The position numbers and the translations under genes were made by a program. This document shows positions 1 to 64,000 of a stretch of 64,000 nucleotides of DNA, one piece after another (within the stretch, counting starts at the first letter, position 1; the number at the start of each line of letters is the position of its first letter). The stretch is from an uncultured Trueperaceae bacterium (lineage in GTDB: Bacteria > Deinococcota > Deinococci > Deinococcales > Trueperaceae). Under the pieces are notes generated by a model that had not been told where the DNA came from, ran no database searches, and saw only the letters and a program-made list of their open reading frames with translations. The stretch lies in NCBI GenBank assembly GCA_963815215.1, contig CAWFFU010000014.1, positions 1-64,000 of the forward strand, read 5' to 3'.

Positions 1-2
1 AG

Positions 3-1352
3 TTCATCTTCACGCTCGTCATGGCGCTGCGGTGCTACCCGCTCCAGGCCGGCGGGCTCCTCGCTCTCGAAGCGGTGGCGATCGGGATGACGAGCGCCGA
101 GGCCGTCTATCGGGAGATCGTCGCCGATCTTCCGGTCCTCCTGCTGTTGATCTTCATGGTGGCCGGCATCTACTTCCTTCGCGACGTGCTGCTCTATGTG
201 TTCACCAAGCTGTTGGTCGGCGTGCGCTCCAAGGTGTTGCTGTCCCTCGGGTTCGCGTTCGCCGCCGCCTCCCTGTCGGCGTTCCTCGATGCGTTGACGG
301 TGACGGCCGTGATCATCTCGGTGGCGATCGCGTTCTACGGCGTCTACCACAAGGTGGCCTCGGGCAAGGGCTTCGACGATGAGCACGACCACCACGACGA
401 CACGCTCGTCCATGAGTTCCGACACGGTGACCTGGGGCGCTTCCGCGCGTTCCTGCGCAGCCTGATGATGCACGCAGCGGTCGGCACGGCGCTGGGCGGG
501 GTGACGACGCTGGTAGGCGAACCGCAGAACCTTCTGATCGCGAACGTGGCCGGGTGGAACTTCGGGGAGTTCTTCACGCGGCTGGCGCCCATCTCGATGC
601 CCGTGCTGGCGGTAGGCCTGCTCACCTGCGTGCTGCTCGAGCGGCTGAAGTGGTTCGGCTACGGGGAGGAGCTGCCGGCGTCGGTCCGCGAGATCATGGA
701 GGCCTTCGAGCTGCGCGAGGTGACGCGCCGTGACGCCTCGGGCACGCTGCGGATCATCGTGCAGGGGCTGGTGGCGGTGTTCCTGATCGTCGCGTTGGCG
801 TTCCACGTCGCCGAAGTGGGTCTGATCGGGCTGGCAGTGATCATCCTCGCCACGGCCTTCAACGGCGTCACCGACGAGGGCCGCCTCGGTCACGCCTTCC
901 ACGAGGCGTTGCCATTCACGGCGCTGCTGGTCGTGTTCTTCGCGGTGGTGGCCGTGATCCAGGAGCAGCACCTGTTCCAGCCGCTGCTCGACACCGTGAT
1001 GGCCATGAGCGGCCGCGCCCAGATCGGGGCCATGTTCGCGCTCAGCGGCGTGCTCTCGGCGATCAGCGACAACGTCTTCGTGGCCACGGTCTACGTGACG
1101 GGCGTCAAATCCGCGCTCGACGGGGGACTCATCTCGACGGGGCAGTTCAACAACCTGGCGGTCGCGATCAACACGGCCACGAACATCCCGAGCGTCGCCA
1201 CCCCCAACGGTCAGGTCGCCTTCCTGTTCCTGCTGACCTCGGGCCTGGCGCCGCTGATCCGGCTGGGCTACGGGCGCATGGTGTGGATGGCGCTGCCGTA
1301 CACGGTGGTGTTGACCGTCACTGCGCTGGCCGCGACGCTGCTGGCGGTCTAG
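3..1352 (+). CDS. nhaB: Na+/H+ antiporter NhaB (5'-truncated by window edge)
   Basis: Frame is open from the window edge ([14 protein letters not shown]). NhaB-type motifs [39 protein letters not shown] and [12 protein letters not shown]; many TM segments. Confidence 0.92.
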
Positions 1353-1369
1353 CGACGATCCGCGTCAGG

Positions 1370-2503
1370 CTAGCTGGGGCCAGCTGGGGCCGCGGCCTCG
1401 ATGCTCACCTTGGCATCGTCGTGAGGTTCGCTCACGACGCAGTTCCTGCCCGAGCGCTTGCCGGCGTAGAGCGCCTCGTCGGCGGCCCGAACGACGGCTG
1501 CCGCACTGCGGGACGGAGCGCTGGCGGCAACGCCGAAGGTGCCGGTGACGCCGATCCAGTTCCCGGTCGCGCAGTCGATGTGACACTCGCGGACCGCTTC
1601 CAGCATCTTGAGAGCGGCGTAGTGCGCTCCGGCCCGCGTGCTGTTGGGGAACAGGACCAGGAACTCCTCGCCACCCCAGCGGCTGACGTGGTCGGTGTCG
1701 CGCACGGCTCCTTCGAGCACGCCGGCTACGGCTTCCAGGACGGCGTCGCCGCAGGCGTGCCCGTAGGAATCGTTGATACGCTTGAAGCGGTCGAGGTCGA
1801 CCATGACGACGGCGTAGCGCTCGCCGAGGTGTTGCATGCGAACCTGCGCTGCCTGCAGCAGGGTCTCGATGGCGCGCCGGTTGAACAGGCCGGTGAGGGG
1901 GTCACGGTTGGAGAGCTCCTCCAGGGTGAAGGTAGCGCGGCGCAGGCCGGCCTCGGCGTCGCCGGTGGCCCTGCCCACGATGACGGCCAGAACCGCCATG
2001 GTGGCGGCGAAGCTGACGGCGTTGAACACGCCGAGCACGTCCACGCCGGGCGCCACCGGCGCGGCCAGGGTGCCGGTGAGGTAGGCGTGGAGGGCCAGCA
2101 GGCCGTAGGCGCCGACGGTCGACGTGCACGCCACGGCCTTGGTTCGCCGTGACCAGCTGGGGTGGAGCACGAACAGCATCGGCAGGACGAGCAGGTAGTA
2201 GTGGAAGCCGCTCGTCCAGCCCAGGAGCAGGGTGGCGGTGACGAACAACAGGACGAGGTTCGTCACGGCCAGGAGGAACGCCCCGCGCTCGTGGCCGTTC
2301 CGGAGCAATGCCCACACGGTCCCGTGCAGCGCCATGCTGCCGAAGTTGACCCACACCATCACCGTCAGGCCCAGCCCGATGAAGAGGGCGGCCAGTGCGA
2401 GGTGGATCGGGAGTGCGGCCCGCTGCATGCGCGTGAAGATCCAACGGAACCGTTCGTCGGCCAGTCGCGCCGAACCTTCGGGGACGCGCCGCTCTTGCTC
2501 CAT
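1370..2503 (-). CDS. Membrane-bound diguanylate cyclase (about 6 TM + GGDEF)
   Basis: DPLTGLFNRR, DLDRFKRINDSYGH..GD, RxxD I-site (RDTD) followed by RWGGEEF, ADEALY..K..GRN. Start chosen at ATG 2503; the ORF extends to 2599. Confidence 0.9.
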   Translation of the reverse strand: MEQERRVPEGSARLADERFRWIFTRMQRAALPIHLALAALFIGLGLTVMVWVNFGSMALHGTVWALLRNGHERGAFLLAVTNLVLLFVTATLLLGWTSGFHYYLLVLPMLFVLHPSWSRRTKAVACTSTVGAYGLLALHAYLTGTLAAPVAPGVDVLGVFNAVSFAATMAVLAVIVGRATGDAEAGLRRATFTLEELSNRDPLTGLFNRRAIETLLQAAQVRMQHLGERYAVVMVDLDRFKRINDSYGHACGDAVLEAVAGVLEGAVRDTDHVSRWGGEEFLVLFPNSTRAGAHYAALKMLEAVRECHIDCATGNWIGVTGTFGVAASAPSRSAAAVVRAADEALYAGKRSGRNCVVSEPHDDAKVSIEAAAPAGPS

Positions 2504-2585
2504 GCCCCACTCTACGGCGGGGGTGCCCTCGACTCTCATCAGGAGCCGGGCTGTTCCAGGGTAGGGCGTCGGTGCCGTTGCCCGG

Positions 2586-3818
2586 TCAGCGGTCGCCACT
2601 CCGCGCCATCAGGGTGGGCGGGAACGCCAGGACGAAGGCCGTTGACAGAAGGCCGATCGCGGCCAGCACCCAGAAGACGAGCACCAGGGAACTCGGGTCG
2701 ACCCATAGGCCGAGCACCAGCACCAGGATCGCTCCCACTCCGTTCGCGAGCCCCATGGCGATCCCCGAGCCCATGGACTTGCTGCCTGGGAACATATCCT
2801 GGCCGATGAGGACCGTGGCCGACGCGCTCAGGAACATCGAGATGCCGACGAGGGCGGCGAACACCCAGATCCACACGCCGTGCGCCAGGGCGATCGGCAC
2901 GATGAAGACCGACATCGCGACGGCCGACAGGATCAGGATCGGTCGTCGGCCGAGCGTGTCGGTGAGTTGCCCGCCGGCCAGGTTGCCGATGACGCCGAGC
3001 ACCAGCATGGTCGTCACGATCGAGGCGCCTCCGACGAGCGATCCGCCGCGGGCGTGCCACAGCAGGGGGATGAACGTCACCAGCCCGGCCGTCACCAGCG
3101 CCCGTAGGCCGCGGTAGCCGATCAGGGCCGCCAGCGGCCGCGCCTGTCGGCGCCAGCCGAGCGCGCCCGCGGTACGGCGGCGCGCCGGCAGGCGGGGGGC
3201 CCAGCGCCACAGGAACGGCACCGAGACGAGCGCGGGGAGGGCCACGATCCACAGGCTGCGCAGGCCGAACGACGTCCCGATCAGGCTCGCAACGGTCGGC
3301 CAGATGCCGCGCCCCAGCTCGCCCCCCACCAGGAAGGCCGACGTCAGCAGGCCCTGCCGGACGGGAGCGACCGCGCGCACGGCGGCCATCGCCTGGGGGT
3401 GGAACATGGCGCTGCCCAGCCCGATCAGCACCAGGAAGGCCATCAGTGAGCCCATCGAGCCGGCTCGGCCGATCATCGCGCCGCCCAGCGAGCTCGCCAG
3501 CAGGCCGATCACGATGAGGCTCCGGCCGCCCACGCGATCGGCGATCCATCCCATCAACGGCTGCGTCGTCTGGCCGATCGACAGCGCCGCCATCAGGGCG
3601 CCCGCCATCCGCACCGGCTGGTCGAGGGACAGCAGGACTGCGGGGAGGACGCCCGGCAGGAAGTTGGCGGCGCCGTCGTTGAGGAAGTGGACCCAGCTCA
3701 GGCCGAGCAGCCTGCCGGCGTCGGGGCGCGCCGTCTCCGTGGGGCCGGGCGCCGTTCCGGCGGGGGCGGGGGCGGTCTCCAGCAGGCGGGGCGGACCGGC
3801 GTCGACGTGCCCCCTCAT
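2586..3818 (-). CDS. MFS transporter (Fsr-like)
   Basis: HFLND, QPLMGWIADRVG (MFS motif A), AMFHP and GGQLTDTLGRR; about 12 TM. Confidence 0.85.
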   Translation of the reverse strand: MRGHVDAGPPRLLETAPAPAGTAPGPTETARPDAGRLLGLSWVHFLNDGAANFLPGVLPAVLLSLDQPVRMAGALMAALSIGQTTQPLMGWIADRVGGRSLIVIGLLASSLGGAMIGRAGSMGSLMAFLVLIGLGSAMFHPQAMAAVRAVAPVRQGLLTSAFLVGGELGRGIWPTVASLIGTSFGLRSLWIVALPALVSVPFLWRWAPRLPARRRTAGALGWRRQARPLAALIGYRGLRALVTAGLVTFIPLLWHARGGSLVGGASIVTTMLVLGVIGNLAGGQLTDTLGRRPILILSAVAMSVFIVPIALAHGVWIWVFAALVGISMFLSASATVLIGQDMFPGSKSMGSGIAMGLANGVGAILVLVLGLWVDPSSLVLVFWVLAAIGLLSTAFVLAFPPTLMARSGDR

Positions 3819-3969
3819 GGCTCGGTGGGGGCCGCCGGACGGACCGCCCCCGCCCCGAGATCGACTGCTGCCACGGTCGTGGGGCCGGGCCGCTGCTCCG
3901 TGGGCTCGGCCGCACGCTCACCCGGAGGTCGTGGCATGGGTTCCCCCGCGGGTTCACCGCTGGGCTGGG

Positions 3970-4632
3970 TCATCTTGGCTCCTCCTTCGTGTCGGGCGCG
4001 GTAGGGTCCTCGGGTCCGTGGGCGCCGGGTAGGGTCGCGTCGATCTCGTCCGTGGTGACCGCGCTCGGGTCGGAACCGTCCGAAAGCGCGCTTCGCAGCT
4101 CGCCCAGTAGGGAATGCAGGTGCGCCAACGCACCACCGGCGTGGTGCTCGTGTTCGTCCAGGCGCGCGGCCAGACGCTTGTCGAGGCGCTCGTCGAGGTG
4201 CTCTGCCAGGCGCTCCTCCCAGGCGCGGGCGCGGCGGGCGACCTGCGAGGCGACCTGCCGGCCCTCGTCGGTGACGCGCAGCCGGCGCCGCTGGCGGTGG
4301 GCGGGGTCCTCCACGGACCGGAGATGGCCCCCGCTCTCGAGGTTGTCGACCAGGCGTTTAGCGTTCATGGCGTCGGTGCGCATCCGACGTGCGAGCTCGC
4401 GGAGCCCAAGCCCCGAGTCCTCCGCTACCAGCCGCAGCACCAGCGCCTGGGGAGCGCTCAGCCCCAGATCGGCGAGCTGCTCCTCCCAGGCCGAGCGCAG
4501 CGCGCGGTGGGTGCTCCCGAGAAGGAACCCGAGACCGTCTTCGGCCGAGCCGGGGCCGCGTGTCGGTCCGGGACCGCCGTCCTCGTGCGATCGGCCGCTG
4601 TCCGGCCGGCGATCGTGGAGCCTCGTCGTCAC
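3970..4632 (-). CDS. MarR-family transcriptional regulator
   Basis: LGLSAPQALVL...LRELARRM...LVDNLES.G...DPAHRQRRRLRVTDEG winged helix; lies upstream of the MFS gene. Confidence 0.85.
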   Translation of the reverse strand: MTTRLHDRRPDSGRSHEDGGPGPTRGPGSAEDGLGFLLGSTHRALRSAWEEQLADLGLSAPQALVLRLVAEDSGLGLRELARRMRTDAMNAKRLVDNLESGGHLRSVEDPAHRQRRRLRVTDEGRQVASQVARRARAWEERLAEHLDERLDKRLAARLDEHEHHAGGALAHLHSLLGELRSALSDGSDPSAVTTDEIDATLPGAHGPEDPTAPDTKEEPR

Positions 4633-4793
4633 GACGGAAGGGTACGCCTCAGACCGTAGTGTTGTCTACGGTCCAACCAACACGATGCTTCGGCCTGCCT
4701 GTCCGGCTTCACCAGGGGCGAGCGCCTCTACGAGACCCAGTGCGATTCAATGGCGGGCCGCCCCCAACCGCTTGGGCGGCCGGCCACCAACGC

Positions 4794-5555
4794 TCAGGCG
4801 ATCTTGCGCCGATAGACGGCCATCGCGAAGCCATAGGCCACGATGAGGCTGGCCACGCACCAGGCGAGGGCGATCCAGATGTCGCTTCCGACCGGCTGCT
4901 TCTCCAGGAGCGCACGGATGGTGTCGACGATGGACGTGACTGGCTGATGCTGCGCGAAGGCCCGCACCGGCCCCGGCATCGTCGAGGTGGGAACGAAGGC
5001 CGAGCTCACGAACGGCAGGAATACGATCGGATACGAGAACGCAGCCGCCCCATCCGGCGACGACGCCAGCAGACCGGCGATCACCGCCACCCACGTCAAC
5101 ACCAGCGTGAACAGCGCCAGGATGCCGGCGACGGCGAGCCAGGCCAACACCCCCGCCGACGGCCGGAAGCCCATGACCAGGGCCACCAGGACGATGATCA
5201 CCACCGAGATCGCGTTGGACGCCAGCGAGGTCAACACATGCCCCCACAGCACCGACGACCGCACGATGGGCAGGGAGTGGAACCTGTCGAAGATGCCGCT
5301 CTGTAGATCCATGAACAACCGGTAACCGGCGTACGAGATGCCGCTCGCGATGGCGATCAGCAGGATGCCGGGAAGCAGGTAATCGACGTAGTTCCCGCTG
5401 CCGGCACGGATGGCGCCTCCGAATACGTACACGAACAGCAACATGAATGCGATCGGCATGATCGTCACCGTGATGATGGTGTCCAGGCTGCGGGTCACGT
5501 GAAGCATGCTCCGCCCGACCATCACACCCGTGTTGCCGAAGAATCGCCCGCTCAT
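4794..5555 (-). CDS. ABC-2 type exporter permease (DrrB-like)
   Basis: YVDYLLPGILL, GIFDRFHSLP and FVSSAFVP; ATGA overlap with the upstream ATPase. Confidence 0.88.
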   Translation of the reverse strand: MSGRFFGNTGVMVGRSMLHVTRSLDTIITVTIMPIAFMLLFVYVFGGAIRAGSGNYVDYLLPGILLIAIASGISYAGYRLFMDLQSGIFDRFHSLPIVRSSVLWGHVLTSLASNAISVVIIVLVALVMGFRPSAGVLAWLAVAGILALFTLVLTWVAVIAGLLASSPDGAAAFSYPIVFLPFVSSAFVPTSTMPGPVRAFAQHQPVTSIVDTIRALLEKQPVGSDIWIALAWCVASLIVAYGFAMAVYRRKIA

Positions 5556-6325
5556 CGCGCCCCCTCCTGGTCCCTCTTCGAACCTTCGTCGCTCCCCACG
5601 ATCGCGAGGAAGATCTCCTCCAACGTCGGCTGCCGCTCCACGTACTCCACCTTCGCCGGCGGCAAGAGCTTCCTCAGCTCCGCCAGCGTGCCGGACACGA
5701 TGATGGTGCCCCCATGGAGGATCGCTATCCGGTCGGCCAGCTTCTCGGCCTCCTCCAGGTACTGGGTGGTGAGCAAGACCGTCGTGCCGGCGGACGCGAG
5801 CGCCCGCACCTCCTGCCAGACCTCGAGGCGGGCTTCCGGATCCAGGCCCGTGGTCGGCTCGTCGAGGAAGATGATCGGTGGATCGCCGATGAGGCTCATG
5901 GCGATGTCCAGTCGGCGACGCATGCCACCGGAGTATGTGGACACCCTGCGCCCCGCGGCGTCGGCAAGACCGAAGCGCCCGAGCAGGTCGTCCGCGACCA
6001 GGCCCGCGTTCCTCACCTCCCGCAGCTTCGCGATCATGACCAGGTTCTCCCGACCGGTGAGCATCTCGTCCACCGCTGCGAACTGCCCCGTCAGGCTGAT
6101 CGACTGCCGCACGCCCGCCGGTTGGGACAACACATCGAACCCGCCGACACTGGCCGTACCATCATCGGGCTTGAGCAAGGTGCTGAGGATCCTCACGACC
6201 GTGGTCTTCCCGGCGCCGTTCGACCCCAGCAACGCCAGCACCGTCCCCGCCGGGACGGTGAGATCGACACCGTCGAGAACGACCACCTTCCCGAACGATT
6301 TCCGCAACCCACGCGCCTCGATCAT
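5552..6325 (-). CDS. ABC exporter ATP-binding protein (DrrA-like)
   Basis: Walker A GSNGAGKTT, signature YSGGM, Walker B IFLDEPTTGLDP, TTQYLEEA. An alternative start is at 6397. Confidence 0.92.
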   Translation of the reverse strand: MIEARGLRKSFGKVVVLDGVDLTVPAGTVLALLGSNGAGKTTVVRILSTLLKPDDGTASVGGFDVLSQPAGVRQSISLTGQFAAVDEMLTGRENLVMIAKLREVRNAGLVADDLLGRFGLADAAGRRVSTYSGGMRRRLDIAMSLIGDPPIIFLDEPTTGLDPEARLEVWQEVRALASAGTTVLLTTQYLEEAEKLADRIAILHGGTIIVSGTLAELRKLLPPAKVEYVERQPTLEEIFLAIVGSDEGSKRDQEGAR

Positions 6326-6465
6326 GCTCCTCGACCCTCTCCGAAGTGGCTGCCGGTCCACTATTGCGCCAAGGGGTTCAACGACCTTTTCTCTCATTCA
6401 CTAAGTTAACTGCTGGCGTGACTTCTTTGTCAAGAGGTATCATGCCTCGTGAAGGGACCCACTCG

Positions 6466-7536
6466 ATGAAGGAAGCGCTTGCGGGCGAGCTACGCCGCTT
6501 CAATGGATTCGGCGCCTCCCTGTTCCGCGCCGCAGCCGCGCGGCTCGACATGCCCACCGCCGACCTGCAGGCCGTGGACCTGCTCGCCACCACCGGCCCC
6601 GCCACGCCCGGCCAGCTCGCGGACCTCACCGGCCTCACCACCGGCGCCGTGACCGGCATGCTGAAGCGACTCGAGGACTCCGGCCTGGTGCGGCGCGACC
6701 CCGACCCGCGCGACGCTCGCCGCGTCATCGTCACCCTCGTCCCCGACAGCCGGCGGCTGCACGAGGTCGAACACACGTTGCACGCCATGACCGAGGCCTG
6801 GGCGGAGGCCGCCGCCGACCTCGACGAAGCGCGAGCGGCCACACTCCTCGACTTCCTCAAGCGCTGCAACGCCCTGTCCCACGGCGAGATCATCCGGCTG
6901 CGCGAGACGCCCTCCCCCGGCAAGGAGAACACGTCCTCCCCCATCGCAGGTGCCAGCGCCGGAAGCCTGACCATTCGGGGCGCATCCCTGCTCCGCCTCC
7001 GGGTCGACCGCACGCTGCAGGACCTCTACACCGCGCATTTCGACGGGCCCGTGCCCACTGTGAAGGCCACCCGCGGCACCATCACCATGCACTACGCCAG
7101 GCGCGTCCAACTCCTCGGCATGGGCAGACAGAGCGCTGCCATCACCCTCAATGCCCACATCCCCTGGCGCATCTCCGTCAAGGGAGCGGCCTCCATGATC
7201 GAAGCTGACCTGCGCGACCTGACCCTCACGGAGCTCGAGATCGACGGCGCTGCGAGCTCGATCGACCTGCAACTCCCCGGCTGCACGACCGTCGTGCGCG
7301 TGCGCATAAGCGGCGGCGCCTCGGCGATCCGCATCCGACGCGCGCCCGGCGCCGCCGCCCAGGTGCACCTGAAGGGATGGGCATCGAAGCTCGACTTCGA
7401 TGGCCAGACATCGAGCAACGTCGGCAACAACCTCTGGCTCCAGAGCAGCGACTACGACCCATCCGGCCCGTACTACGCCATCGAGCTTGCGAGCAGCGCC
7501 AGCTCCGTCACCATCGAACGAAACGACAGACGCTAA
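6466..7536 (+). CDS. MarR-family regulator fused to a C-terminal beta-rich repeat (DUF2154/DUF4097-like) domain
   Basis: N-terminal MarR (TPGQLADLTGLTTGAVTGMLKRLE..G.V.R..DP.DARRV). The C-terminal ~190 aa carries repeated GAAS/GGAS/SASS beta units. Confidence 0.75.
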   Translation: MKEALAGELRRFNGFGASLFRAAAARLDMPTADLQAVDLLATTGPATPGQLADLTGLTTGAVTGMLKRLEDSGLVRRDPDPRDARRVIVTLVPDSRRLHEVEHTLHAMTEAWAEAAADLDEARAATLLDFLKRCNALSHGEIIRLRETPSPGKENTSSPIAGASAGSLTIRGASLLRLRVDRTLQDLYTAHFDGPVPTVKATRGTITMHYARRVQLLGMGRQSAAITLNAHIPWRISVKGAASMIEADLRDLTLTELEIDGAASSIDLQLPGCTTVVRVRISGGASAIRIRRAPGAAAQVHLKGWASKLDFDGQTSSNVGNNLWLQSSDYDPSGPYYAIELASSASSVTIERNDRR

Positions 7537-8015
7537 TCATCGCAGCCACTGGCCACAGAGGACTCCTTCACGAGAACTCCTCAGCGTACGAGCACCAGCG
7601 CGGCGCCGCCTATCCAGCGGCCGGGGCCGCCGTTCGGCCGAAGGCAGACTTTCAGAGAGACCACTCAGGGAGACGGACCCCGTCTCGCCGAACGGTGCCC
7701 CCATTTCTTGGCGTTGCCAACCACATCGCGTCGGCACAGGTCTTCCTGGGGATTGCCCGCGAAGTCCATGAGCTGACGTACGTACGGGCATGTTGAAGCC
7801 GTGGGGCGGTGGCTTTGGGTCTGCGAGGTCTGGTCAGGGGCCACCCTACGGACTCATTCATTCGCCTCTATGCATGAGGCCTCCCCGCGAGCATCGACGT
7901 GGCGACGCATGGCTACATTCCGAGCGCACGGATCGTTACCTTGCGTCGACGTCTGGTTTCAAGAGCATGCGAACCAGGAGACACGCCGTCGGCGGGCGCA
8001 GGTGCTACCCTCCCC

Positions 8016-8034
8016 TATACCCCCAGGGGGTGTA
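8016..8034. promoter_or_regulatory. CsoR/CstR-like operator
   Basis: TATACCCCC-A-GGGGGTGTA inverted repeat (8 of 9 pairs) with C/G tracts, about 50 bp upstream of the DUF302 gene. Confidence 0.6.
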
Positions 8035-8082
8035 TGGCCGAGTTCGGCTCCGGCCGCCCCCGACCCGTTGGAGGAGAGACCC

Positions 8083-8496
8083 ATGGCCCAATTCGCAATG
8101 ACCGCGACCGTCCCCGGCAGCTACGACGAGGTGAAGGAACGCGTCGTCGCCGCGCTCAAGGAGCAGGGGTTCGGCGTGTTGACCACCATCGACGTGCAGT
8201 CCACCCTGAAGCAGAAGCTCGATGCCGACATGGAGCGCTACGAGATCCTCGGCGCCTGCAACCCGGCTTTGGCGCACCAGGCGCTGGAGGCCGACCGGGA
8301 GATCGGGCTGCTGCTGCCCTGCAACGTGGTGCTGCGCCAGGACGGCGACGGCGTCACCGTCAGCATGCTCGACCCGGAGGCGATGTTCTCGCTGGCCGCG
8401 GGCATGGGAGGCGGCGCCCTGGACGAGCTGCCGTCGCAGGCTCGGGCGCGCCTGGCGAAGGCGCTCGAGGCGGTTAAGGCGGTCGCCGTCGGCTGA
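8083..8496 (+). CDS. DUF302 domain protein
   Basis: LKEQGFGVLTTIDV, YEILGACNP..A, IGLLLPCNVV; RBS GGAGGAG upstream of ATG 8083. Confidence 0.9.
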   Translation: MAQFAMTATVPGSYDEVKERVVAALKEQGFGVLTTIDVQSTLKQKLDADMERYEILGACNPALAHQALEADREIGLLLPCNVVLRQDGDGVTVSMLDPEAMFSLAAGMGGGALDELPSQARARLAKALEAVKAVAVG

Positions 8497-8682
8497 CCAC
8501 CCGCTCGACCGACCGCCGGCCCGCGCGTCGAAGCGTGCCCGGGATGGTGTGCGCAATCGTGGGTGCAATCGTGGCCAAGACCGTGGGCTCACCCTCATAC
8601 GCGTTCACGACCGGCTCCCTACACTGACCTGACGCGGGGCCGGGCCGGAGCGGCGCGACCTCGCGGGACGGGAGCGAGCATC

Positions 8683-10494
8683 GTGCGGGTACGTCCTTTC
8701 CTCTTGCTCCGGTACGCCTGGCTCCTGGCCGCGGTCCTGCTGCCCGTCGCAGCGGCGCAGAACCCACCGGCGCAGAACCCACCGGCGCAGAACCCACCGG
8801 CTTCCTGCCGCGGGCCGACCCTCGACACGCCGGCCGGCGCGCTCTGCGGCGTCCGGGAGACGGTCGACGGTCGCGCGGTCGACGCCTTCCTGGGCATCCC
8901 GTACGCAGCCTCCACCTCCGGCGCGCATCGCTTCCTCCCGCCGCGGCCCGCGCCGGCGTGGTCGGGCGTCCGCGCCGCCACCGCCTTCGGCCCTGTGTGC
9001 CCGCAGAATGGCGACCAGGTCGACGGCCTGGCGGTCAGTGAGGACTGCCTCTCCGTCAACGTGTGGGTGCCGGCGGACGCGCGGGGGCCGGCCCAGGTGA
9101 GCGCTCCCGGCGCCAGTTCGGCGCGGGCCGTGTTCGACGAGATGCTCCGCGCGCTTAGGGCCGAACCGGCCTCCGGCGACTCCGCGCCCGCGGCCCAGGG
9201 CCCGACGGTCCCGGCCTCGACGGTCCCGGCCTCGGCGCCGCCGTTGCCGGTCCTGGTCTTCCTCCACGGCGGCGCCTTCGTCCACGGCGCCTCCGGCCAG
9301 AGGCTCTACCCGGGCGGGCCCGCGCTCTACGACGGCGCCCGGCTGGCGGAGAGCCAGGACGTCGTGGTCGTCACGCTCAACTACCGCATCGGGGTGCTCG
9401 GTTTCCTGGCGGGCGCCACGGGCGTGACGCCCAACCTGGGCCTGCTCGACCAGCAGCTCGCGCTGCGCTGGGTGCAGCGTTCCATCGCTGCGTTCGGGGG
9501 CGACCCGTCGCGCGTCACGTTGGCCGGGGAGAGCGCCGGCGCCATGTCGGCCGGGCTCCAGCTCCTCTCCATCCCGAGCAGCGCAGGGTTGTTCCGCGCC
9601 GTGATCCTGGAGAGCGACCCCTTGGGCCTGCCCTACCGAACGGAGGCGCAGGCGCGCCTCGGCGCCGACCTGTTCCTGCTCCACGTCGGCTGCAAGCTGG
9701 CCAGCGACACGCTGGCGTGTCTGCAGCGCCTGCCGCTGAAGACGATCCTGCGAGCGCAGGACCACAGCGGGCAGACGACCGCCGTGATCCAGCAGGGGCT
9801 CCCCGCCTTCCTCCCCTGGGCGCCGGTGGTGGACGGGCGTCTGGTGGTGCGCCAGCCGCTTCGTGCCGCCCTTGACGGCGGGGTCACCAAGCCGCTGCTG
9901 CTCGGCACCAACGGCAGCGAGGGCACGGTGTTCTTCGCCGGCGACGCGCCCATCGGCGTGCTCGGCTACGACGCGCTGGCGAAGCTCATCGTGGGACCCG
10001 AGAAGACCGCCGCGCTCGCCTGGCGCTACCCGCCGTCGCTCTTCGGCGACAACACGCAGCAGGTGATCCGCGCGGCCAGCGACGGGCTCTTCGTGTGCCC
10101 GACGCGCGCGGTGGCGCGTGCCGCGCGTGCCCCCAGCTACCTCTACAGCTTCGACCACGTGTCGTCGTTCAACCTCTGGTCCGACATCGGGCAGTGCAGC
10201 CAGCGCTCCTGCCACGGTGCCGAGTTGCCCTTCGTGTTCGGGACCGCCGGCGGGAAGATGGCCTTCACCCCGGCCGAGCGCCGTCTGTCCGACGCCATGA
10301 TGGCGGCCTGGGGGGCGTTCGTGCGCAGCGGCGACCCCGCGGCGGGGCCTTCGACGACCGCCTGGCCGGACTTCCGGAGCAGCGGAGAGGCGTGGACGCT
10401 GGCGAGCGTGCCGTCCCTGGCGCCGCCCCGCGCGGCCGCCTGTGGCTTCTGGGATCCGACCCGCGCGCCGAGCTACGCGCCGGCCTCGCCCTAG
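8683..10494 (+). CDS. Secreted type-B carboxylesterase/lipase
   Basis: Signal-peptide-like N-terminus; FLGIPYA, SEDCLSVNVW, HGGAF, NYRIG, FGGDP, GESAG (catalytic Ser), EG, HGAEL. Contains a 15-bp x3 QNPPA repeat at ~8755-8801. Confidence 0.9.
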   Translation: MRVRPFLLLRYAWLLAAVLLPVAAAQNPPAQNPPAQNPPASCRGPTLDTPAGALCGVRETVDGRAVDAFLGIPYAASTSGAHRFLPPRPAPAWSGVRAATAFGPVCPQNGDQVDGLAVSEDCLSVNVWVPADARGPAQVSAPGASSARAVFDEMLRALRAEPASGDSAPAAQGPTVPASTVPASAPPLPVLVFLHGGAFVHGASGQRLYPGGPALYDGARLAESQDVVVVTLNYRIGVLGFLAGATGVTPNLGLLDQQLALRWVQRSIAAFGGDPSRVTLAGESAGAMSAGLQLLSIPSSAGLFRAVILESDPLGLPYRTEAQARLGADLFLLHVGCKLASDTLACLQRLPLKTILRAQDHSGQTTAVIQQGLPAFLPWAPVVDGRLVVRQPLRAALDGGVTKPLLLGTNGSEGTVFFAGDAPIGVLGYDALAKLIVGPEKTAALAWRYPPSLFGDNTQQVIRAASDGLFVCPTRAVARAARAPSYLYSFDHVSSFNLWSDIGQCSQRSCHGAELPFVFGTAGGKMAFTPAERRLSDAMMAAWGAFVRSGDPAAGPSTTAWPDFRSSGEAWTLASVPSLAPPRAAACGFWDPTRAPSYAPASP

Positions 10495-10582
10495 CAGGAG
10501 TCGACAACGCCGAACGACGTGACGCTCGGCGGGCCGGATCGACGGTCGGCCGCCATGCCGTCGCCGAGGCGCCTCGGGTCTT

Positions 10583-11065
10583 TCAGGCCTGCGGTGCCCC
10601 GGCGAGCCGTTGGCGTATCGCCCCGAGGTGGTACGCGGAGTGAGCGAGGACGGCCATGGCCGCCCCGACGGCGTGGTCATCCCAGCTGTCGCGGTCCTCG
10701 AAGGTCCGCACCACCCTCGCCGAAGTCTCGGCGAACGACGCCCGGAGCGCGTCCCACGCCACCGGGGTGACCTCGTGAACGGTCCAGCTCGTCTCCCAGT
10801 CCACCTGCTCCGGTTGCCCGTCGGCGAAGCGCAACAGCACCTCCAGGTAGAAGCGCGCGTGCTCGACATGCCCGGCGATGGTGGTGCCGCCGGGTTGCGC
10901 GGCCCGGGACGCCGCCTCCGCGGAGAGCGAGGCCAGCGTCGGCTCCCAGCCGGTCTGCCGGTCGAGGAAGGCGTTGCCGCCGGGCCGCGCCGGCGATGCG
11001 AAGGCCTCCTCGAGCAGGAAGGCGAGATTCCGGCGGAAAGCGTCGAGAAGGGGATCGGCAGCCAT
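10583..11065 (-). CDS. DinB/YfiT-like four-helix bundle protein
   Basis: TIAGHVEH and HSAYHLGAIRQ His-triad pattern; GGAGG RBS. Confidence 0.75.
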   Translation of the reverse strand: MAADPLLDAFRRNLAFLLEEAFASPARPGGNAFLDRQTGWEPTLASLSAEAASRAAQPGGTTIAGHVEHARFYLEVLLRFADGQPEQVDWETSWTVHEVTPVAWDALRASFAETSARVVRTFEDRDSWDDHAVGAAMAVLAHSAYHLGAIRQRLAGAPQA

Positions 11066-11256
11066 CGGGCACCTCCGGAGGCGGCGGCGGAACTCGACGC
11101 CGCATCACCTCGATGATAGCCGCCGTCAGCCGGTCACGCTCCCCCCGGCGGGTTCGCGTCCCGTAGCCTGGCTTGCACCCCGGTATCGCTTCCATCCGGT
11201 ACTATCATCCCCCTGGCGCACCACGCCACGGGGGTGCCACGGGGGTGAAGCGGGTC

Positions 11257-13716
11257 ATGGCAATGATGAACCGAACGGCGAACACCACACGAACGTCCGG
11301 CGGGGGCGGTGATCATCCCGACCGCTACAAGTGGATCGCGCTGTCCAACACCACGCTCGGCATCCTGATGGCGACGATCAACTCCTCGATCGTGCTGATC
11401 TCCATGCCGGCGATCTTCCGCGGCATCGACATCAACCCGTTGCAGCCGCAGAACGTCAGCTACCTGCTGTGGCTGTTGATGGGCTACATGGTGGTGACCG
11501 CCGTCCTGGTGGTGAGCTTCGGGCGGGTCGGGGACATGTACGGTCGCGTGCGCATGTACAACCTGGGGTTCCTGGTGTTCACCGTCGGGTCGATCCTGCT
11601 GTCGCTGGTGTTCTGGACCGGCCCGTCGGCCGCCCTCACCCTGATCGGGCTGCGCGTGGTGCAGGGGATCGGCGGCGCCCTCCTGATGGCGAACAGCGCG
11701 GCCATCCTCACCGACGCCTTCCCCGCCGACCAGCGCGGCATGGCGCTCGGCATCAACACGGTGGCCGGCATCTCCGGATCGTTCATCGGGCTGGTGATCG
11801 GCGGCCTGCTGTCCGTCCTCGACTGGCACCTGGTGTTCCTGGTGTCCGTCCCGGTGGGGATCGCCGGCACGGTGTGGGCGTACTTCCGGCTCCGCGAGAT
11901 CGGCGTGTCCAAGCGCGCGAAGATCGACTGGTGGGGGAACGTCACGTTCGGGCTGGGGCTCATCGCGATCCTGGTGGGCATCACCTACGGCATCCAGCCC
12001 TACGGGGGTCACCCCACCGGCTGGACCAACCCCTTCGTGATCGGTTCGATCGTCGGCGGCATCCTCGTTCTGGGGCTCTTCATGCTCATCGAGACGCGCG
12101 TGGCCGACCCCATGTTCCGCCTCGGGCTGTTCCGTATCCGTGCCTTCTCCTTCGGCAACTTCGCCGGCCTGCTGGCGGCCATCGGCCGCGGCGGCCTGAT
12201 GTTCATGCTGATCATCTGGCTGCAGGGCATCTGGCTGCCACTGCACGGCTACACCTACGAGTCCACACCGTTGTGGGCCGCCATCTACATGTTGCCCATG
12301 ACGATCGGCTTCCTGATCGCCGGGCCGGTCTCGGGGTGGCTCTCCGATCGCTTCGGGGCCCGACCCTTCGCCACCGGCGGCATGGCGGCCGCCGCGATCA
12401 CGTTCGGGCTGATGCTGCTGCTGCCGGCGGACTTCCACTACCTGTGGTTCGCGTTGCTCCTGCTGGCCAACGGTCTCGCCATGGGGCTGTTCTCCGCGCC
12501 CAACACCGCCGGCATCATGAACGCCGTTCCCGCCGACGAGCGCGGGGTGGCGTCGGGCATGCGCGCCACTTTCCAGAACGCCGGCATGAACCTGTCGATC
12601 GGGTTGTTCTTCTCGCTGATGGTCGCCGGCCTGGCCTCGACGCTCCCCAGCACGATGTTCCAGGGCCTCACCGCTCAGGACGTGCCGGCGCAGGTGGCGC
12701 GGCGCGTCGCCGACCTGCCGCCGGTCGGCAGCCTGTTCGCCGCCTTCCTGGGCTACAACCCCATGCAGTCGCTGCTGGGTCCGGTGCTGCCCAACCTACC
12801 GGCCGACAAGGCGGCCTACCTCACCGGCAAGGTGTTCTTCCCGCACCTCATCTCGGTGCCGTTCATGGACGGCATGCACGTGACCTTCACCTTCGCGATG
12901 ATCATGATGGTCGTCGCCGCGTTCGCCTCCTGGTTCCGGGGCAAGCGTTACGTGCACGAGGACGTGCCCGCGAGCGAAGCCCATCTCGCCGGCCCCGCGT
13001 TGCGGGTGGCCGGCCCGGAGGGCTCGGGTGCGGCGGGTATCGCTGAACGGGGCGCGGGCCCGGCCGGTTCCACCGCCCGGCCGCTCGTGGCCATCTCGGC
13101 GGCCCCGGGATCGGGGGAGAGCGCCATCGGCAGGACGCTGGCCGAGCGCCTTGGAGTGCCCTTCATCGACCGCGCCATACCGCTCGAGCTCGAGGGCCGC
13201 GTCATCGAGGAGCTGGAGGGCGGCTTCGGTGAGCACCAGGGCGGCCCCTTCCTGCACCTGCTGGCCGAGTTGAGCGCCAGCTCGACCCTCTTCGGCATCC
13301 AGGGCGTGGTCGGGAACCAGGCCGCAATCCAGGCGCACGACTACGTCGAGCGTGTCCACCGTGCCCTCTCTGCGGTGGCCCGGAGCACCGGCGGGGTGAT
13401 CGTCGGGCACGGGGCGGCGGTGGCGCTGCGCGACTGGCCCGGCGCGGTGCGCGTGCGCCTCACCGGGCCGTTCGATAAGCGGGTGGAGGCGGTCATGGCG
13501 GCCGAGGGGATCGACCGTGCGGCCGCTCGGCGCCGCATCGAGCGCACCGAGGCCGCTCGCCGCGCCTACCTGGCGAGGCTCTACGACGAGGATCCCAACG
13601 ACGCGCGGACCTACCACCGGATGATGGACGTGACCAAGCTTTCCGAGGACGCGGCGGTGGAGGCGCTGATCGCGGCGGTGCATGGGGTGCGCGGCGAGGC
13701 GTTCGCCGAGACCTAG
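11257..13716 (+). CDS. DHA2 (EmrB/QacA-like) MFS transporter fused to a C-terminal cytidylate-kinase-like domain
   Basis: 14-TM MFS (GRVGDMYGR, LRVVQGIGGA, DAFP..QRG). After a linker: ISAAPGSGESAIG..LAERLGVPFIDR, GGVIVGHGA, VRVRL, R..Y...Y..DP.D..YH. One uninterrupted frame. Confidence 0.85.
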   Translation: MAMMNRTANTTRTSGGGGDHPDRYKWIALSNTTLGILMATINSSIVLISMPAIFRGIDINPLQPQNVSYLLWLLMGYMVVTAVLVVSFGRVGDMYGRVRMYNLGFLVFTVGSILLSLVFWTGPSAALTLIGLRVVQGIGGALLMANSAAILTDAFPADQRGMALGINTVAGISGSFIGLVIGGLLSVLDWHLVFLVSVPVGIAGTVWAYFRLREIGVSKRAKIDWWGNVTFGLGLIAILVGITYGIQPYGGHPTGWTNPFVIGSIVGGILVLGLFMLIETRVADPMFRLGLFRIRAFSFGNFAGLLAAIGRGGLMFMLIIWLQGIWLPLHGYTYESTPLWAAIYMLPMTIGFLIAGPVSGWLSDRFGARPFATGGMAAAAITFGLMLLLPADFHYLWFALLLLANGLAMGLFSAPNTAGIMNAVPADERGVASGMRATFQNAGMNLSIGLFFSLMVAGLASTLPSTMFQGLTAQDVPAQVARRVADLPPVGSLFAAFLGYNPMQSLLGPVLPNLPADKAAYLTGKVFFPHLISVPFMDGMHVTFTFAMIMMVVAAFASWFRGKRYVHEDVPASEAHLAGPALRVAGPEGSGAAGIAERGAGPAGSTARPLVAISAAPGSGESAIGRTLAERLGVPFIDRAIPLELEGRVIEELEGGFGEHQGGPFLHLLAELSASSTLFGIQGVVGNQAAIQAHDYVERVHRALSAVARSTGGVIVGHGAAVALRDWPGAVRVRLTGPFDKRVEAVMAAEGIDRAAARRRIERTEAARRAYLARLYDEDPNDARTYHRMMDVTKLSEDAAVEALIAAVHGVRGEAFAET

Positions 13717-13799
13717 CGATGGCGGGTGCGACAGAGAAGTGCCCCGGCACGGCCACATCCGGATCCCGCCCGTGATGCGCGCCACCCGCGCGCGCACGC

Positions 13800-14126
13800 C
13801 TACGGGAGGGTAGCCACGAAGCGGAGGCCGCGCGCGACCCACCGCTCGAGTGCCGCCGTGCTGCGGTAGCCGTCGGGTTCGACGAGCACGAACGCCGCCG
13901 TTTCGCGTCGCCCCACCTTCAGCGGGCCGACGTGCGGCTCGGCCAGGGCGTCGGCCCTGCTGGCCGGCCCTACACGAACGGTCAGCCCCCGGGTGCTGAG
14001 TGAGCAGCATAGGTGCCCGCCGACCAGGAAGCCGAGGCCGCCACCAACGACTCGCCTTTCGACGACGTCCGAGCGCCCATGCAACAGGCTACGGATGCGG
14101 TCCGCGGTTCCGGGATCGTAGGCCAT
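13800..14126 (-). CDS. TfoX N-terminal-domain family protein
   Basis: MAYD...ADRIR, GGGLGFLVGG.LCC, L.VRVGP and L.RWV..G pattern; GAGGAG RBS. Confidence 0.75.
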   Translation of the reverse strand: MAYDPGTADRIRSLLHGRSDVVERRVVGGGLGFLVGGHLCCSLSTRGLTVRVGPASRADALAEPHVGPLKVGRRETAAFVLVEPDGYRSTAALERWVARGLRFVATLP

Positions 14127-14144
14127 GATGGCGCATCTCCTCAT

Positions 14145-14178
14145 GTAAGTTGACACTTACGTAAGTCTCTGCTAAATA
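14145..14178. promoter_or_regulatory. Promoter with overlapping palindromic operators (ArsR-like) between divergent tfoX-like and arsR-SRPBCC genes
   Basis: GTAAGT-TGAC-ACTTAC (14145-14160) overlaps the perfect palindrome ACTTACGTAAGT (14155-14166). TTGACA at 14150-14155, then 17 bp, then TAAATA preceded by TGn. Confidence 0.6.
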
Positions 14179-14186
14179 TAGCGACA

Positions 14187-14978
14187 ATGGATGCATCCTT
14201 CAAGGCCATCGCCGACCCCAATCGTCGCCGCATCCTTCGGATGGTGGCCATCCGCGAGCGCAGCGCAGGGGAGATCGCCGAGGCGTTCGACGTGACGCGT
14301 CCCGCCGTGTCCCAACACCTCGCCGCGCTCAAGCGCGCCGGGCTGGTGAGCGAGCGTCGGCAATCTACCCGGAGGCTGTATCGGGCCCGGCCCCAGGGCA
14401 TGGCCGGGGCCCTGCTCTTCCTGCAGGGCTTCTGGGACGACCGGCTGGCCGAGCTCCAGCAGGCGGCCGAGAACCCCGCCCTGAACCCGGCGTTGCCTAT
14501 TGCCCAGAGCGTGTGCGTGGCCCGCGAGGTCGCCATCGGCGCTCCCGTCGGAACGGTCTGGGAGCTCCTCACCGACCCCGCGCGCATGACGCGGTGGATG
14601 GGGCGGGTCGCCGAGCTCGAGCCGCGTCCCGGCGGCGCCTACCGCGTCGAGATCCTCCCGGGGCAGGTCGCCAGCGGCGCGTTCGTCGAGGTCGACCCGC
14701 CCCGCCGGCTCGTGCACACCTGGGGCTGGGAAGGCTATCGGCGCGCCGTCGTAGCGCCCGGCGCCACCGTGGTCAGCTACGACCTCGTGCCCGTTCCCGC
14801 AGGCACGCTACTCCGCCTCGGCCACGCCTTCCTGCCGACGATGCACAGCGCGGGTTCCCACTCCAGAGGCTGGTCCCACTACCTTGAGCGGCTCGCTACC
14901 GTGGCCGCCGGGGGCAGCGCCGGGGCCGACCCGTGGGTCCACGACGCCGACCGCATGCGGGCCGAGTTGAGGCCGTGA
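14187..14978 (+). CDS. ArsR-family regulator fused to an SRPBCC/AHSA1 domain
   Basis: FKAIADPNRRRIL...AGEIA..F.VTRPAVSQHL..LK.AGLV, followed by VWELLTDP..M.RW...G.F.EVDPPRRLVHTW...GW..YL.RL. Confidence 0.88.
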   Translation: MDASFKAIADPNRRRILRMVAIRERSAGEIAEAFDVTRPAVSQHLAALKRAGLVSERRQSTRRLYRARPQGMAGALLFLQGFWDDRLAELQQAAENPALNPALPIAQSVCVAREVAIGAPVGTVWELLTDPARMTRWMGRVAELEPRPGGAYRVEILPGQVASGAFVEVDPPRRLVHTWGWEGYRRAVVAPGATVVSYDLVPVPAGTLLRLGHAFLPTMHSAGSHSRGWSHYLERLATVAAGGSAGADPWVHDADRMRAELRP

Positions 14979-15010
14979 GAGCACGACCGCCGAGCGGAAG
15001 GAGCGACACG

Positions 15011-15259
15011 ATGTCCAGATCGAAGATCGACGGCGACAACCCCTCGGCGTCCACGAAGGGCTTCTACGGCATGATCGACGGCGTCGAGGTGCACGACGTC
15101 CTCGTCGACGGGCAGCGCGCCTGCGTGCTCACGCGTTACCGGCTACGGCCACCGGCAGGGGATCCCTTCGACAGCGAGGTCGCCGAGGTGTTCGAGGTCG
15201 CGAACGGCCGCATCGTCGCCCTGTCGATCTACTTCGACAGCGCGCCCTATCCCGGGTAG
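15011..15259 (+). pseudogene. SnoaL/NTF2-like protein, short and probably lacking its N-terminal part
   Basis: Only 82 aa, retaining the C-terminal strands (LVDGQRACV...AEVFEV.NGRI....IYFD). GGAAGGAG RBS present. NTF2-like proteins are normally about 110-130 aa. Confidence 0.5.
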
Positions 15260-15366
15260 CGGTCCAGGGCGCCCACCAGTACCGGGGTTAGGAACAACCG
15301 CACCTCATCGACCAGGCCCGCGCGCAACGCCACCGCGGCGATCGCCGTGTGGATCAGCCTCGCCAT
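15247..15366 (-). pseudogene. Remnant of a RibD C-terminal/DHFR-like gene
   Basis: 39-aa frame MARLIHTAIAAVALRAGLVDEVRLFLTPVLVGALDRYPG contains the (A)GLVDE.RL...PV.VG motif of RibD_C proteins; the rest of the gene is absent. Confidence 0.55.
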
Positions 15367-15382
15367 GAGGCAAGCGTACGCT

Positions 15383-17029
15383 TCAGCGGCCGCGAAGCTC
15401 CTTGAAGGCGTCGATCAGCCCGTTGGTCGAGCTGTCGTGGCTCGTCACGGGCCCGTCGCCGTCGAGCTCCGGCAGCACCGCCTTGGCGAGCTGTTTGCCG
15501 AGCTCGACCCCCATCTGGTCGAAGCTGTCGATGTCCCAGACGACGCCCTGCGTGAAGATCTTGTGTTCGTACAGCGCGATCAGCTTGCCTAGCGTCGCCG
15601 GCGTGAGCTTCTCGAACAGCAGCGAGTTGGTAGGGCGGTTGCCCTCGAAGGTCTTGGCCGCGGCCAGGATGTCGAGCCGCTCCGCAGGGGTGCCGTCTGC
15701 CTCCAACTCGGCGCGCGTCTCCTCACGGGTGCGGCCGCGCATCAGCGCCTCGGTCTGCGCGAAGAAGTTGGCGAGCAGGATGGCGTGGTGCCGCCCCACC
15801 GGGTGGTGGCTCCTGGCGGGCGCCAGGAAGTCGGCGGGCACGAGCTTGGTGCCCTGGTGGAGGAGCTGGTAGAAGGCGTGCTGCCCGTTGGTGCCGGGCT
15901 GCCCCCACACCACCGGGCCGGTGGAGTAGTCGACGCGCTCGCCGGACCTCGTGACGCTCTTGCCGTTGGACTCCATGTCCCCCTGCTGGAAGTAGGTGGG
16001 GAAGAACTCCAGCGTCTCGTCGTAGGGCAGGATGGCGTGCGTCTGCGCGCCGAAGAAGTTGTTGTACCAGACGCCCAGCATCCCCATCGTGGCGGGGATG
16101 TTGTGCTCCAGCGCGGTGGTGCGGAAGTGCTCGTCGACCACGTGCGCGCCCTCGAGCAGCTTCTCGAAGGTCTCGAAGCCGACCGCCAGCGCGATCGACA
16201 GGCCGATCGCCGACCACAACGAGTAGCGGCCGCCGACCCAGTCCCAGAACTCGAACATGTTCTCGGGGTCGATGCCGAAGCCCTCGACGCCCTCGCGATT
16301 GGTCGACAGCGCCACGAAGTGCTTCGCCACCGCGCTCGCGTCGGGCGCGCTCTCGAGGAGCCAGTCGCGCGCGGTGTGGGCGTTGGTCATCGTCTCCTGC
16401 GTGGTGAAGGTCTTGGAGGCCACCAGGAACAGCGTCGACTCGGGGCGCACGCGCTGAAGCACTTCGCTCATGTTGGTGCCGTCGATGTTGGAGACGAAGT
16501 GCACGTGGATCCCGTCGACGTGATACGGCGTCAGCGCGCGCGTGACCATCTGCGGCCCCAGGTGCGAGCCGCCGATGCCGATGTTGACCACGTCGCGGAT
16601 GCGCTCCCCGGAGTAACCGCGCCAGTCGCCGCCGTGCACGGCGTGGCAGAAGCGCTTCATCTTGTCCAGCACGCGGTTGACTTCGGGCATCACGTCCACG
16701 CCGTCGACGCGGATGGGCCGGTTCGAGCGGTTGCGCAGCGCCACGTGGAGCACCGCGCGGTCCTCGCTGGTGTTGATCTTCTCGCCCTCGAACATCGCCC
16801 GGATGCGGTCCTCGAGCCCGGTGTCACGCGCCAGCGCGTACAGGCGCCGCATCGTCTCCTCGGTGACGCGGTTCTTCGAGAAGTCGAAGAGGATGTCGTC
16901 GAGGCGCAGGTGGAAGCGCTCGAAGCGTTGCGGGTCGCGCGCGAAGAGGTCGCGCATGCGGAGGTCTTCGATCTCGGAATGGTGCTGCTCGAGCCGCGTC
17001 CAGGCGGCGGAGTCTGTGAGGGATGGCAT
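15383..17029 (-). CDS. pgi: Glucose-6-phosphate isomerase
   Basis: [70 protein letters not shown]. Confidence 0.97.
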
Positions 17030-17230
17030 CGTATGGAGCCTCCTTCCGGTCGGACGGGCGCCGGCCGTACCCTGCGCGCGGTGCCGGCCGCTTGCCGGCC
17101 TCCGTGCCGAGCGCTGCCGAACAGGACCCGCCCGTGGGGTCCGGTGGGTGGCGTCGGCGGCGCCTCTCGCTGGCCCGAGCCTATCGGCAAGGGCCCGGGG
17201 GTGGGGTCACGCAGCGGACCCTTGGCCGGC

Positions 17231-17295
17231 CCCGTCACTACATCCCGTCACTACATCCCGTCACTACGCCCCGTCACTACACCCCGTCACAACAC
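17231..17295 (+). repeat. Five tandem copies of a 13-bp unit CCCGTCAC(T/A)AC(A/G)(T/C)
   Basis: Units start at 17231, 17244, 17257, 17270 and 17283, in the divergent pgi/HAD intergenic region. Confidence 0.9.
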
Positions 17296-17396
17296 GACGC
17301 CGCCACGCCGGGGCGATACCCTGCGGGGTCGCGCGTGGCGACGCCCCCGGCGCGAGGCCGGCAGCCGGCGCGCCGCACGCCCAGGGGAGGCCTTCC

Positions 17397-18017
17397 GTGC
17401 CCAATAGCATCCGCGCCCTCTTCACCGACATCGGCGGGGTCCTGCTGACCAACGGCTGGGACCGCAGCGCCCGCGCCCGAGCGGCTGAGACCTTCGGTCT
17501 GGACCTCGACGAGCTCAACGAGCGCCACCACCTCACCTTCGACACCTACGAGTCCGGCAAGCTGTCGCTCGAGGAGTACCTGCACAGGGTGGTGTTCTAC
17601 GAGACGCGCGCCTTCACGCCCGGCGACTTCCGGGGCTTCATGCGGGCGCAGTCGCGACCCTTCGACGACATGATCGTCTTCCAGCGGCGTCTCAAGCAGC
17701 GCCATGGGCTGCAGGTGCTGGCCGTCAGCAACGAGGGGCGCGAGCTCAGCGAGTACCGGGCGCGCGCCTTCGACCTGCAGGGGCTGATCGACGCCTGGGT
17801 GTGCTCCGGCTTCGTGCACGTGCGCAAGCCCGACGCCGACATGTTCCGCATCGCCCTCGACCTGGCGCAGGTGGAGCCCGCCGAGGTGGTCTACCTCGAC
17901 GACCGCGCCATGTTCGTGGAGGTGGCGGAAGGGCTCGGCATCCACGGCGTGGTGCATCACGACCTGCCGACGACACGCAAGGAGTTGACGGCGCTGGGGC
18001 TCGATCTTCAGGTCTAG
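17397..18017 (+). CDS. HAD-family phosphatase (HAD-IA)
   Basis: Motif I DIGGVL, motif II VSN, RKPD, YLDD; GTG start after GGGGAGG. Confidence 0.85.
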   Translation: MPNSIRALFTDIGGVLLTNGWDRSARARAAETFGLDLDELNERHHLTFDTYESGKLSLEEYLHRVVFYETRAFTPGDFRGFMRAQSRPFDDMIVFQRRLKQRHGLQVLAVSNEGRELSEYRARAFDLQGLIDAWVCSGFVHVRKPDADMFRIALDLAQVEPAEVVYLDDRAMFVEVAEGLGIHGVVHHDLPTTRKELTALGLDLQV

Positions 18018-18026
18018 GGTCCCCGG

Positions 18027-18094
18027 CGGATCGTCGAGACGGATCGTCGAGACGGACTGCAGACCGGCGCACGCGTGCGACCGGCGCACGCGTG
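18027..18094 (+). repeat. Two short tandem duplications (13-bp CGGATCGTCGAGA x2; 16-bp GACCGGCGCACGCGTG x2)
   Basis: Copies at 18027/18040 and at 18062/18079. Confidence 0.8.
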
Positions 18095-18235
18095 GAGTCG
18101 ATGCAGCCTTCCCGGACGCGGGCGACGCGGCCTTCGCGGAGCCTTCACACACCCTCCCCCCAACCTTCTACGGCTTCCTCCTAGGCTGACGGTGTCCCTG
18201 GGACCTCCCCAGGCAGATACCGAACGGAGAAAGCC

Positions 18236-18850
18236 ATGAAACGGACCCTCGCCATCACCGCCGCCGCCGCCCTCGCCCTCTCGCTCGCCTTCGCCTACGG
18301 ACCGCGCTTCCAGAACCCCGCAGGAACGGCGGGAGCCGCCGGCTACGGAGCGGGGCCCGTCCAGGCCGGCGCCGTGTTCGCCGGCACCGTGCACGATGAG
18401 GCGGCCGCCCTGCTCGGGATCACCCCCGAGGAGCTGATCGCGCTTCACCAGAGCGGCAAGACGCTGCAGGACATCGCCGTCGAGCTCGGTCAGAACGCCG
18501 ACGCCTTCCGTACCGCGCTGATCGACAGCCGCAACCAGGCGATCGACGAGGCCGTCGCGAACGGCGAACTCACCGACGCGCAGGGCGCCCTCATGAAGAC
18601 GCGCAGCGAGGCCGCCGTGACCGCCCAGCTCCAGCGCGAGATCGGCCCCAACGCGGGCTTCGCCTACGGGCCGGCTCGCGGCGCGCAGGCCTACGGCCGC
18701 CAGTCCGGTCGCGCCGTCGGCCCCGCCGGCAGCCCCGGTGGGTACGGTGCGGGTGGGTACGGTACGGGCGGGTACGGCGCGGGCGGATACGGCCCGGCCT
18801 GGCAGGACGACGACGGCGCGATGCCCAACGGCCGCATGGGTCGCCGCTGA
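18236..18850 (+). CDS. Secreted hypothetical protein with helical core and GGYG-rich tail
   Basis: Signal peptide MKRTLAITAAAALALSLAFA; core AALLGITPEEL....SGKTLQDIA...IDEAVANGELT; GGYG(A/T) x4. Confidence 0.75.
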   Translation: MKRTLAITAAAALALSLAFAYGPRFQNPAGTAGAAGYGAGPVQAGAVFAGTVHDEAAALLGITPEELIALHQSGKTLQDIAVELGQNADAFRTALIDSRNQAIDEAVANGELTDAQGALMKTRSEAAVTAQLQREIGPNAGFAYGPARGAQAYGRQSGRAVGPAGSPGGYGAGGYGTGGYGAGGYGPAWQDDDGAMPNGRMGRR

Positions 18851-18928
18851 GCCAGGACGGCCGCACGGCGCCGGGGCCCGCAGGCCCCGGCGCCCCTCGA
18901 CCCCAGTGACCCCAACGAGCTTCAAGGA

Positions 18929-18965
18929 GAATGAGCCCCGCGCCTGCTAGGCGCGGGGCTCATTC
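18929..18965. terminator. Hairpin between convergent genes (probably a bidirectional terminator)
   Basis: Perfect 17-bp stem GAATGAGCCCCGCGCCT-GCT-AGGCGCGGGGCTCATTC. Confidence 0.7.
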
Positions 18966-19008
18966 CATGTGGGCCGGGGCGGCGACGGCGGGCGTCGCCG
19001 CGAAGAGA

Positions 19009-20442
19009 CTAGCCCGCCGCCTCCAGCCGGTAGGTGCGCAGCACCTGCTCGTACGCCAGCGCCCGCGCCAGGGCGTGGGCGTCCTCCCCGTCCATCAGGC
19101 CGCGCACCCATCGCCCGGCCAGCCAGTTGCTGGCCACCCGGCGCCACACCTCGTGGCGCGCGGGGATGCTGGCGAAGGCGCGGGTGTCGTCGTTGAAGCC
19201 GGCCAGGTTGTACGCGCCCGCCGTCTCCATCACCGCGTCGAGGTAGCGCTCCATGCCCTTGACGCTGTCGAAGAACCACCAGGGCGCGCCCAGCGTGAGC
19301 GCCGGGTAGTGCCCGGCCATGGGGGCCAGCTCGCGGCTGTAACTGCTCTCGTCCAGGGTGTAGACCACCAGGCGGTAGCGCGGGTCGTTGCCGTAGGCGT
19401 TCATGAGCGGCTTCAGGGCGCGGGTCCACTCGGTCGCGAGCGGCATGTCGGCGCCCTTGTCGAGGCCGAAGCGCCGGAACACGCGGCTGTTGTGGTTGCG
19501 CAGGCTGCCCACGTGGAGCTGCATCACCAGCCCGTCCTCGGCGCTCATGCGGGCCATCTCGAAGAGCATGTGGGCGGTGAAGCGCGGCGCGTCGTCGCCG
19601 CGCGGCGTGCCGGCCAGCGCGCGTTCGAACACGGCGCTCGCCTCCAGCTCGGAGAGCGGCGCCACGTCGGCGGTCTTCGAGGCGTGGTCGGTGGCGGCCG
19701 CGCCGAGCTCCTTGAAGAACCCGCGGCGCTGCTCGAGCGCCCGCAGGAAGCCCGGGTAGTCGCTCACCTCGAGCCCGGAGACCTCGGCCAGGCGATCGAT
19801 GTTGGCGCGCCAGCCCTCGGCGTCGAGGTTGAGCACCGCGTCGGGCCGGAAGGTGGGGCGCACCCGGTCGAAGCCCTGATCGAGCATCGTCCGGTGGTGC
19901 TCGAGGGTGTCGGTGGCCGCGTCGGTGGTGGCCAGGGTGTGGATGTTGAAGCGTTCGAACAGCGCGCGCGGGCGGTAGGCGGGCTGCTGGAGCTTCGCCT
20001 GGACGGCGTCGTAGATGCGCTGGGCGTTGTCGCCGCTCAACTTCTCGTCGATCCCGAAGAGCTGCTCGAACTCCAGCGTCAGCCACAGCCCCGTGGGGGT
20101 GCCGCGGAACAGGTGGAAGTGCTCTGCGAAACGCTGCCAGATGGCGCGCGGGTCGCTCTCGACCGGACTGCCGTCGCGGCTGGGGACCCCCAGGTCCTCC
20201 ATCGGCACGCCCTGGCTGTAGAGCATGCGGAAGACGTAGTGGTCGGGGATGATGAAGAGCTGCGCCGGATCGGGCAGGGCGCGGTCCTCGGCCAGCATGC
20301 GGGGGTCGACGTGGCCGTGCGGCCCCACGATGGGCAGGTCCTTGATGCCGGCGAACAGCTCGCGGGCGAGCGCGCGTTGCGCGGGCTCGGGGCTGAAGCA
20401 GCGGTCGGCGGCTGCCGAGCGCGCCGGGGATGCGGTGGTCAT
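19009..20442 (-). CDS. uxaC: Glucuronate (uronate) isomerase
   Basis: HGHVDP, DHYVFRMLYSQG, MQLHVG, GAPWWF, GFNDDTRAF; ATGA overlap with gntK. Confidence 0.93.
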   Translation of the reverse strand: MTTASPARSAAADRCFSPEPAQRALARELFAGIKDLPIVGPHGHVDPRMLAEDRALPDPAQLFIIPDHYVFRMLYSQGVPMEDLGVPSRDGSPVESDPRAIWQRFAEHFHLFRGTPTGLWLTLEFEQLFGIDEKLSGDNAQRIYDAVQAKLQQPAYRPRALFERFNIHTLATTDAATDTLEHHRTMLDQGFDRVRPTFRPDAVLNLDAEGWRANIDRLAEVSGLEVSDYPGFLRALEQRRGFFKELGAAATDHASKTADVAPLSELEASAVFERALAGTPRGDDAPRFTAHMLFEMARMSAEDGLVMQLHVGSLRNHNSRVFRRFGLDKGADMPLATEWTRALKPLMNAYGNDPRYRLVVYTLDESSYSRELAPMAGHYPALTLGAPWWFFDSVKGMERYLDAVMETAGAYNLAGFNDDTRAFASIPARHEVWRRVASNWLAGRWVRGLMDGEDAHALARALAYEQVLRTYRLEAAG

Positions 20443-21062
20443 GGTTTCCCCTCCTTGTTCTGCGGCTCGCTCTGCGGCTCGCTGTGCGGCTCGCTGTGCA
20501 CGGTGCGGTCCTTCGCGTCGCGCGGGGCCTCGCTCGTTGCTGCGGAGCCGCCGGCACGTACGCCGCGTTGGGCGAGCCCGGCGAGCGCCTGCCGCACGGA
20601 GGCCGGTAGGCTGCTGCGCACATCGACGCTCACCGCGTCCTCGGGTTCCTCCAGGTCGCGGAACTGGCTGCGCAGCATCGACGCCTTCATGTAGTGACCC
20701 TTGCGCCGGCGCATGCGCCTCAGCAGCGTGTCGAAGTCGCTGTGGAGGTAGACGAAGCTCACGCGGGCTTCCGGCTCGGCTCCCCTCAGCAGCTGCCGAT
20801 AGCGCTCCTTCAGGGCCGAGCACGACAGCACCAGCGAGCGTCCCTCGGCGGCGTGCTCCTCGATGAGCTGCCGCAGTCGCTCGAGCCAGGGCTGCCGGTC
20901 CTCGTCGGTCAGCGGCACCCCGGCCGCCATCTTGGCGATGTTGGCCTTCGGGTGGTAGGCGTCGGCGTCGGCATAGGCGAACCCCAGGTGGGAAGCGATG
21001 CGCTTCCCGATGGTGGTCTTGCCCGATCCGGAGACGCCCATCACCACGATCGCGTCGGCCAC
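20439..21062 (-). CDS. gntK: Gluconokinase (GntK/IdnK type)
   Basis: GVSGSGKTT, DADAYHP.ANIAKMAAGVPLTDEDR.PW, CSALK..YR, ML.SQF..LE.P. Confidence 0.93.
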   Translation of the reverse strand: MADAIVVMGVSGSGKTTIGKRIASHLGFAYADADAYHPKANIAKMAAGVPLTDEDRQPWLERLRQLIEEHAAEGRSLVLSCSALKERYRQLLRGAEPEARVSFVYLHSDFDTLLRRMRRRKGHYMKASMLRSQFRDLEEPEDAVSVDVRSSLPASVRQALAGLAQRGVRAGGSAATSEAPRDAKDRTVHSEPHSEPQSEPQNKEGKP

Positions 21063-21065
21063 CGC

Positions 21066-22349
21066 TCAGCCCTCCCGCAGCCGGAACAGGTGCTCGCCGG
21101 CGTTCTCAACCAGCAGTAGCCCCTCGTCCTCGCGGTCGCGCCACGCCTCGGGATCGATGCCGGCGGGGTCGCGGTAGCCGAGGTCGATGGCGCGGCACAC
21201 CTCTTCGGGGATGCCGGTGGCGAGCGTGACGCGGATGCGCGGCCGCTCGACGCCGTCCTCGAAGGTACCGCCCCCCTTGACGTGGGTGGAGTGCGCCAGG
21301 ATGGCCCACGGCACGTCCTCGAAGCGCTCCCATTGGTGGGTGAAGTAGTCGCGCACGTGGTAGCCGACCTGCCGGATCAGGTGGCCGTGGACGGTGCTGA
21401 TCTCGTCGAGCTCGGGAGCGTAGATGATGACCTCGCCGCCGTCGGCCACCACCGGCTCGGTCTTGTACATCGCCTTGGCGGCGGTCCACAACTCGTCGTA
21501 CATGGGCGACGGCATCGACAGCACGGAACGGTAGGGACGCGGCTTCCACAGGATGTTCAGCTCGCCCGACAGGTCGGCGGCCGCCTCCCAGGCGCCGACG
21601 AGGTCCCCCAGGTAGAGGCCGTGGAGGGTCTTGCCCTCCATCACCAGCGCGGCCAGGGTCACCGGCCGGGCGTCGGTCACGAAGGCGGCGGCGCGGTGCA
21701 GCACCCGCCTCACGGCGGTGTCCTTGACGCCGATGGTGGCGTGGCTGGTGGCGAGGGCGCCCAGCCAGTGGGTGTTGTCGATGATGTCGGGCCCGGCGAT
21801 GCCGGGGAAGAGGTACTTGGCGCCTCCCGAGAAGCCGGCCACCTCGTGCGGGAACACCGGCCCGACGATCAACAGGTGGTCGTAGTCGAGGATCCTGCGG
21901 TTGAGCCGCACCGGTGTGGGCCGCGTGACGAGGCCGCCGGTCAGCTCCGCCATGGTGCTGTGGGAGATGGTGCCGAGGTCCGTCATGGCGTCGTCGTCCT
22001 GCCAGGCGTGGTTGAACACCCGGCTCTTGGGCGTGCGGCGCGCGCGCTCGCCTTCGTCCATGCCCACCAGCCGGGCGATGGCGTCGTCCGACATGGGCGG
22101 ATGGGTGCCGAGCGCGATCAGGTAGTCGAGCTGCGCCACGCGTTCCCCCAGCGCCTCGTAGAGCCGGCGGTAGAGCATGGGCAGCGGTGCGCTGCGGGTG
22201 CCGTCCGGGATGATGACGAGCACCCGCTTGCCGTCGATCGGGAGATCGGCCAGTCCAGTCTGGAGCAGCCGGGCGACGGCGCTCTCGTCGAGCGCGCGGT
22301 CGAGGTACCCTTCGCCGTGGACGAAGGCGGCAGGCTCGGGGGCGGTCAT
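21066..22349 (-). CDS. LarA (lactate racemase) superfamily protein; candidate mannonate/gluconate 2-epimerase
   Basis: PDGTR (DxTR), ALGTH, FPHEVAGFSGGAK..FPG, NTHW and AAK match LarA catalytic and nickel-pincer-binding residues. The function is inferred from operon context. Confidence 0.85.
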   Translation of the reverse strand: MTAPEPAAFVHGEGYLDRALDESAVARLLQTGLADLPIDGKRVLVIIPDGTRSAPLPMLYRRLYEALGERVAQLDYLIALGTHPPMSDDAIARLVGMDEGERARRTPKSRVFNHAWQDDDAMTDLGTISHSTMAELTGGLVTRPTPVRLNRRILDYDHLLIVGPVFPHEVAGFSGGAKYLFPGIAGPDIIDNTHWLGALATSHATIGVKDTAVRRVLHRAAAFVTDARPVTLAALVMEGKTLHGLYLGDLVGAWEAAADLSGELNILWKPRPYRSVLSMPSPMYDELWTAAKAMYKTEPVVADGGEVIIYAPELDEISTVHGHLIRQVGYHVRDYFTHQWERFEDVPWAILAHSTHVKGGGTFEDGVERPRIRVTLATGIPEEVCRAIDLGYRDPAGIDPEAWRDREDEGLLLVENAGEHLFRLREG

Positions 22350-22391
22350 GGCCGGCCCCTTCCGGGCGGGCGTGGACGATCCATCGCCGGC

Positions 22392-23228
22392 TCAGACCCC
22401 GCTGAAGGCGGAGAAGCCGCCGTCGACCGGAACGATGGCGCCGGTCACGAAGGCGCTGCCGGGATCGACCAGCCACAGCAAGGTGCTGGCGAGATCGCTC
22501 GCCGCGCCCAGCCGCCCCATCGGAGTGTGCCCGACCACGCTGGCGCCGCGCGGCGTCAGCTCGCCCGACTCGGCGTCGACCATGAGGTACTGGTTCTGCT
22601 GGGTCAGGAAGAACCCTGGCGCGAGCGCGTTGACGCGGATGCCGGGGCCGTAGGTCTGGGCGAGGTGCACGGCCAGCCAGCGCGTCAGGTTGTTGACCGC
22701 CGCCTTGGCCGCGGCGTAGCCCACCACGCGCGTGAGCGGCCGTTCGGCCGCCATCGACGACACGTTGACGATGACGCCGCGCCCGCGATCCGCCATGTCA
22801 CGCCCGAACACCTGACAGGCCTGCAGCGTCCCCAGCAGGTTGAGGTCGACCACCCTGCGCAGGGCATCGGGATCGAGGTCGAAGAAGGTCCGGTCGTCCG
22901 TGGCGGTGGCGCGCGGGTCGTTGCCGCCGGCGCCGTTGACCAGGATGTCGACGGGCCCGTAGAGCTCGTGCACGCGCTCGCGGGCACGCTGCAGGGAGAC
23001 CGCGTCCACCACGTCGGCGATGACCGCCTGGGCGTCGCCTCCGTGCTCGCGGATGCGCGCGGCCACCGGCTCGGCCGACTCCAGATGGCGGCTCACCACC
23101 GCGACCCGGGCGCCGGCGCCGGCCAGCGTCTCGGACAGGCTCGAGCCCAGCCCGCCGCTGCCGCCGGTCACCACGGCCACCGAGCCCGCCAGGGGGCCCT
23201 GCGCGCCGGCCACGGGGTCGGCGCTCAT
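22392..23228 (-). CDS. uxuB: SDR-family D-mannonate oxidoreductase (fructuronate reductase, UxuB-like)
   Basis: TGGSGGLG, NGAGGN.P.AT, YAAAK, RVNALAPGFF.T.QN, HTPMGR.G and VDGGFSA.SGV resemble SDR-type mannonate oxidoreductases; lies in a uronate operon. Confidence 0.75.
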   Translation of the reverse strand: MSADPVAGAQGPLAGSVAVVTGGSGGLGSSLSETLAGAGARVAVVSRHLESAEPVAARIREHGGDAQAVIADVVDAVSLQRARERVHELYGPVDILVNGAGGNDPRATATDDRTFFDLDPDALRRVVDLNLLGTLQACQVFGRDMADRGRGVIVNVSSMAAERPLTRVVGYAAAKAAVNNLTRWLAVHLAQTYGPGIRVNALAPGFFLTQQNQYLMVDAESGELTPRGASVVGHTPMGRLGAASDLASTLLWLVDPGSAFVTGAIVPVDGGFSAFSGV

Positions 23229-24727
23229 CGCGCCGCCTCCGCGAAGGGCCGCACGTGCTTGACGAAGTGGCGCTCGAGCGCCGCGTAGTGCTCCTCCTCG
23301 TGGGAGCGCAACTCGCGCTGCAGGGCGTCCCCGTAGGCCTCCAGGGCGGAGCCGAAGGTGACGTGCAACACCTGCCGGGCGTCGAACTGGTCGAGCAGGC
23401 CCGGCAGGTCGGCGTCGCGCAGAGCGCCCTCCTCGGGCACCTTCGCCAGCTCCGCGGAGATGTGGTAGCTGGCGCGGTCGATGGGGTAGCGCACGCGCGC
23501 GAACGCCAGGATCTCGCGGAACAGCGCCGGCGCCACCCCGGCGACGACGCGCAGCGCCTCCAGGTAGGAGGTGCCCGCCGTCTTGAGGTGGGCCAGGCCG
23601 CCGGTGGCCTGCGTGAACGGCCCGTAGACGGAGAACTTGTCCGAGCCGGAGTGCAGGCTCAGCTTGTAGGGCCCGAGCGCGCGGGCGATGGCGGCGTGGC
23701 GCTTGAGGTCGACGGTGAGTGCGTCCACGTCGCCGATGTAGTCCACGCCCTTCTCGAAACGGCCGGGGAAGCGCGGGGCGAGGCTCACCCAGACAACGCC
23801 CAGGCGCTTCAGCTCGAGCGCGATGAAGGCGTGCTCGGCCGGGGAGGTGGGGGTGCCGGTCTCGTCGACGGAGACCTCGAAGTCGAACGCGTCCAGGCGC
23901 GAGGCGAGGTGGCGGTACATACGCGCGACGTGGGCCAGCGCGGCGCCGTACTTGGCTGCGGCGCGCAGCACGGCCTCGCGCTCCAGGGTGAGGCGCTCGT
24001 CCTCCAGCTCGACGACGCGGCCGACGTACGCCTTCTCCAGCGCCTCGCGGGTGGTCTCGAGCCGCTCCCAGGGGAGCGCCGCCAGGCGCCGCTCGAGGTC
24101 GGCGGGGTCCGCGCTGTCGGCGTCATCGTCGACGTGGTCGCCCGGATCCACGGTGAAGAAGGAGAAGCCGGCGTCGACGCAGGCGTCGATGTGTTCGGGG
24201 AGCTTGAGGTGGTCGGCGTCGGCACCGAGCGGCCCGCGCCAGCCCGCTTCGAAGGCGCCGAAGGTGGCGTCGCGCAGCACCTCGGTGGGAGAGCGCCGGG
24301 TGCGCGTCATCTCGCGGATCGACTGCTGCGCGAAGATGGGCGCGACGAGCCCGCCGGCCGCGCCGGCGCGGCCGAGCGAGCGCACGTGGCCGGGCGTGGC
24401 GATGCCGAGGCGGTCGCCGAAGCCGGCCGAAGTGGCGAGTCCGAGCGGGCGCGGCGTCAGGTCGGGCAGGGCCGCACGGAGCGCGGCCGCGTTGGCGTCG
24501 TTCAGCGGGCAGCGCAGCAGCGCCAGCCCGTCGACGGTGCCGGCAGGGGCGCCTTCGAAGCGCTCCAGCACCGGCGATCCCGGCAGCGCGGCGACCAGCA
24601 GGCGCTTGCCGTAGGGCCCGAGCTCGAGCGCCAGCACGGCGCCCTCGAGGTCGGTGCGAGAGCCGGGGTAGAGCTGCGCGCCGGGGCGCGCCAGGCGCTC
24701 GCTGGACAGGGCGGCGGGTCGGGTCAT
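23225..24727 (-). CDS. uxaE: Tagaturonate/fructuronate epimerase
   Basis: GFGDRLG.ATPGH, FAQQSIREM.RT, ADADH, EVSVDET, FEKGVDY, YKLSLHSGSDKF, HLKTAGTSYLEALR, RQVLHVTFG. Confidence 0.9.
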   Translation of the reverse strand: MTRPAALSSERLARPGAQLYPGSRTDLEGAVLALELGPYGKRLLVAALPGSPVLERFEGAPAGTVDGLALLRCPLNDANAAALRAALPDLTPRPLGLATSAGFGDRLGIATPGHVRSLGRAGAAGGLVAPIFAQQSIREMTRTRRSPTEVLRDATFGAFEAGWRGPLGADADHLKLPEHIDACVDAGFSFFTVDPGDHVDDDADSADPADLERRLAALPWERLETTREALEKAYVGRVVELEDERLTLEREAVLRAAAKYGAALAHVARMYRHLASRLDAFDFEVSVDETGTPTSPAEHAFIALELKRLGVVWVSLAPRFPGRFEKGVDYIGDVDALTVDLKRHAAIARALGPYKLSLHSGSDKFSVYGPFTQATGGLAHLKTAGTSYLEALRVVAGVAPALFREILAFARVRYPIDRASYHISAELAKVPEEGALRDADLPGLLDQFDARQVLHVTFGSALEAYGDALQRELRSHEEEHYAALERHFVKHVRPFAEAAR

Positions 24728-25767
24728 GGGTGAACCTCCTCAACTCGCGGCGTCAAGGGACGCACGGGGGCGGCGACGGTGCTGCCGCGCACCACCAGGG
24801 TGGGGCGGAGCACCACCTCGGCGCGCACGTTGCGGCCCGCGATGCGGTCGAACAGGATACGCATCGCGTTCACGCCGAGATCGTACTTGGGGACGTGAAG
24901 AGTGGTCAGCGGAGGGGTGAACATGCGGGCGAAGGCGATGTCGTCGAAGCCGATGACGGCGATGTCCTGCGGCACCCGCAGACCCGCCGTGGCGCACGCC
25001 TGCAGGGCGCCGGCGGCGACGAGATCGTTGTAGCACAGCAGGGCGTCGAGCGGGCCGGCCATCTCGAACAGGCGCGCGGCAGCCTCGGCGCCGTCGTCGA
25101 TGTAGGGAGCGGTCTTGACCAGCCGATCGGGCGAGAGCGGCAGGCCGCGCGCCTCGAGGCCGGCCCGGATCCCTTCCAGCCGCTCGCGGGCGGCGAACGA
25201 GCTGTCGGGGCCGGCGAGCACGCCGATGCGCCGGCGGCCCAGCGCCAGCAGGTGGTCGATGGCCTGCATGACGCCGCTGACGTGGTCGAGGCGTACCGCG
25301 CCGGCCACTTCGGGCGGCGCCGAGCGGTTCACGACCACGGCCGCCCTGTGGCTACGCAGCAGAGCGTGGAGCTGCCGCTCGGGCAGCCTCGGGCTCACCA
25401 CGATGACGCCGTCCACGCGCCGCTCCTCCATCAGCCGCAGGATGTTGGCCTCGCGCCGCTGGTCCTCGACGGCGTTGCTCAGGAACACCCCGTAACCCGC
25501 CTCCAGCGCCACGTCCTCGGCGCCGCGGACGATCTCGGGGAAGTAGGGATTGGTGATGTCGGGCACGACCAGCCCGAGCGTGTGGGAGCGGCTGGCCTTG
25601 AGCCCGCGGGCGAGGCTGTTGCGGCGGTAGCCGAGCTCGTGGATGGCGGCCCGTACCTGCGCCCGCCGCCCGTCGCTCACCCCCGGTTGCTCGTTGAGCA
25701 CGCGGGACACGGTCATGGCGGATACGCCGGCGGCGCGCGCAACGTCCTGGATGGTGACTCGTGGCAT
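24724..25767 (-). CDS. LacI-family transcriptional regulator
   Basis: TIQDVARAAGVS.MTVSRVLN HTH; ND..A.G, VP.DIAV.GFDD, PPLTT. Confidence 0.93.
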   Translation of the reverse strand: MPRVTIQDVARAAGVSAMTVSRVLNEQPGVSDGRRAQVRAAIHELGYRRNSLARGLKASRSHTLGLVVPDITNPYFPEIVRGAEDVALEAGYGVFLSNAVEDQRREANILRLMEERRVDGVIVVSPRLPERQLHALLRSHRAAVVVNRSAPPEVAGAVRLDHVSGVMQAIDHLLALGRRRIGVLAGPDSSFAARERLEGIRAGLEARGLPLSPDRLVKTAPYIDDGAEAAARLFEMAGPLDALLCYNDLVAAGALQACATAGLRVPQDIAVIGFDDIAFARMFTPPLTTLHVPKYDLGVNAMRILFDRIAGRNVRAEVVLRPTLVVRGSTVAAPVRPLTPRVEEVHP

Positions 25768-25973
25768 GTCCGTGGGTCCGCTCCGATCCTGTTCACCGTT
25801 AACGATACCAGACCTCGATCGGCGTTGGAGCGGCGTTGGTGGGGACTCCCGGGAAACTGCGACGGAGCCGGGACATCGTGTCGTTGACACCCTTCGGGGG
25901 CCGTGCTAGCGTTCAGGAGATGTTCACACCACGCCCTCGGCTCGCGTGGACCCACGAGCTTGCGTTCGTTCGC

Positions 25974-25987
25974 GAACGTTAACGTTC
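25974..25987. promoter_or_regulatory. Candidate LacI operator
   Basis: Perfect palindrome GAACGTTAACGTTC upstream of dctP; related GTTCACCGTTAAC at 25791-25803 upstream of lacI. Confidence 0.6.
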
Positions 25988-26087
25988 ACGCGCAGTACGG
26001 GAGGGGTTTGCGAGATGAGAGGGCGACCGCGCTCCGGAGGATCTCCGCGCGGGTGGGGTCCGGTCGTAGACCGGAGAAGGGAGACGC

Positions 26088-27065
26088 ATGCGACGCTTCG
26101 TGATGTCCCTGTTCGTTCTGGCCGCCCTGATGACGGGGGTGGCGACCGCCCAGCAGATCACGCTGAAGGCGGCCGACAACCAGCCCGAGGATTACCCGAC
26201 CGTCCAAGGGCTCAAGTTCATGGCCAACTATCTCGATGCCGCCACCAAAGGGCGCATCAAGATGGAGGTCTTCGCCGGGGGGCAGCTCGGTGACGAGCGC
26301 TCCACCATCGAGCAGGTCCAGCTCGGCGTCATCGACGTCGTGCGCACCTCGACCAGCCCGGTCGGCGAGTTCTACGCGCCCATGGGCGTGTTCAGCATGC
26401 CGTACATCTTCCGCGATGCGGCGCACATGTGGAAGGTCGTGCAGGGCCCGATCGGGCGCGAGCTGCTCGACGGCCTGCAGCAGGCGAACCTCGTAGGGCT
26501 CGCCTACTACGACTCCGGCAGCCGCAACTTCTACACCACCAAGGCCGCCGGCCCCATCAAGAGCGTGGCCGACCTCAAGGGCAAGCGCATCCGTACCCAG
26601 CAGAGCGAGGTCGTCCTGGACATGATGAAGGCGCTCGGTGCGGAGCCCGTGCCGATGGCCTTCGGTGAGGTCTACAGCGCGCTGCAGACCGGCGTCATCG
26701 ACGGCGCCGAGAACAACTTCCCCTCCTACGGCCCGCAGGGCGTGCGCCACTACGAGGTGGCCCCCTACTTCACGCTCGACGGTCACGCTCGCGTGCCCGA
26801 GGTCGTGATGATCAGCAAGTCCAGCTGGGACAAGCTCAGCACCGCGGACCAGAGCCTGGTGCGCGAGGCCGCCCTGGCCAGCGTGCCCGTGGAGATGGCG
26901 CTGTGGGCGAAGCTCTCCAACTCCAGCCGCGACGAGGTCGTGAAGGCCGGCAGCGAGATCATCACGGTCGACACCGCCGCGTTCCAGGCCGCCATGAAGC
27001 CGGTGTACGACAAGTACGGCTCGCAGTACGGCGACCTGATCCAGCGCATCGTCGACACCAAGTAG
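26088..27065 (+). CDS. dctP: TRAP transporter substrate-binding protein
   Basis: Signal peptide, GQLGDE, DLKGKRIRTQ (carboxylate-binding Arg), GEVYSALQTGVIDGAENN. Confidence 0.92.
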   Translation: MRRFVMSLFVLAALMTGVATAQQITLKAADNQPEDYPTVQGLKFMANYLDAATKGRIKMEVFAGGQLGDERSTIEQVQLGVIDVVRTSTSPVGEFYAPMGVFSMPYIFRDAAHMWKVVQGPIGRELLDGLQQANLVGLAYYDSGSRNFYTTKAAGPIKSVADLKGKRIRTQQSEVVLDMMKALGAEPVPMAFGEVYSALQTGVIDGAENNFPSYGPQGVRHYEVAPYFTLDGHARVPEVVMISKSSWDKLSTADQSLVREAALASVPVEMALWAKLSNSSRDEVVKAGSEIITVDTAAFQAAMKPVYDKYGSQYGDLIQRIVDTK

Positions 27066-27081
27066 AGGGGGTCGCGATCCC

Positions 27082-29010
27082 GTGACCCAGCACGCCGGCG
27101 CGGAGGGGGGATCCCCCCCTCCGCGCCACCTCTACCAGCGCATCGAGGACGTCGTCGTCGCCATCGTGCGGGCCGTGGTGGTGGGGCTCCTCGTCGGCAT
27201 CGTGTTCGCCATCTCCTGGCAGGTGCTCACCCGCTACGTCCCGGGTCTGCCGGTGCCGCGCTGGACCGAGGAGGTCAGCCTCATCCTGATGGTGTGGCTC
27301 GCCATGGTCGGCAGCGCACTGGCCGTGCGCACCGGCGAGCATCTGGCCATGGACATCCTCCACCGGCAGGTCGACCCGCGCCTGCGAGCCCCCCTGGTGC
27401 GGCTGGTGTGGCTGCTCGCCGCCGCCTTCGGCGCCTACCTGGTCTGGTACGGCTGGGAGCTGTCGATGCGCACCATGATGCAGACCTTCTCGGCCACCAA
27501 GTGGCCGATCGGCTGGATGTACCTCGGCATCCCGGTCGGCGGCGTGCTGATGCTGTTCTTCTCGGCGAAGAACATCCTGCTGCCACCGCGGTCGTCCTAC
27601 GACGAGGCGGAGGAGCGCACCACCGGCCGCAACCCGTTCGTCCGGATGGTGTTCCTCGTCATCTTGGTGGCACTGGTGGTCGGCGTGGTCGCCCTGTTCG
27701 GCGTCGACAGGCTCTTCGGCCCCATCGGGGCGCTGCTCGGCACCTTCGGCGTGCTGCTGGTGCTGGGCGTGCCGATCGCGTTCGGGCTGGGGATCGCCAG
27801 CCTGGTGACGGTGCTGTTGCTCGGCATCCCGCCGTTGATCGTCGCGCAACGCATGGCGAACGGCGTCAACTCGACGCCGTTGCTGGCCATCCCCTTCTTC
27901 ATCATGGCGGGACAGCTCATGGCCGAGGGCGGCATCGCCGCCCGCCTGGTCGACTTCGCGCGGGTCCTGGTAGGCCCCATCCGGGGTGGGCTGGCGATGG
28001 TCAACGTGGTCGCTTCGATGCTGTTCGGCGGGGCGTCCGGCTCGGCGGTGGGGGACGTCAGCGCCAACGGCTCGATCCTCATCCCCATGATGAAGCAGAA
28101 GGGCTACGACACCGACTTCGCGGTCGGCATCACGGTCGCCAGCTCCACCCAGGGCCTCATCATCCCGCCCAGCCACAATGCCGTGATCTACTCGCTGGCG
28201 GCCGGCGGCGTGTCGATCGGCGCGCTCTTCCTGGGCGGCTACATCCCGGGCATCATGATCGGCCTGGGGCTGATGGTGGCGAGCTATCTGATCGCGCTGC
28301 GGCGCGGCTACCCCTCCGAGCCGAGGCCGCCGCTGAGGCAGAGCGCGCGCATCTCGCTCGAGGCCATCCCCGCACTCGGCGTGGGCTTCATCATCGTCGG
28401 AGGCATCGCCTTCGGCTTCTTCACCGCCACCGAGGCCGCCGCCATCGGCACCGTCACCGCCTTCCTGGTGGGCGCCTTCGTGTACCGCGAGCTCACCCCC
28501 GGCAAGCTGTGGGGTGCGCTGCTGCAGTCGGTGCGGACCATCTCGATCGTCATCTTCCTGATCTCCACCGCCAGCGCCTTCGCCTGGCTCATGGCCTACC
28601 TGCGCATCCCGGCGCTGCTGGCATCCGGGCTGCTGTCGCTGACGCACGACCGGATCCTGCTGCTGCTGTTCATCAACATCCTGCTTCTGCTGCTGGGCGC
28701 GATCATGGACATGGCGCCACTCATCCTGATCCTCACGCCGGTGCTGCTGCCCATCGTCACGGCGCCTCCCATCAACATGAACCCGGTGCACTTCGGGATC
28801 GTGCTGCTCATGAACCTCGGCCTGGGGCTCACCACGCCGCCGGTCGGCACGGCGCTGTTCGTGGGGTGCGCCATCGGCAACATCCGCATCGAGCGCGCCA
28901 GCCGGGCGATGCTCTACCTGTGGCCGGCCATGGTCATCGTGCTGCTGTTGGTCACCTACGTGCCCTGGTTCGTCAACTTCCTGCCCGACCTTCTGCACGT
29001 CCTCCGGTGA
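27082..29010 (+). CDS. dctM: TRAP transporter fused small+large permease (DctQ-DctM)
   Basis: N-terminal QVLTRY...WTEE...GEHL..D (DctQ), then LLAIPFFI.AG, SGSAVGD, IIPPS, TATEA, TPPVG (DctM). Confidence 0.9.
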   Translation: MTQHAGAEGGSPPPRHLYQRIEDVVVAIVRAVVVGLLVGIVFAISWQVLTRYVPGLPVPRWTEEVSLILMVWLAMVGSALAVRTGEHLAMDILHRQVDPRLRAPLVRLVWLLAAAFGAYLVWYGWELSMRTMMQTFSATKWPIGWMYLGIPVGGVLMLFFSAKNILLPPRSSYDEAEERTTGRNPFVRMVFLVILVALVVGVVALFGVDRLFGPIGALLGTFGVLLVLGVPIAFGLGIASLVTVLLLGIPPLIVAQRMANGVNSTPLLAIPFFIMAGQLMAEGGIAARLVDFARVLVGPIRGGLAMVNVVASMLFGGASGSAVGDVSANGSILIPMMKQKGYDTDFAVGITVASSTQGLIIPPSHNAVIYSLAAGGVSIGALFLGGYIPGIMIGLGLMVASYLIALRRGYPSEPRPPLRQSARISLEAIPALGVGFIIVGGIAFGFFTATEAAAIGTVTAFLVGAFVYRELTPGKLWGALLQSVRTISIVIFLISTASAFAWLMAYLRIPALLASGLLSLTHDRILLLLFINILLLLLGAIMDMAPLILILTPVLLPIVTAPPINMNPVHFGIVLLMNLGLGLTTPPVGTALFVGCAIGNIRIERASRAMLYLWPAMVIVLLLVTYVPWFVNFLPDLLHVLR

Positions 29011-29314
29011 CGGTGGGGTGGGCGCGCTACGCAACCGGTGGCGGTACGACCATGGACGTTCCAGACGCAGCGGGGTAGACTTGAATCCTGGACACGCGAC
29101 CAGTGGGTGGGCGGAACGGAAGCCGCATGCGGCGTCTTCCGGGGGAGCCTTCGATGAGGGCTCGACGTCCTGCCCATAGCGGTCGGCTCCGGCGGCCGGA
29201 GCACGCGGCCTCGCCGGAGGAAGCAGGTCGGCGCGTAACGCGTTGCCGTCAGACGAAGCCATGACGGAGGGGTGCTACGTTGACGCCGGCTTCACATGAA
29301 GGGAAAGGGGAACC

Positions 29315-30613
29315 ATGAAGCGTATCGTCATCCTGTTCTCGTTGCTTGCCTTGCTCGGCAGCACCGCGCTGGCGCAGACGAAGATCGATTTCTTCGAAGC
29401 GTTCAGCACGGAGCGGCTGCAGTGGATCAAGGACCGCGCAGCCGAGTGGAACAAGCAGAACCCGAACTACGAGATCGTGGTCACGCCCAAGGCGTCCTAC
29501 CGCGAGGTCCTCAACGCCGCCGTGCTGGGCGCCCGCCAGGGCAACCCGCCGGCGCTGGTGCAGCTCTTCGAGGTCGGCAGCCAGCAGGCCAAGGACTCGG
29601 GGCTGTTCATCCCGGTCGGCCAGATCCCCGGCAGCTTCGACACCAGCGACTACATCAAGCCGGTGCTCGACTACTACACCATCGACGGCACGGTGAACTC
29701 CATCCCGTTCAACTCTTCGAACGCCGTGATGTTCGTCAACAAAGCCATGATGCAGAAGGCGGGCCTCGATCCCAACAACCCGCCCAAGACCTACACCGAC
29801 GTGCTCAACGACTGCGCCGCGCTGCGCGCCGCCGGTGACACCAAGGACAGCTGCATCACCTTCGCCCTGCACAGCTGGTTCTACGAGCAGTGGATGGCCG
29901 AGCAGAACGCGCCCCTGGTCAACAACGACAACGGCCGCAGCGGCCGCGCGACCCAGGTGCTGCTGACGAGCCAGCCCTCGCTGAACATCGTCAACTGGAT
30001 CAAGGAACTCAACGACAAGGGCTACTACACCTACACCGGCAAGCTCGAAGACTGGAACGGCAGCGAGGCCATCTTCACGCAGGGCCAGGCCATGTTCCAC
30101 ATCGACTCGACCTCCGAGGTGAACGCCATCACCAAGGCCGGCAAGGACGGCGGCTGGGGCGCCGCCACCGCCGAGCTGCCCATCGCCGACAATGCGCCCC
30201 GTGAGGGCGTCGTCATCGGCGGCGCTTCGCTGTGGATCGCCAAGGGCGTGCCGCAGGACGTGCAGCAGGCCGCCCGCGACTTCGCGCTGTTCATGACCAA
30301 CACCCAGAACATGATCAGCTGGCACAAGCTCACCGGCTACTTCCCGGTGCGCATCAGCTCGGTCAACCAGCTCGACAAGGAAGGCTGGTTCCGCGACAAC
30401 CCCAACTACGCCGTCGCGTTCAAGCAGCTCCTGAACACCAAGGCCTCGCCCGCCACGGCCGGCGCCCTGATGGGCCCGTTCCCGCAGGTGCGGACCATCA
30501 TCGAGGAGGGCATCCAGAAGGTCCTCAACGGTGCCTCGGTCGATTCCGCCATGGGTCAGGCGGAGAAGCTGGCCAACCAGGCGCTTCAGCAGTACAACAG
30601 CAACTTCCAGTAA
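29315..30613 (+). CDS. ABC substrate-binding protein (UgpB-like, CUT1)
   Basis: Signal peptide, P.LVQLFEVG, SIPFNSS..VMF.N...KAGLDP, GGASLW, WH..TGYFP. Confidence 0.82.
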   Translation: MKRIVILFSLLALLGSTALAQTKIDFFEAFSTERLQWIKDRAAEWNKQNPNYEIVVTPKASYREVLNAAVLGARQGNPPALVQLFEVGSQQAKDSGLFIPVGQIPGSFDTSDYIKPVLDYYTIDGTVNSIPFNSSNAVMFVNKAMMQKAGLDPNNPPKTYTDVLNDCAALRAAGDTKDSCITFALHSWFYEQWMAEQNAPLVNNDNGRSGRATQVLLTSQPSLNIVNWIKELNDKGYYTYTGKLEDWNGSEAIFTQGQAMFHIDSTSEVNAITKAGKDGGWGAATAELPIADNAPREGVVIGGASLWIAKGVPQDVQQAARDFALFMTNTQNMISWHKLTGYFPVRISSVNQLDKEGWFRDNPNYAVAFKQLLNTKASPATAGALMGPFPQVRTIIEEGIQKVLNGASVDSAMGQAEKLANQALQQYNSNFQ

Positions 30614-30621
30614 TGGCTTCG

Positions 30622-30653
30622 GAGCCGGCGGCGGGTCTTCCCGCCGCCGGCTC
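30622..30653 (+). other. Intercistronic stem-loop after the SBP gene
   Basis: Perfect 14-bp stem GAGCCGGCGGCGGG-TCTT-CCCGCCGCCGGCTC. Confidence 0.65.
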
Positions 30654-30711
30654 TCCCTGACGTCCACGAGCGGCGCCGGCCCGTACCCCGGCGGCGTCGC
30701 AGGAGCCCAGA

Positions 30712-31650
30712 ATGAACGAGGGAACCCCCGTATTTAAGAGCCGGATGGCGGGCTGGCTGCTGCTGCTGCCCACGCTCATCATCCTGGTGATCTTCCTGTA
30801 CTACCCCGCCGTCCAGTCGTTCGTCCTCAGCATGTACCGCAGCAACCTGATCCTGGGGACGCGCCGTTTCATCGGCCTGGAGAACTTCCGGCAGCTCTTC
30901 ACCGGCCTGCTGGCGCCCGGGTACCGCCAGGTCGTGCTGCAGAGCATGGTGTTCAGCGCCTCGGTGGTGATCCTGGGACTCGCCATCAGCCTGGCGTTCG
31001 CGATGCTCGCCAACCAGAAGGTGACGGGCTCGCGCTTCTACCGCCTGCTGCTGATCTGGCCGTTCGCGCTGTCGCCCGCCATCGCCGGCACTATCTTCTC
31101 GTTCCTGTTCAACCCGCAGGTAGGCGAGGTCAACCAGATCCTGTCGCGCCTGTTCGGCATCGCACCGCGCTGGCTGGACAACCCCCTGCTGGCGTTCGGA
31201 CTGGTGGTCGGGGCGGCGATCTGGAAGGAACTCGGCTACAACGTTGTGTTCTATCTGGCGGCGTTGCAGAACATCCCGGGGGAGCTGTCGGAGGCGGCTG
31301 CCATCGACGGCGCCAACGCCTGGCAGCGCTTCCGAGCGGTGACGCTGCCGCTGCTGTCGCCGATGACCTTCTTCCTGGTGTTCACCAACCTGGCCTACGC
31401 CTTCTTCGAGGTCTTCGGCCTCATCGACATCCTCACGAAGGGCGGCCCCGTGGGTCCGAGCGCGCTCAATCTGGACAACGCGGGTCTGACGACGACCATG
31501 ATCTACCGCCTGTATCAGGACGGCTTCGGCGGCAACGGCAGCCTAGGCTTCGCCGGTGCGCAGGGTGTGATCCTGCTGCTGCTGGTGGCCGTCATCACCG
31601 TGTTGCAGTTCCGCTACGGCGGGCGCAACGTTCACTATGGAGGGGGCTGA
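30712..31650 (+). CDS. ABC permease (UgpA-like)
   Basis: FIGLENF, W...GYN...YLAALQ.IP..L.EAA.IDGA (EAA loop), LLSP.TFF. Confidence 0.88.
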   Translation: MNEGTPVFKSRMAGWLLLLPTLIILVIFLYYPAVQSFVLSMYRSNLILGTRRFIGLENFRQLFTGLLAPGYRQVVLQSMVFSASVVILGLAISLAFAMLANQKVTGSRFYRLLLIWPFALSPAIAGTIFSFLFNPQVGEVNQILSRLFGIAPRWLDNPLLAFGLVVGAAIWKELGYNVVFYLAALQNIPGELSEAAAIDGANAWQRFRAVTLPLLSPMTFFLVFTNLAYAFFEVFGLIDILTKGGPVGPSALNLDNAGLTTTMIYRLYQDGFGGNGSLGFAGAQGVILLLLVAVITVLQFRYGGRNVHYGGG

Positions 31651-31651
31651 G

Positions 31652-32578
31652 ATGGCGGCTCGCACAGTGAACGCCGGGGCCTCCGCGGGCAACGGACGGC
31701 GTCGGCGGACCCGTTGGCTCATCCATATCCTGCTGATCCTGAGCTGTCTGATCGTCACCGGGCCGATCCTCTTCGCCTTCATCAAGGCGACGCAGACGAC
31801 GGCGCAGGTGCTGTCGCCGAGCATGATCCCCGGCGGCGAGCTGTGGCACAACGTCAAGACGGCCTGGGTGACCGCCGATCTCGGCGTCTACATGCGCAAC
31901 TCGCTGATCATCGCCTTCGCCGTGACGCTGGGCAAGACGATCCTGTCGCTGATGGCGGGCATGGCGCTGGTGTACTTCCGGATCCCGTTCAAGCCCATCG
32001 TCTTCGGCTTCATCCTGCTGACGCTGATGATGCCCACGCAGGTGCTCATCGTGGGGCTGTTCGACCTGGTGTCGAAGCAGGCGCCGCCGACGTGGGTGGC
32101 GCTGCTCTCCTGGATCGCGCACCCGCTGGCGCCCACGGCCTACGGCTTCAATTGGTCGAACTCCTACTGGGCCATCATCGTGCCGTTCCTGGCCTCCGCG
32201 ACCGGGGTGTTCCTGTTCCGGCAGCACTTCATGTCGATCCCGGTGAGCCTGGCCGACGCCGCCAAGATCGACGGCGCCGGCCCCATGCGCTTCCTGTTGA
32301 GCATCCTGGTGCCGATGAGCACCAACACCATCGGCGCGCTGGCCGTGATCCAGTTCGTCTACGTCTGGAACCAGTACCTGTGGCCGCTGGTCATCATCCG
32401 GCGCGCCGATCGGCAGGTGGTCCAGGTGGGCCTCAACCTGATCATCAGCACCGGGCAGGACACGGAGTGGGGGCTGGTGATGGCAGGTGCCATCCTGGCG
32501 CTCATCCCACCGCTGATCGTGTTCATGCTGCTGCAGGAGCAGTTCATGCGCGGGTTCGCGCTCTCCGCCGAGAAGTAG
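31652..32578 (+). CDS. ABC permease (UgpE-like)
   Basis: SATGVFLFRQ.F..IP..L.DAAKIDGAGP.RF, WNQYLWPL. Confidence 0.88.
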   Translation: MAARTVNAGASAGNGRRRRTRWLIHILLILSCLIVTGPILFAFIKATQTTAQVLSPSMIPGGELWHNVKTAWVTADLGVYMRNSLIIAFAVTLGKTILSLMAGMALVYFRIPFKPIVFGFILLTLMMPTQVLIVGLFDLVSKQAPPTWVALLSWIAHPLAPTAYGFNWSNSYWAIIVPFLASATGVFLFRQHFMSIPVSLADAAKIDGAGPMRFLLSILVPMSTNTIGALAVIQFVYVWNQYLWPLVIIRRADRQVVQVGLNLIISTGQDTEWGLVMAGAILALIPPLIVFMLLQEQFMRGFALSAEK

Positions 32579-32606
32579 TGCGGGGCGCCGGCGGCGGCGG
32601 AGGAGG

Positions 32607-33635
32607 CTAGCCCGCCTCGCTCGACTGCGCCCAGATGTTGATGCCGGCGTCGGTGGCGTGGCGGTCGATGTCGGCGAGCTCGTCCTCGCTGAATCCCAGG
32701 CGGTCGAGCGCCGCGACGTTCTCCTCGAGCTGACGGACGCTGCTGGCGCCGATCAGCACCGAGGTCACGCGCGGGTCGCGCAGCACCCAGGCGAGCGCCA
32801 TCTGCGCCAGCGTCTGGCCGCGGCGCTCGGCGATGTCGTTGAGCGCGCGGACCTTGTGGAGGTTCTCCTCGCGCAGGAAGTCCTGCTTGAAGCTGTCGGC
32901 GCGCGTGACGCGGGCATCGTCGGGCACACCGCCGAGGTACTTGTCGGTGAGCAGACCCTGTGCCAGCGGCGAGAACGCGATGCAGCCCACCCCCTCGTCC
33001 TCCAGCACCGGCAGCAGCTCGGGCTCGACCCAGCGGTTGAGCATCGAGTAGGACGGCTGATGGATCAGGCAGGGGACACCCATCTCCCGCAGTATGCCGA
33101 CCGCCTCGCGCGTCTTGGCCGCCGAGTACGACGAGATCCCGGCGTAGAGCGCCTTGCCCTGATGCACGGCCGACGCCAGCGCCCCCATGGTCTCCTCGAG
33201 GGGGGTGTTGGGGTCGAAGCGGTGCGAGTAGAAGATGTCGACGTAGTCGAGCCCCATGCGGTCCAGGCTCTGGTCGAGGCTGGCGCTGAGGTACTTGCGG
33301 GATCCCCACTCGCCGTAGGGGCCGGGCCACATCAGGTACCCCGCCTTGGTGGAGATGACGAGCTCGTCCCGGTAGGGCGCGAAGTCCTCGGCCAGGAAGC
33401 GCCCGAAGTGGGTCTCCGCGCTGCCCGGAGGGGGGCCGTAGTTGTTCGCCAGGTCGAAGTGCGTGATGCCCAGGTCGAAGGCGCGGCGCAGGATGGCGCG
33501 CTGGGTCTCGATGGACCGGTCCTCGCCGAAGTTGTGCCACAGTCCGAGGGACACCGCCGGGAGGCGGAGGCCGCTGCGGCCGGTCGGCCGGTACTGCATC
33601 TGCTGGTAGCGATCGGGAGCGGGACGGTAGTCCAC
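32607..33635 (-). CDS. Aldo-keto reductase (L-glyceraldehyde-3-phosphate/methylglyoxal reductase, YghZ/Gpr-like)
   Basis: SLGLWHNFG, THFDLANNYGPPPGSAE, ISTKAGY.MWPGPYGEWGSRKY, LIHQPSYSMLNRW; AGGAGG RBS before GTG. Confidence 0.9.
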   Translation of the reverse strand: MDYRPAPDRYQQMQYRPTGRSGLRLPAVSLGLWHNFGEDRSIETQRAILRRAFDLGITHFDLANNYGPPPGSAETHFGRFLAEDFAPYRDELVISTKAGYLMWPGPYGEWGSRKYLSASLDQSLDRMGLDYVDIFYSHRFDPNTPLEETMGALASAVHQGKALYAGISSYSAAKTREAVGILREMGVPCLIHQPSYSMLNRWVEPELLPVLEDEGVGCIAFSPLAQGLLTDKYLGGVPDDARVTRADSFKQDFLREENLHKVRALNDIAERRGQTLAQMALAWVLRDPRVTSVLIGASSVRQLEENVAALDRLGFSEDELADIDRHATDAGINIWAQSSEAG

Positions 33636-33771
33636 GGGTGCCTCCTAGGGCGCCTTCACGGCGAGTGCCCTCACGGCCGCTCGGGCCGGGGCTCGGCGCC
33701 GGCATTGTACGCCGGGATGGGACGGGCTCCCGTCGGCCGGGGCGCGGTCCGGCGCGGGCCAGGGAGGGTAA

Positions 33772-33949
33772 GGGGTGTTCTCGGGGGCTGTAGCCGGAAG
33801 GCAAATCTGGCTTTCGGATCCCGCCGGTCGGTCGGCGCGAGCAGGCTCGCCGACGGCCGGTGGGCGGTCGGCGCCCTTCGGAGCGGGCGGGCGTCTCTTC
33901 GAGCGGAAGCCAGGCTTGACATTCAGGGGAGGGGTCCGGGGAACCCCCC
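33772..33949. other. ~180-bp element bounded by long imperfect inverted repeats (MITE-like repeat or structured ncRNA)
   Basis: 33772-33813 is partly complementary to 33907-33949. Internal hairpin at ~33821-33864. No credible ORF. Confidence 0.4.
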
Positions 33950-34096
33950 CGCATCGAGCGGTCCCCATCGAGTGGTCCCCCGTCGAGCGTCCCCGTACCG
34001 AGGAGCGGGCGCCGCCTAATTGGCGACGCCCGCTCGAGGGGTCGTGCTGGAGCCGGTGGGCAGCGCCCCTAGTGGAGCGCCCCTAGTGCGGCGTCC

Positions 34097-35374
34097 CTAG
34101 TGGGTGGTGCCGCCCGCGGTCCCGCCGGACGGACCCGCCGGCGGCGCCGTCAGGCGCTGGAGGCCGCCGCCGGCCCCTGACGCTCCGGAGCTGCTCGCCG
34201 CCGGCTTGGCGATGAAGTCGGCCGGCTTCTTGCCGACCACGTCGCCAAGGCTCGAGCCCGAGATGCGCACGACGTAGGGCGAACCGGAGACGCGGACCGG
34301 GTAGAAGCCGGCCTTGTCCTTTGCCCCCACCGTGATCGTGGTGGTGGTCGCGGCAGCCGCGGCGGCCGGTTTCGCCGCCGGCTTGGAGGGTGCGCTCGTG
34401 CCGGTCGAGCTCGTGCTTGTCGAGCCCGTGCCGGTCGAGCCGGTGCTTGTCGAGTTCGTGCCCGTCGCGCTCGTGCCGGTCGAACCCTTGCCGGTCGAAC
34501 CCTTGCCGGTCGAACTCGCCGCGGATCCGCTCGACGCCGCCGGCTTCGCAGGTTTCACGGTCGTCAGGGTGACCACCGCCAGCGGCTTGTCGAAGCCGTA
34601 CGCGGGCTTGACGGTCTTGCCCAGCGGCTCGTCGAGTTGCAGGCGCGTGAGGCTACCGGCCAGCGTGCTCACGGCGTGAGTGTCGAGCTGCTTGCCGCCC
34701 GCAAGGCCCTGCATCGACCAGCTGCCGGCGGCGTGCGTGAATACCAGGTCTCCGCTGGCGTTGCGGATCTCCATGCGTGTGAGGTTGGCCGGGTCGAGGT
34801 TCAGCACCGAGGTGTCGACGTAGCCCGCTGCGTCGGTGCGCGCGTCGCTGGCATGCAGCGCATGCGTGACGTACACGCCTTTGCCGCTGGCGAGGCGGAT
34901 GTGGGTGCTGCCGTAGCTCGGTTCGGAGCCGATGAGCAGGGTCTCGCTGCCGCCGCCCTTGAGCGTCAGCGCGACCTTCTTCTGGAAGGTGTCCTTGGTC
35001 ACTTTCAGGCGCTTGTAGGCGCTGGCGGTGGTGGCCACCAGGCCGCTGCGCTGGAGCCCCACGAGCTGTTGCAGGAAGTTCGTCACGCGCGCGCTCTGCG
35101 CCGGGAAGCCGCCCAGATCGGGCAGCACCCACTGGGTGCCGTCGCGCTTGAGCGTGACACTGCTACCGTCCGAGCCGGTCACCGTGAAGGCGGTGATGGC
35201 CGCGGTCGTGACGTCCTTGCCGAGCAGCGGACCGGTGTTGGTCCTGGGCGGCCGCGCCACAGTGAGCAGCACCAGCGCCAGCAGCCCGAGCTGCACCAGC
35301 GCCATGACGGCCAGCCCCAGGTTGCCGCGGCGGGTGGTGGCGGGTGCGCGCAGGGTCCGTTCGGCGGCGCTCAC
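34097..35374 (-). CDS. DUF4340-like membrane-anchored protein with a Ser/Thr/Gly-rich insertion
   Basis: N-terminal TM helix; two repeats of the 'L.R....W......A....V..L..L....GF..P' architecture; GTGA overlap with the GldG-like gene. Confidence 0.7.
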   Translation of the reverse strand: MSAAERTLRAPATTRRGNLGLAVMALVQLGLLALVLLTVARPPRTNTGPLLGKDVTTAAITAFTVTGSDGSSVTLKRDGTQWVLPDLGGFPAQSARVTNFLQQLVGLQRSGLVATTASAYKRLKVTKDTFQKKVALTLKGGGSETLLIGSEPSYGSTHIRLASGKGVYVTHALHASDARTDAAGYVDTSVLNLDPANLTRMEIRNASGDLVFTHAAGSWSMQGLAGGKQLDTHAVSTLAGSLTRLQLDEPLGKTVKPAYGFDKPLAVVTLTTVKPAKPAASSGSAASSTGKGSTGKGSTGTSATGTNSTSTGSTGTGSTSTSSTGTSAPSKPAAKPAAAAAATTTTITVGAKDKAGFYPVRVSGSPYVVRISGSSLGDVVGKKPADFIAKPAASSSGASGAGGGLQRLTAPPAGPSGGTAGGTTH

Positions 35375-38295
35375 GACTGACCTTTCAGAGCGCGGCTCTG
35401 GGGCGGGGTCGCGCCGACGCCGACGATGGGCGAGCGGTTGCGCTTGCGCCACTGCCAGATGCCGGCGATCAGCACCAGCGCCAGCAGCGCGAACAGGTAG
35501 TTACCGACTTCCCAGCCGGTCTCCTGGGCCTGGGACAGATGCTCGAGCACGCGCGCGGTGTCGCCGCTGGCCCGGATGCCGAGCAGGCTGGCGTCCTCAG
35601 TGGACCAGTCGACGGCGTTCTGCAGCACCTTCAGGTCCTCGGCCGAGAGGCTCTGGTTGAGCCGCGAGGCGAGGTTGAGGACGGTGTCGTTGGCGATCTC
35701 GCCCGAGCCGATGACGACCAGGCGGGAGTTGTCCGGTGACGTCGTGATCACGCCGATCTGGCCCGGCGACCCGGAGCTCGAGCTGCTGCTGCCGCTGCTG
35801 CTGCCGCTGCTGCCTGTGCCCTGTAGCGGGTCCTTCTTGCCCTTGAAGTAGCTGGTGAACGAGCCGCGGATGGCGACCGCCAGCGGGTACGCCTTCTGCG
35901 TCTTGCCGATGGCGAAGCCGTGCTTCGGGTAGCTCTGGAAGTCGGGCACGATGTTGGTGCTCTGCGACGTCCAGGCGTTGGGACTCGACGACATCAGGAT
36001 GTTCACCTGACGGGCCCGGCTCGAGCCTTTCTCCACCGTCAGCGGCGAGGCCCACGGCACCGTCACCGCCGGCAGGTTGGAGGTGATGGGCGAGGAGCGG
36101 TCCATGCTGCTCGGGCGCACGTCGACGAAGAAGGGGTAGTCGACCGCCTGCACCTCCTGCACCGGCACGCCGCCGACGTTGCGGGGCACCACCACCGGGA
36201 ACTGGGTGTTCTGCGTGTCCATCACCACCGAGTCGCCTACGCTCACGCCGTAACTCTTGAGCATGTCGGCCAGGCCGCCCTGGACCTTCCGCAGCGCCAG
36301 CGTGCCGGAGTAGGGCTGCTGGGTGAGGGCGTAATCGCCGCCCGCGACCACCACCGAGCCGCCCCGCATCAGGAACTGATCGATGGCGAAGCGCTGCTTG
36401 GCGTCCATGCCCTGCGGCGACAGCACCAGCAAGGTGTCGACGTCGTTGGGAACGGTGCCGTTGGACAGCGATACGGTCTTCACCTGGTAGTCCTTCTGCA
36501 GTTGCTGCTGGAGGAGCTGGGTCCGGTAGATCTGCTGTCGCTGCTGGCCGTTGGCGGTGGGACCGCCGGCGGGCGGCGGCGTCCACAGCCCGACCACCTT
36601 GAGGAAACCGGAGGTCGAGCGCTTCAGCGCCGCGGTGACGGCGTCCTTCACCGTCTTCTGGCTGAAGCTCCCCGAAGGCACCACCACCTGGCTCTTGCCG
36701 TCGACGGTGAGCAGCATCTGCAGGTAGTAGGTGTCGTTCGACAGCAGGCCGGCCGGGATGGGTTGGATGCCGTACTGCTGTTGGAGCTGCTGCGGGGTGT
36801 AGCGTCCCTTGCCGGAACGGGGGTCGACCTGCTGGAAGGTGAACTTGCCCTTGGCGCCGCTCTGGATCGAGTCCGCCACCTTCTTGACGATGGCCGGTGC
36901 GTCCTTCAGGCCCTGGGGCAGCGACGTCGGCGTCGCCAGCAGGGTCAGCTGGGCGGGCTGCTTCAACGAGGCGAGGACCGTGTCGAGGTCGCTGAAGCCC
37001 GCCACGTCCTTCTTGATGGCGCGCGTCAGGTTGTACTCCAGGTTGTTGAGCTCGACGTTGGGCGAGCCGCCGTTCGGGTTCGAGGTGACGTTGATCAGAT
37101 CGCTGAGCTTGAGCACCTGGGTCTGGTCGCCGTAGCGCACCAGGATGGCGAAGTAGGCGTTCACGACCGAGGACTGGTAGCGGTTGGCCACCTGGAACGG
37201 GTGAGGCTGGATGCCGTAGTCCTGGTTGGCGGTCTGCTCGATCTTGGGATTGGTGGAGGGATCCACGACTTCGGCCCTGACGCGCCCGTGCGAGGCGACC
37301 TGGTACTCGTGCAGCATGTCCGCCACCTGCGGGATCAGGGGTTTGAGGAGCGGATGGGTGTCCTTGCTCAGGTAGGCCCGGATGAGCAATGGCTGCTGCA
37401 ACGAGCCGAGCAGGTCGCGCGTGGTCGCCGACAGGCTGTAGCGGTGGTCCTGCGTCATGTCGAGGCGCAGGCTGGACAGCGGCAGCATCCAACCGTTGAG
37501 CAGCAGCAGGTTGAGCGCCACGAGTCCCACGCCGAGCAGCCGCGCGTTGCGGTACGGGCGCGTGAGCGCCGTGCCGCTCCAGCGCTTGCTGTCGAGCGAC
37601 AGCACGTTGAGCGTGAAGAACAGGCCGGCCAGCGACAGGTAGAAGGCGAGGTCGCGCAGGTCGAGCACGCCCCGTTCGATCGATTGGAAGTGGGTGGTGG
37701 TGGAGAGCTCGCGGAACACCGTGGCGACGCCCGCCGGAACGAAGTCGAGCACGGCGCTGGTGCCGATCAGGTAGAACGCCCCGCCGACCAGCAGGGTCAC
37801 GATGAGCGACACGATCTGGTTGTCGCTGCGCGAGGACACGAACAACCCGATGGCGGTGTAGGCGGCGGCCATCAACAGGGCGGCCACGTAGCCGCCCACG
37901 ACGGGTCCCCAATCGAGGTTGCCCAGCAGGGCGACGGTGATGGGCAGGCTGACGGTCAGGGCCAGGGCCACCGTCACCAGCGCCATCACTGCCAGGAACT
38001 TGCCGAGCACCAGGCGCCAGGCGTCGATCGGTAGGGTGAGGAGCATCTCGAGGGTGCCGGAACGTTGCTCCTCGCTCCACTGGCGCATGGTCAGCGCTGC
38101 GACGAGGAACACCAGCAGCAACGGCATCCAGGTGAACAACGGCCGCACGTCGGCGATGCCGCGTGCGAAGAAGGTGGCCACCCAGAAGAACACGAAGAAG
38201 GTGACCAGCAGGAAGGTGCCCATGAAGATGAGCGCCAGGGGCGACCCGAAGGCGCTGGAGAGCTCCTTCTTGGCGATGGCGACGGTCTGTCGCAA
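35371..38295 (-). CDS. ABC permease (GldF-like) fused to a GldG-like ABC auxiliary domain
   Basis: LTMRQWSEEQRSGTLEMLLTLP, GKFLA, HF.SI.RG..D.RD, then RLDMTQD.RYSLS..T, LEY.LT.AI, IDQFLM.GG, NAVDW; TTG start with GGAGGT RBS. Confidence 0.82.
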   Translation of the reverse strand: MRQTVAIAKKELSSAFGSPLALIFMGTFLLVTFFVFFWVATFFARGIADVRPLFTWMPLLLVFLVAALTMRQWSEEQRSGTLEMLLTLPIDAWRLVLGKFLAVMALVTVALALTVSLPITVALLGNLDWGPVVGGYVAALLMAAAYTAIGLFVSSRSDNQIVSLIVTLLVGGAFYLIGTSAVLDFVPAGVATVFRELSTTTHFQSIERGVLDLRDLAFYLSLAGLFFTLNVLSLDSKRWSGTALTRPYRNARLLGVGLVALNLLLLNGWMLPLSSLRLDMTQDHRYSLSATTRDLLGSLQQPLLIRAYLSKDTHPLLKPLIPQVADMLHEYQVASHGRVRAEVVDPSTNPKIEQTANQDYGIQPHPFQVANRYQSSVVNAYFAILVRYGDQTQVLKLSDLINVTSNPNGGSPNVELNNLEYNLTRAIKKDVAGFSDLDTVLASLKQPAQLTLLATPTSLPQGLKDAPAIVKKVADSIQSGAKGKFTFQQVDPRSGKGRYTPQQLQQQYGIQPIPAGLLSNDTYYLQMLLTVDGKSQVVVPSGSFSQKTVKDAVTAALKRSTSGFLKVVGLWTPPPAGGPTANGQQRQQIYRTQLLQQQLQKDYQVKTVSLSNGTVPNDVDTLLVLSPQGMDAKQRFAIDQFLMRGGSVVVAGGDYALTQQPYSGTLALRKVQGGLADMLKSYGVSVGDSVVMDTQNTQFPVVVPRNVGGVPVQEVQAVDYPFFVDVRPSSMDRSSPITSNLPAVTVPWASPLTVEKGSSRARQVNILMSSSPNAWTSQSTNIVPDFQSYPKHGFAIGKTQKAYPLAVAIRGSFTSYFKGKKDPLQGTGSSGSSSGSSSSSSGSPGQIGVITTSPDNSRLVVIGSGEIANDTVLNLASRLNQSLSAEDLKVLQNAVDWSTEDASLLGIRASGDTARVLEHLSQAQETGWEVGNYLFALLALVLIAGIWQWRKRNRSPIVGVGATPPQSRALKGQS

Positions 38296-38307
38296 GTCCG
38301 TACCTCC

Positions 38308-39285
38308 CTAGGCGGCGGACGGCGCGCTCGAGGCGGCCTGCGCGCTCGAGGCGGCCGGCGCACTCTGGCGGGCCAGCTCGTTGAACACGGTCTCCAACGT
38401 GCGGGTCTCGCGCCGCAACTCCCGCAGCGGCCAGTCCCGCTGCTTGGCGAGCTCGAAGATGGCGGGGCACAGGTCGAGGTCGTCCTCGGCATGCACCACG
38501 TACGCTACGCGGCCGTCCGCGGGCGCGCCCGGTTGGACGCCCTGCGCGCCCGGCAGGCCGCGGAGCGCCTCGCTCACGGCGGGGTCGGCGGCGCTACCCT
38601 CCAGCACCAGCCTCGCGGTGCCGCTCTTGGCGAGGTCCGAGAGCTGCGCGTCGGCGCGGATCACGCCGCCCATGATCATCACGGCGCGGTCACACAGCGC
38701 CTCCACCTCGGGCAGGATGTGGCTGGAGAAGAGCACCGTGCTGGTCTTGGCCAGCGTCCGAACGAGCTGCCGGATCTCGGCGAGCTGGGTGGGATCGAGG
38801 CCGACGGTGGGCTCGTCGAGGATCAACAGCTTGGGCCGGTGCAGGATGGCCTGTGCGATCCCCACGCGCTGCCGGTAGCCCTTGGAGAGGTGCTGGATGG
38901 GGCGGGTCAGCATGGGACCCAGCCCGGTGGCGCGGATGGCGTCGGAGAGCGACGTCGTTTGCTGGGCGCGCGGGATGCGGCGCACCTCCGCCATCATCAA
39001 CAGGTACTCCTGAACCGTCAGCTCGGGGTAGAGCGGGGCGTTCTCGGGCAGGTAGCCGATACGCTCCTGCGCCTTCCGGCGCTCCACCAGGACGTCGAAG
39101 TCCTCGATGCTGACCTGCCCGCTGTCGGGCTGCAGGTAGCCGGTGAGGATCTTCATCAGGGTGGACTTGCCGGCGCCGTTGGGCCCCAATAGGCCCACGA
39201 TGGTGCCGGCCTCGATGCGGAAGCTCACGTCCTGTAGCGCCCGCACCGCGCCGTACGATTTGGATACGTTCCGAACGTCGACCAA
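38308..39285 (-). CDS. ABC ATP-binding protein (GldA-like)
   Basis: GPNGAGKST, IGYLPE..PLY, LSKGYRQRVG.AQA..H.P..LILDEPT.GLDP.Q, SSHIL.EVEA.C; TTG start after GGGAGG. Confidence 0.9.
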   Translation of the reverse strand: MVDVRNVSKSYGAVRALQDVSFRIEAGTIVGLLGPNGAGKSTLMKILTGYLQPDSGQVSIEDFDVLVERRKAQERIGYLPENAPLYPELTVQEYLLMMAEVRRIPRAQQTTSLSDAIRATGLGPMLTRPIQHLSKGYRQRVGIAQAILHRPKLLILDEPTVGLDPTQLAEIRQLVRTLAKTSTVLFSSHILPEVEALCDRAVMIMGGVIRADAQLSDLAKSGTARLVLEGSAADPAVSEALRGLPGAQGVQPGAPADGRVAYVVHAEDDLDLCPAIFELAKQRDWPLRELRRETRTLETVFNELARQSAPAASSAQAASSAPSAA

Positions 39286-39367
39286 GTTGGACCTCCCGAC
39301 TCCGCGGTCGTTCGTGCGCGTTGTGCTGGTGCCGGCGAGGGCTTCGAACGCCGGCGCTGCCGGCGCG

Positions 39368-39401
39368 GCTCGGGCGGCGTGCGGCCGCACGCCGCCCGAG
39401 C
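39368..39401. repeat. Perfect 34-bp palindrome upstream of the gldA-like gene
   Basis: GCTCGGGCGGCGTGCGG|CCGCACGCCGCCCGAGC. Confidence 0.75.
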
Positions 39402-39618
39402 GGGGGGTTTCGCCGTCACCCAAGGGGTTTACCGAATCCCAGATGAACCGTAGACCAGGGTTTCGTGAAGATGTTGAGCGCAACGTGGGAAGCGCGCTCG
39501 CCGGCCCGCCGCGACACACGCCGCTGTCGGATGGGCGAGCGCTCCGTAGAATGCATGGAACGGCTCGGAAACGGCACGCTGGCCGCATTTCGCGGGCGGC
39601 GACCCCACGCCGCGGGAG

Positions 39619-42210
39619 ATGACGCGCATGTCGCTGGTCCACAGTCCCTACGTACCGTCGCTCGTCCTCAGCGGCCTCGCGCTGCTGGTGCTGGCGTGGG
39701 TCGCGTGGGCGCGCCGCCGCGACGTCCGGGGCGGGCAGGCGCTGACCGTGCTGGCCGTGCTCGGTGCCTGGTGGGCGGGGGCGCTGGCACTGTGGGTGGC
39801 GGCCGGTGGCGGCACGCTCGGCGCGGAGGCGCTGCGCCTGCAGGCGGCCGCCGGTGTGCTGGTGCCGTGGGCGCTGCTGGCGTTCGCGCTGCGGGCCACG
39901 CGCCTCGTGGAGCGCCAGGGCGCGATCCTGTGGGGGCTGGCGGTGCCGGCGGTCGCCTTCGCCGCTCTCGCCTTCGGTCCGATCGGCGGGCTGTCGTTGT
40001 GGCGGTCCCTGAGCACGCGCGCCGCGTTCGACGGATCGCTGTGGGTGGGTGAGGCCACCGTCTACGGCCCCCTGGCCGGCGCCTTCGACGCGATCCTGAT
40101 CGGTGTGGCGGTGGCCTTGCTGGCGGTGGCGGTGGTGCGCGCGCCGGCGCCGCGCCGGGCGCCGCACGCCTGGACGCTGGCGGGCGTGGTCCTACCGGCG
40201 GTGGCCGCCGCCGTGGTGGGGCTGGGTGCGGCGGTCGCGCCGAGCGCCCTCCCGGCGGCGCTGGCGTTGCTGCCGCCGGCCGCGTTCCTGCTCGCGCCGG
40301 CTGCGCTGGCCGTTGCCCACGGGCTCTTCGGCGACGAACGCACGCGCGCCGGGGAAGCGACCGATGAGCGGTCGGCCGCAGGTACGGCTGCAGCCACGGT
40401 CGCAGCGGGGACGCGCCGCCGCGAGCTGGTCGACCACCTCGAGCAACCGGTGCTGTGGCTCGACGGGGCGTCGCGAGTGAGGTACGCCAATGCCGCGGCC
40501 GGCCTGCTGTTCCGCCGCGAGGCGGGGCTGCTGGGGGAGCCCGCCGAGGCCCTGTTCCGCGACCTCCCCGCGATGCTGGCGGCACTGCTGCGCCGGCGCC
40601 GCGCGGTGCTCGAGATCGAGTTGTCGCGCGCGACCGGCAGGCTGCGCTACGAGGCGTGGTTGACGCCGCTGCTCGAGCCCAGCGGACGGCACGCCGGGAT
40701 GCTGCTGACGCTGGTAGACAGCGCCCGGCTGCGCCGGGCGGAGGCCACAGCGGAGGTGGTGGAGGCGCAGGAGCGGCGTCACGAGGCGTTGCTCGAAGCG
40801 CTTCACGAGGCGCTCCGCGCCATCGGTCGGGGCGAGGCGCTGGGGCTGCTGCTCGACATCGTGCTGACCAGCGCCGCGGGGGCGCTGGAGGTTCCACACG
40901 CCGCGCTCTACCTGCACGACCCGGCGGCCGACGTGCTGCGACGGCGCACGGCCGTCGGCGGCTTCGAGGCGCGCGAGGAGTCGCCGCTGCGGCCTCAGGA
41001 GGGGCTGGCGGGCCAGGCGTGGGCGTCGACCTCGGTGGTGTCGGCCGAGGCGCTGCCCGTCGAAGGCGCGGACCGCGACGCTGCGGACCGCGATGACGCT
41101 GCGACCTGGGCGGGCGCCGCGGTGGCGGTGCCGCTGCGCCTGGCGGGCCGGAGCCTCGGCGTACTGCAGGTGGCGCGACGCCATGCCGACCGCCGGCCCT
41201 TCGGGCCCGAGGAGGTGAACGCCCTTGAGCGCTTCGCGGAGCTGGCGGCGATCGCGGTCCGGGACGCGCGGGCGCGCGAGCGCGCCGAGCGGGCCGAGGA
41301 CGAGCTGGCGTGGCTCGATCAACTCGACGTGGCCATCGCGCAGCAGGAGCCCGACACTGCGGTGCTCGATCTGGCGTTGAGCGCGGCGCGCGCGGCCGCC
41401 GGTTTCGAGCGGGCGGTGGTGTGGCTGCCTTCGTCGGACGGGCGGGTGCTGGAGGCGAGCGCCTGGCTGGGGCTCGAGCTGGGGCCGGAGTCGACGCAGC
41501 GGGTGCTGCTGGACGGCTCGGCGCCGCTGCTCGAGGACGCCTTCCTCGGCGGCCACGAGATCGTGCTGCGGGGGGGCGGGCCGCTGCCGCAGCGGCTGCA
41601 GCCGAGCGGACCGGTGGCGGCGTCGCCGCTGATGCGCGCGGCCTGGCCGGTGGTGCTCCCGCTGCACGGCTCCGCCGGGGTGGTGGGGGTGCTGGTCGCC
41701 GACGACCAACAGCAGGGCGCCGACCTCGATCTGCGCCTGCGGGTGCTACGGCGCATCGCCGCGCGTGCGGGGCAGGCCCTCGACCGGGCACGCCTGCGTC
41801 AGGAGGCGAGTTGCCGTGCCGCCGAGGTGGAACGCGCGCGGACCCAGGTCCAGGCTGCGCTGGCGGCCCGAGAAGCGCTCCTGAACGCCCTTCCCGTCGC
41901 CTACTTCGAGACCGATCTGCGGGGTGAGCTCACGCGCGCCTCGCCCGAGCTGGCGCGCCTGGCCGGGTTCGACGAGGACGTGTTGCGCGGCATCTACCTG
42001 GGCGATCTGGCGGCGTCCGGCGGCGAGGGCGCGCTGACCGAGCTGTTCGGACGTGTCCTGCGCAATGGGCACGTCGCCCGGCGCGCGTCGTGGGCGCTGC
42101 TGGCCCGCCGCGGGGCGGTGGTGCCGGTGGAGCTGTCGATCGGCCTGCTGCGCGGACCGACCGGCGATGCGGCCGGCTACTTCGGTCTGCTGACGCCGCG
42201 CCCGCGCTAG
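39619..42210 (+). CDS. Membrane sensor: HisKA_7TM-like + PAS + GAF + GAF + PAS, no output domain
   Basis: Hydrophobic N-terminus; PAS (V..LD...RV.YAN.AA); GAF (VAVPL......GVL.V.....PF..EE...LE.FA..AA.A); second GAF; PAS (LL..LP...FETD..G). Stops at TAG right after the last PAS. Confidence 0.7.
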   Translation: MTRMSLVHSPYVPSLVLSGLALLVLAWVAWARRRDVRGGQALTVLAVLGAWWAGALALWVAAGGGTLGAEALRLQAAAGVLVPWALLAFALRATRLVERQGAILWGLAVPAVAFAALAFGPIGGLSLWRSLSTRAAFDGSLWVGEATVYGPLAGAFDAILIGVAVALLAVAVVRAPAPRRAPHAWTLAGVVLPAVAAAVVGLGAAVAPSALPAALALLPPAAFLLAPAALAVAHGLFGDERTRAGEATDERSAAGTAAATVAAGTRRRELVDHLEQPVLWLDGASRVRYANAAAGLLFRREAGLLGEPAEALFRDLPAMLAALLRRRRAVLEIELSRATGRLRYEAWLTPLLEPSGRHAGMLLTLVDSARLRRAEATAEVVEAQERRHEALLEALHEALRAIGRGEALGLLLDIVLTSAAGALEVPHAALYLHDPAADVLRRRTAVGGFEAREESPLRPQEGLAGQAWASTSVVSAEALPVEGADRDAADRDDAATWAGAAVAVPLRLAGRSLGVLQVARRHADRRPFGPEEVNALERFAELAAIAVRDARARERAERAEDELAWLDQLDVAIAQQEPDTAVLDLALSAARAAAGFERAVVWLPSSDGRVLEASAWLGLELGPESTQRVLLDGSAPLLEDAFLGGHEIVLRGGGPLPQRLQPSGPVAASPLMRAAWPVVLPLHGSAGVVGVLVADDQQQGADLDLRLRVLRRIAARAGQALDRARLRQEASCRAAEVERARTQVQAALAAREALLNALPVAYFETDLRGELTRASPELARLAGFDEDVLRGIYLGDLAASGGEGALTELFGRVLRNGHVARRASWALLARRGAVVPVELSIGLLRGPTGDAAGYFGLLTPRPR

Positions 42211-42257
42211 CGCCCTGGGGCGCGTCTGCAACGGCGTCGGTGCTACGCTGAGCGCAC

Positions 42258-43139
42258 ATGTCCCGGCCGGAGCCGCCCCCGATACCTCTCGACCTACCGC
42301 CCGCGCGCGGCGCCGCCGCCGTCACCTTGGTGGTGGGGGCCGGCGGCGCGGCGAGCGCCGCGGCGGTGGGCGCACTGCGCGCGCTGCAGCGTGCCGGCGT
42401 GAGGGTCGGCGGCATCGTGGGCAGCTCTAGCGGAGGGGCGGTGGCGGCGGCGTTGGCGCTGGGCTGGGAGGCCGGGACCACCGAAGCGGTGCTGCGGCGT
42501 CTGTGGGTGCCCGCCGTGATGCGCGGCGCGCGGCAGCGCGCCGCGCTTCGCCTGGCGCTGCCGGGACTGGCGCGTGGCGCCGCCTTCGCGCTGAGCGAGG
42601 GCGGGGCGTTGACGGAGCGCGTGCGCCGCGCCTTCGGCGAGGCGCACTTCGAGGACGCCCGCATCCCGCTGCGGATCATCGCGACCGATCTGGAGAGCGG
42701 TGAGCGTGTGCGCCTCGAGCAGGGCTCGCTGGCCGACGCGGTCCGCGCCAGCCTCAGCGTGCCGCTGCTCTTCCCGCCGGTGCCCTGGCAGGGCCGGCAG
42801 CTGGTGGACGGCGCCCTCTCCGATCCGCTGCCGGTACTGGAGGCGGTGGGATGGGGCTCGGAGGTGGTGGTGGCGCTGGGCTTCATGAGCCGGGCGCCGC
42901 AGCGCGCCGGAGGGGCGCTGGCGGCAGTGCTGTCGACCCACGTGGCGGCGGTCAACAACCTGATGCGGCTGGCGTCGGCATACTACGACCTGGCGGCGCC
43001 GCTGCGGGTCTTGCGGCTCGAGCCCGCGCCCTTCGCCGTCACGCCCATGTTCGACGGCTCCGGCACCGCCGAGGCGATCGCCGCCGGCGAGCGCGCCATG
43101 GAGGACGCCATGCCGGAACTCGCCCGCCTGCTGGCGTGA
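42258..43139 (+). CDS. Patatin-like phospholipase
   Basis: GSSSG nucleophile elbow, FED..IP..I.ATD, A.RAS.S.P..FPP, LVDGA. The Gly-rich loop lacks the usual Arg/Lys. Confidence 0.82.
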   Translation: MSRPEPPPIPLDLPPARGAAAVTLVVGAGGAASAAAVGALRALQRAGVRVGGIVGSSSGGAVAAALALGWEAGTTEAVLRRLWVPAVMRGARQRAALRLALPGLARGAAFALSEGGALTERVRRAFGEAHFEDARIPLRIIATDLESGERVRLEQGSLADAVRASLSVPLLFPPVPWQGRQLVDGALSDPLPVLEAVGWGSEVVVALGFMSRAPQRAGGALAAVLSTHVAAVNNLMRLASAYYDLAAPLRVLRLEPAPFAVTPMFDGSGTAEAIAAGERAMEDAMPELARLLA

Positions 43140-43145
43140 GCGGCG

Positions 43146-43571
43146 TCAGGCGCTCTGTCGGCTGTCGATGAGTTGCGCCAGGTACACGCGGTCGAGCGTC
43201 TCGCGGATGGCGAGACTGGTGCTGACCCACGCCACGTTGAGGCGACAGAAGCCCGTGCGCTGCTGGGTGGCGCAGCGCGCCTGGGTCTGGCAGGTATCGA
43301 CCACCACCGACCCGGACACCGCCTCGATCACGTCGAGTAACGACAACCGTTCGACATCGACGCGCAGCGTGACGCCGCCGTTGCGCCCCGGCCTGCTCTC
43401 CAGGAAGCGCGCGGCGGACAGCTTGCGCAGCACCTTCGCCAGGAAGGCGGGCGGCATCTGCAGGTCCTTGGCTATGAGGGCGGCGCTCGCGCCCGGGTTC
43501 TCGGCGGCGTAGATGAGGGCGTGGATGGCGTAGCTCTCCTCGCGCCTCAGCAGGGTCCGGATGTCATGCAT
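43146..43571 (-). CDS. Rrf2-family transcriptional regulator
   Basis: YAIHAL, IA....P.AFL.KVL.KL, S.PG.NGG..L, LLDVIEAV; three C-terminal Cys residues. Confidence 0.9.
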   Translation of the reverse strand: MHDIRTLLRREESYAIHALIYAAENPGASAALIAKDLQMPPAFLAKVLRKLSAARFLESRPGRNGGVTLRVDVERLSLLDVIEAVSGSVVVDTCQTQARCATQQRTGFCRLNVAWVSTSLAIRETLDRVYLAQLIDSRQSA

Positions 43572-43736
43572 GCCAGTGCTCCGGCGGCAACCCGAGCTGC
43601 CACCATGCTAGCAGACAAACGCGGAGATGGCGCTCGGATTTGGAGGCGATGCAGCGTCTGTTGCCCGGTTCGGGCCTGTCGAAAGGGGACAGTGGTGTCC
43701 GAGTATGGACGGGGGCGGTGGTGGGGCCGGGGGAGG

Positions 43737-45368
43737 TCAATGCGGCAGCGCCAGCAGCAGCACCTGCGCCAGCAGGATCTTGACGATGGTGGCCAGCGGG
43801 AACACGGTGGCGTAGCCGACGTTGGGCAGGTCGTTGCCGGTCTGCTCGTTGGCGAAGCCCAGCACCGCCGGCTGCGTCTGCTGCCCCGACAACATGCCGA
43901 TCAGCAGGCTCATGGGGATGCGCAACAGCCGGCTTCCCACCACCAGCGTCAGCAGGGCGCTGGCGCAGGTGACGAGCGCGCCGCCCAGGAACAGCTTCAG
44001 ACCGCCGCCGCCGGCGAGAGTGGTCGCGAAGGCGTGGCCGCTGCGGGTGCCGATCCCGGCGAGGAACAGCACCAGCCCGAGCTGGCGCAGCGTCAGGTTG
44101 GCGCTGTAGGGTGGCTGCCACACGATGGGCCCGGTGCGCCGCAGGGCGGACAGCGCCAGCGCCACGACCAGCGGGCCGCCCGCGAAGCCCAGTCGGAAGG
44201 TGAGGCCGCCGGGCAGCGGCAACGGCACCAGGCCGAGCGCCAGCCCCAGCGCGATGCCGAGGCCGAAGGGAAGCACGTCGATCTCGGACAGCGAGCGGTA
44301 GGAATCGCCGAAGAAGTGCCCGACCGCGTCCATGCGGTCGCGGCGGGTGACGACACGGACGCGGTCACCGAGCTCCAGCCGCATGCCCCCCGAGGGGAGC
44401 AGGTCGCTGTCGCCGCGCCGCACGCGCGTCACCAGCGCACCGAAGCGCTCCAGCAGGCCCAGGTCGCGCAACGCCCTACCTGCCACCTCCGGTCGCGACA
44501 CGAAGATGCGCCGCACGTCCAGGCGCGCCCGGTCGAACTCGAGGTGCTCCGGGCTGGGCTCGCCCAGCGCCGGCACCACCGCCTGCAGGTCCTCGGCGGC
44601 GCCCACCAGGGTGACGTCGTCGCCGGGGCGCAGCACGGTGTCGCCGTGCACCAGGTCGAGCTCGTCACCGCGCCGGAAGCGTGCGAAGAGCACGTGCCAG
44701 CGCTCGCGCTCCAGCCACCCCTGAACGTTCCGCTCGGCCATGTCGGGGCGGGTGATGCGCACCGTCGCCGCGTCCAGCCGCTCGCCCGAGGCGCCCAGGT
44801 CGCGCAGCGCCCGCGCCTCCTTGCGGTAGTCGATGTGCCAGAGCCGCTGCGCGATGAAGATCGCCAGGATGACCCCCACGACGCCCACCGGGTAGCTGAT
44901 CGAGTACGCCACCACGGGCTGGTTGTCGAGCGCCGCCCGCCCGCTCTGCTGTAGCGTCTCCACCAGGCTGGCGAGGGCGGGCGTGTTGGTGAGCCCTCCC
45001 GCGAACAGGCCGGCGGCGAACGGTCCCGGGATCCCGAGACCCAGTGCGAGCGCCGTGGTCACACCGGCGGCGAAGAGCAGCGAGGCCAGCACCAGCAGGT
45101 TGTCGCGCAACCCGCGCCGTCCGAACGACGCGAAGAAGCCGGGTCCGCTGGCCAGCCCCACGGTGTACACGAAGATCACCAGGCCGAGCTGGTAGACGAG
45201 ATCTGGCAGCCGCAGGCTGGGGTCGATCGCGCCTACCCCCAACCCCACGAACAACACGGCTGCGACGCCGAGGTTGAAGCCTGCCACCCGGATGCGCCCC
45301 AACGGATAACCCAGCGCTGCGACGATGAAGAGTAGCAGCAGCGGATTGCTGGCGATCAGTGCGACCAT
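43737..45368 (-). CDS. Aspartate:alanine exchanger (YidE/YbjL) family transporter with TrkA_C domains
   Basis: LG.AAVLF.GL..G, GL..FVY.VGL.SGP.FF, G..TNTPAL, TRVRRGD, AGGPL.V, G.QTQPA.L, YA.V.P. Confidence 0.9.
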   Translation of the reverse strand: MVALIASNPLLLLFIVAALGYPLGRIRVAGFNLGVAAVLFVGLGVGAIDPSLRLPDLVYQLGLVIFVYTVGLASGPGFFASFGRRGLRDNLLVLASLLFAAGVTTALALGLGIPGPFAAGLFAGGLTNTPALASLVETLQQSGRAALDNQPVVAYSISYPVGVVGVILAIFIAQRLWHIDYRKEARALRDLGASGERLDAATVRITRPDMAERNVQGWLERERWHVLFARFRRGDELDLVHGDTVLRPGDDVTLVGAAEDLQAVVPALGEPSPEHLEFDRARLDVRRIFVSRPEVAGRALRDLGLLERFGALVTRVRRGDSDLLPSGGMRLELGDRVRVVTRRDRMDAVGHFFGDSYRSLSEIDVLPFGLGIALGLALGLVPLPLPGGLTFRLGFAGGPLVVALALSALRRTGPIVWQPPYSANLTLRQLGLVLFLAGIGTRSGHAFATTLAGGGGLKLFLGGALVTCASALLTLVVGSRLLRIPMSLLIGMLSGQQTQPAVLGFANEQTGNDLPNVGYATVFPLATIVKILLAQVLLLALPH

Positions 45369-45392
45369 GACGGAGAGCGGGCGGGCGGCGGG

Positions 45393-46994
45393 TCAGACCT
45401 GCGGGCCGGCCCGGACGACCTCCTCGGAAACCTGGTCCCCGAACTGGCGGAAGTTGTCACGGAACATCCCAGCCAGCCTGCGCGCCTGCTGGTCGTAGGC
45501 ATCCTGGTCGGGCCAGGTGCCGCGGGGCATGAGCACGTCCGAGGTCACGCCGGGAACGCTCCTGGGCACCGCAAGGCCGAAGTGCGGCTCCTCGTCGAAA
45601 ACGGTGTGGTCGAGCCGCGAGCTCACCGCCGCCTCGACCATGGCGCGGGTGTAGCTGATCGGCATGCGATGCCCCTGGCCGTACGCTCCGCCCGTCCAAC
45701 CGGTGTTGACCAGCCATACCGACGCGCCCGCTTCGCGTACCTTCTGGGCCAGGAGATCGGCGTACACGACGGCAGGTCGGGGCATGAAGGGCCCCCCGAA
45801 GCAGATCGAGAACGTCGCCTGGGGCTCGTCCACCCCGCGCTCCGTGCCGGCCAGTTTGGCGGTGTAGCCCGACAGGAAGTAGTACATCGCCTGCTCCGGC
45901 GTGAGGCGGGAGATCGGCGGCAGCACCCCGAAGGCATCGGCCGATAGGAACACGACGTGGGTGGGTTTCCCTCCGAAGCCGACGCGACTCGCGCTGGGGA
46001 TGTGGGTGATGGGGTAGGCCGCCCGCGTGTTCTCCGTCTTGCTGGTGTCGTCGAGGTTGACCTTGCGGGTGTCCGGATCGACGATGACGTTCTCCAGGAT
46101 GGTGCCGAAACGCCTCGTGGTCTGGTAGATCTCGGGTTCGGCTTCCGACGACAGGTGTTCGATCTTCGCGTAGCAACCGCCCTCGAAGTTGAACACGCCC
46201 TGGTCCGACCAGCCGTGCTCGTCGTCGCCGATGAGGGTGCGCTCGCTGGTCGAGGAGAGGGTGGTCTTGCCGGTGCCCGAGAGTCCGAAGAACAGCGCCA
46301 CCTCGTTGTCGGGCCCGACGTTGGCCGAGCAGTGCATGGGGAGCACGCCGCGCGCCGGCAACTCGAAGTTCATCATCGAGAAGGCCGCCTTCTTCATCTC
46401 GCCGGCGTACTCGGTGGAGCCGACGATCACCAGCTTCTCGCTGAGGTTCATGGCGATGACCGTCTCGCTGCGCGTGCCCATGGTCGCCGGGTCGGCGCGC
46501 AGGCTCGGCAGGTCGAGGATGGTGTAGACCGGCTCGAAGCGCGCGCGCGCGCGCAAGGTGGGACGCACGAACAGGTTGCGGATGAACAGGCTGTGCCAGG
46601 CGTACTCGGTGATGACGCGCACCGGCACGCGGAAGTCGGGGTGGGCGCCCACGAAGACGTCGGCGACGAAGAGCTCGAGCCCGCCGGTGGTGTCGAGCGC
46701 CGCTGTGCGCAGCGCCTCGAACTGCTCGGGCTCCATCGGCTGGTTGATCGCCCCCCACGCCACCGTGTCCTCGGTGGTGGCGTCGCGCACGATGTACTTG
46801 TCCTTCGGCGAGCGGCCGGTGTAGCGCCCGGTGTCCACCACCAGCGGCCCCATGTGGGCCAGCTGCGCCTCGCCACGGTTCAGGGCCGCGGTGTAGAGCT
46901 CCGGGGTGCTGAGGTTCCAGTGGACGACGACCGCATCCGCGATCCCCGAGGCCGCGAACGACTCTGCCTTGATGTTGTGACCATCATGCTTCAT
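45393..46994 (-). CDS. pckA: Phosphoenolpyruvate carboxykinase (ATP)
   Basis: TGRSPKDK, YAGEMKK, PMHCSAN, FFGLSGTGKTTLS, LIGDDEHGW, FNFEGGCYAK, TENTR, WLVNTGW. Confidence 0.97.
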   Translation of the reverse strand: MKHDGHNIKAESFAASGIADAVVVHWNLSTPELYTAALNRGEAQLAHMGPLVVDTGRYTGRSPKDKYIVRDATTEDTVAWGAINQPMEPEQFEALRTAALDTTGGLELFVADVFVGAHPDFRVPVRVITEYAWHSLFIRNLFVRPTLRARARFEPVYTILDLPSLRADPATMGTRSETVIAMNLSEKLVIVGSTEYAGEMKKAAFSMMNFELPARGVLPMHCSANVGPDNEVALFFGLSGTGKTTLSSTSERTLIGDDEHGWSDQGVFNFEGGCYAKIEHLSSEAEPEIYQTTRRFGTILENVIVDPDTRKVNLDDTSKTENTRAAYPITHIPSASRVGFGGKPTHVVFLSADAFGVLPPISRLTPEQAMYYFLSGYTAKLAGTERGVDEPQATFSICFGGPFMPRPAVVYADLLAQKVREAGASVWLVNTGWTGGAYGQGHRMPISYTRAMVEAAVSSRLDHTVFDEEPHFGLAVPRSVPGVTSDVLMPRGTWPDQDAYDQQARRLAGMFRDNFRQFGDQVSEEVVRAGPQV

Positions 46995-47206
46995 TCGTGT
47001 CCTCCCGCCGGGTCCGACCCGTAGGCGTACGTTAGCCTTTCGCGCGGGGGACAGGTGGCCCAACGGGAAGGACAACGGGGCCCGAGAGGCGTGCGCCGCC
47101 CGCCTACGCGGCCTCCCAGCAGCAGGCGCAGCACGGCGGTGGGCAGCACGGAGCCGGACGCCGGCGAAGCCCGTGAACGCCGGCACTATGATGGCGCCGG
47201 AGCTTC

Positions 47207-47863
47207 ATGGACCGTCGCGTTCCCCAACCCCGCCCGTCACCGGGCCGGCGCACCGCGCGTCTGTTCCTGCTGAACGTGGTGGTCTTCGGCGGCGCCATGG
47301 TGTTGCTGTGGGGCGGCTCGAAGCTGCTGCACCACCCCAGGGGCGCCGCCGCCAACGTTCCCATGCCGGCCGTCATGGTGGTCGGGCGGGCGCCGGGCCC
47401 GCTCGATTCCGGCGACTACCGTCTGCGGCTCGAAGGCGCGCGCTGGGTGCGCCAGGACAGCCTTCCCAAGGACCTCCGCCTCAGCTTCCGTGCACGCCCC
47501 AACGTGCTGGTCGACTACCTGGTGGTGCGGGTCACGGCGGTCGATCGCGGCGCCGGCGCGCTGCCGCTCGGGTACTACGGGGCGGAGCAGGACGTGCGCT
47601 TCGTGCTCGGTTCGAACGACCCCGACTCGAGCTACGCCGAACCGGTGCCGCCCTCCGATGCGGCGACGATCAGCGGCGAAGCACCGCTCTCCAGCGGCGC
47701 GCTGGCCCCCGGCGAGCGCCGCAGCGGGGTGCTCGTGTACGCCCTCGAGCCCTTCCGGAAGGGCCTCGCGCTCCTCCTGATCCCCGCTTACGCCGCCGGC
47801 GTGTCGCCCGACCGGGGCCCCACCCAACCCGCCCTCGAGCTGCGCTTCGCGCCCGGCGGCTGA
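47207..47863 (+). CDS. Membrane-anchored hypothetical protein (DUF4352-like Ig fold)
   Basis: N-terminal TM helix, YLVV.V...D and LAPGE.RSG.LVY pattern; GGAG RBS. Confidence 0.55.
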   Translation: MDRRVPQPRPSPGRRTARLFLLNVVVFGGAMVLLWGGSKLLHHPRGAAANVPMPAVMVVGRAPGPLDSGDYRLRLEGARWVRQDSLPKDLRLSFRARPNVLVDYLVVRVTAVDRGAGALPLGYYGAEQDVRFVLGSNDPDSSYAEPVPPSDAATISGEAPLSSGALAPGERRSGVLVYALEPFRKGLALLLIPAYAAGVSPDRGPTQPALELRFAPGG

Positions 47864-47914
47864 GGGCCACCGGCGTCCGGGAAAGGCCGGTCTCACCGGC
47901 CCGGCGAGGGCCGA

Positions 47915-48946
47915 TCAGCGGGTGCGCGTCACCTTGCGCAGATGGCGGGGCGCGTCCGGATCGATCCCGCGGGATCGTGCCAGGCGCTCGGACAGGAGCT
48001 GGCCGGCCACGACCAGCACGAAGCCGGCGGTCACCTCGTGCATCCCCCGTGGCAGCGGCACCGCCGCGGACGCGTGACGCAGGAGCGAAGGCGCGCCCGC
48101 CAGCACCGTCAGGTCGGCGCCCACCTCGCGCAGCCGCGAGGCGACCGTCTCGTTGCCGCTCAGGCTGGCGTCCTCGGTCGCCAACAGCAGCAGGGGGTCG
48201 CCGGCGTCCACCACCGCGATGGGGCCGTGCTGGAACTCGGCGCTGGAGTAGGCCTGGGCGTCGATGTACGCCGTCTCCTTGAGCTTCAGCGCGGTCTCCA
48301 ACGCCGCCGCGAACGACAGCCCGCGCCCCAGCACGTACAGCCCGTCGGCGTGCGTGAGCCGCAGGGCGGCGCGCTCGAGCCCGTCGACGTCCGCCAGGAG
48401 GGCCTCCAACGCAGGCGGGACGGCGGCCAGGGCGGCCCGTAGCCCGTCGTCGGCCGCCCATTCCGCCACCAGCCGCGCCAGCACCATCATCTGGCTGGTG
48501 AAGGTCTTGCTCGCCGCCACCGCCCGCTCCTCGCCGGCGTGCTGCGCCAGCGCGTGGTCGGCCTGCGTCGCCAGCCGGCTGGCGGGTTCATTGGTCACGG
48601 CCAGCGTGAGCGCCCCGGCCTCCTGGAGCGCGGCCAGGCTCTCCACCACGTCGGTGCTCTCGCCCGACTGGCTGACGCCGATGGCGAGCGCCCCGCGCAG
48701 CCGCAGCTGGGCGCGGTAGAGCGTGAGCAGCGACGGCGGCACGCTGGCCACCGGCAGCCCCAGGGTGCGGCCCGCCAGGTACGCGAAGAAGGTGACGGCG
48801 TTGTCCGACGACCCCCGCGCCAGCGTGGCGACCAGCGGCACCTCGCGGCCGCGCAGCGTGCGCGCCAGCTCGGCGACGCTGGGGTCGTCCAGGATGCGCG
48901 CCAGCACTGCGGGTTGTTCGGCGATCTCGCGTTCGAAGTTGCTCAC
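47915..48946 (-). CDS. SIS-domain protein, likely glucosamine-6-phosphate deaminase (NagB-II/GlmD-like)
   Basis: EI.EQP, ARGSSDNA, VSQSGES, AG.E.AVAASKTF, E.ALKLKET, E..HGP, PD.P..L.KVT.T. No glutaminase domain; GTGA overlap with murQ. Confidence 0.82.
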   Translation of the reverse strand: MSNFEREIAEQPAVLARILDDPSVAELARTLRGREVPLVATLARGSSDNAVTFFAYLAGRTLGLPVASVPPSLLTLYRAQLRLRGALAIGVSQSGESTDVVESLAALQEAGALTLAVTNEPASRLATQADHALAQHAGEERAVAASKTFTSQMMVLARLVAEWAADDGLRAALAAVPPALEALLADVDGLERAALRLTHADGLYVLGRGLSFAAALETALKLKETAYIDAQAYSSAEFQHGPIAVVDAGDPLLLLATEDASLSGNETVASRLREVGADLTVLAGAPSLLRHASAAVPLPRGMHEVTAGFVLVVAGQLLSERLARSRGIDPDAPRHLRKVTRTR

Positions 48947-49830
48947 GGGTCCTCCCGGGGATGATCGAGTGCGTCGCGCACGCGGTTGCGGTGACGGATC
49001 AGTAGCTCTCGGGCCAGCTCCGGGCCGACGCCCGCCTCCAGCATCACGATGGCCTCGCGGAGGCTCCAGTCGGAGGCGCCCAGGGCACGCTCCGCCGCCT
49101 CGCGGGTGGCGCCGGTGGCCGCGCACACCACCTCCACCGCGCGCCGGCGCAGCTTGGCGTTGGTGGGACGCATGCCGACCATCAGGTTCCGGTAGGCGCC
49201 GCCGGCGCGTACCAGGACCGCCGTGGACAGGGCGTTGAGGGCGATCTTCTGCGCCGTGCCCGCCGCCAGCCGGGTGGAGCCCGCCAGCACCTCCGGGCCG
49301 GTCTGGAGCAGGACGCCGACCTCGGCGGCCGTCAGCAGCGGCGCGTCCGGGTTGTTGGCGATGCCGACCGTGAACGCACCGCGCTCCCGTGCGATGCGCA
49401 CCACGCCGAGTGTGTAGGGCGTGCGGCCGCTGGCCGCGATGGCGATCAGCGCGTCGTCGGGACCCAGGCCCGCGCGCGCGGCGTCGCGAGCGGCGGCGTC
49501 GGTGTCGTCCTCGGCGTTCTCCACCGCCACCGCACCGGCTTCGCCGCCGCCGGCCATGAGCACGACGGTGCGTTCGAAGCCGAAGGTGGGAGGCAGCTCT
49601 GCTGCGTCCTGCAGCGCGATGCGGCCCGAGGTGCCGGCGCCGACGTACACCAGCCGACCGCCGCGTTCGAGCCGGTCCTCGATGCCGATCGCCGCGCGCA
49701 CGAGCGCTTCGCGTGCCTCGCGGGCGGCGTCCACGGCGTGCTGGCTGCCCTCGACGACGGCGTCGACGATGCGGCCGAGCGACCAGACGTCGAGGTCCTG
49801 GTAGGTAGGGTCGTGACTCTCGGTGGTCAT
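48943..49830 (-). CDS. murQ: N-acetylmuramic acid 6-phosphate etherase
   Basis: GAGTSGR...DAAELPPTFG, AVE.AED, IAASGRTPY, TGPEV.AGSTRL.AGTAQK, NLMV....N.KL..R. Confidence 0.93.
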   Translation of the reverse strand: MTTESHDPTYQDLDVWSLGRIVDAVVEGSQHAVDAAREAREALVRAAIGIEDRLERGGRLVYVGAGTSGRIALQDAAELPPTFGFERTVVLMAGGGEAGAVAVENAEDDTDAAARDAARAGLGPDDALIAIAASGRTPYTLGVVRIARERGAFTVGIANNPDAPLLTAAEVGVLLQTGPEVLAGSTRLAAGTAQKIALNALSTAVLVRAGGAYRNLMVGMRPTNAKLRRRAVEVVCAATGATREAAERALGASDWSLREAIVMLEAGVGPELARELLIRHRNRVRDALDHPREDP

Positions 49831-49840
49831 GGCGTGGTGG

Positions 49841-50632
49841 TCATGGCTGGGGGGTCATGGCGAGGTCTCCGGCGGCCGCGTCGCGGGGCTCCCCCGCCCG
49901 CAGGTGCAGCACCATGCGGTACATGTCGCCACGATACGCACTGCGAACGAACTCGAACGGCCGGCCGTCGGCGTCGTACGTCGTGCGTTCGAGCTCGAGC
50001 ACGGGAACGTCGCGGCCGATCTGCAGCAGCCGGCACTCCCTGGCCGTCGGAAGGCGCGCGCCGACGGCCTGCCGCGCGCGTGCCGGGCGGATCCCGAACT
50101 GCGCCTCCAGGGAGCTGTAGAGGCTGCCGGTGCGATCCAGATCCTCCAGCGACAGCGTCGCCAGGTGGGGTGCGAGGCTCGCCGCCTGCACCGCGAGCGG
50201 CGCTTCATCGGCGCCGCGCAGGCGCTCGATGCGGAGCAGCTGCGTGCCGGCCGGCACCAGCAGCGCCGCCGCCACATCGCGGGCGGCGGCCACCGTGCCG
50301 GAGGCCAGCAGTTGCGCGGTGGGCCGGAAGCCCAGCCCGTGGGCCTCGTCGGTGAAGCCCAGCACACGGTCGAGCACCTGCTCCAGGGGGTGGCCGCGAA
50401 CGTACGTTCCCGAGCCCTGGCGCTGCTCCACCAGTCCGCGGCGTTCGAGCTCCTCGAAGGCGCGTCGCACCGTCATGCGCGACAGCGCCAGGCGCTGCGC
50501 CAGCTCGCGCTCGCTCGGCAGGGCCTGTCCGGGGTTGAGCGTGCCGTCCTCGATGGCCTGTTCCAGCGCCTGGCGAAGCTGCAGGTACGCCGGCGTAGGG
50601 AGGGCCTTGTCGATGGCGGGCGCGAACGTCAT
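49841..50632 (-). CDS. GntR/HutC-family regulator (NagR/DasR-like)
   Basis: P.Y.QL...I..G...PG..LPSERELA....SRMTVR.A...L...G..QG.GTYV plus UTRA domain (SLY..L, G.PFE..RS.YRGD). Confidence 0.9.
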   Translation of the reverse strand: MTFAPAIDKALPTPAYLQLRQALEQAIEDGTLNPGQALPSERELAQRLALSRMTVRRAFEELERRGLVEQRQGSGTYVRGHPLEQVLDRVLGFTDEAHGLGFRPTAQLLASGTVAAARDVAAALLVPAGTQLLRIERLRGADEAPLAVQAASLAPHLATLSLEDLDRTGSLYSSLEAQFGIRPARARQAVGARLPTARECRLLQIGRDVPVLELERTTYDADGRPFEFVRSAYRGDMYRMVLHLRAGEPRDAAAGDLAMTPQP

Positions 50633-50670
50633 GCGACGCCCGGCCACCGCGGAGCTACGACCTTGACCAT
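50629..50670 (-). CDS. Candidate 13-aa leaderless uORF (MVKVVAPRWPGVA) coupled to the GntR gene
   Basis: The ATG lies 6 nt after TACAAT, and its TGA overlaps the GntR ATG (ATGA). Confidence 0.35.
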   Translation of the reverse strand: MVKVVAPRWPGVA

Positions 50671-50676
50671 GCCACT

Positions 50677-50707
50677 ATTGTACCAATCCCGGCCGGCCCA
50701 CTATACT
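50677..50707. promoter_or_regulatory. Overlapping divergent promoters of the gntR-murQ and ABC operons
   Basis: Minus strand: TGG-TACAAT (-10 at 50682-50677). Plus strand: TTGTAC (50678-50683), 18 bp, TATACT (50702-50707). Confidence 0.5.
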
Positions 50708-50876
50708 TGACTCGTCCAACGAGGGTGCCGCGCAAGGTGCACGCGGTCGAGCCGCCGGGATCGGCCGGGCGAGACCCGCCCCAGCCGTACGAGCCGGCGG
50801 CGCGCTGTCCCCGGGGGCACGCTCGAGTGCTCGCCTGACCGCGAAGGCGGCAGGGGAGGAAGGATCGGAGGAAGGT

Positions 50877-52109
50877 ATGAAGAGGATCGGTGGCATGCGT
50901 CTCCTGGCCGTCCTGCTCGGTCTGGTCTTACTGGGCAGCGCAGCGGCGCAATCCCTGTCGTTCTGGAGCTGGCGCACGGAGGATGTCGACGCCTACAACA
51001 GCTTCATCGCCGCGTTCCAGAAGGATCACCCCAATATCGACGTGACCTTCACGCCCTACAAGAACACCGAATACAACACCATCCTGTCGACCGCCATGCA
51101 GGGCGGCGGCGGCCCGGACATCGCGCACCTGCGCGCCTACGGCGGCATCGAGCCGCTCGCGGAGGCCGGCCTGCTGGTGCCGCTCGGCGACAAGGTGCCC
51201 GCCCTGAAGGACTTCGATCCGAATGTCCTGAAGGCCGCCACCGACCGCGCCGACGGCAAGATCTACGGCGTGCCGTTCGCGCTGCAGACCATCCAGGTGC
51301 TCTACAACAAGGACATCTTCGCCAAGCTCGGCCTGAGCGAGCCGAAGACCTGGCAGGAGTTCCTCGACGTCGCCAAGAAGATCAAGGCGTCGGGCATCGA
51401 CGCGCTGGCGAACGGCACCAAGGACCCCTGGACGGTCGAGACGCTGTTCGGCGGGGTCGCCCCCGCGTTCTACGGCTGCAACGCCTTCTACGACAAGATG
51501 GCGGCCGGCACCGCCACCTTCGAGGATCCTGCCTTCAAGGGTGCGCTGCAGCGCATGGTCGACCTCGAGCCCTACCTGGCGAGCAACTACAAGGGCGTGG
51601 CCTACTCCGACATGCAGTCGCTGTTCGCCTACGGGCAGGCCGGCATGCTCATCGGCGGGAGCTACGAGCTCGGCACGCTGGGGCAGCTCGCCCCCGGCTT
51701 CAATGTCGGATCGTTCCTCATCCCCAACGACCAGGGGAAGACCTGCGAGACCTTCTACGTCGACGGCTCGTACGGCATCAACGCGGCCAGCAAGCACCAG
51801 GACGCCGACGTGCAGTTCATGGACTTCCTGGCCTCCAAGGCGTACGGGCAGATGTTCACCGACACGCTCAAGCAGATCTCGGCCGTGCCCGGCGCCGTCC
51901 CGACCGACCCTGTGCTGGCGCAGATGGCCGACCGCATGCACAGCGAGGGAACGCCCTACCTGATGCTCACCCTCTTCCGTTACGGTCAGCCGTCCGGCTC
52001 GACGCTGTTGCAGAACGAGATGCAGGCCGTGCTGGCGGGCAGTGAGACCGTCGACCAGGCCGCGTCCAACATCCAGCGCGGCGTGGCGAGCTGGTACACC
52101 TTCAAGTAG
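50877..52109 (+). CDS. Sugar ABC substrate-binding protein (amino-sugar/disaccharide, CUT1)
   Basis: Signal peptide, F.K.HP.I.V, GPDI, YGVPF, YNKDIF.KLGL.EPKTW.EF. Confidence 0.88.
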   Translation: MKRIGGMRLLAVLLGLVLLGSAAAQSLSFWSWRTEDVDAYNSFIAAFQKDHPNIDVTFTPYKNTEYNTILSTAMQGGGGPDIAHLRAYGGIEPLAEAGLLVPLGDKVPALKDFDPNVLKAATDRADGKIYGVPFALQTIQVLYNKDIFAKLGLSEPKTWQEFLDVAKKIKASGIDALANGTKDPWTVETLFGGVAPAFYGCNAFYDKMAAGTATFEDPAFKGALQRMVDLEPYLASNYKGVAYSDMQSLFAYGQAGMLIGGSYELGTLGQLAPGFNVGSFLIPNDQGKTCETFYVDGSYGINAASKHQDADVQFMDFLASKAYGQMFTDTLKQISAVPGAVPTDPVLAQMADRMHSEGTPYLMLTLFRYGQPSGSTLLQNEMQAVLAGSETVDQAASNIQRGVASWYTFK

Positions 52110-52142
52110 CCCGGGTGGACGCGCGTTCCGTGTCCCTCGATC

Positions 52143-52172
52143 GGTGGGGTCGGGCTCGAGCCCGACCCCACC
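52143..52172. other. Perfect 30-bp palindrome after the SBP gene (intercistronic stem-loop)
   Basis: GGTGGGGTCGGGCTC|GAGCCCGACCCCACC. Confidence 0.7.
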
Positions 52173-52236
52173 CCCCCGACGGGGCCGACGTGACGGCGTG
52201 CGGACGCTCCCCGGTCGCGCCCGGCGGGCCGCGCCG

Positions 52237-53166
52237 ATGACAGGCGCGCGGGTCTGGTTCCGGCGCCACGGCCACCTGGTCGTGTTCCTGGCGCCCGGGT
52301 TGCTGCTCTACGGCCTGTTCATGGCCTACCCCTTGCTCACCTCGCTGTCGTACAGCCTGTCGGACTGGCACGGTCTGCTGCGCGGCGCCTACTCGGGCTT
52401 GGCCAACTTCAGCAAGGTCCTCGGTCAGTGGCCCTACAACGTGCGCTTCTGGGGCGCGTTGAGCCACAACGCCCTGTTCTTCGCGCTCACCTTCATCATC
52501 CAGTCCACCCTCGGGCTGTTCCTCGCCGTGCTGCTGAGCCGTAAGTGGCGTGGCTTCGCTATCTTCCAGGCGGCGTATTTTCTTCCCTACACGATGTCGA
52601 TGGTGGTCGTGGGCTTCCTGTGGCTGCTGCTGCTCAACCCCACCTGGGGCCCCGTGGCGCACGGGCTCAAGCTGGTGGGGCTGGGAGGCTGGGTGCAGCC
52701 CTGGCTCGGCCAGCGGGGCACCGCGCTCATCACCGTCATCCTGGTCAACGCCTGGCACTGGCTGGGCTTCCCGGTGCTGGTGTTCATGGCCGCCGTCCAG
52801 GGCATCCCGCAGGAGTTCCACGAAGCCGGGTTGGTGGACGGCGCCAACGCCTGGCAGGGCTTCCGCTTCATCACCCTGCCGCTGCTGCTGCCCAGCGTCG
52901 CCATGATGTCGATCCTCACCTTCATCTGGGACTTCAACGCCTTCGAGCTGGTGTTCGTCATGCAGGGTGCCTCCGGGTCGCCGAACTACGCTACCGATCT
53001 GCTGGCGACCTACTTCTACCGCACCGCCTTCGGCGACCCCACCACCGGCGGCGAGCCCGGCCAGATCGGCCTGGCGTCGGCGATCGGCGTGATGATGCTG
53101 ATCATCATCGGTGCTGCCTCGGCCTTCGGCGTGCGCTTCAGCCAGCGCAGCCAGACGGAGTACTGA
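52237..53166 (+). CDS. Sugar ABC permease
   Basis: FLAPGL.LY, GLANF, IP.E..EA..VDGA..WQ.F..ITLPLL.P. Confidence 0.9.
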   Translation: MTGARVWFRRHGHLVVFLAPGLLLYGLFMAYPLLTSLSYSLSDWHGLLRGAYSGLANFSKVLGQWPYNVRFWGALSHNALFFALTFIIQSTLGLFLAVLLSRKWRGFAIFQAAYFLPYTMSMVVVGFLWLLLLNPTWGPVAHGLKLVGLGGWVQPWLGQRGTALITVILVNAWHWLGFPVLVFMAAVQGIPQEFHEAGLVDGANAWQGFRFITLPLLLPSVAMMSILTFIWDFNAFELVFVMQGASGSPNYATDLLATYFYRTAFGDPTTGGEPGQIGLASAIGVMMLIIIGAASAFGVRFSQRSQTEY

Positions 53167-53167
53167 C

Positions 53168-54040
53168 ATGCTTCCCCGCGCTCCCACCACGGCGGGGCGG
53201 CCGCGGCGCCTCCCCGCTGCACGCGTGCTCTCCCGCTTGCTGATCTACCTGCTGCTGGTGCTGCTGGCGCTCGGCTTCCTCTACCCCATCGGGTTGATGG
53301 TCCTGGACGCCTTCAAGACCACGCCGGAGATCTTCCGGCACCCCTTCGGGTTGCCCTCGCACGTGGGGCTCGAGACCTTCCGCGAGGTGTGGCGCCGCGC
53401 CCACTTCGGCCTCTACCTGCGCAACAGCGTGCTGGTGACCGGCGGCTCGCTGCTGGTGCTGCTGGCGGGCGCCGCGCCGGCGGCGTACGCCCTGGCGCGC
53501 TACCGCTTCCCGGTACGGGGGCTGATCTTCCTGTTCTTCCTGGCCGGCATCATGGTGCCGATCCGCCTCGGGATCCTCCCGCTGTACCTGCTGATGAAGC
53601 ATCTGAACCTGCTCGACACGCCGTTCTCGCTGATCTTCACCTACGCCGCCAGCGGCATGCCGATGTCGGTGTTCCTGTTGAGCACCTTCTTCAGGACGCT
53701 CCCAAGCGACCTCGAGGACGCGGCGCGCATCGACGGCTGCAGCGAGTACCGCACCTTCTGGAGCATCATGCTGCCGCTGGTGCGGCCGGCCGTGGCCACC
53801 GTCACCATCGTCAACGTGGTGCCCTGGTGGAACGACTTCTTCTTCCCGTTGCTGTTCCTGCAGAGCAACACCTGGAAGACCGTGCCGCTGGGCATGCAGA
53901 TCTTCTTCGGCCAGCACCTGACCGACTGGAGCCTGGTGTTCGCCGGCATGCTGATGTCGAGCCTGCCACTGCTGGTCGTCTACCTGCTGATGTCGCGGCA
54001 GTTCATCGCCGGCCTCACGTCGGGCGCGGTGAAGGGCTGA
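53168..54040 (+). CDS. Sugar ABC permease
   Basis: AAYALAR..F, FF..LP.DLEDAARIDG, WNDFF.P, FI.GL.SGAVKG. Confidence 0.9.
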   Translation: MLPRAPTTAGRPRRLPAARVLSRLLIYLLLVLLALGFLYPIGLMVLDAFKTTPEIFRHPFGLPSHVGLETFREVWRRAHFGLYLRNSVLVTGGSLLVLLAGAAPAAYALARYRFPVRGLIFLFFLAGIMVPIRLGILPLYLLMKHLNLLDTPFSLIFTYAASGMPMSVFLLSTFFRTLPSDLEDAARIDGCSEYRTFWSIMLPLVRPAVATVTIVNVVPWWNDFFFPLLFLQSNTWKTVPLGMQIFFGQHLTDWSLVFAGMLMSSLPLLVVYLLMSRQFIAGLTSGAVKG

Positions 54041-54045
54041 GGCCG

Positions 54046-56328
54046 GTGGCGGCGAGCGTCGGTCCGAGGGTGGTGCCGGGCATCGACCGCCTGCTGGCCG
54101 ATCCCGGACGCTGGCTGCGGGGGCGGCGGGTGGCGCTGCTGGCCAACCAGGCGTCGCTCGCGTCCGATCACCGGCCCAGCGTCGACGCCCTGGCGGCGGC
54201 CCTGCCCGGGGGTCTGACGGCGTTGCTGACGCCCGAGCACGGCTCCAGCGGCTTCGAGGACGACGCCACCGACGTCCCGGACGGCCGGGACCCTCGCAGC
54301 GGGTTGCCCCTGGTCAGCCTCTACGGCCCGCGCCGGCGTCCCGATCCGGAGCTGCTGCGTGGGCTCGACGCGGTGGTCGTGGACCTGCGCGACGTCGGAG
54401 CGCGCTGCTACACCTACGCCACCAGCGTGGCGCTGCTGCTCGAGGCGGCCGCCGAGACCGGCACCGAGGTGGTGCTGTGCGACCGCCCTTCCCCGCTCGG
54501 CGGCCGGCTCGACGGGCCCGCCCTGGAGCCGGCCCGGCGCTCGTTCCTGGGCTACCTGGAGGTGCCCTTCCAGCACGGCCTGACCCTCGGGGAGCTGGCG
54601 AGCCGGCACGCGCGCCGGCTCGGTGGCGCGCCGCTGCGCGTGATCGCGGTCGAAGGCTGGCGCCGCGGCGCGCCGGACGAAGGCGGCTTCGTGCCGCCGT
54701 CGCCCGGCCTGCCCTCGGCCGCCGCCGTGGCGCTGTACCCCGGGCTGGTGGCGCTGGAGGGCACCGAGCTCTCCGAGGGCCGTGGCACCCCGCTCCCCTT
54801 CGAGCTGGTGGGCGGCCCCGACCTCGATGGGCACGCGCTCGCCCGCGACCTCAACGCCCTCGCTCCGGCGGGCGTGTGGGCGCGCCCGCTGGCCTTCCGG
54901 CCGGACAGCGGCAAGCTCGCGGGCCGCGCGTGCCAGGGCGTCCAGCTCCACCTCAGCGACGCCGCCGCGCTCCGGCCGCTGGAGCTCGGCGCCGCCGTGC
55001 TGCGCCTCCTGTTCGCGGCCGGCAAGGTCCGCTGGCGCCCGTCGTCGGCGATGCCCTGGGCGCAGGCGCCGGAGGCGGGGCAGCCCTGGCACGAGCCGGT
55101 CGAGGGGTTGCTGGTCGACGCTCTGCTGGGCGACGACAGCTTCCGCGCTGTGGTGGAGGGGCGAGTGGCCTTCGCGGAGGCGTCCGAGCGCTGGGCGGAG
55201 CAGCACCGGGCCTTCCTGCAGGAGCTCGACGGCGATCTACTGTACGGTCCCGCTCCGTGGCCGTCCGCTCCACCGTCCGCTGCGTCGGCGGCTGCGTCGG
55301 CGGCTGCGTCGACCGCCTCCCGCGGCGCCTCCGGCGGGTCGGGGCCGATCACGGCGCCGCCGGACGTACTCGGCGCCGGGTCGGCGGCGCCGCGGGGCGG
55401 CCCGCTCGGCCTCGGCATCGACGCCGGCGGCTCGAGCCTGCGCTGGCGCCTCGAGGGTCCCGCCGGGGCCGTGGCGGAAGGCCGGCTGGCCCCGCTGGCC
55501 GGCCACCTCTACGACGGCGCCGGACGCAGCGACGCCGGCGCCCGGTTGAGCGAGCTGGCGGCCGCGGTGGCCGTGGCGGTGGCCGCCGCCGCGGCCGTAC
55601 CGCCGACGGCGGTCGTCGCCGGCGTCACGGGCCTGACGCCGGCCGGCGCCGAGGCCGCCTGGCTGAGCCGCGAGCTGGCCGCCAGGCTGGGCCTGAGCGA
55701 GCCGGCGGTGACCGTGCTCGACGACATCGAGCTGGCCTTCAGGGCGGCCTTCCCGGCCGCCGACGGCGTCCTGGTGTACGCCGGCACCGGCGCGATCGCC
55801 GTGGCCCGGGCGGACGGGCAGCGACTCCGGGCAGGCGGCCACGGTTACCTCCTCGACGACGACGGGGGCGGCTTCTCGATCGGCCGGGCGGCGCTCCGGA
55901 GCGTGTTGCGGGAGGCCGACGCTGCCGGCGCAGCGCCGGTGTCAGGCCTGGCGAGGGAGCTGTACCAGGCGACCGGGGGCGCCGACTGGGACCGGGTGCG
56001 CGCCTACGTCTACGGCGGCGGCCGCGGCGCAGTGGCGGCGCTGGTGCCGCGGGTCGCGCAGGCCGCGGCCGACGGGGACGACGGGGCACGCGCCATCCTG
56101 GCGTGGGCCGGCGAGGAGCTGGGGCGGCTCGCCCGGCTGTTGCTGCGGCGTTGCGGCGGGGCGCGTCCGGTGGCTCTGGCGGGGGGCGTGGCCAGGGTCG
56201 GCGGCACGCTCGAGGCGAGCTTCCGCGCGTCGGTGCCGGCCGGCGTCGAGGTCCGCGTGCTCACGGACGAGCCGGTCCGCGTGGCGGCCCGCCTGGCGCG
56301 CGCGGCGGCCGTCCGGGGTGCGCGCTGA
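54046..56328 (+). CDS. Fusion of exo-beta-N-acetylmuramidase NamZ (DUF1343) and a BadF/BadG-family N-acetylhexosamine kinase
   Basis: NamZ part to ~55245: NQAS, PEHG, SLYG, D.RDVG.R.YTY, DRP.PLGG, HGLT.GEL, SEGRGT..PFE, LLY. Kinase part from ~55405: GIDAGGS, AGTG, GG.G..LDD.G.G..IG, AGGV. A Ser/Ala/Pro linker joins them with no stop. Confidence 0.8.
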   Translation: MAASVGPRVVPGIDRLLADPGRWLRGRRVALLANQASLASDHRPSVDALAAALPGGLTALLTPEHGSSGFEDDATDVPDGRDPRSGLPLVSLYGPRRRPDPELLRGLDAVVVDLRDVGARCYTYATSVALLLEAAAETGTEVVLCDRPSPLGGRLDGPALEPARRSFLGYLEVPFQHGLTLGELASRHARRLGGAPLRVIAVEGWRRGAPDEGGFVPPSPGLPSAAAVALYPGLVALEGTELSEGRGTPLPFELVGGPDLDGHALARDLNALAPAGVWARPLAFRPDSGKLAGRACQGVQLHLSDAAALRPLELGAAVLRLLFAAGKVRWRPSSAMPWAQAPEAGQPWHEPVEGLLVDALLGDDSFRAVVEGRVAFAEASERWAEQHRAFLQELDGDLLYGPAPWPSAPPSAASAAASAAASTASRGASGGSGPITAPPDVLGAGSAAPRGGPLGLGIDAGGSSLRWRLEGPAGAVAEGRLAPLAGHLYDGAGRSDAGARLSELAAAVAVAVAAAAAVPPTAVVAGVTGLTPAGAEAAWLSRELAARLGLSEPAVTVLDDIELAFRAAFPAADGVLVYAGTGAIAVARADGQRLRAGGHGYLLDDDGGGFSIGRAALRSVLREADAAGAAPVSGLARELYQATGGADWDRVRAYVYGGGRGAVAALVPRVAQAAADGDDGARAILAWAGEELGRLARLLLRRCGGARPVALAGGVARVGGTLEASFRASVPAGVEVRVLTDEPVRVAARLARAAAVRGAR

Positions 56329-56439
56329 CGCTTCGACGACGCTTGACCGGCGCCGGGTCCACGGAGTCCCCGGGCTCACGGAAGCGCCGGGCGCTCGGAC
56401 GCGGTCACGACGACGCCGACGCCCAGGGCGCGGGTCCGC

Positions 56440-57441
56440 TCAGCCCGGCCCCGTCGCCTCCCGCACGAAGCGGAGCTGCTCCAGGACGTGATGCGTCTCC
56501 CCGCCCTCGTGCTCGTTGAAGCGGTACAGGCGCATCGTCTTGGGTCCGGCGTAGTGGTTGAAGGCTGCGAACACGGTCGACGGCGGCGAGATGGGGTCCA
56601 TCAGACCGGCCGAGAACAGGGCTCGGGCCGAGGCGCGGGCCGCGAAGTTCATGCCGTCGAAGTAGGCCAGGGTCGCGAAGACGGCGTCCACCTTGGTGCG
56701 GTGCACCTTGCAGTAGGCGGCGATCTCCGCGTAGGGCGTAGCGTCGGTGATGGTGGCGGCCCGCTCGAAGTGGCACAGGAACGGCACGTCGGGTAGCGCC
56801 AGCGGCAGGTCGGGAACGAGTCCCGCCAGCGCCAGCGTCACGCCGCCGCCCTGACTCCGGCCCGTGGCGGCGACACGCCGGGCGTCGACGGCGGGGTGGG
56901 CGCGCAGCGTGGCGAGCGCGCGCACCGCATCGGTGTACAGGCGGCGGTAGTAGTAGCTCTCCGGGTCGAGGATGCCCGCCGTCATGAAGCCGGGGTGGTG
57001 GGGGCCGGCGGCGTTGGGGCCGGCGGCGCTGGAGTCGGCGGCGCTGGGGTCGTTGGTGGCGCCCTCCAGCCAGGCGCTCCCCTGGCCGCGGGTGTCCATC
57101 ACCAGCGTGGCGTAGCCGGCGCTGGGCCACAGCAGCCAGTCGACCGGGAAGCCGCGGCCGCCGCCGTAGCCGATGAACTCCACCATCCCCGGTAGCGGCC
57201 CGTCGCGGTGCCTGGGCAGCAGCAACCAGCCGCGCACCGGCTGGCCCGCGAAGCCCGCGAAGGTCACGTCGAAGGCTTCGATGGTGGCCAGGCCGGCATC
57301 GAACGGCTCGAAGCGCGGATCCCAGGCCTGTGCTTCGGCGTCGGCGAGGGTCGCCTTCCAGAAGGTGTCGAAGTCGTCGGGCGCGGTGAGGGGCGGACGG
57401 TAGCGCTCCAGCTCCTCGAGGGGAAGGTCGAAGACGGCCAT
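56440..57441 (-). CDS. Carbohydrate esterase family 7 (acetyl xylan esterase/cephalosporin-C deacetylase)
   Basis: P.DFD.FW, DTRGQ, G.SQGG (catalytic Ser), GLMD...PPSTVFAA.N, HE. Confidence 0.9.
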   Translation of the reverse strand: MAVFDLPLEELERYRPPLTAPDDFDTFWKATLADAEAQAWDPRFEPFDAGLATIEAFDVTFAGFAGQPVRGWLLLPRHRDGPLPGMVEFIGYGGGRGFPVDWLLWPSAGYATLVMDTRGQGSAWLEGATNDPSAADSSAAGPNAAGPHHPGFMTAGILDPESYYYRRLYTDAVRALATLRAHPAVDARRVAATGRSQGGGVTLALAGLVPDLPLALPDVPFLCHFERAATITDATPYAEIAAYCKVHRTKVDAVFATLAYFDGMNFAARASARALFSAGLMDPISPPSTVFAAFNHYAGPKTMRLYRFNEHEGGETHHVLEQLRFVREATGPG

Positions 57442-57507
57442 GGGCTTCCTTCCTCGCGGGTCGGCCCGCGGGCACGTCCAGGCTACCCGCTCCGCGGGGG
57501 GCGGCGC

Positions 57508-58356
57508 TCAGACGTCGCGGCCGCGGAGGGTGGGGTCGAGCAGATCCCGCATGCCGTCGCCGAAGAGGTTGAACCCCAGCGAGGCGAGCAGGATCGCGAA
57601 CCCCGAGAAGATCGACACCCAGGGCGAGAGCAGCATGTAGTCGCGGCTCTGCGAGAGCATCAGGCCCAGCGATGGGGTCGGCGGCTGCGTCCCGAGCCCG
57701 AGGAAGCTGAGGCTGGCCTCGACCAGGATGGCAGTCGAGAGCGAGAGCGTGGTCTGCACCAGGATGGGCGCCAGGATGTTGGGCAGGACGTGTCGCATGA
57801 CGATGCGCCCGCCGCCCGCTCCCACGGCGCGCGCCGCGGCGACGTAGTCCCACGACAGCACCGTCAACGCAGGCCCGCGGGCGAGGCGCGCGAAGATCGG
57901 GGTGTAGACGATGCCGATGGCGAGGGCCGTGTTCGGGCCTCCCGGCCCCAGCACCGCCAGCACGGCGATGGCCAGCAGGATGATGGGGAACGCCAGCAGC
58001 ACGTCCATGAGGCGCATCAGCAGGCGATCGACCCAGCCGCCCAGGTAGGCGGCGACCAGCCCGATGGTCGAGCCCAGCAGCGTCGACAGGGCGACGGCGC
58101 CGAACGACACGCCGATGGAAGTGCGGTAGCCGTAGAGGATGCGCGCCAGGGTGTCGCGGCCGAAGTTGTCGGTGCCCAGGAGGTGGTGGAGGCTGGGGCC
58201 CTTGAAGCGTTCCAGCACGCTCTGGTGCAGCGGGTCGATACCGACGATCCAGGGTCCGATGCCCGCCGCCAGCGCGACCAGCAGGGCCAGCACGAAACCG
58301 AGCATGCCGACGCGGTTGCGCCACAGCCGGGCGAAGAAGTGACGCAGCGGAGCCAT
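57508..58356 (-). CDS. Peptide/nickel ABC permease (DppC-like)
   Basis: HLLGTD..GRD.LAR..YG, YV.AARA.G, HVLPN, EASLSFLGLG.QPP.PS.G. Confidence 0.92.
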   Translation of the reverse strand: MAPLRHFFARLWRNRVGMLGFVLALLVALAAGIGPWIVGIDPLHQSVLERFKGPSLHHLLGTDNFGRDTLARILYGYRTSIGVSFGAVALSTLLGSTIGLVAAYLGGWVDRLLMRLMDVLLAFPIILLAIAVLAVLGPGGPNTALAIGIVYTPIFARLARGPALTVLSWDYVAAARAVGAGGGRIVMRHVLPNILAPILVQTTLSLSTAILVEASLSFLGLGTQPPTPSLGLMLSQSRDYMLLSPWVSIFSGFAILLASLGFNLFGDGMRDLLDPTLRGRDV

Positions 58357-59306
58357 CACGAGTACTCCACCCGCGGGTCGATCCAGGCGTAGGCCAGGTC
58401 GACGAGCAGGTTGACCACCACGAACACCGCGGTGATGACCAGGACGATCCCCTGGATCAGGGGGTAGTTGCGCTGGTTGATGGCGCCGATGATGAGCCGC
58501 CCGATGCCGGGGATGGCGAACACCTGCTCGATGACCACCACGCCCGACAGCAAGTAGCCGAGCTGCACGCCGATGACCGTCACGACCGGGATCATGGCGT
58601 TGCGCAGGGCGTGCTTGTAGAGCACGGGCCGTTCCGCCAGGCCCTTGGAGCGGGCCGTACGGACGTAGTCGGTGTTCAGCACCTCGAGCAGGCTCGAGCG
58701 CAGGATGCGCGTCAGCCCGGCGATCATCGGCAGCGACACCGCCACCACCGGCAGCGCCATGCGCGCCAGGTTCCCGAGCGGGTCCTGGTTGAACGGCACG
58801 TAGCCGATGGCCGGCCAGCCCGGCAGGTAGAGCGAGAACACCAGCAGCATCAGCACGCCCACCCAGAAGGTGGGGAGCGTCAGCCCCACGATCGACAGCA
58901 CCCGCACCACCAGGTCGCTGGCGCTGCCGCGCGCGCGCGCGGCCAGCACCCCGAGCGGGAAGGCCAGCACCAGCGCCAGCACCAGGGCCAGCCCGGTGAT
59001 CTCCAGGGTGGCGGGGGCGCGTGCCAGGATCTCGGCGCTCACCGGCCGCCCGGTCCAGATGCTGATGCCCAGGTCGCCGTGGAGCACGCCCGTCAGCCAG
59101 CGCCAGTACTGCGTATGGATGGGCAGATCCAGCCCCAGGCTGTGGCGCAGCGCGGCCACGCGGTCCGGGGTGATGTCGGTGTTGGCGCCCAGCATGATCT
59201 CGACGGCGTCGCCGGGGATGAAGCGCACCATCAGGAAGACCAGGATGGACACGCCCAGCAGGACGAAGGCGAGGTCGGCGAGGCGACGGAAGACGTAAGC
59301 GATCAT
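58356..59306 (-). CDS. Peptide/nickel ABC permease (DppB-like)
   Basis: PGD, LGLD.P...QY..W, GDLG.S, DYVRTARSKG, HALRNA, E.VF..PG.G, DPR. Confidence 0.92.
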   Translation of the reverse strand: MIAYVFRRLADLAFVLLGVSILVFLMVRFIPGDAVEIMLGANTDITPDRVAALRHSLGLDLPIHTQYWRWLTGVLHGDLGISIWTGRPVSAEILARAPATLEITGLALVLALVLAFPLGVLAARARGSASDLVVRVLSIVGLTLPTFWVGVLMLLVFSLYLPGWPAIGYVPFNQDPLGNLARMALPVVAVSLPMIAGLTRILRSSLLEVLNTDYVRTARSKGLAERPVLYKHALRNAMIPVVTVIGVQLGYLLSGVVVIEQVFAIPGIGRLIIGAINQRNYPLIQGIVLVITAVFVVVNLLVDLAYAWIDPRVEYS

Positions 59307-59430
59307 GCGGGCACGGGTCTCATACGCGAACCTGGAACGCGCGGGGGCGCGAGAGAGGGGTGAGGGCGCGTGCGCCCCCACCCCAGGCTAGCCCGGAGCG
59401 CCGCTCCGGGGGTGACACGGGACGGCGGCA

Positions 59431-60930
59431 CTAGGGCAGGCTCACCTCGCGCAGGTACTGCAGACTGCGCGTGGCCATCTGCTGGTAGCCCTTGACGTTG
59501 TCGCGCAGGCCGGTGAAGAGGGTGCCGTAGGCGATGTGGACGATCGGCCCGGTGCAGGCGAGCTGCTTCTGGAGGTTGTCGTAGATCCCCTGGCGCTTGC
59601 TCATGTCGGTGGTGGTGCGCCCCTGGTCGAGCAGCGTGTCGACCGAGGGATCGCTGAACTTGAAGACGTTGGTCGGCCCGCCGGTGTGGAAGGTCCGGTA
59701 GAGGTAACCGTCGGGATCGGTCGCACCGCCGTTGAGGCTGACGAACATGTCGAAGTTCGAGTTCTTCCAGTCCTGGACGAACTTGCCGAACTCCTCGACG
59801 TCGACCTTGGCGTCGATGCCGACCTCCGCGAGCTGCGCCTGCAGCACCTGGGCGGTGTCGGCGACCTCCTTGATGGTGCCGAAGGTGATGATCGTGGTCT
59901 TGAAGCCGTTCGGGTAGCCGGCCTCGGCGAGGAGCTGCTTGGCCTTGGCCACGCTGGGCTGGTAGCAGGGGAACTGCGAGACCGGTACCGCCCAGTCCTT
60001 CAGCGCCGGGCTGAGCGGGCCGCCCGGCACGGCGTTGCCGAGGTAGACGGCCTGCACGATGTCGGACCGGTTCACCGCGTAGTTGATGGCCTCACGCACG
60101 CGCGGATCGTCGAAGGGCTTGCGGCTGACGTTGAGGCCGAGCAGAGAGTAGGCCAGGTCCTGCGTACCCATGATGGTGACGCCGCCGGCGTTCTTGAGCG
60201 TCTGCGCGGTGACGGGGTCGACGGTGGGGAGGAACTGGTAGGTGCCGGTGCGCAGCCCCGCCGCCCGGGTGGAGGCCTCGGGGACGATGTTGAACTTCAG
60301 CTCGGCCACCTTGGGCTCGCCCGGCCGGTAGTAGTCGGGGTTCGCCTTGAGCAGCACGTAGGTGTCGGGGACGACCTTCTCGAGCTCGAACGGGCCGGTG
60401 CCGACCGCCACCTTCTGCAGGTTGCCGTTGGCCTCGACGACCTCCTTGGGGACGACGAAGAGGTTGGTGAGGTTGGCCAGGAAGGGCGCGAACGGCTCCT
60501 TCAGGGTGAAGGTCACCTGGTAGGGCCCGGTGGCCTTGATGGTGGACACCCCGCTGAAGCGGCTGGCCTGCGGGGAGCCGGTCTTGGGGTCCATGATGCG
60601 ATCGAAGGAGTAGACCACGTCGGCCGAGGTCATCTCGCGGCCGTTGTGGAACTTCACGCCCTTGCGCAGGTCGAAGGTGTAGCTGAGGCCGTCAGGGGAG
60701 ACGGTCCAGGACGTCGCCAGCGCGGGCTCGAGCTGGAGCTTGCTGTTGAGCTCCAGCAGGCCCTCGTAGATCTGGCCCACCACAGCGAACGAGGAGAAGG
60801 CCGTCACGATGTCGGGGTCGAGCCCGACCGGCGACTGATCGACGGCGATCTCGAGCGTTCCCTTCTGCGCGTATGCCAGGCTCACCGCGGTGACGAGCAC
60901 CGCCAGGAGCAGACCGATCCGGATCCGCAT
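59431..60930 (-). CDS. Family-5 ABC substrate-binding protein (DppA-like)
   Basis: Signal peptide, LDP, P.LA.SW..S.DG..YTF.LR.GVKFHNG, GTGPF, PFDD.RVR.A; GAAGGAGG RBS. Confidence 0.9.
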   Translation of the reverse strand: MRIRIGLLLAVLVTAVSLAYAQKGTLEIAVDQSPVGLDPDIVTAFSSFAVVGQIYEGLLELNSKLQLEPALATSWTVSPDGLSYTFDLRKGVKFHNGREMTSADVVYSFDRIMDPKTGSPQASRFSGVSTIKATGPYQVTFTLKEPFAPFLANLTNLFVVPKEVVEANGNLQKVAVGTGPFELEKVVPDTYVLLKANPDYYRPGEPKVAELKFNIVPEASTRAAGLRTGTYQFLPTVDPVTAQTLKNAGGVTIMGTQDLAYSLLGLNVSRKPFDDPRVREAINYAVNRSDIVQAVYLGNAVPGGPLSPALKDWAVPVSQFPCYQPSVAKAKQLLAEAGYPNGFKTTIITFGTIKEVADTAQVLQAQLAEVGIDAKVDVEEFGKFVQDWKNSNFDMFVSLNGGATDPDGYLYRTFHTGGPTNVFKFSDPSVDTLLDQGRTTTDMSKRQGIYDNLQKQLACTGPIVHIAYGTLFTGLRDNVKGYQQMATRSLQYLREVSLP

Positions 60931-61063
60931 GTCCAACCTCCTTCTACTGTAGTGGCAACGAAGGCCGTTCCCCACGCGAGCCACAGCTGCCGACGGAACC
61001 TCTGCGACGCGGCCAGTGTACCATTCCAAGACCAATCGCTTCAATCGTGCTAGCGTGGCCGCC

Positions 61064-62149
61064 ATGAACGACGCAACTGCGGCCGAGAACCGCGGCCGGG
61101 CGGCCGTCGCGGCCGCCCTCGAGGCCGCGGTGGCGGACGGAACGGTGCCGGGCGGCGTGATCCTGGTCGCCGGTGCGGATCACGTGTGGGAGCCGGTCAT
61201 CGCCGGCGTGCGGCGCTACGGCGGCGAGCGCGTGACGGCCGACACCCGCTACGATCTGGCTTCACTCACCAAGGTGGTCGGTTGCCTGAGCGCGCTGCTG
61301 AGGCTCCTCGACGCCGGCGCGTTGCGGCTTGACGACCGCGTCCGGCGCTTCTTCAGCAACGCCGGCTGGTTCCAGGAGCCCTCGCTCGGCGACGTGAGCC
61401 TGGAGGCGCTCGCCACCCACGTGTCCGGCCTGCCGGCATGGCGTCCGTTGTTCACGCAGGCCGCCGACCGGCGCATGGGCATCGCCGGCGTGCTGCAGAC
61501 GCCGCTGGAAGCGCACGCCGGCCGTTACCGCTACTCCGACCTGGGCGTCATCGCCCTGACCGCCGTGATCGAGCGGGTCGCCGGCGAGCGGATCGACGCC
61601 CTGCTGGCGCGCGAGGTCTTCGCGCCGCTCGGCATGGAGCGCACCGGCTACGGTCCGCTCGATGCCGGCCTGCCCGTCGCCGCCACCGAGGACGACGGCC
61701 TGCGCGGCGGCGTGCTGCAGGGGGTCGTGCACGACGAGAACGCCTGGGCCCTGGGGGGCGTCTCCGGGCACGCCGGCCTGTTCGCGCCGGCCGCGGACGT
61801 GATCGCCTTGGGCCGGGCCTGGCTGAGGCTCCAGGCGCCTTTCGCTTCGGAGCGCGTGCTGCGCGCCGCCCTGCTCGACCGCTCCGCCGGCGAGGGGCCG
61901 CGGCGCGGGCTGCTGTGGCGGTTGCGCGAGGACGACTGGCCGTTCGGGCCCGAGGCGACGGAGGCGGCGTTCGGGCATACCGGGTTCACGGGGACCAGCC
62001 TGGTCGTCGAGCCCCGGCAGGGCTGGACGGTGGCCCTGCTGACCAACCGGGTGCACCCGACCCGGGAGGCGGGCGCCGGCATCGACGGGCTGCGCCGGCG
62101 CGTCCACGGCCTGGTGGCCGGCGCGTTCGGCGAGGAGGTGATCGGATGA
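61064..62149 (+). CDS. Beta-lactamase-fold serine hydrolase (AmiE/YbbE-like), no signal peptide
   Basis: SLTK (SxxK), YSD, G.VHDENA..LGGVSGHAGLF, HTGFTGT, LLTNRVHP; ATGA overlap with anmK. Confidence 0.82.
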   Translation: MNDATAAENRGRAAVAAALEAAVADGTVPGGVILVAGADHVWEPVIAGVRRYGGERVTADTRYDLASLTKVVGCLSALLRLLDAGALRLDDRVRRFFSNAGWFQEPSLGDVSLEALATHVSGLPAWRPLFTQAADRRMGIAGVLQTPLEAHAGRYRYSDLGVIALTAVIERVAGERIDALLAREVFAPLGMERTGYGPLDAGLPVAATEDDGLRGGVLQGVVHDENAWALGGVSGHAGLFAPAADVIALGRAWLRLQAPFASERVLRAALLDRSAGEGPRRGLLWRLREDDWPFGPEATEAAFGHTGFTGTSLVVEPRQGWTVALLTNRVHPTREAGAGIDGLRRRVHGLVAGAFGEEVIG

Positions 62150-63324
62150 GCGATGCGAAGCGCACAGGATCCGTCCCCGGTGATCTCGAGCCGATGACGG
62201 TGCTCGGACTCATGTCGGGCACCTCGCTCGACGGCGTGGACACGGTCACCGTGAGGCTGGCGCGGCGTGGCGGACGGCTCGACTGGGAGGTGCTCGCGCG
62301 CGGCTCCCACCCCTACCGGGACGCGCTTCGCGAGCGGCTTCAGCGCGCCATCGACCCGGCGCGCTCCGACGTGGTCCTGCTCACCGAGTTGCACCAGGAG
62401 ATCGGGGTGGCCTACGCCGAGGCCGTGGCCGCCGCCGCCGAGCGGCAACCGCTCGACCTGGTCGCTCTCTCCGGCCAGACCGTGTACCACATCCCCCGGA
62501 CCGAGGCCGAGCGCGGCTGGCACGTGGTCAGCACCCTGCAGCTGGGGGAAGCGAGCGTGGTCACCGAGCGCTGCTCGGTGGTCACGGTGTCGGACTTCCG
62601 GCAGGCCGACCTGGCGGCGGGCGGGCAGGGGGCGCCGATGGTGCCCTTCGCCGACCTCCACCTCTACCGACGGCCGGGCGAGCGGATCGCGGTCCAGAAC
62701 ATCGGGGGCATCGGCAACGTCACGGTGCTGCCGGCCGACGGCGATCCGGAGAAGGTGCTGGCGTTCGACACCGGGCCAGGGAACTGTCTGATGGACGAGG
62801 CGATGGAGCGGCTGCTGTCCGAGCCGTTCGACGAGGAGGGCCGGGTCGCCGCCGGCGGGCAGGTGCTCGACGACGCCCTCGAGCGGCTACTGGCCGAGCC
62901 GTACTTCGAGCTGCCGCCGCCCAAGACCACCGGGCGCGAGCTGTTCACGCTGCCGTACGCCCTGGCGCGCGGCGGGCTCGACGGCGCGGCTCCCGCCGAC
63001 GTGGTCGCCACGCTGAGCGCGCTCACCGCCGAGTCGATCGCCCGGGCCTACGAGCGTCACGTGTTGCCCGGCGGCCTCGACGAAGTGCTCGTCGCCGGGG
63101 GCGGGGCCCGCAACCCGGACCTGGTGGGGCGCCTGCGCCGGCGGCTGCCGGTCCCGGTACGCACCTTCCGGGAGGCGGGTTACCAGGACAAGGACCGCGA
63201 GACGCTGGCGATGGCGGTCATGGGGTTCATGGCGATCCACGGGGAGCCGAACGTGCTGCCGGCCGCCACCGGGGCCCGCCACCCGGTCATCGCGGGGAAG
63301 GTGTGCCGGCCCTACCGGGGGTGA
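62146..63324 (+). CDS. anmK: Anhydro-N-acetylmuramic acid kinase
   Basis: GLMSGTSLDGVD, GQTV.H, DFR..D.A.GGQGAP.VP, NIGGIGN, FDTGPGN, PPKTTGRE.F, GGG..N, N.LP.ATGA. Confidence 0.95.
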   Translation: MSDAKRTGSVPGDLEPMTVLGLMSGTSLDGVDTVTVRLARRGGRLDWEVLARGSHPYRDALRERLQRAIDPARSDVVLLTELHQEIGVAYAEAVAAAAERQPLDLVALSGQTVYHIPRTEAERGWHVVSTLQLGEASVVTERCSVVTVSDFRQADLAAGGQGAPMVPFADLHLYRRPGERIAVQNIGGIGNVTVLPADGDPEKVLAFDTGPGNCLMDEAMERLLSEPFDEEGRVAAGGQVLDDALERLLAEPYFELPPPKTTGRELFTLPYALARGGLDGAAPADVVATLSALTAESIARAYERHVLPGGLDEVLVAGGGARNPDLVGRLRRRLPVPVRTFREAGYQDKDRETLAMAVMGFMAIHGEPNVLPAATGARHPVIAGKVCRPYRG

Positions 63325-63330
63325 GTCGGC

Positions 63331-64000
63331 TCAGTCGTCGCCGCCGGCCCGCGCCGGCGCGGGCTGCGCGTCGTGGGCGTCGATCATCTGCTTGAACGCC
63401 TCCATCGACGCCTGGGTGGCGACCACGGTGAGCCGGTCGCCCTCCTCGAGCATGGTGTCGCCGTCGGGGATCGAGGCCCGCTCGTTGTGCATCACCCCGG
63501 CGATGAGGACGTCGGACGGCAGCCGCAGCTCGCGCAGCTTCTTCTTCGTCACCGGGCACCCCAGGGGCACCTCGGTCATGTACACGAACTCGTGGCGGCC
63601 GACCATCGGCACCGGCTCGCCGCGCGACAGCCGGTCGACGAACTCGCGGTCGAGGATGGTCGGGTCGAGCGTGACCACGCGCTGGCGTAGCAGCTTGAGC
63701 ACCGCCTGGTAGTACTCCTGCTGGTGCACCGGGCTGTCGCCGGGGTGGGCGACCTGCCACTCGTACAGGGTGGGGTACTTGGCGCGCCGCGTGAGGGTGT
63801 CCTGGATCACGTAGCTGAGCGACACCGTCAGCATGGTCGGAACGATCAGCCGGTAGCCGCCGGTCATCTCGGCCACCATGATGAGGGTCGCCAGCGGCAC
63901 CCGGGCGGCGCCGGCGAAGATGGCGGCCATGCCGACCACGGCGAGCGCCTCCGGGCTCGGGCCCGACGGCGTGAGGAAGTGCAGGAAGCTGGCCAGCGCG
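63331..64000 (-). CDS. ClC-family chloride channel/antiporter with C-terminal TrkA_C (RCK_C) domain (5'-truncated by window edge)
   Basis: VGMAA.FAG.ARVP.....MV.EMTG.Y.L..P, LYE.QV, then K.LREL.LP.DVLI..V......IP.GDT.L..GD.L.V. Confidence 0.85.
   Translation of the reverse strand, partial: ALASFLHFLTPSGPSPEALAVVGMAAIFAGAARVPLATLIMVAEMTGGYRLIVPTMLTVSLSYVIQDTLTRRAKYPTLYEWQVAHPGDSPVHQQEYYQAVLKLLRQRVVTLDPTILDREFVDRLSRGEPVPMVGRHEFVYMTEVPLGCPVTKKKLRELRLPSDVLIAGVMHNERASIPDGDTMLEEGDRLTVVATQASMEAFKQMIDAHDAQPAPARAGGDD

Follow-up and report, generated by a model that had tools for sequence, protein, structure and literature searches.

The window, a 64,000-nucleotide stretch of DNA from an uncultured Trueperaceae bacterium (contig CAWFFU010000014.1), carries eight genes between positions 19009 and 29010, laid out as lacI-uxaE-SDR-gntE-gntK-uxaC and divergent from a TRAP unit, dctP-dctQM. 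A sequence-only reading of the same DNA had called these genes, and profile matches confirm all eight where it had placed them; the frames chosen are also backed by a high GC3 (0.87-0.96). The minus-strand unit starts with a LacI-family regulator (24724..25890; PF00356 LacI HTH, 66 bits; Peripla_BP_3, 127 bits), whose start probably lies downstream of 25890 because the HTH first appears at residue 46. It is followed by UxaE, a tagaturonate/fructuronate epimerase (23225..24727; PF16257, 452 bits, E 2e-135) present in one copy in the genome, by a UxaD-type SDR, the predicted fructuronate reductase (22392..23228; NF006132 D-mannonate oxidoreductase, 350.6 bits, cut-off 281), and by a GntE-type LarA homologue, a putative D-mannonate/D-gluconate 2-epimerase (21066..22349; Lar_N, 84 bits; phmmer match to 4NAR). 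The last two genes on this strand encode GntK, a P-loop gluconokinase (20439..21062; TIGR01313, 186 bits, cut-off 113.75) with a low-complexity C-terminal tail of ~45 residues, and UxaC, a glucuronate/galacturonate isomerase (19009..20442; NF002794, 510 bits, cut-off 387). The longest uxaC reading frame extends to 20823; translation probably begins, however, from the ATG at 20442, which has AAGGAGG upstream and gives a protein of 477 aa.

The genes are tightly packed, as the sequence-only reading had noted, with three stop/start overlaps of the form ATGA: lacI/uxaE (24727-24724), uxaE/SDR (23228-23225) and gntK/uxaC (20442-20439). The SDR gene and gntE are separated by 42 nt, and gntE and gntK by 3 nt, with GTG as the gntK start codon. 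On the plus strand, the solute-binding protein DctP (26088..27065; PF03480, 270 bits) precedes a fused DctQ-DctM membrane component (27082..29010; a single 642-aa ORF matching DctQ with 111 bits and DctM with 368 bits), which completes the DctP, DctQ and DctM set of a TRAP transporter at the locus.

Among solved chains, DctP is closest to 4x8r (E 1.7e-91) and 4n8y (E 1.8e-89), which a published passage describes as glucuronate- and galacturonate-bound TRAP binding proteins. Judged by this resemblance, DctP probably binds a hexuronate. The spacer between lacI and dctP contains an inverted repeat, GAACGTTAACGTTC (25974..25987, no strand assigned), which is its sole copy in the 3.3 Mb genome when up to one mismatch is allowed. 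The palindrome recurs at the same position in a locus of the same genus (L013) and is not found in the other 19 family loci. We regard it as a candidate LacI operator, through which the LacI-type repressor probably governs both divergent units.

From these gene identities we infer the following route. The TRAP system would import glucuronate and galacturonate, which UxaC would convert to fructuronate and tagaturonate, respectively, and UxaE would turn tagaturonate into fructuronate. The SDR would then reduce fructuronate to D-mannonate, GntE would invert C2 to give D-gluconate, and GntK would phosphorylate this to 6-phosphogluconate. Finally, Gnd, which is encoded away from the operon, would pass 6-phosphogluconate into the pentose phosphate pathway. 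The sequence-only reading had proposed this same chemistry, and the gene content supports it. It had also presented the route as new, which does not hold, since the conversion of plant uronates to 6-phosphogluconate in this way has already been described: in 2012, Rodionova et al. (cited in PMC6978723, PMC3750489) proposed UxaC-UxaE-UxaD-GntE-GntK-Gnd for Thermotoga maritima, where the pectin/galacturonate locus reads aldH-pelB-gnd-uxaRED-gntEK (PMC6978723, PMC3750489). The epimerase activity of GntE was demonstrated in 2020 (PMC7583248), so that the Thermotoga gluconate 2-epimerase cited in that reading does exist.

The two systems have in common UxaC, UxaE, the SDR UxaD, GntE, GntK and Gnd, as well as the internal order uxaE-uxaD-gntE-gntK, and TRAP uptake (uxaPQM) is reported for other Thermotoga species (PMC6978723, PMC3750489). 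They differ in that the T. maritima regulator, UxaR, is of the GntR type, whereas the one here is of the LacI type, and in that gnd lies outside the present operon and uxaC inside it. Moreover, T. maritima has UxuA, KdgK and KdgA and makes the nickel-pincer nucleotide (NPN), the cofactor of LarA enzymes, whereas the present genome is without those of them that the searches covered (UxuA, KdgA and the NPN makers).

The genome assembly comprises 3.3 Mb and is 97% complete but not closed. Our search for alternative enzymes covered UxuA, ManD, Eda, Edd and the Mannitol_dh family. In this genome, we found no UxuA, no Eda and no UxaB/UxuB dehydrogenase of the Mannitol_dh family. There is also no ManD (best model score 42 bits, cut-off 550), the two enolase-superfamily genes being MenC and an MLE-like protein, and no Edd, the sole ILVD_EDD protein being IlvD (759 bits, against 242 for the Edd model with its cut-off of 708). 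Two full-length gnd genes are present, both on other contigs than the operon. All six enzymes of the Thermotoga-type route are therefore encoded, with uxaE-uxaD-gntE-gntK clustered, while the Ashwell isomerase pathway lacks UxuA, ManD and Eda. Within the window itself, Pfam scans of 23 + 38 ORFs returned no UxuA, UxaA, UxaB, Eda or PfkB-type kinase, in agreement with the sequence-only reading, which had listed uxuA, uxaA, uxaB, kdgK and eda as missing there. That reading had allowed 6-phosphogluconate to leave by either the pentose phosphate or the Entner-Doudoroff pathway; the presence of Gnd upholds the former, and the latter is excluded in this genome, which has neither Edd nor Eda. We consider it fairly probable that these genes form a hexuronate operon of the Thermotoga type, which is the only uronate route visible in the genome.

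The cluster is conserved in the family. Of 20 family loci, 16 have the SDR gene beside gntE; uxaC, uxaE and gntK occur at the cluster in 14, 12 and 10 of the 20, respectively. A LacI homologue adjoins uxaE in 11/20, and DctP plus DctQM are found at the cluster in 9/20. Nearly every UxaE-positive family genome (50/53) holds gntE. The suggested anticorrelation of gntE with uxuA is, however, not observed: gntE is held by 28 of 33 UxuA-positive and 52 of 68 UxuA-negative family genomes, and in some clusters uxuA adjoins both uxaE and gntE. Among relatives, then, gntE is not a substitute for uxuA. Overall, the chemistry of the sequence-only reading is supported, and its novelty, its uxuA anticorrelation and its Entner-Doudoroff entry are not.

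GntE is the only Lar_N protein of the genome. Aligned over its full length with T. maritima GntE2 (PDB 4NAR; phmmer E 1.5e-59), it shows 31% identity, and its AF2 model (pLDDT 91.6, pTM 0.90) has the two-domain LarA fold, with Foldseek TM scores of 0.87/0.88 against 4NAR and 0.57-0.76 against other LarA structures. The NPN-binding residues R75, K184 and H200 of LarA and its catalytic residues D72, H108, H174 and K298 (PMC7583248) correspond to R52, K178 and H194 and to D49, H83, H168 and K292 of GntE, all of which are retained. The signature described for the GntE branch (LarAH groups 18-20), E-V/S after the catalytic His and a W in helix 11 (PMC7583248), is seen as H168-E169-V170 and W288, a comparison that leaves out the helix-14 A/V position. 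The window, 20/20 family loci and 9/9 loci from two further families all share these ten residues without variation. With a dN/dS of 0.15-0.35 in close pairs lacking lar genes, gntE is under purifying selection.

GntE1 (LarAH19, Corynebacterium glutamicum) and GntE2 (LarAH20, T. maritima; PDB 4NAR) are NPN-dependent D-gluconate 2-epimerases (PMC7583248). The present GntE shares their LarA fold, the equivalent NPN-binding and catalytic residues, and the E-V and W signature. It differs in falling into a large separate clade with Chloroflexota and Acidobacteriota sequences and in belonging to a phylum nearly without larBCE. It also scores only 182.9 bits over residues 18-357 against NF052594 (LarAH18 hexonate epimerase), whose cut-off is 500, and is therefore a member of no curated equivalog; no curated model for LarAH groups 19 or 20 appeared among its matches.

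In vitro, GntE2 converts D-mannonate to D-gluconate with NPN, and the mannonate Km values published for such enzymes, 17 and 120 mM, are high (PMC7583248), so the native substrate of GntE could differ. A rival reading reverses the last two steps, as in Lactobacillus suebicus. The route of that organism resembles ours in its upper part (UxaC, UxaE and a fructuronate reductase) and in its product, 6-phosphogluconate, but differs in the order of kinase and epimerase. Here, the kinase would act on mannonate and the LarA homologue would epimerise 6-phosphomannonate to 6-phosphogluconate. Extracts of L. suebicus showed both activities, with the genes not identified in the source paper, and the literature searched yielded no later paper on them. 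The high Km for free mannonate would fit this order, but the T. maritima and C. glutamicum enzymes do use free mannonate (PMC7583248), the present kinase scores above the GntK/IdnK gluconokinase cut-off, and the 10/20 family clusters that lack gntK keep gntE. We therefore hold such a reversal of the last two steps to be highly improbable.

The more striking question is how GntE obtains its cofactor. The genome has no LarC, no LarB (best score 24.8 bits, cut-off 175) and no LarE (best score 28.8 bits, cut-off 150), so that none of the three NPN makers was found in the host. Hidden larBCE genes in the incomplete assembly are unlikely, because the family counts show the same absence: larE, larB and larC co-occur in the same 7 of 101 family genomes, and 74 of the 80 family genomes holding gntE are without all three. 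Across the Deinococcota, where LarC alone was scored, LarC is found in 3/201 genomes and gntE in 37/201, and 35 of these 37 gntE holders lack LarC. As a control, 27/30 gntE holders outside the phylum have LarC. The cofactor site of GntE, as read from its residues, is thus intact in a phylum nearly without NPN-synthesis genes. The sequence-only reading overlooked this. The assay it proposed would supply larBCE plus Ni and so takes for granted the point at issue, since the host is without larBCE.

On balance, we lean towards the view that Deinococcota keep an NPN-type epimerase, its cofactor site intact, as an obligatory step of the hexuronate operon without LarB, LarC or LarE, and that they do so through imported NPN or a precursor, another cofactor, or an unrecognised synthesis route, perhaps one that uses a small phosphoribosyltransferase (PRT). 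The likeliest cofactor reading, which we put forward tentatively, is that GntE needs NPN or a late precursor acquired from NPN-making neighbours. Such uptake seems likelier to us than a different pyridinium cofactor, a synthesis route that has escaped recognition or a mostly idle enzyme. Against uptake, to our knowledge no NPN uptake system has been described, and the literature searched contained no mention of NPN salvage. NPN-using taxa are reported to be mostly anaerobic, whereas one named member of the family is strictly aerobic. If import is correct, NPN or its precursor would be an exchanged 'vitamin', and NPN auxotrophy with salvage would be seen here for the first time; if another cofactor is used, the LarA fold would work without NPN.

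The latter case would have the GntE of this phylum rely on a different hydride acceptor in the mononucleotide pocket, for example the mononucleotide of nicotinic acid or of nicotinamide in unmodified form, which would make larBCE unnecessary. According to a passage of a published paper, LarA enzymes transfer a hydride transiently, as NAD-dependent epimerases do. This explanation would also account for the lack of larB, larC and larE throughout a phylum in which gntE is under purifying selection, and in the 29 family genomes with uxaE and gntE and no uxuA, gntE is the operon's only exit. However, the nickel ligand H194, the tethering K178 and R52 are invariant in 30/30 sequences from lar-less or lar-poor genomes. 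Nor does the pocket show a systematic change relative to orthologues of LarC-positive phyla: of 144 alignment columns that are conserved outside the family, just 3 have changed in the majority of lar-less sequences, each of them mildly. NPN has been required by every LarA homologue assayed to date, as reported in PMC7583248. We thus regard an NPN-independent GntE as unlikely.

Somewhat more doubtful is the proposal that most of these bacteria carry GntE as an idle apo-protein or a relic, with mannonate being a dead end or going to an unrecognised dehydratase. The missing LarB, LarC and LarE profile matches in the genome would agree with it, and the genome holds, in one copy elsewhere, a divergent, uncharacterised UxaA/GarD-family dehydratase-like gene; a KdgK may also be encoded there. 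Yet a KDG route could not finish in a genome without Eda, and gntE is translationally coupled in an operon with its own transporter and regulator. The intact reading frames, the invariant key residues and the low dN/dS over many genera likewise speak against a relic.

Known systems offer partial parallels to a cofactor user without cofactor makers. About 15% of genomes have larB, larC and larE without a larA homologue (PMC11796402); there, too, user and makers of the cofactor are uncoupled within one genome, but in mirror image, with makers lacking a known user rather than a user lacking makers. We found no mention of an NPN user without NPN makers in the literature searched. E. coli glucose dehydrogenase is made as an apo-enzyme that needs PQQ, which the cell cannot make. 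Like GntE as we picture it, this is a conserved apo-enzyme without a cofactor pathway, active only with outside cofactor. It faces the periplasm, however, so that uptake across the inner membrane is unneeded, whereas GntE lies in the cytoplasm, and NPN is a labile molecule.

An unrecognised, non-homologous route to NPN or a related cofactor, maybe using the PRT, appears very unlikely to us. NPN is a mononucleotide, for which a step joining a base to PRPP is chemically apt, and in locus L115 the PRT gene overlaps the stop of gntE as well as the start of gntK. PRT adjoins gntE in 15 genomes of the family and, in two other families, in 9/9 loci, and outside the phylum it stands beside gntE in 0/80 loci and 0/30 genomes. 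In families f2 and f3, PRT is found in exactly the 9 gntE-positive genomes of 149, a pattern that transfer as a single block could explain. On the other hand, 44 family genomes with gntE lack both lar genes and PRT, only 10 of the 63 PRT genes in metagenome loci are preceded by gntE, and the PRT fold is closest to ordinary purine PRTases. A PRTase alone would be no replacement for sulfur and nickel insertion. As a clue to cofactor supply, PRT is a weak side lead. As a separate observation on gene order, some members of the phylum have PRT inserted between gntE and gntK, and the gene also occurs elsewhere in the present genome.

The uronate operon of the window lies on the reverse strand and comprises genes for a LacI-family regulator (24724-25890, by family match), UxaE (23225-24727; PF16257, 452 bits), an SDR (22392-23228) that passes the NCBI D-mannonate oxidoreductase model (350.6 bits versus a cut-off of 281), a LarA homologue that we call GntE (21066-22349; Lar_N, 84 bits), a GntK/IdnK-type gluconokinase (20439-21062; 186 bits versus 113.75) and UxaC (19009-20442; 510 bits versus 387). 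Because the window has a G+C content of ~70%, reading frames were picked via family matches and third-position G+C. The longest UxaC ORF starts at 20823, and the ATG at 20442 behind AAGGAGG gives a 477-residue protein that aligns with its relatives from residue 1. ATGA overlaps occur at three junctions (lacI/uxaE, uxaE/SDR and gntK/uxaC), and spacers of 42 and 3 nt separate the SDR stop from the gntE start and the gntE stop from the gntK start. DctP (26088-27065) and a fused DctQM (27082-29010) are encoded divergently on the forward strand. No UxuA, UxaA, UxaB, Eda or sugar-acid kinase is found among the 61 scanned ORFs of the window. Family matches, junctions and ORF scan thus bear out the operon, its ATGA overlaps, the divergent TRAP genes and the absence from the window of uxuA, uxaA, uxaB and eda, as described in an earlier sequence-only reading of this DNA.

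The nearest solved chains to DctP are two TRAP binding proteins (E 1.7e-91 and 1.8e-89), which their published description presents as bound to glucuronate and galacturonate. The lacI/dctP spacer holds a perfect palindrome of 14 bases that is present once in the source genome and retained in a same-genus relative; outside the genus, 19 of 20 family loci lack it even with up to two mismatches allowed. We regard it as no more than a candidate operator. The GntK C-terminus (20439-20575, reverse strand) carries a low-complexity tail of ~45 residues with repeated HSEP/QSEP units that is absent from relatives, whose matches span ~137-177 residues. Directly beyond the operon is a phosphoglucose isomerase gene (15383-17029, reverse), overlapped by a forward HAD-hydrolase ORF (16662-18017) whose listed start is probably too early. 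Within 29315-33635, the TRAP genes are followed by forward genes for the binding protein and two permeases of a sugar ABC transporter, with an aldo-keto reductase gene (32607-33635, reverse) convergent to them. Elsewhere in the window, 47915-56328 is likely a MurNAc/peptidoglycan-recycling cluster with two SIS-domain genes, a GntR/UTRA regulator, an ABC transporter and a long ORF combining NamZ exo-muramidase domains with a BadF/BcrA-type ATPase domain; this ORF, 979 residues long, is probably two or more genes read as one. A forward ORF of 847 residues at 11173-13716 contains both an MFS transporter and a cytidylate-kinase-like domain, a fusion that would be unusual if real.

GntE matches PDB 4NAR over its full length (E 1.5e-59). 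This structure is GntE2 of Thermotoga maritima, which epimerizes D-mannonate to D-gluconate once it carries the nickel-pincer nucleotide (NPN) (PMC7583248). An AlphaFold model of GntE (pLDDT 91.6) superposes on 4NAR with a TM-score of 0.87 at 31% identity, compared to 0.57-0.76 for the remaining LarA structures. With residue lists and branch signature taken from PMC7583248, the NPN-binding residues R75, K184 and H200 of LarA correspond to R52, K178 and H194 of GntE, and the catalytic D72, H108, H174 and K298 to D49, H83, H168 and K292. The signature of the GntE branch, E-V after the catalytic His and a Trp in helix 11, is also present. GntE falls under the cut-off of LarAH18, NCBI's sole curated model in this branch (183 versus 500 bits). 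Its clade is large, with >8000 database proteins at E <1e-10, 298 clusters (50% identity) at E <1e-30 and at least 599 genome loci, and ranges over Chloroflexota, Acidobacteriota, Planctomycetota, Verrucomicrobiota and others. Such homologues presently go by the name ‘lactate racemase domain-containing protein’, and the route assignment helps their annotation.

The genome from which the window derives (GCA_963815215.1; 3.32 Mb, 14 contigs, rated 97.15% complete, the window being contig 14) was searched for UxuA, ManD, Eda, Edd, the Mannitol_dh family and Gnd. This search, much of it proposed in the sequence-only reading, found no UxuA, no Mannitol_dh-family UxaB/UxuB and no ManD (maximum 42 bits versus a cut-off of 550). 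The two enolase-superfamily genes encode MenC (291 bits, above cut-off) and an MLE/dipeptide-epimerase-like protein. Two full-length genes and one partial match represent 6-phosphogluconate dehydrogenase, and UxaC, UxaE, GntE and GntK are present in one copy each. The Entner-Doudoroff pathway, which had been offered as an alternative entry, is absent: neither Eda nor Edd was found in this genome, and its sole ILVD_EDD gene is IlvD. Contig 11 carries at ~546-548 kb (locus L112) a divergent UxaA/GarD-family dehydratase-like gene of 384 residues (GarD model, 143 versus 731 bits), preceded by a 141-residue ORF and close to a D-2-hydroxyacid dehydrogenase gene.

These presences and absences, together with the likeness of DctP to its solved relatives, make TRAP-UxaC-UxaE-SDR-GntE-GntK-Gnd the best reading of the pathway, in which we infer every enzymatic step from homology and context. 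Uronates would be taken up via DctP and the TRAP transporter and acted on by UxaC and then UxaE; the SDR would reduce fructuronate to mannonate, GntE would convert mannonate to gluconate, and GntK followed by Gnd would lead into the pentose phosphate pathway. As a minor alternative, the steps could run in the order described for L. suebicus, where the kinase acts first and the epimerase then converts 6-phosphomannonate to 6-phosphogluconate.

The UxaC-to-Gnd pathway was proposed for T. maritima by Rodionova et al. (2012) from the operon aldH-pelB-gnd-uxaRED-gntEK (PMC6978723, PMC3750489). The uxaE-uxaD-gntE-gntK order there is identical to that of the window, and these sources also describe TRAP uptake in some Thermotoga species, as in the window. 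Desguin et al. (2020) demonstrated epimerase activity in the enzymes of T. maritima and C. glutamicum (PMC7583248), so that the Thermotoga gluconate 2-epimerase named in the sequence-only reading is real, and a eukaryotic GntE was reported in 2024. The alternative route claimed in that reading is therefore sound in its logic but not new: the window locus is a further member of the Thermotoga-type hexuronate route, and it extends an already published pathway to another phylum. What distinguishes it is that a phylum nearly devoid of NPN synthesis genes in the genomes searched, Deinococcota, maintains a conserved NPN-type epimerase under selection. We consider this cofactor gap more important than the pathway.

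Among 101 genomes of the window's family, Trueperaceae (source genome included), gntE occurs in 80, uxaE in 53 and uxuA in 33; without the unpublished genome G033, which is positive for gntE and uxaE, the first two counts become 79/100 and 52/100, and none of our conclusions depends on G033 by itself. UxaE-positive genomes carry gntE in 50 of 53 cases. The proposed anticorrelation with uxuA does not hold, and gntE as an alternative to uxuA is ruled out, as 28/33 UxuA-positive and 52/68 UxuA-negative genomes have gntE. In three genomes (G019, G048 and G078), uxuA adjoins uxaE and gntE within the cluster. The 20 fetched family loci include an adjacent SDR-gntE pair in 16, uxaC in 14, uxaE in 12, lacI in 11, gntK in 10 and the TRAP pair in 9. 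In nine loci from two other families of the phylum, the order is SDR-uxaC-gntE-gntK and uxaE is missing, an arrangement that would serve glucuronate only. A quick maximum-likelihood tree, from which we read no donor or direction of transfer, places the family's GntE sequences in two clades, the one with the window's GntE nested in a Chloroflexota-rich group (support 97).

NPN synthesis was traced through its genes larB, larC and larE. The source genome has no LarC, and its best matches to LarB (24.8 bits versus a cut-off of 175) and LarE (28.8 versus 150) are below the cut-offs. All three proteins occur in an identical set of 7/101 family genomes, as adjacent larE-larB-larC genes scoring 197-415 bits, and the searches therefore detect lar genes where they are present. 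The lar genes are lacking in 74 of the 80 family genomes with gntE, several single-contig genomes included. These lar-less single-contig holders and the high-scoring clusters in the seven genomes make a larBCE cluster hidden in an assembly gap unlikely, and we reject it. NPN-dependent aldo-keto reductases were described in 2026; the window encodes an aldo-keto reductase, and the source genome is nevertheless without lar genes.

The gap extends through the phylum. In a sample of 201 genomes, each at least 90% complete, LarC is found in three, all Trueperaceae, whereas gntE is found in 37 across three families, 35 of which lack LarC. As a control, 27/30 genomes of other phyla with a 47-65% identical gntE do have LarC. 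The three that do not (G106, G110 and G128) indicate that orphan GntE, meaning GntE in a lar-less host, is not confined to Deinococcota. G106 (5.2 Mb) is nearly closed, with its gntE locus, L064, on a scaffold of 5,201,286 bases. Within Trueperaceae, 29 genomes (28 without G033) combine uxaE and gntE with the absence of uxuA and lar genes, and in these GntE is the only visible exit of the operon. Two lar-positive family genomes encode no Lar_N protein other than GntE, which fits the use of NPN where it is available.

The orphan gntE appears alive by every test run. All ten key residues are the same in the GntE of the window, of 20/20 family loci and of 9/9 loci from the two other families; their invariance in 80 loci of other phyla is partly built in, because the search patterns that retrieved these loci hold five of the ten. 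Close pairs of lar-less gntE genes have Nei-Gojobori dN/dS ratios of 0.15-0.35, the same as pairs including a lar-positive genome. That GntE is an idle enzyme is, in our view, improbable. We also took the 144 alignment columns with ≥85% conservation outside the family and examined them in 18 lar-less family sequences: 104 are retained in at least 90% of these, and only three are changed in most (I to L, R to A and D to E). Judged by the key residues and these columns, no remodelling of the cofactor pocket is seen in lar-less GntE. A different pyridinium cofactor serving GntE is unlikely, although we rank it above the idle enzyme.

Uptake by the GntE host of NPN, or of a late precursor, is the reading we tentatively rank first. 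In its favour, GntE has an intact cofactor site, and the PQQ-using apo-glucose dehydrogenase of E. coli is a precedent for a cofactor obtained from outside. On the other hand, no transporter for NPN is known, NPN is labile, and one named family member is strictly aerobic, whereas NPN users are by report mostly anaerobic. The genome paper on this named member gives its growth substrates only as ‘carbohydrates, organic acids, amino acids’. An NPN-type cofactor from an unrecognised synthesis route ranks last, as the least probable of the four readings.

NPN enzymology presumes LarB, LarC and LarE alongside any LarA homologue, and the published work we surveyed handles LarA homologues as NPN enzymes throughout and discusses only the reverse orphan case: genomes with larBCE but no larA, about 15% of genomes (PMC11796402). 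The single-contig family genome G036 is such a case, with larE-larB-larC and neither a Lar_N protein nor gntE. In our literature search, neither larA homologues in the absence of larBCE, nor NPN salvage, nor LarA enzymes independent of NPN came up; the lar-distribution survey of Desguin et al. (2014), beyond that search, may bear on the first point. Deinococcota, with about 35 lar-less genomes that retain a selected and conserved GntE, is a clean natural test case for whether NPN can be shared between microbes or LarA enzymes can run on something else. Since the phylum includes cultured aerobic members, a bench test is feasible, and either outcome would alter genome-based prediction of NPN-dependent metabolism.

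One lead for a step in cofactor supply that joins a base and PRPP, not an explanation, is a small phosphoribosyltransferase (PRT) gene of ~137 codons that lies between gntE and gntK in many loci, with overlapping stops and starts (for example at 10089-10502 of locus L115); a further copy is at 8865-9374, reverse, of locus L012. The encoded domain belongs to the type I phosphoribosyltransferases (PF00156, 50-62 bits) and has no curated equivalog. The closest matches of its structural model are purine phosphoribosyltransferases (17-24% identity), and sources name the family only from Trueperaceae/Deinococcales. All loci of the two other families (9/9) have PRT next to gntE, as do 15 Trueperaceae genomes. 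Among the 149 genomes of those two families, it is present in 9/9 with gntE and 0/140 without. Outside the phylum, it is found beside gntE in 0/80 loci and anywhere in 0/30 genomes. An obligate partnership with GntE is ruled out by 44 Trueperaceae holders of gntE with neither lar genes nor PRT, and by family metagenome loci, in which gntE lies upstream of PRT in 10 of the 63 with enough flank and gntK downstream in 8/68. In the source genome, PRT is away from the operon, on the forward strand of contig 11 (480420-480833, equivalent to L123:8421-8837), where its neighbours (MsrA, cytochrome b/Rieske, VIT1, oxidoreductases and GH15) give no hint of its role. In a single case (G094:C13:163474-163875), the PRT gene beside gntE has an in-frame TAG, and that genome carries larE-larB-larC.
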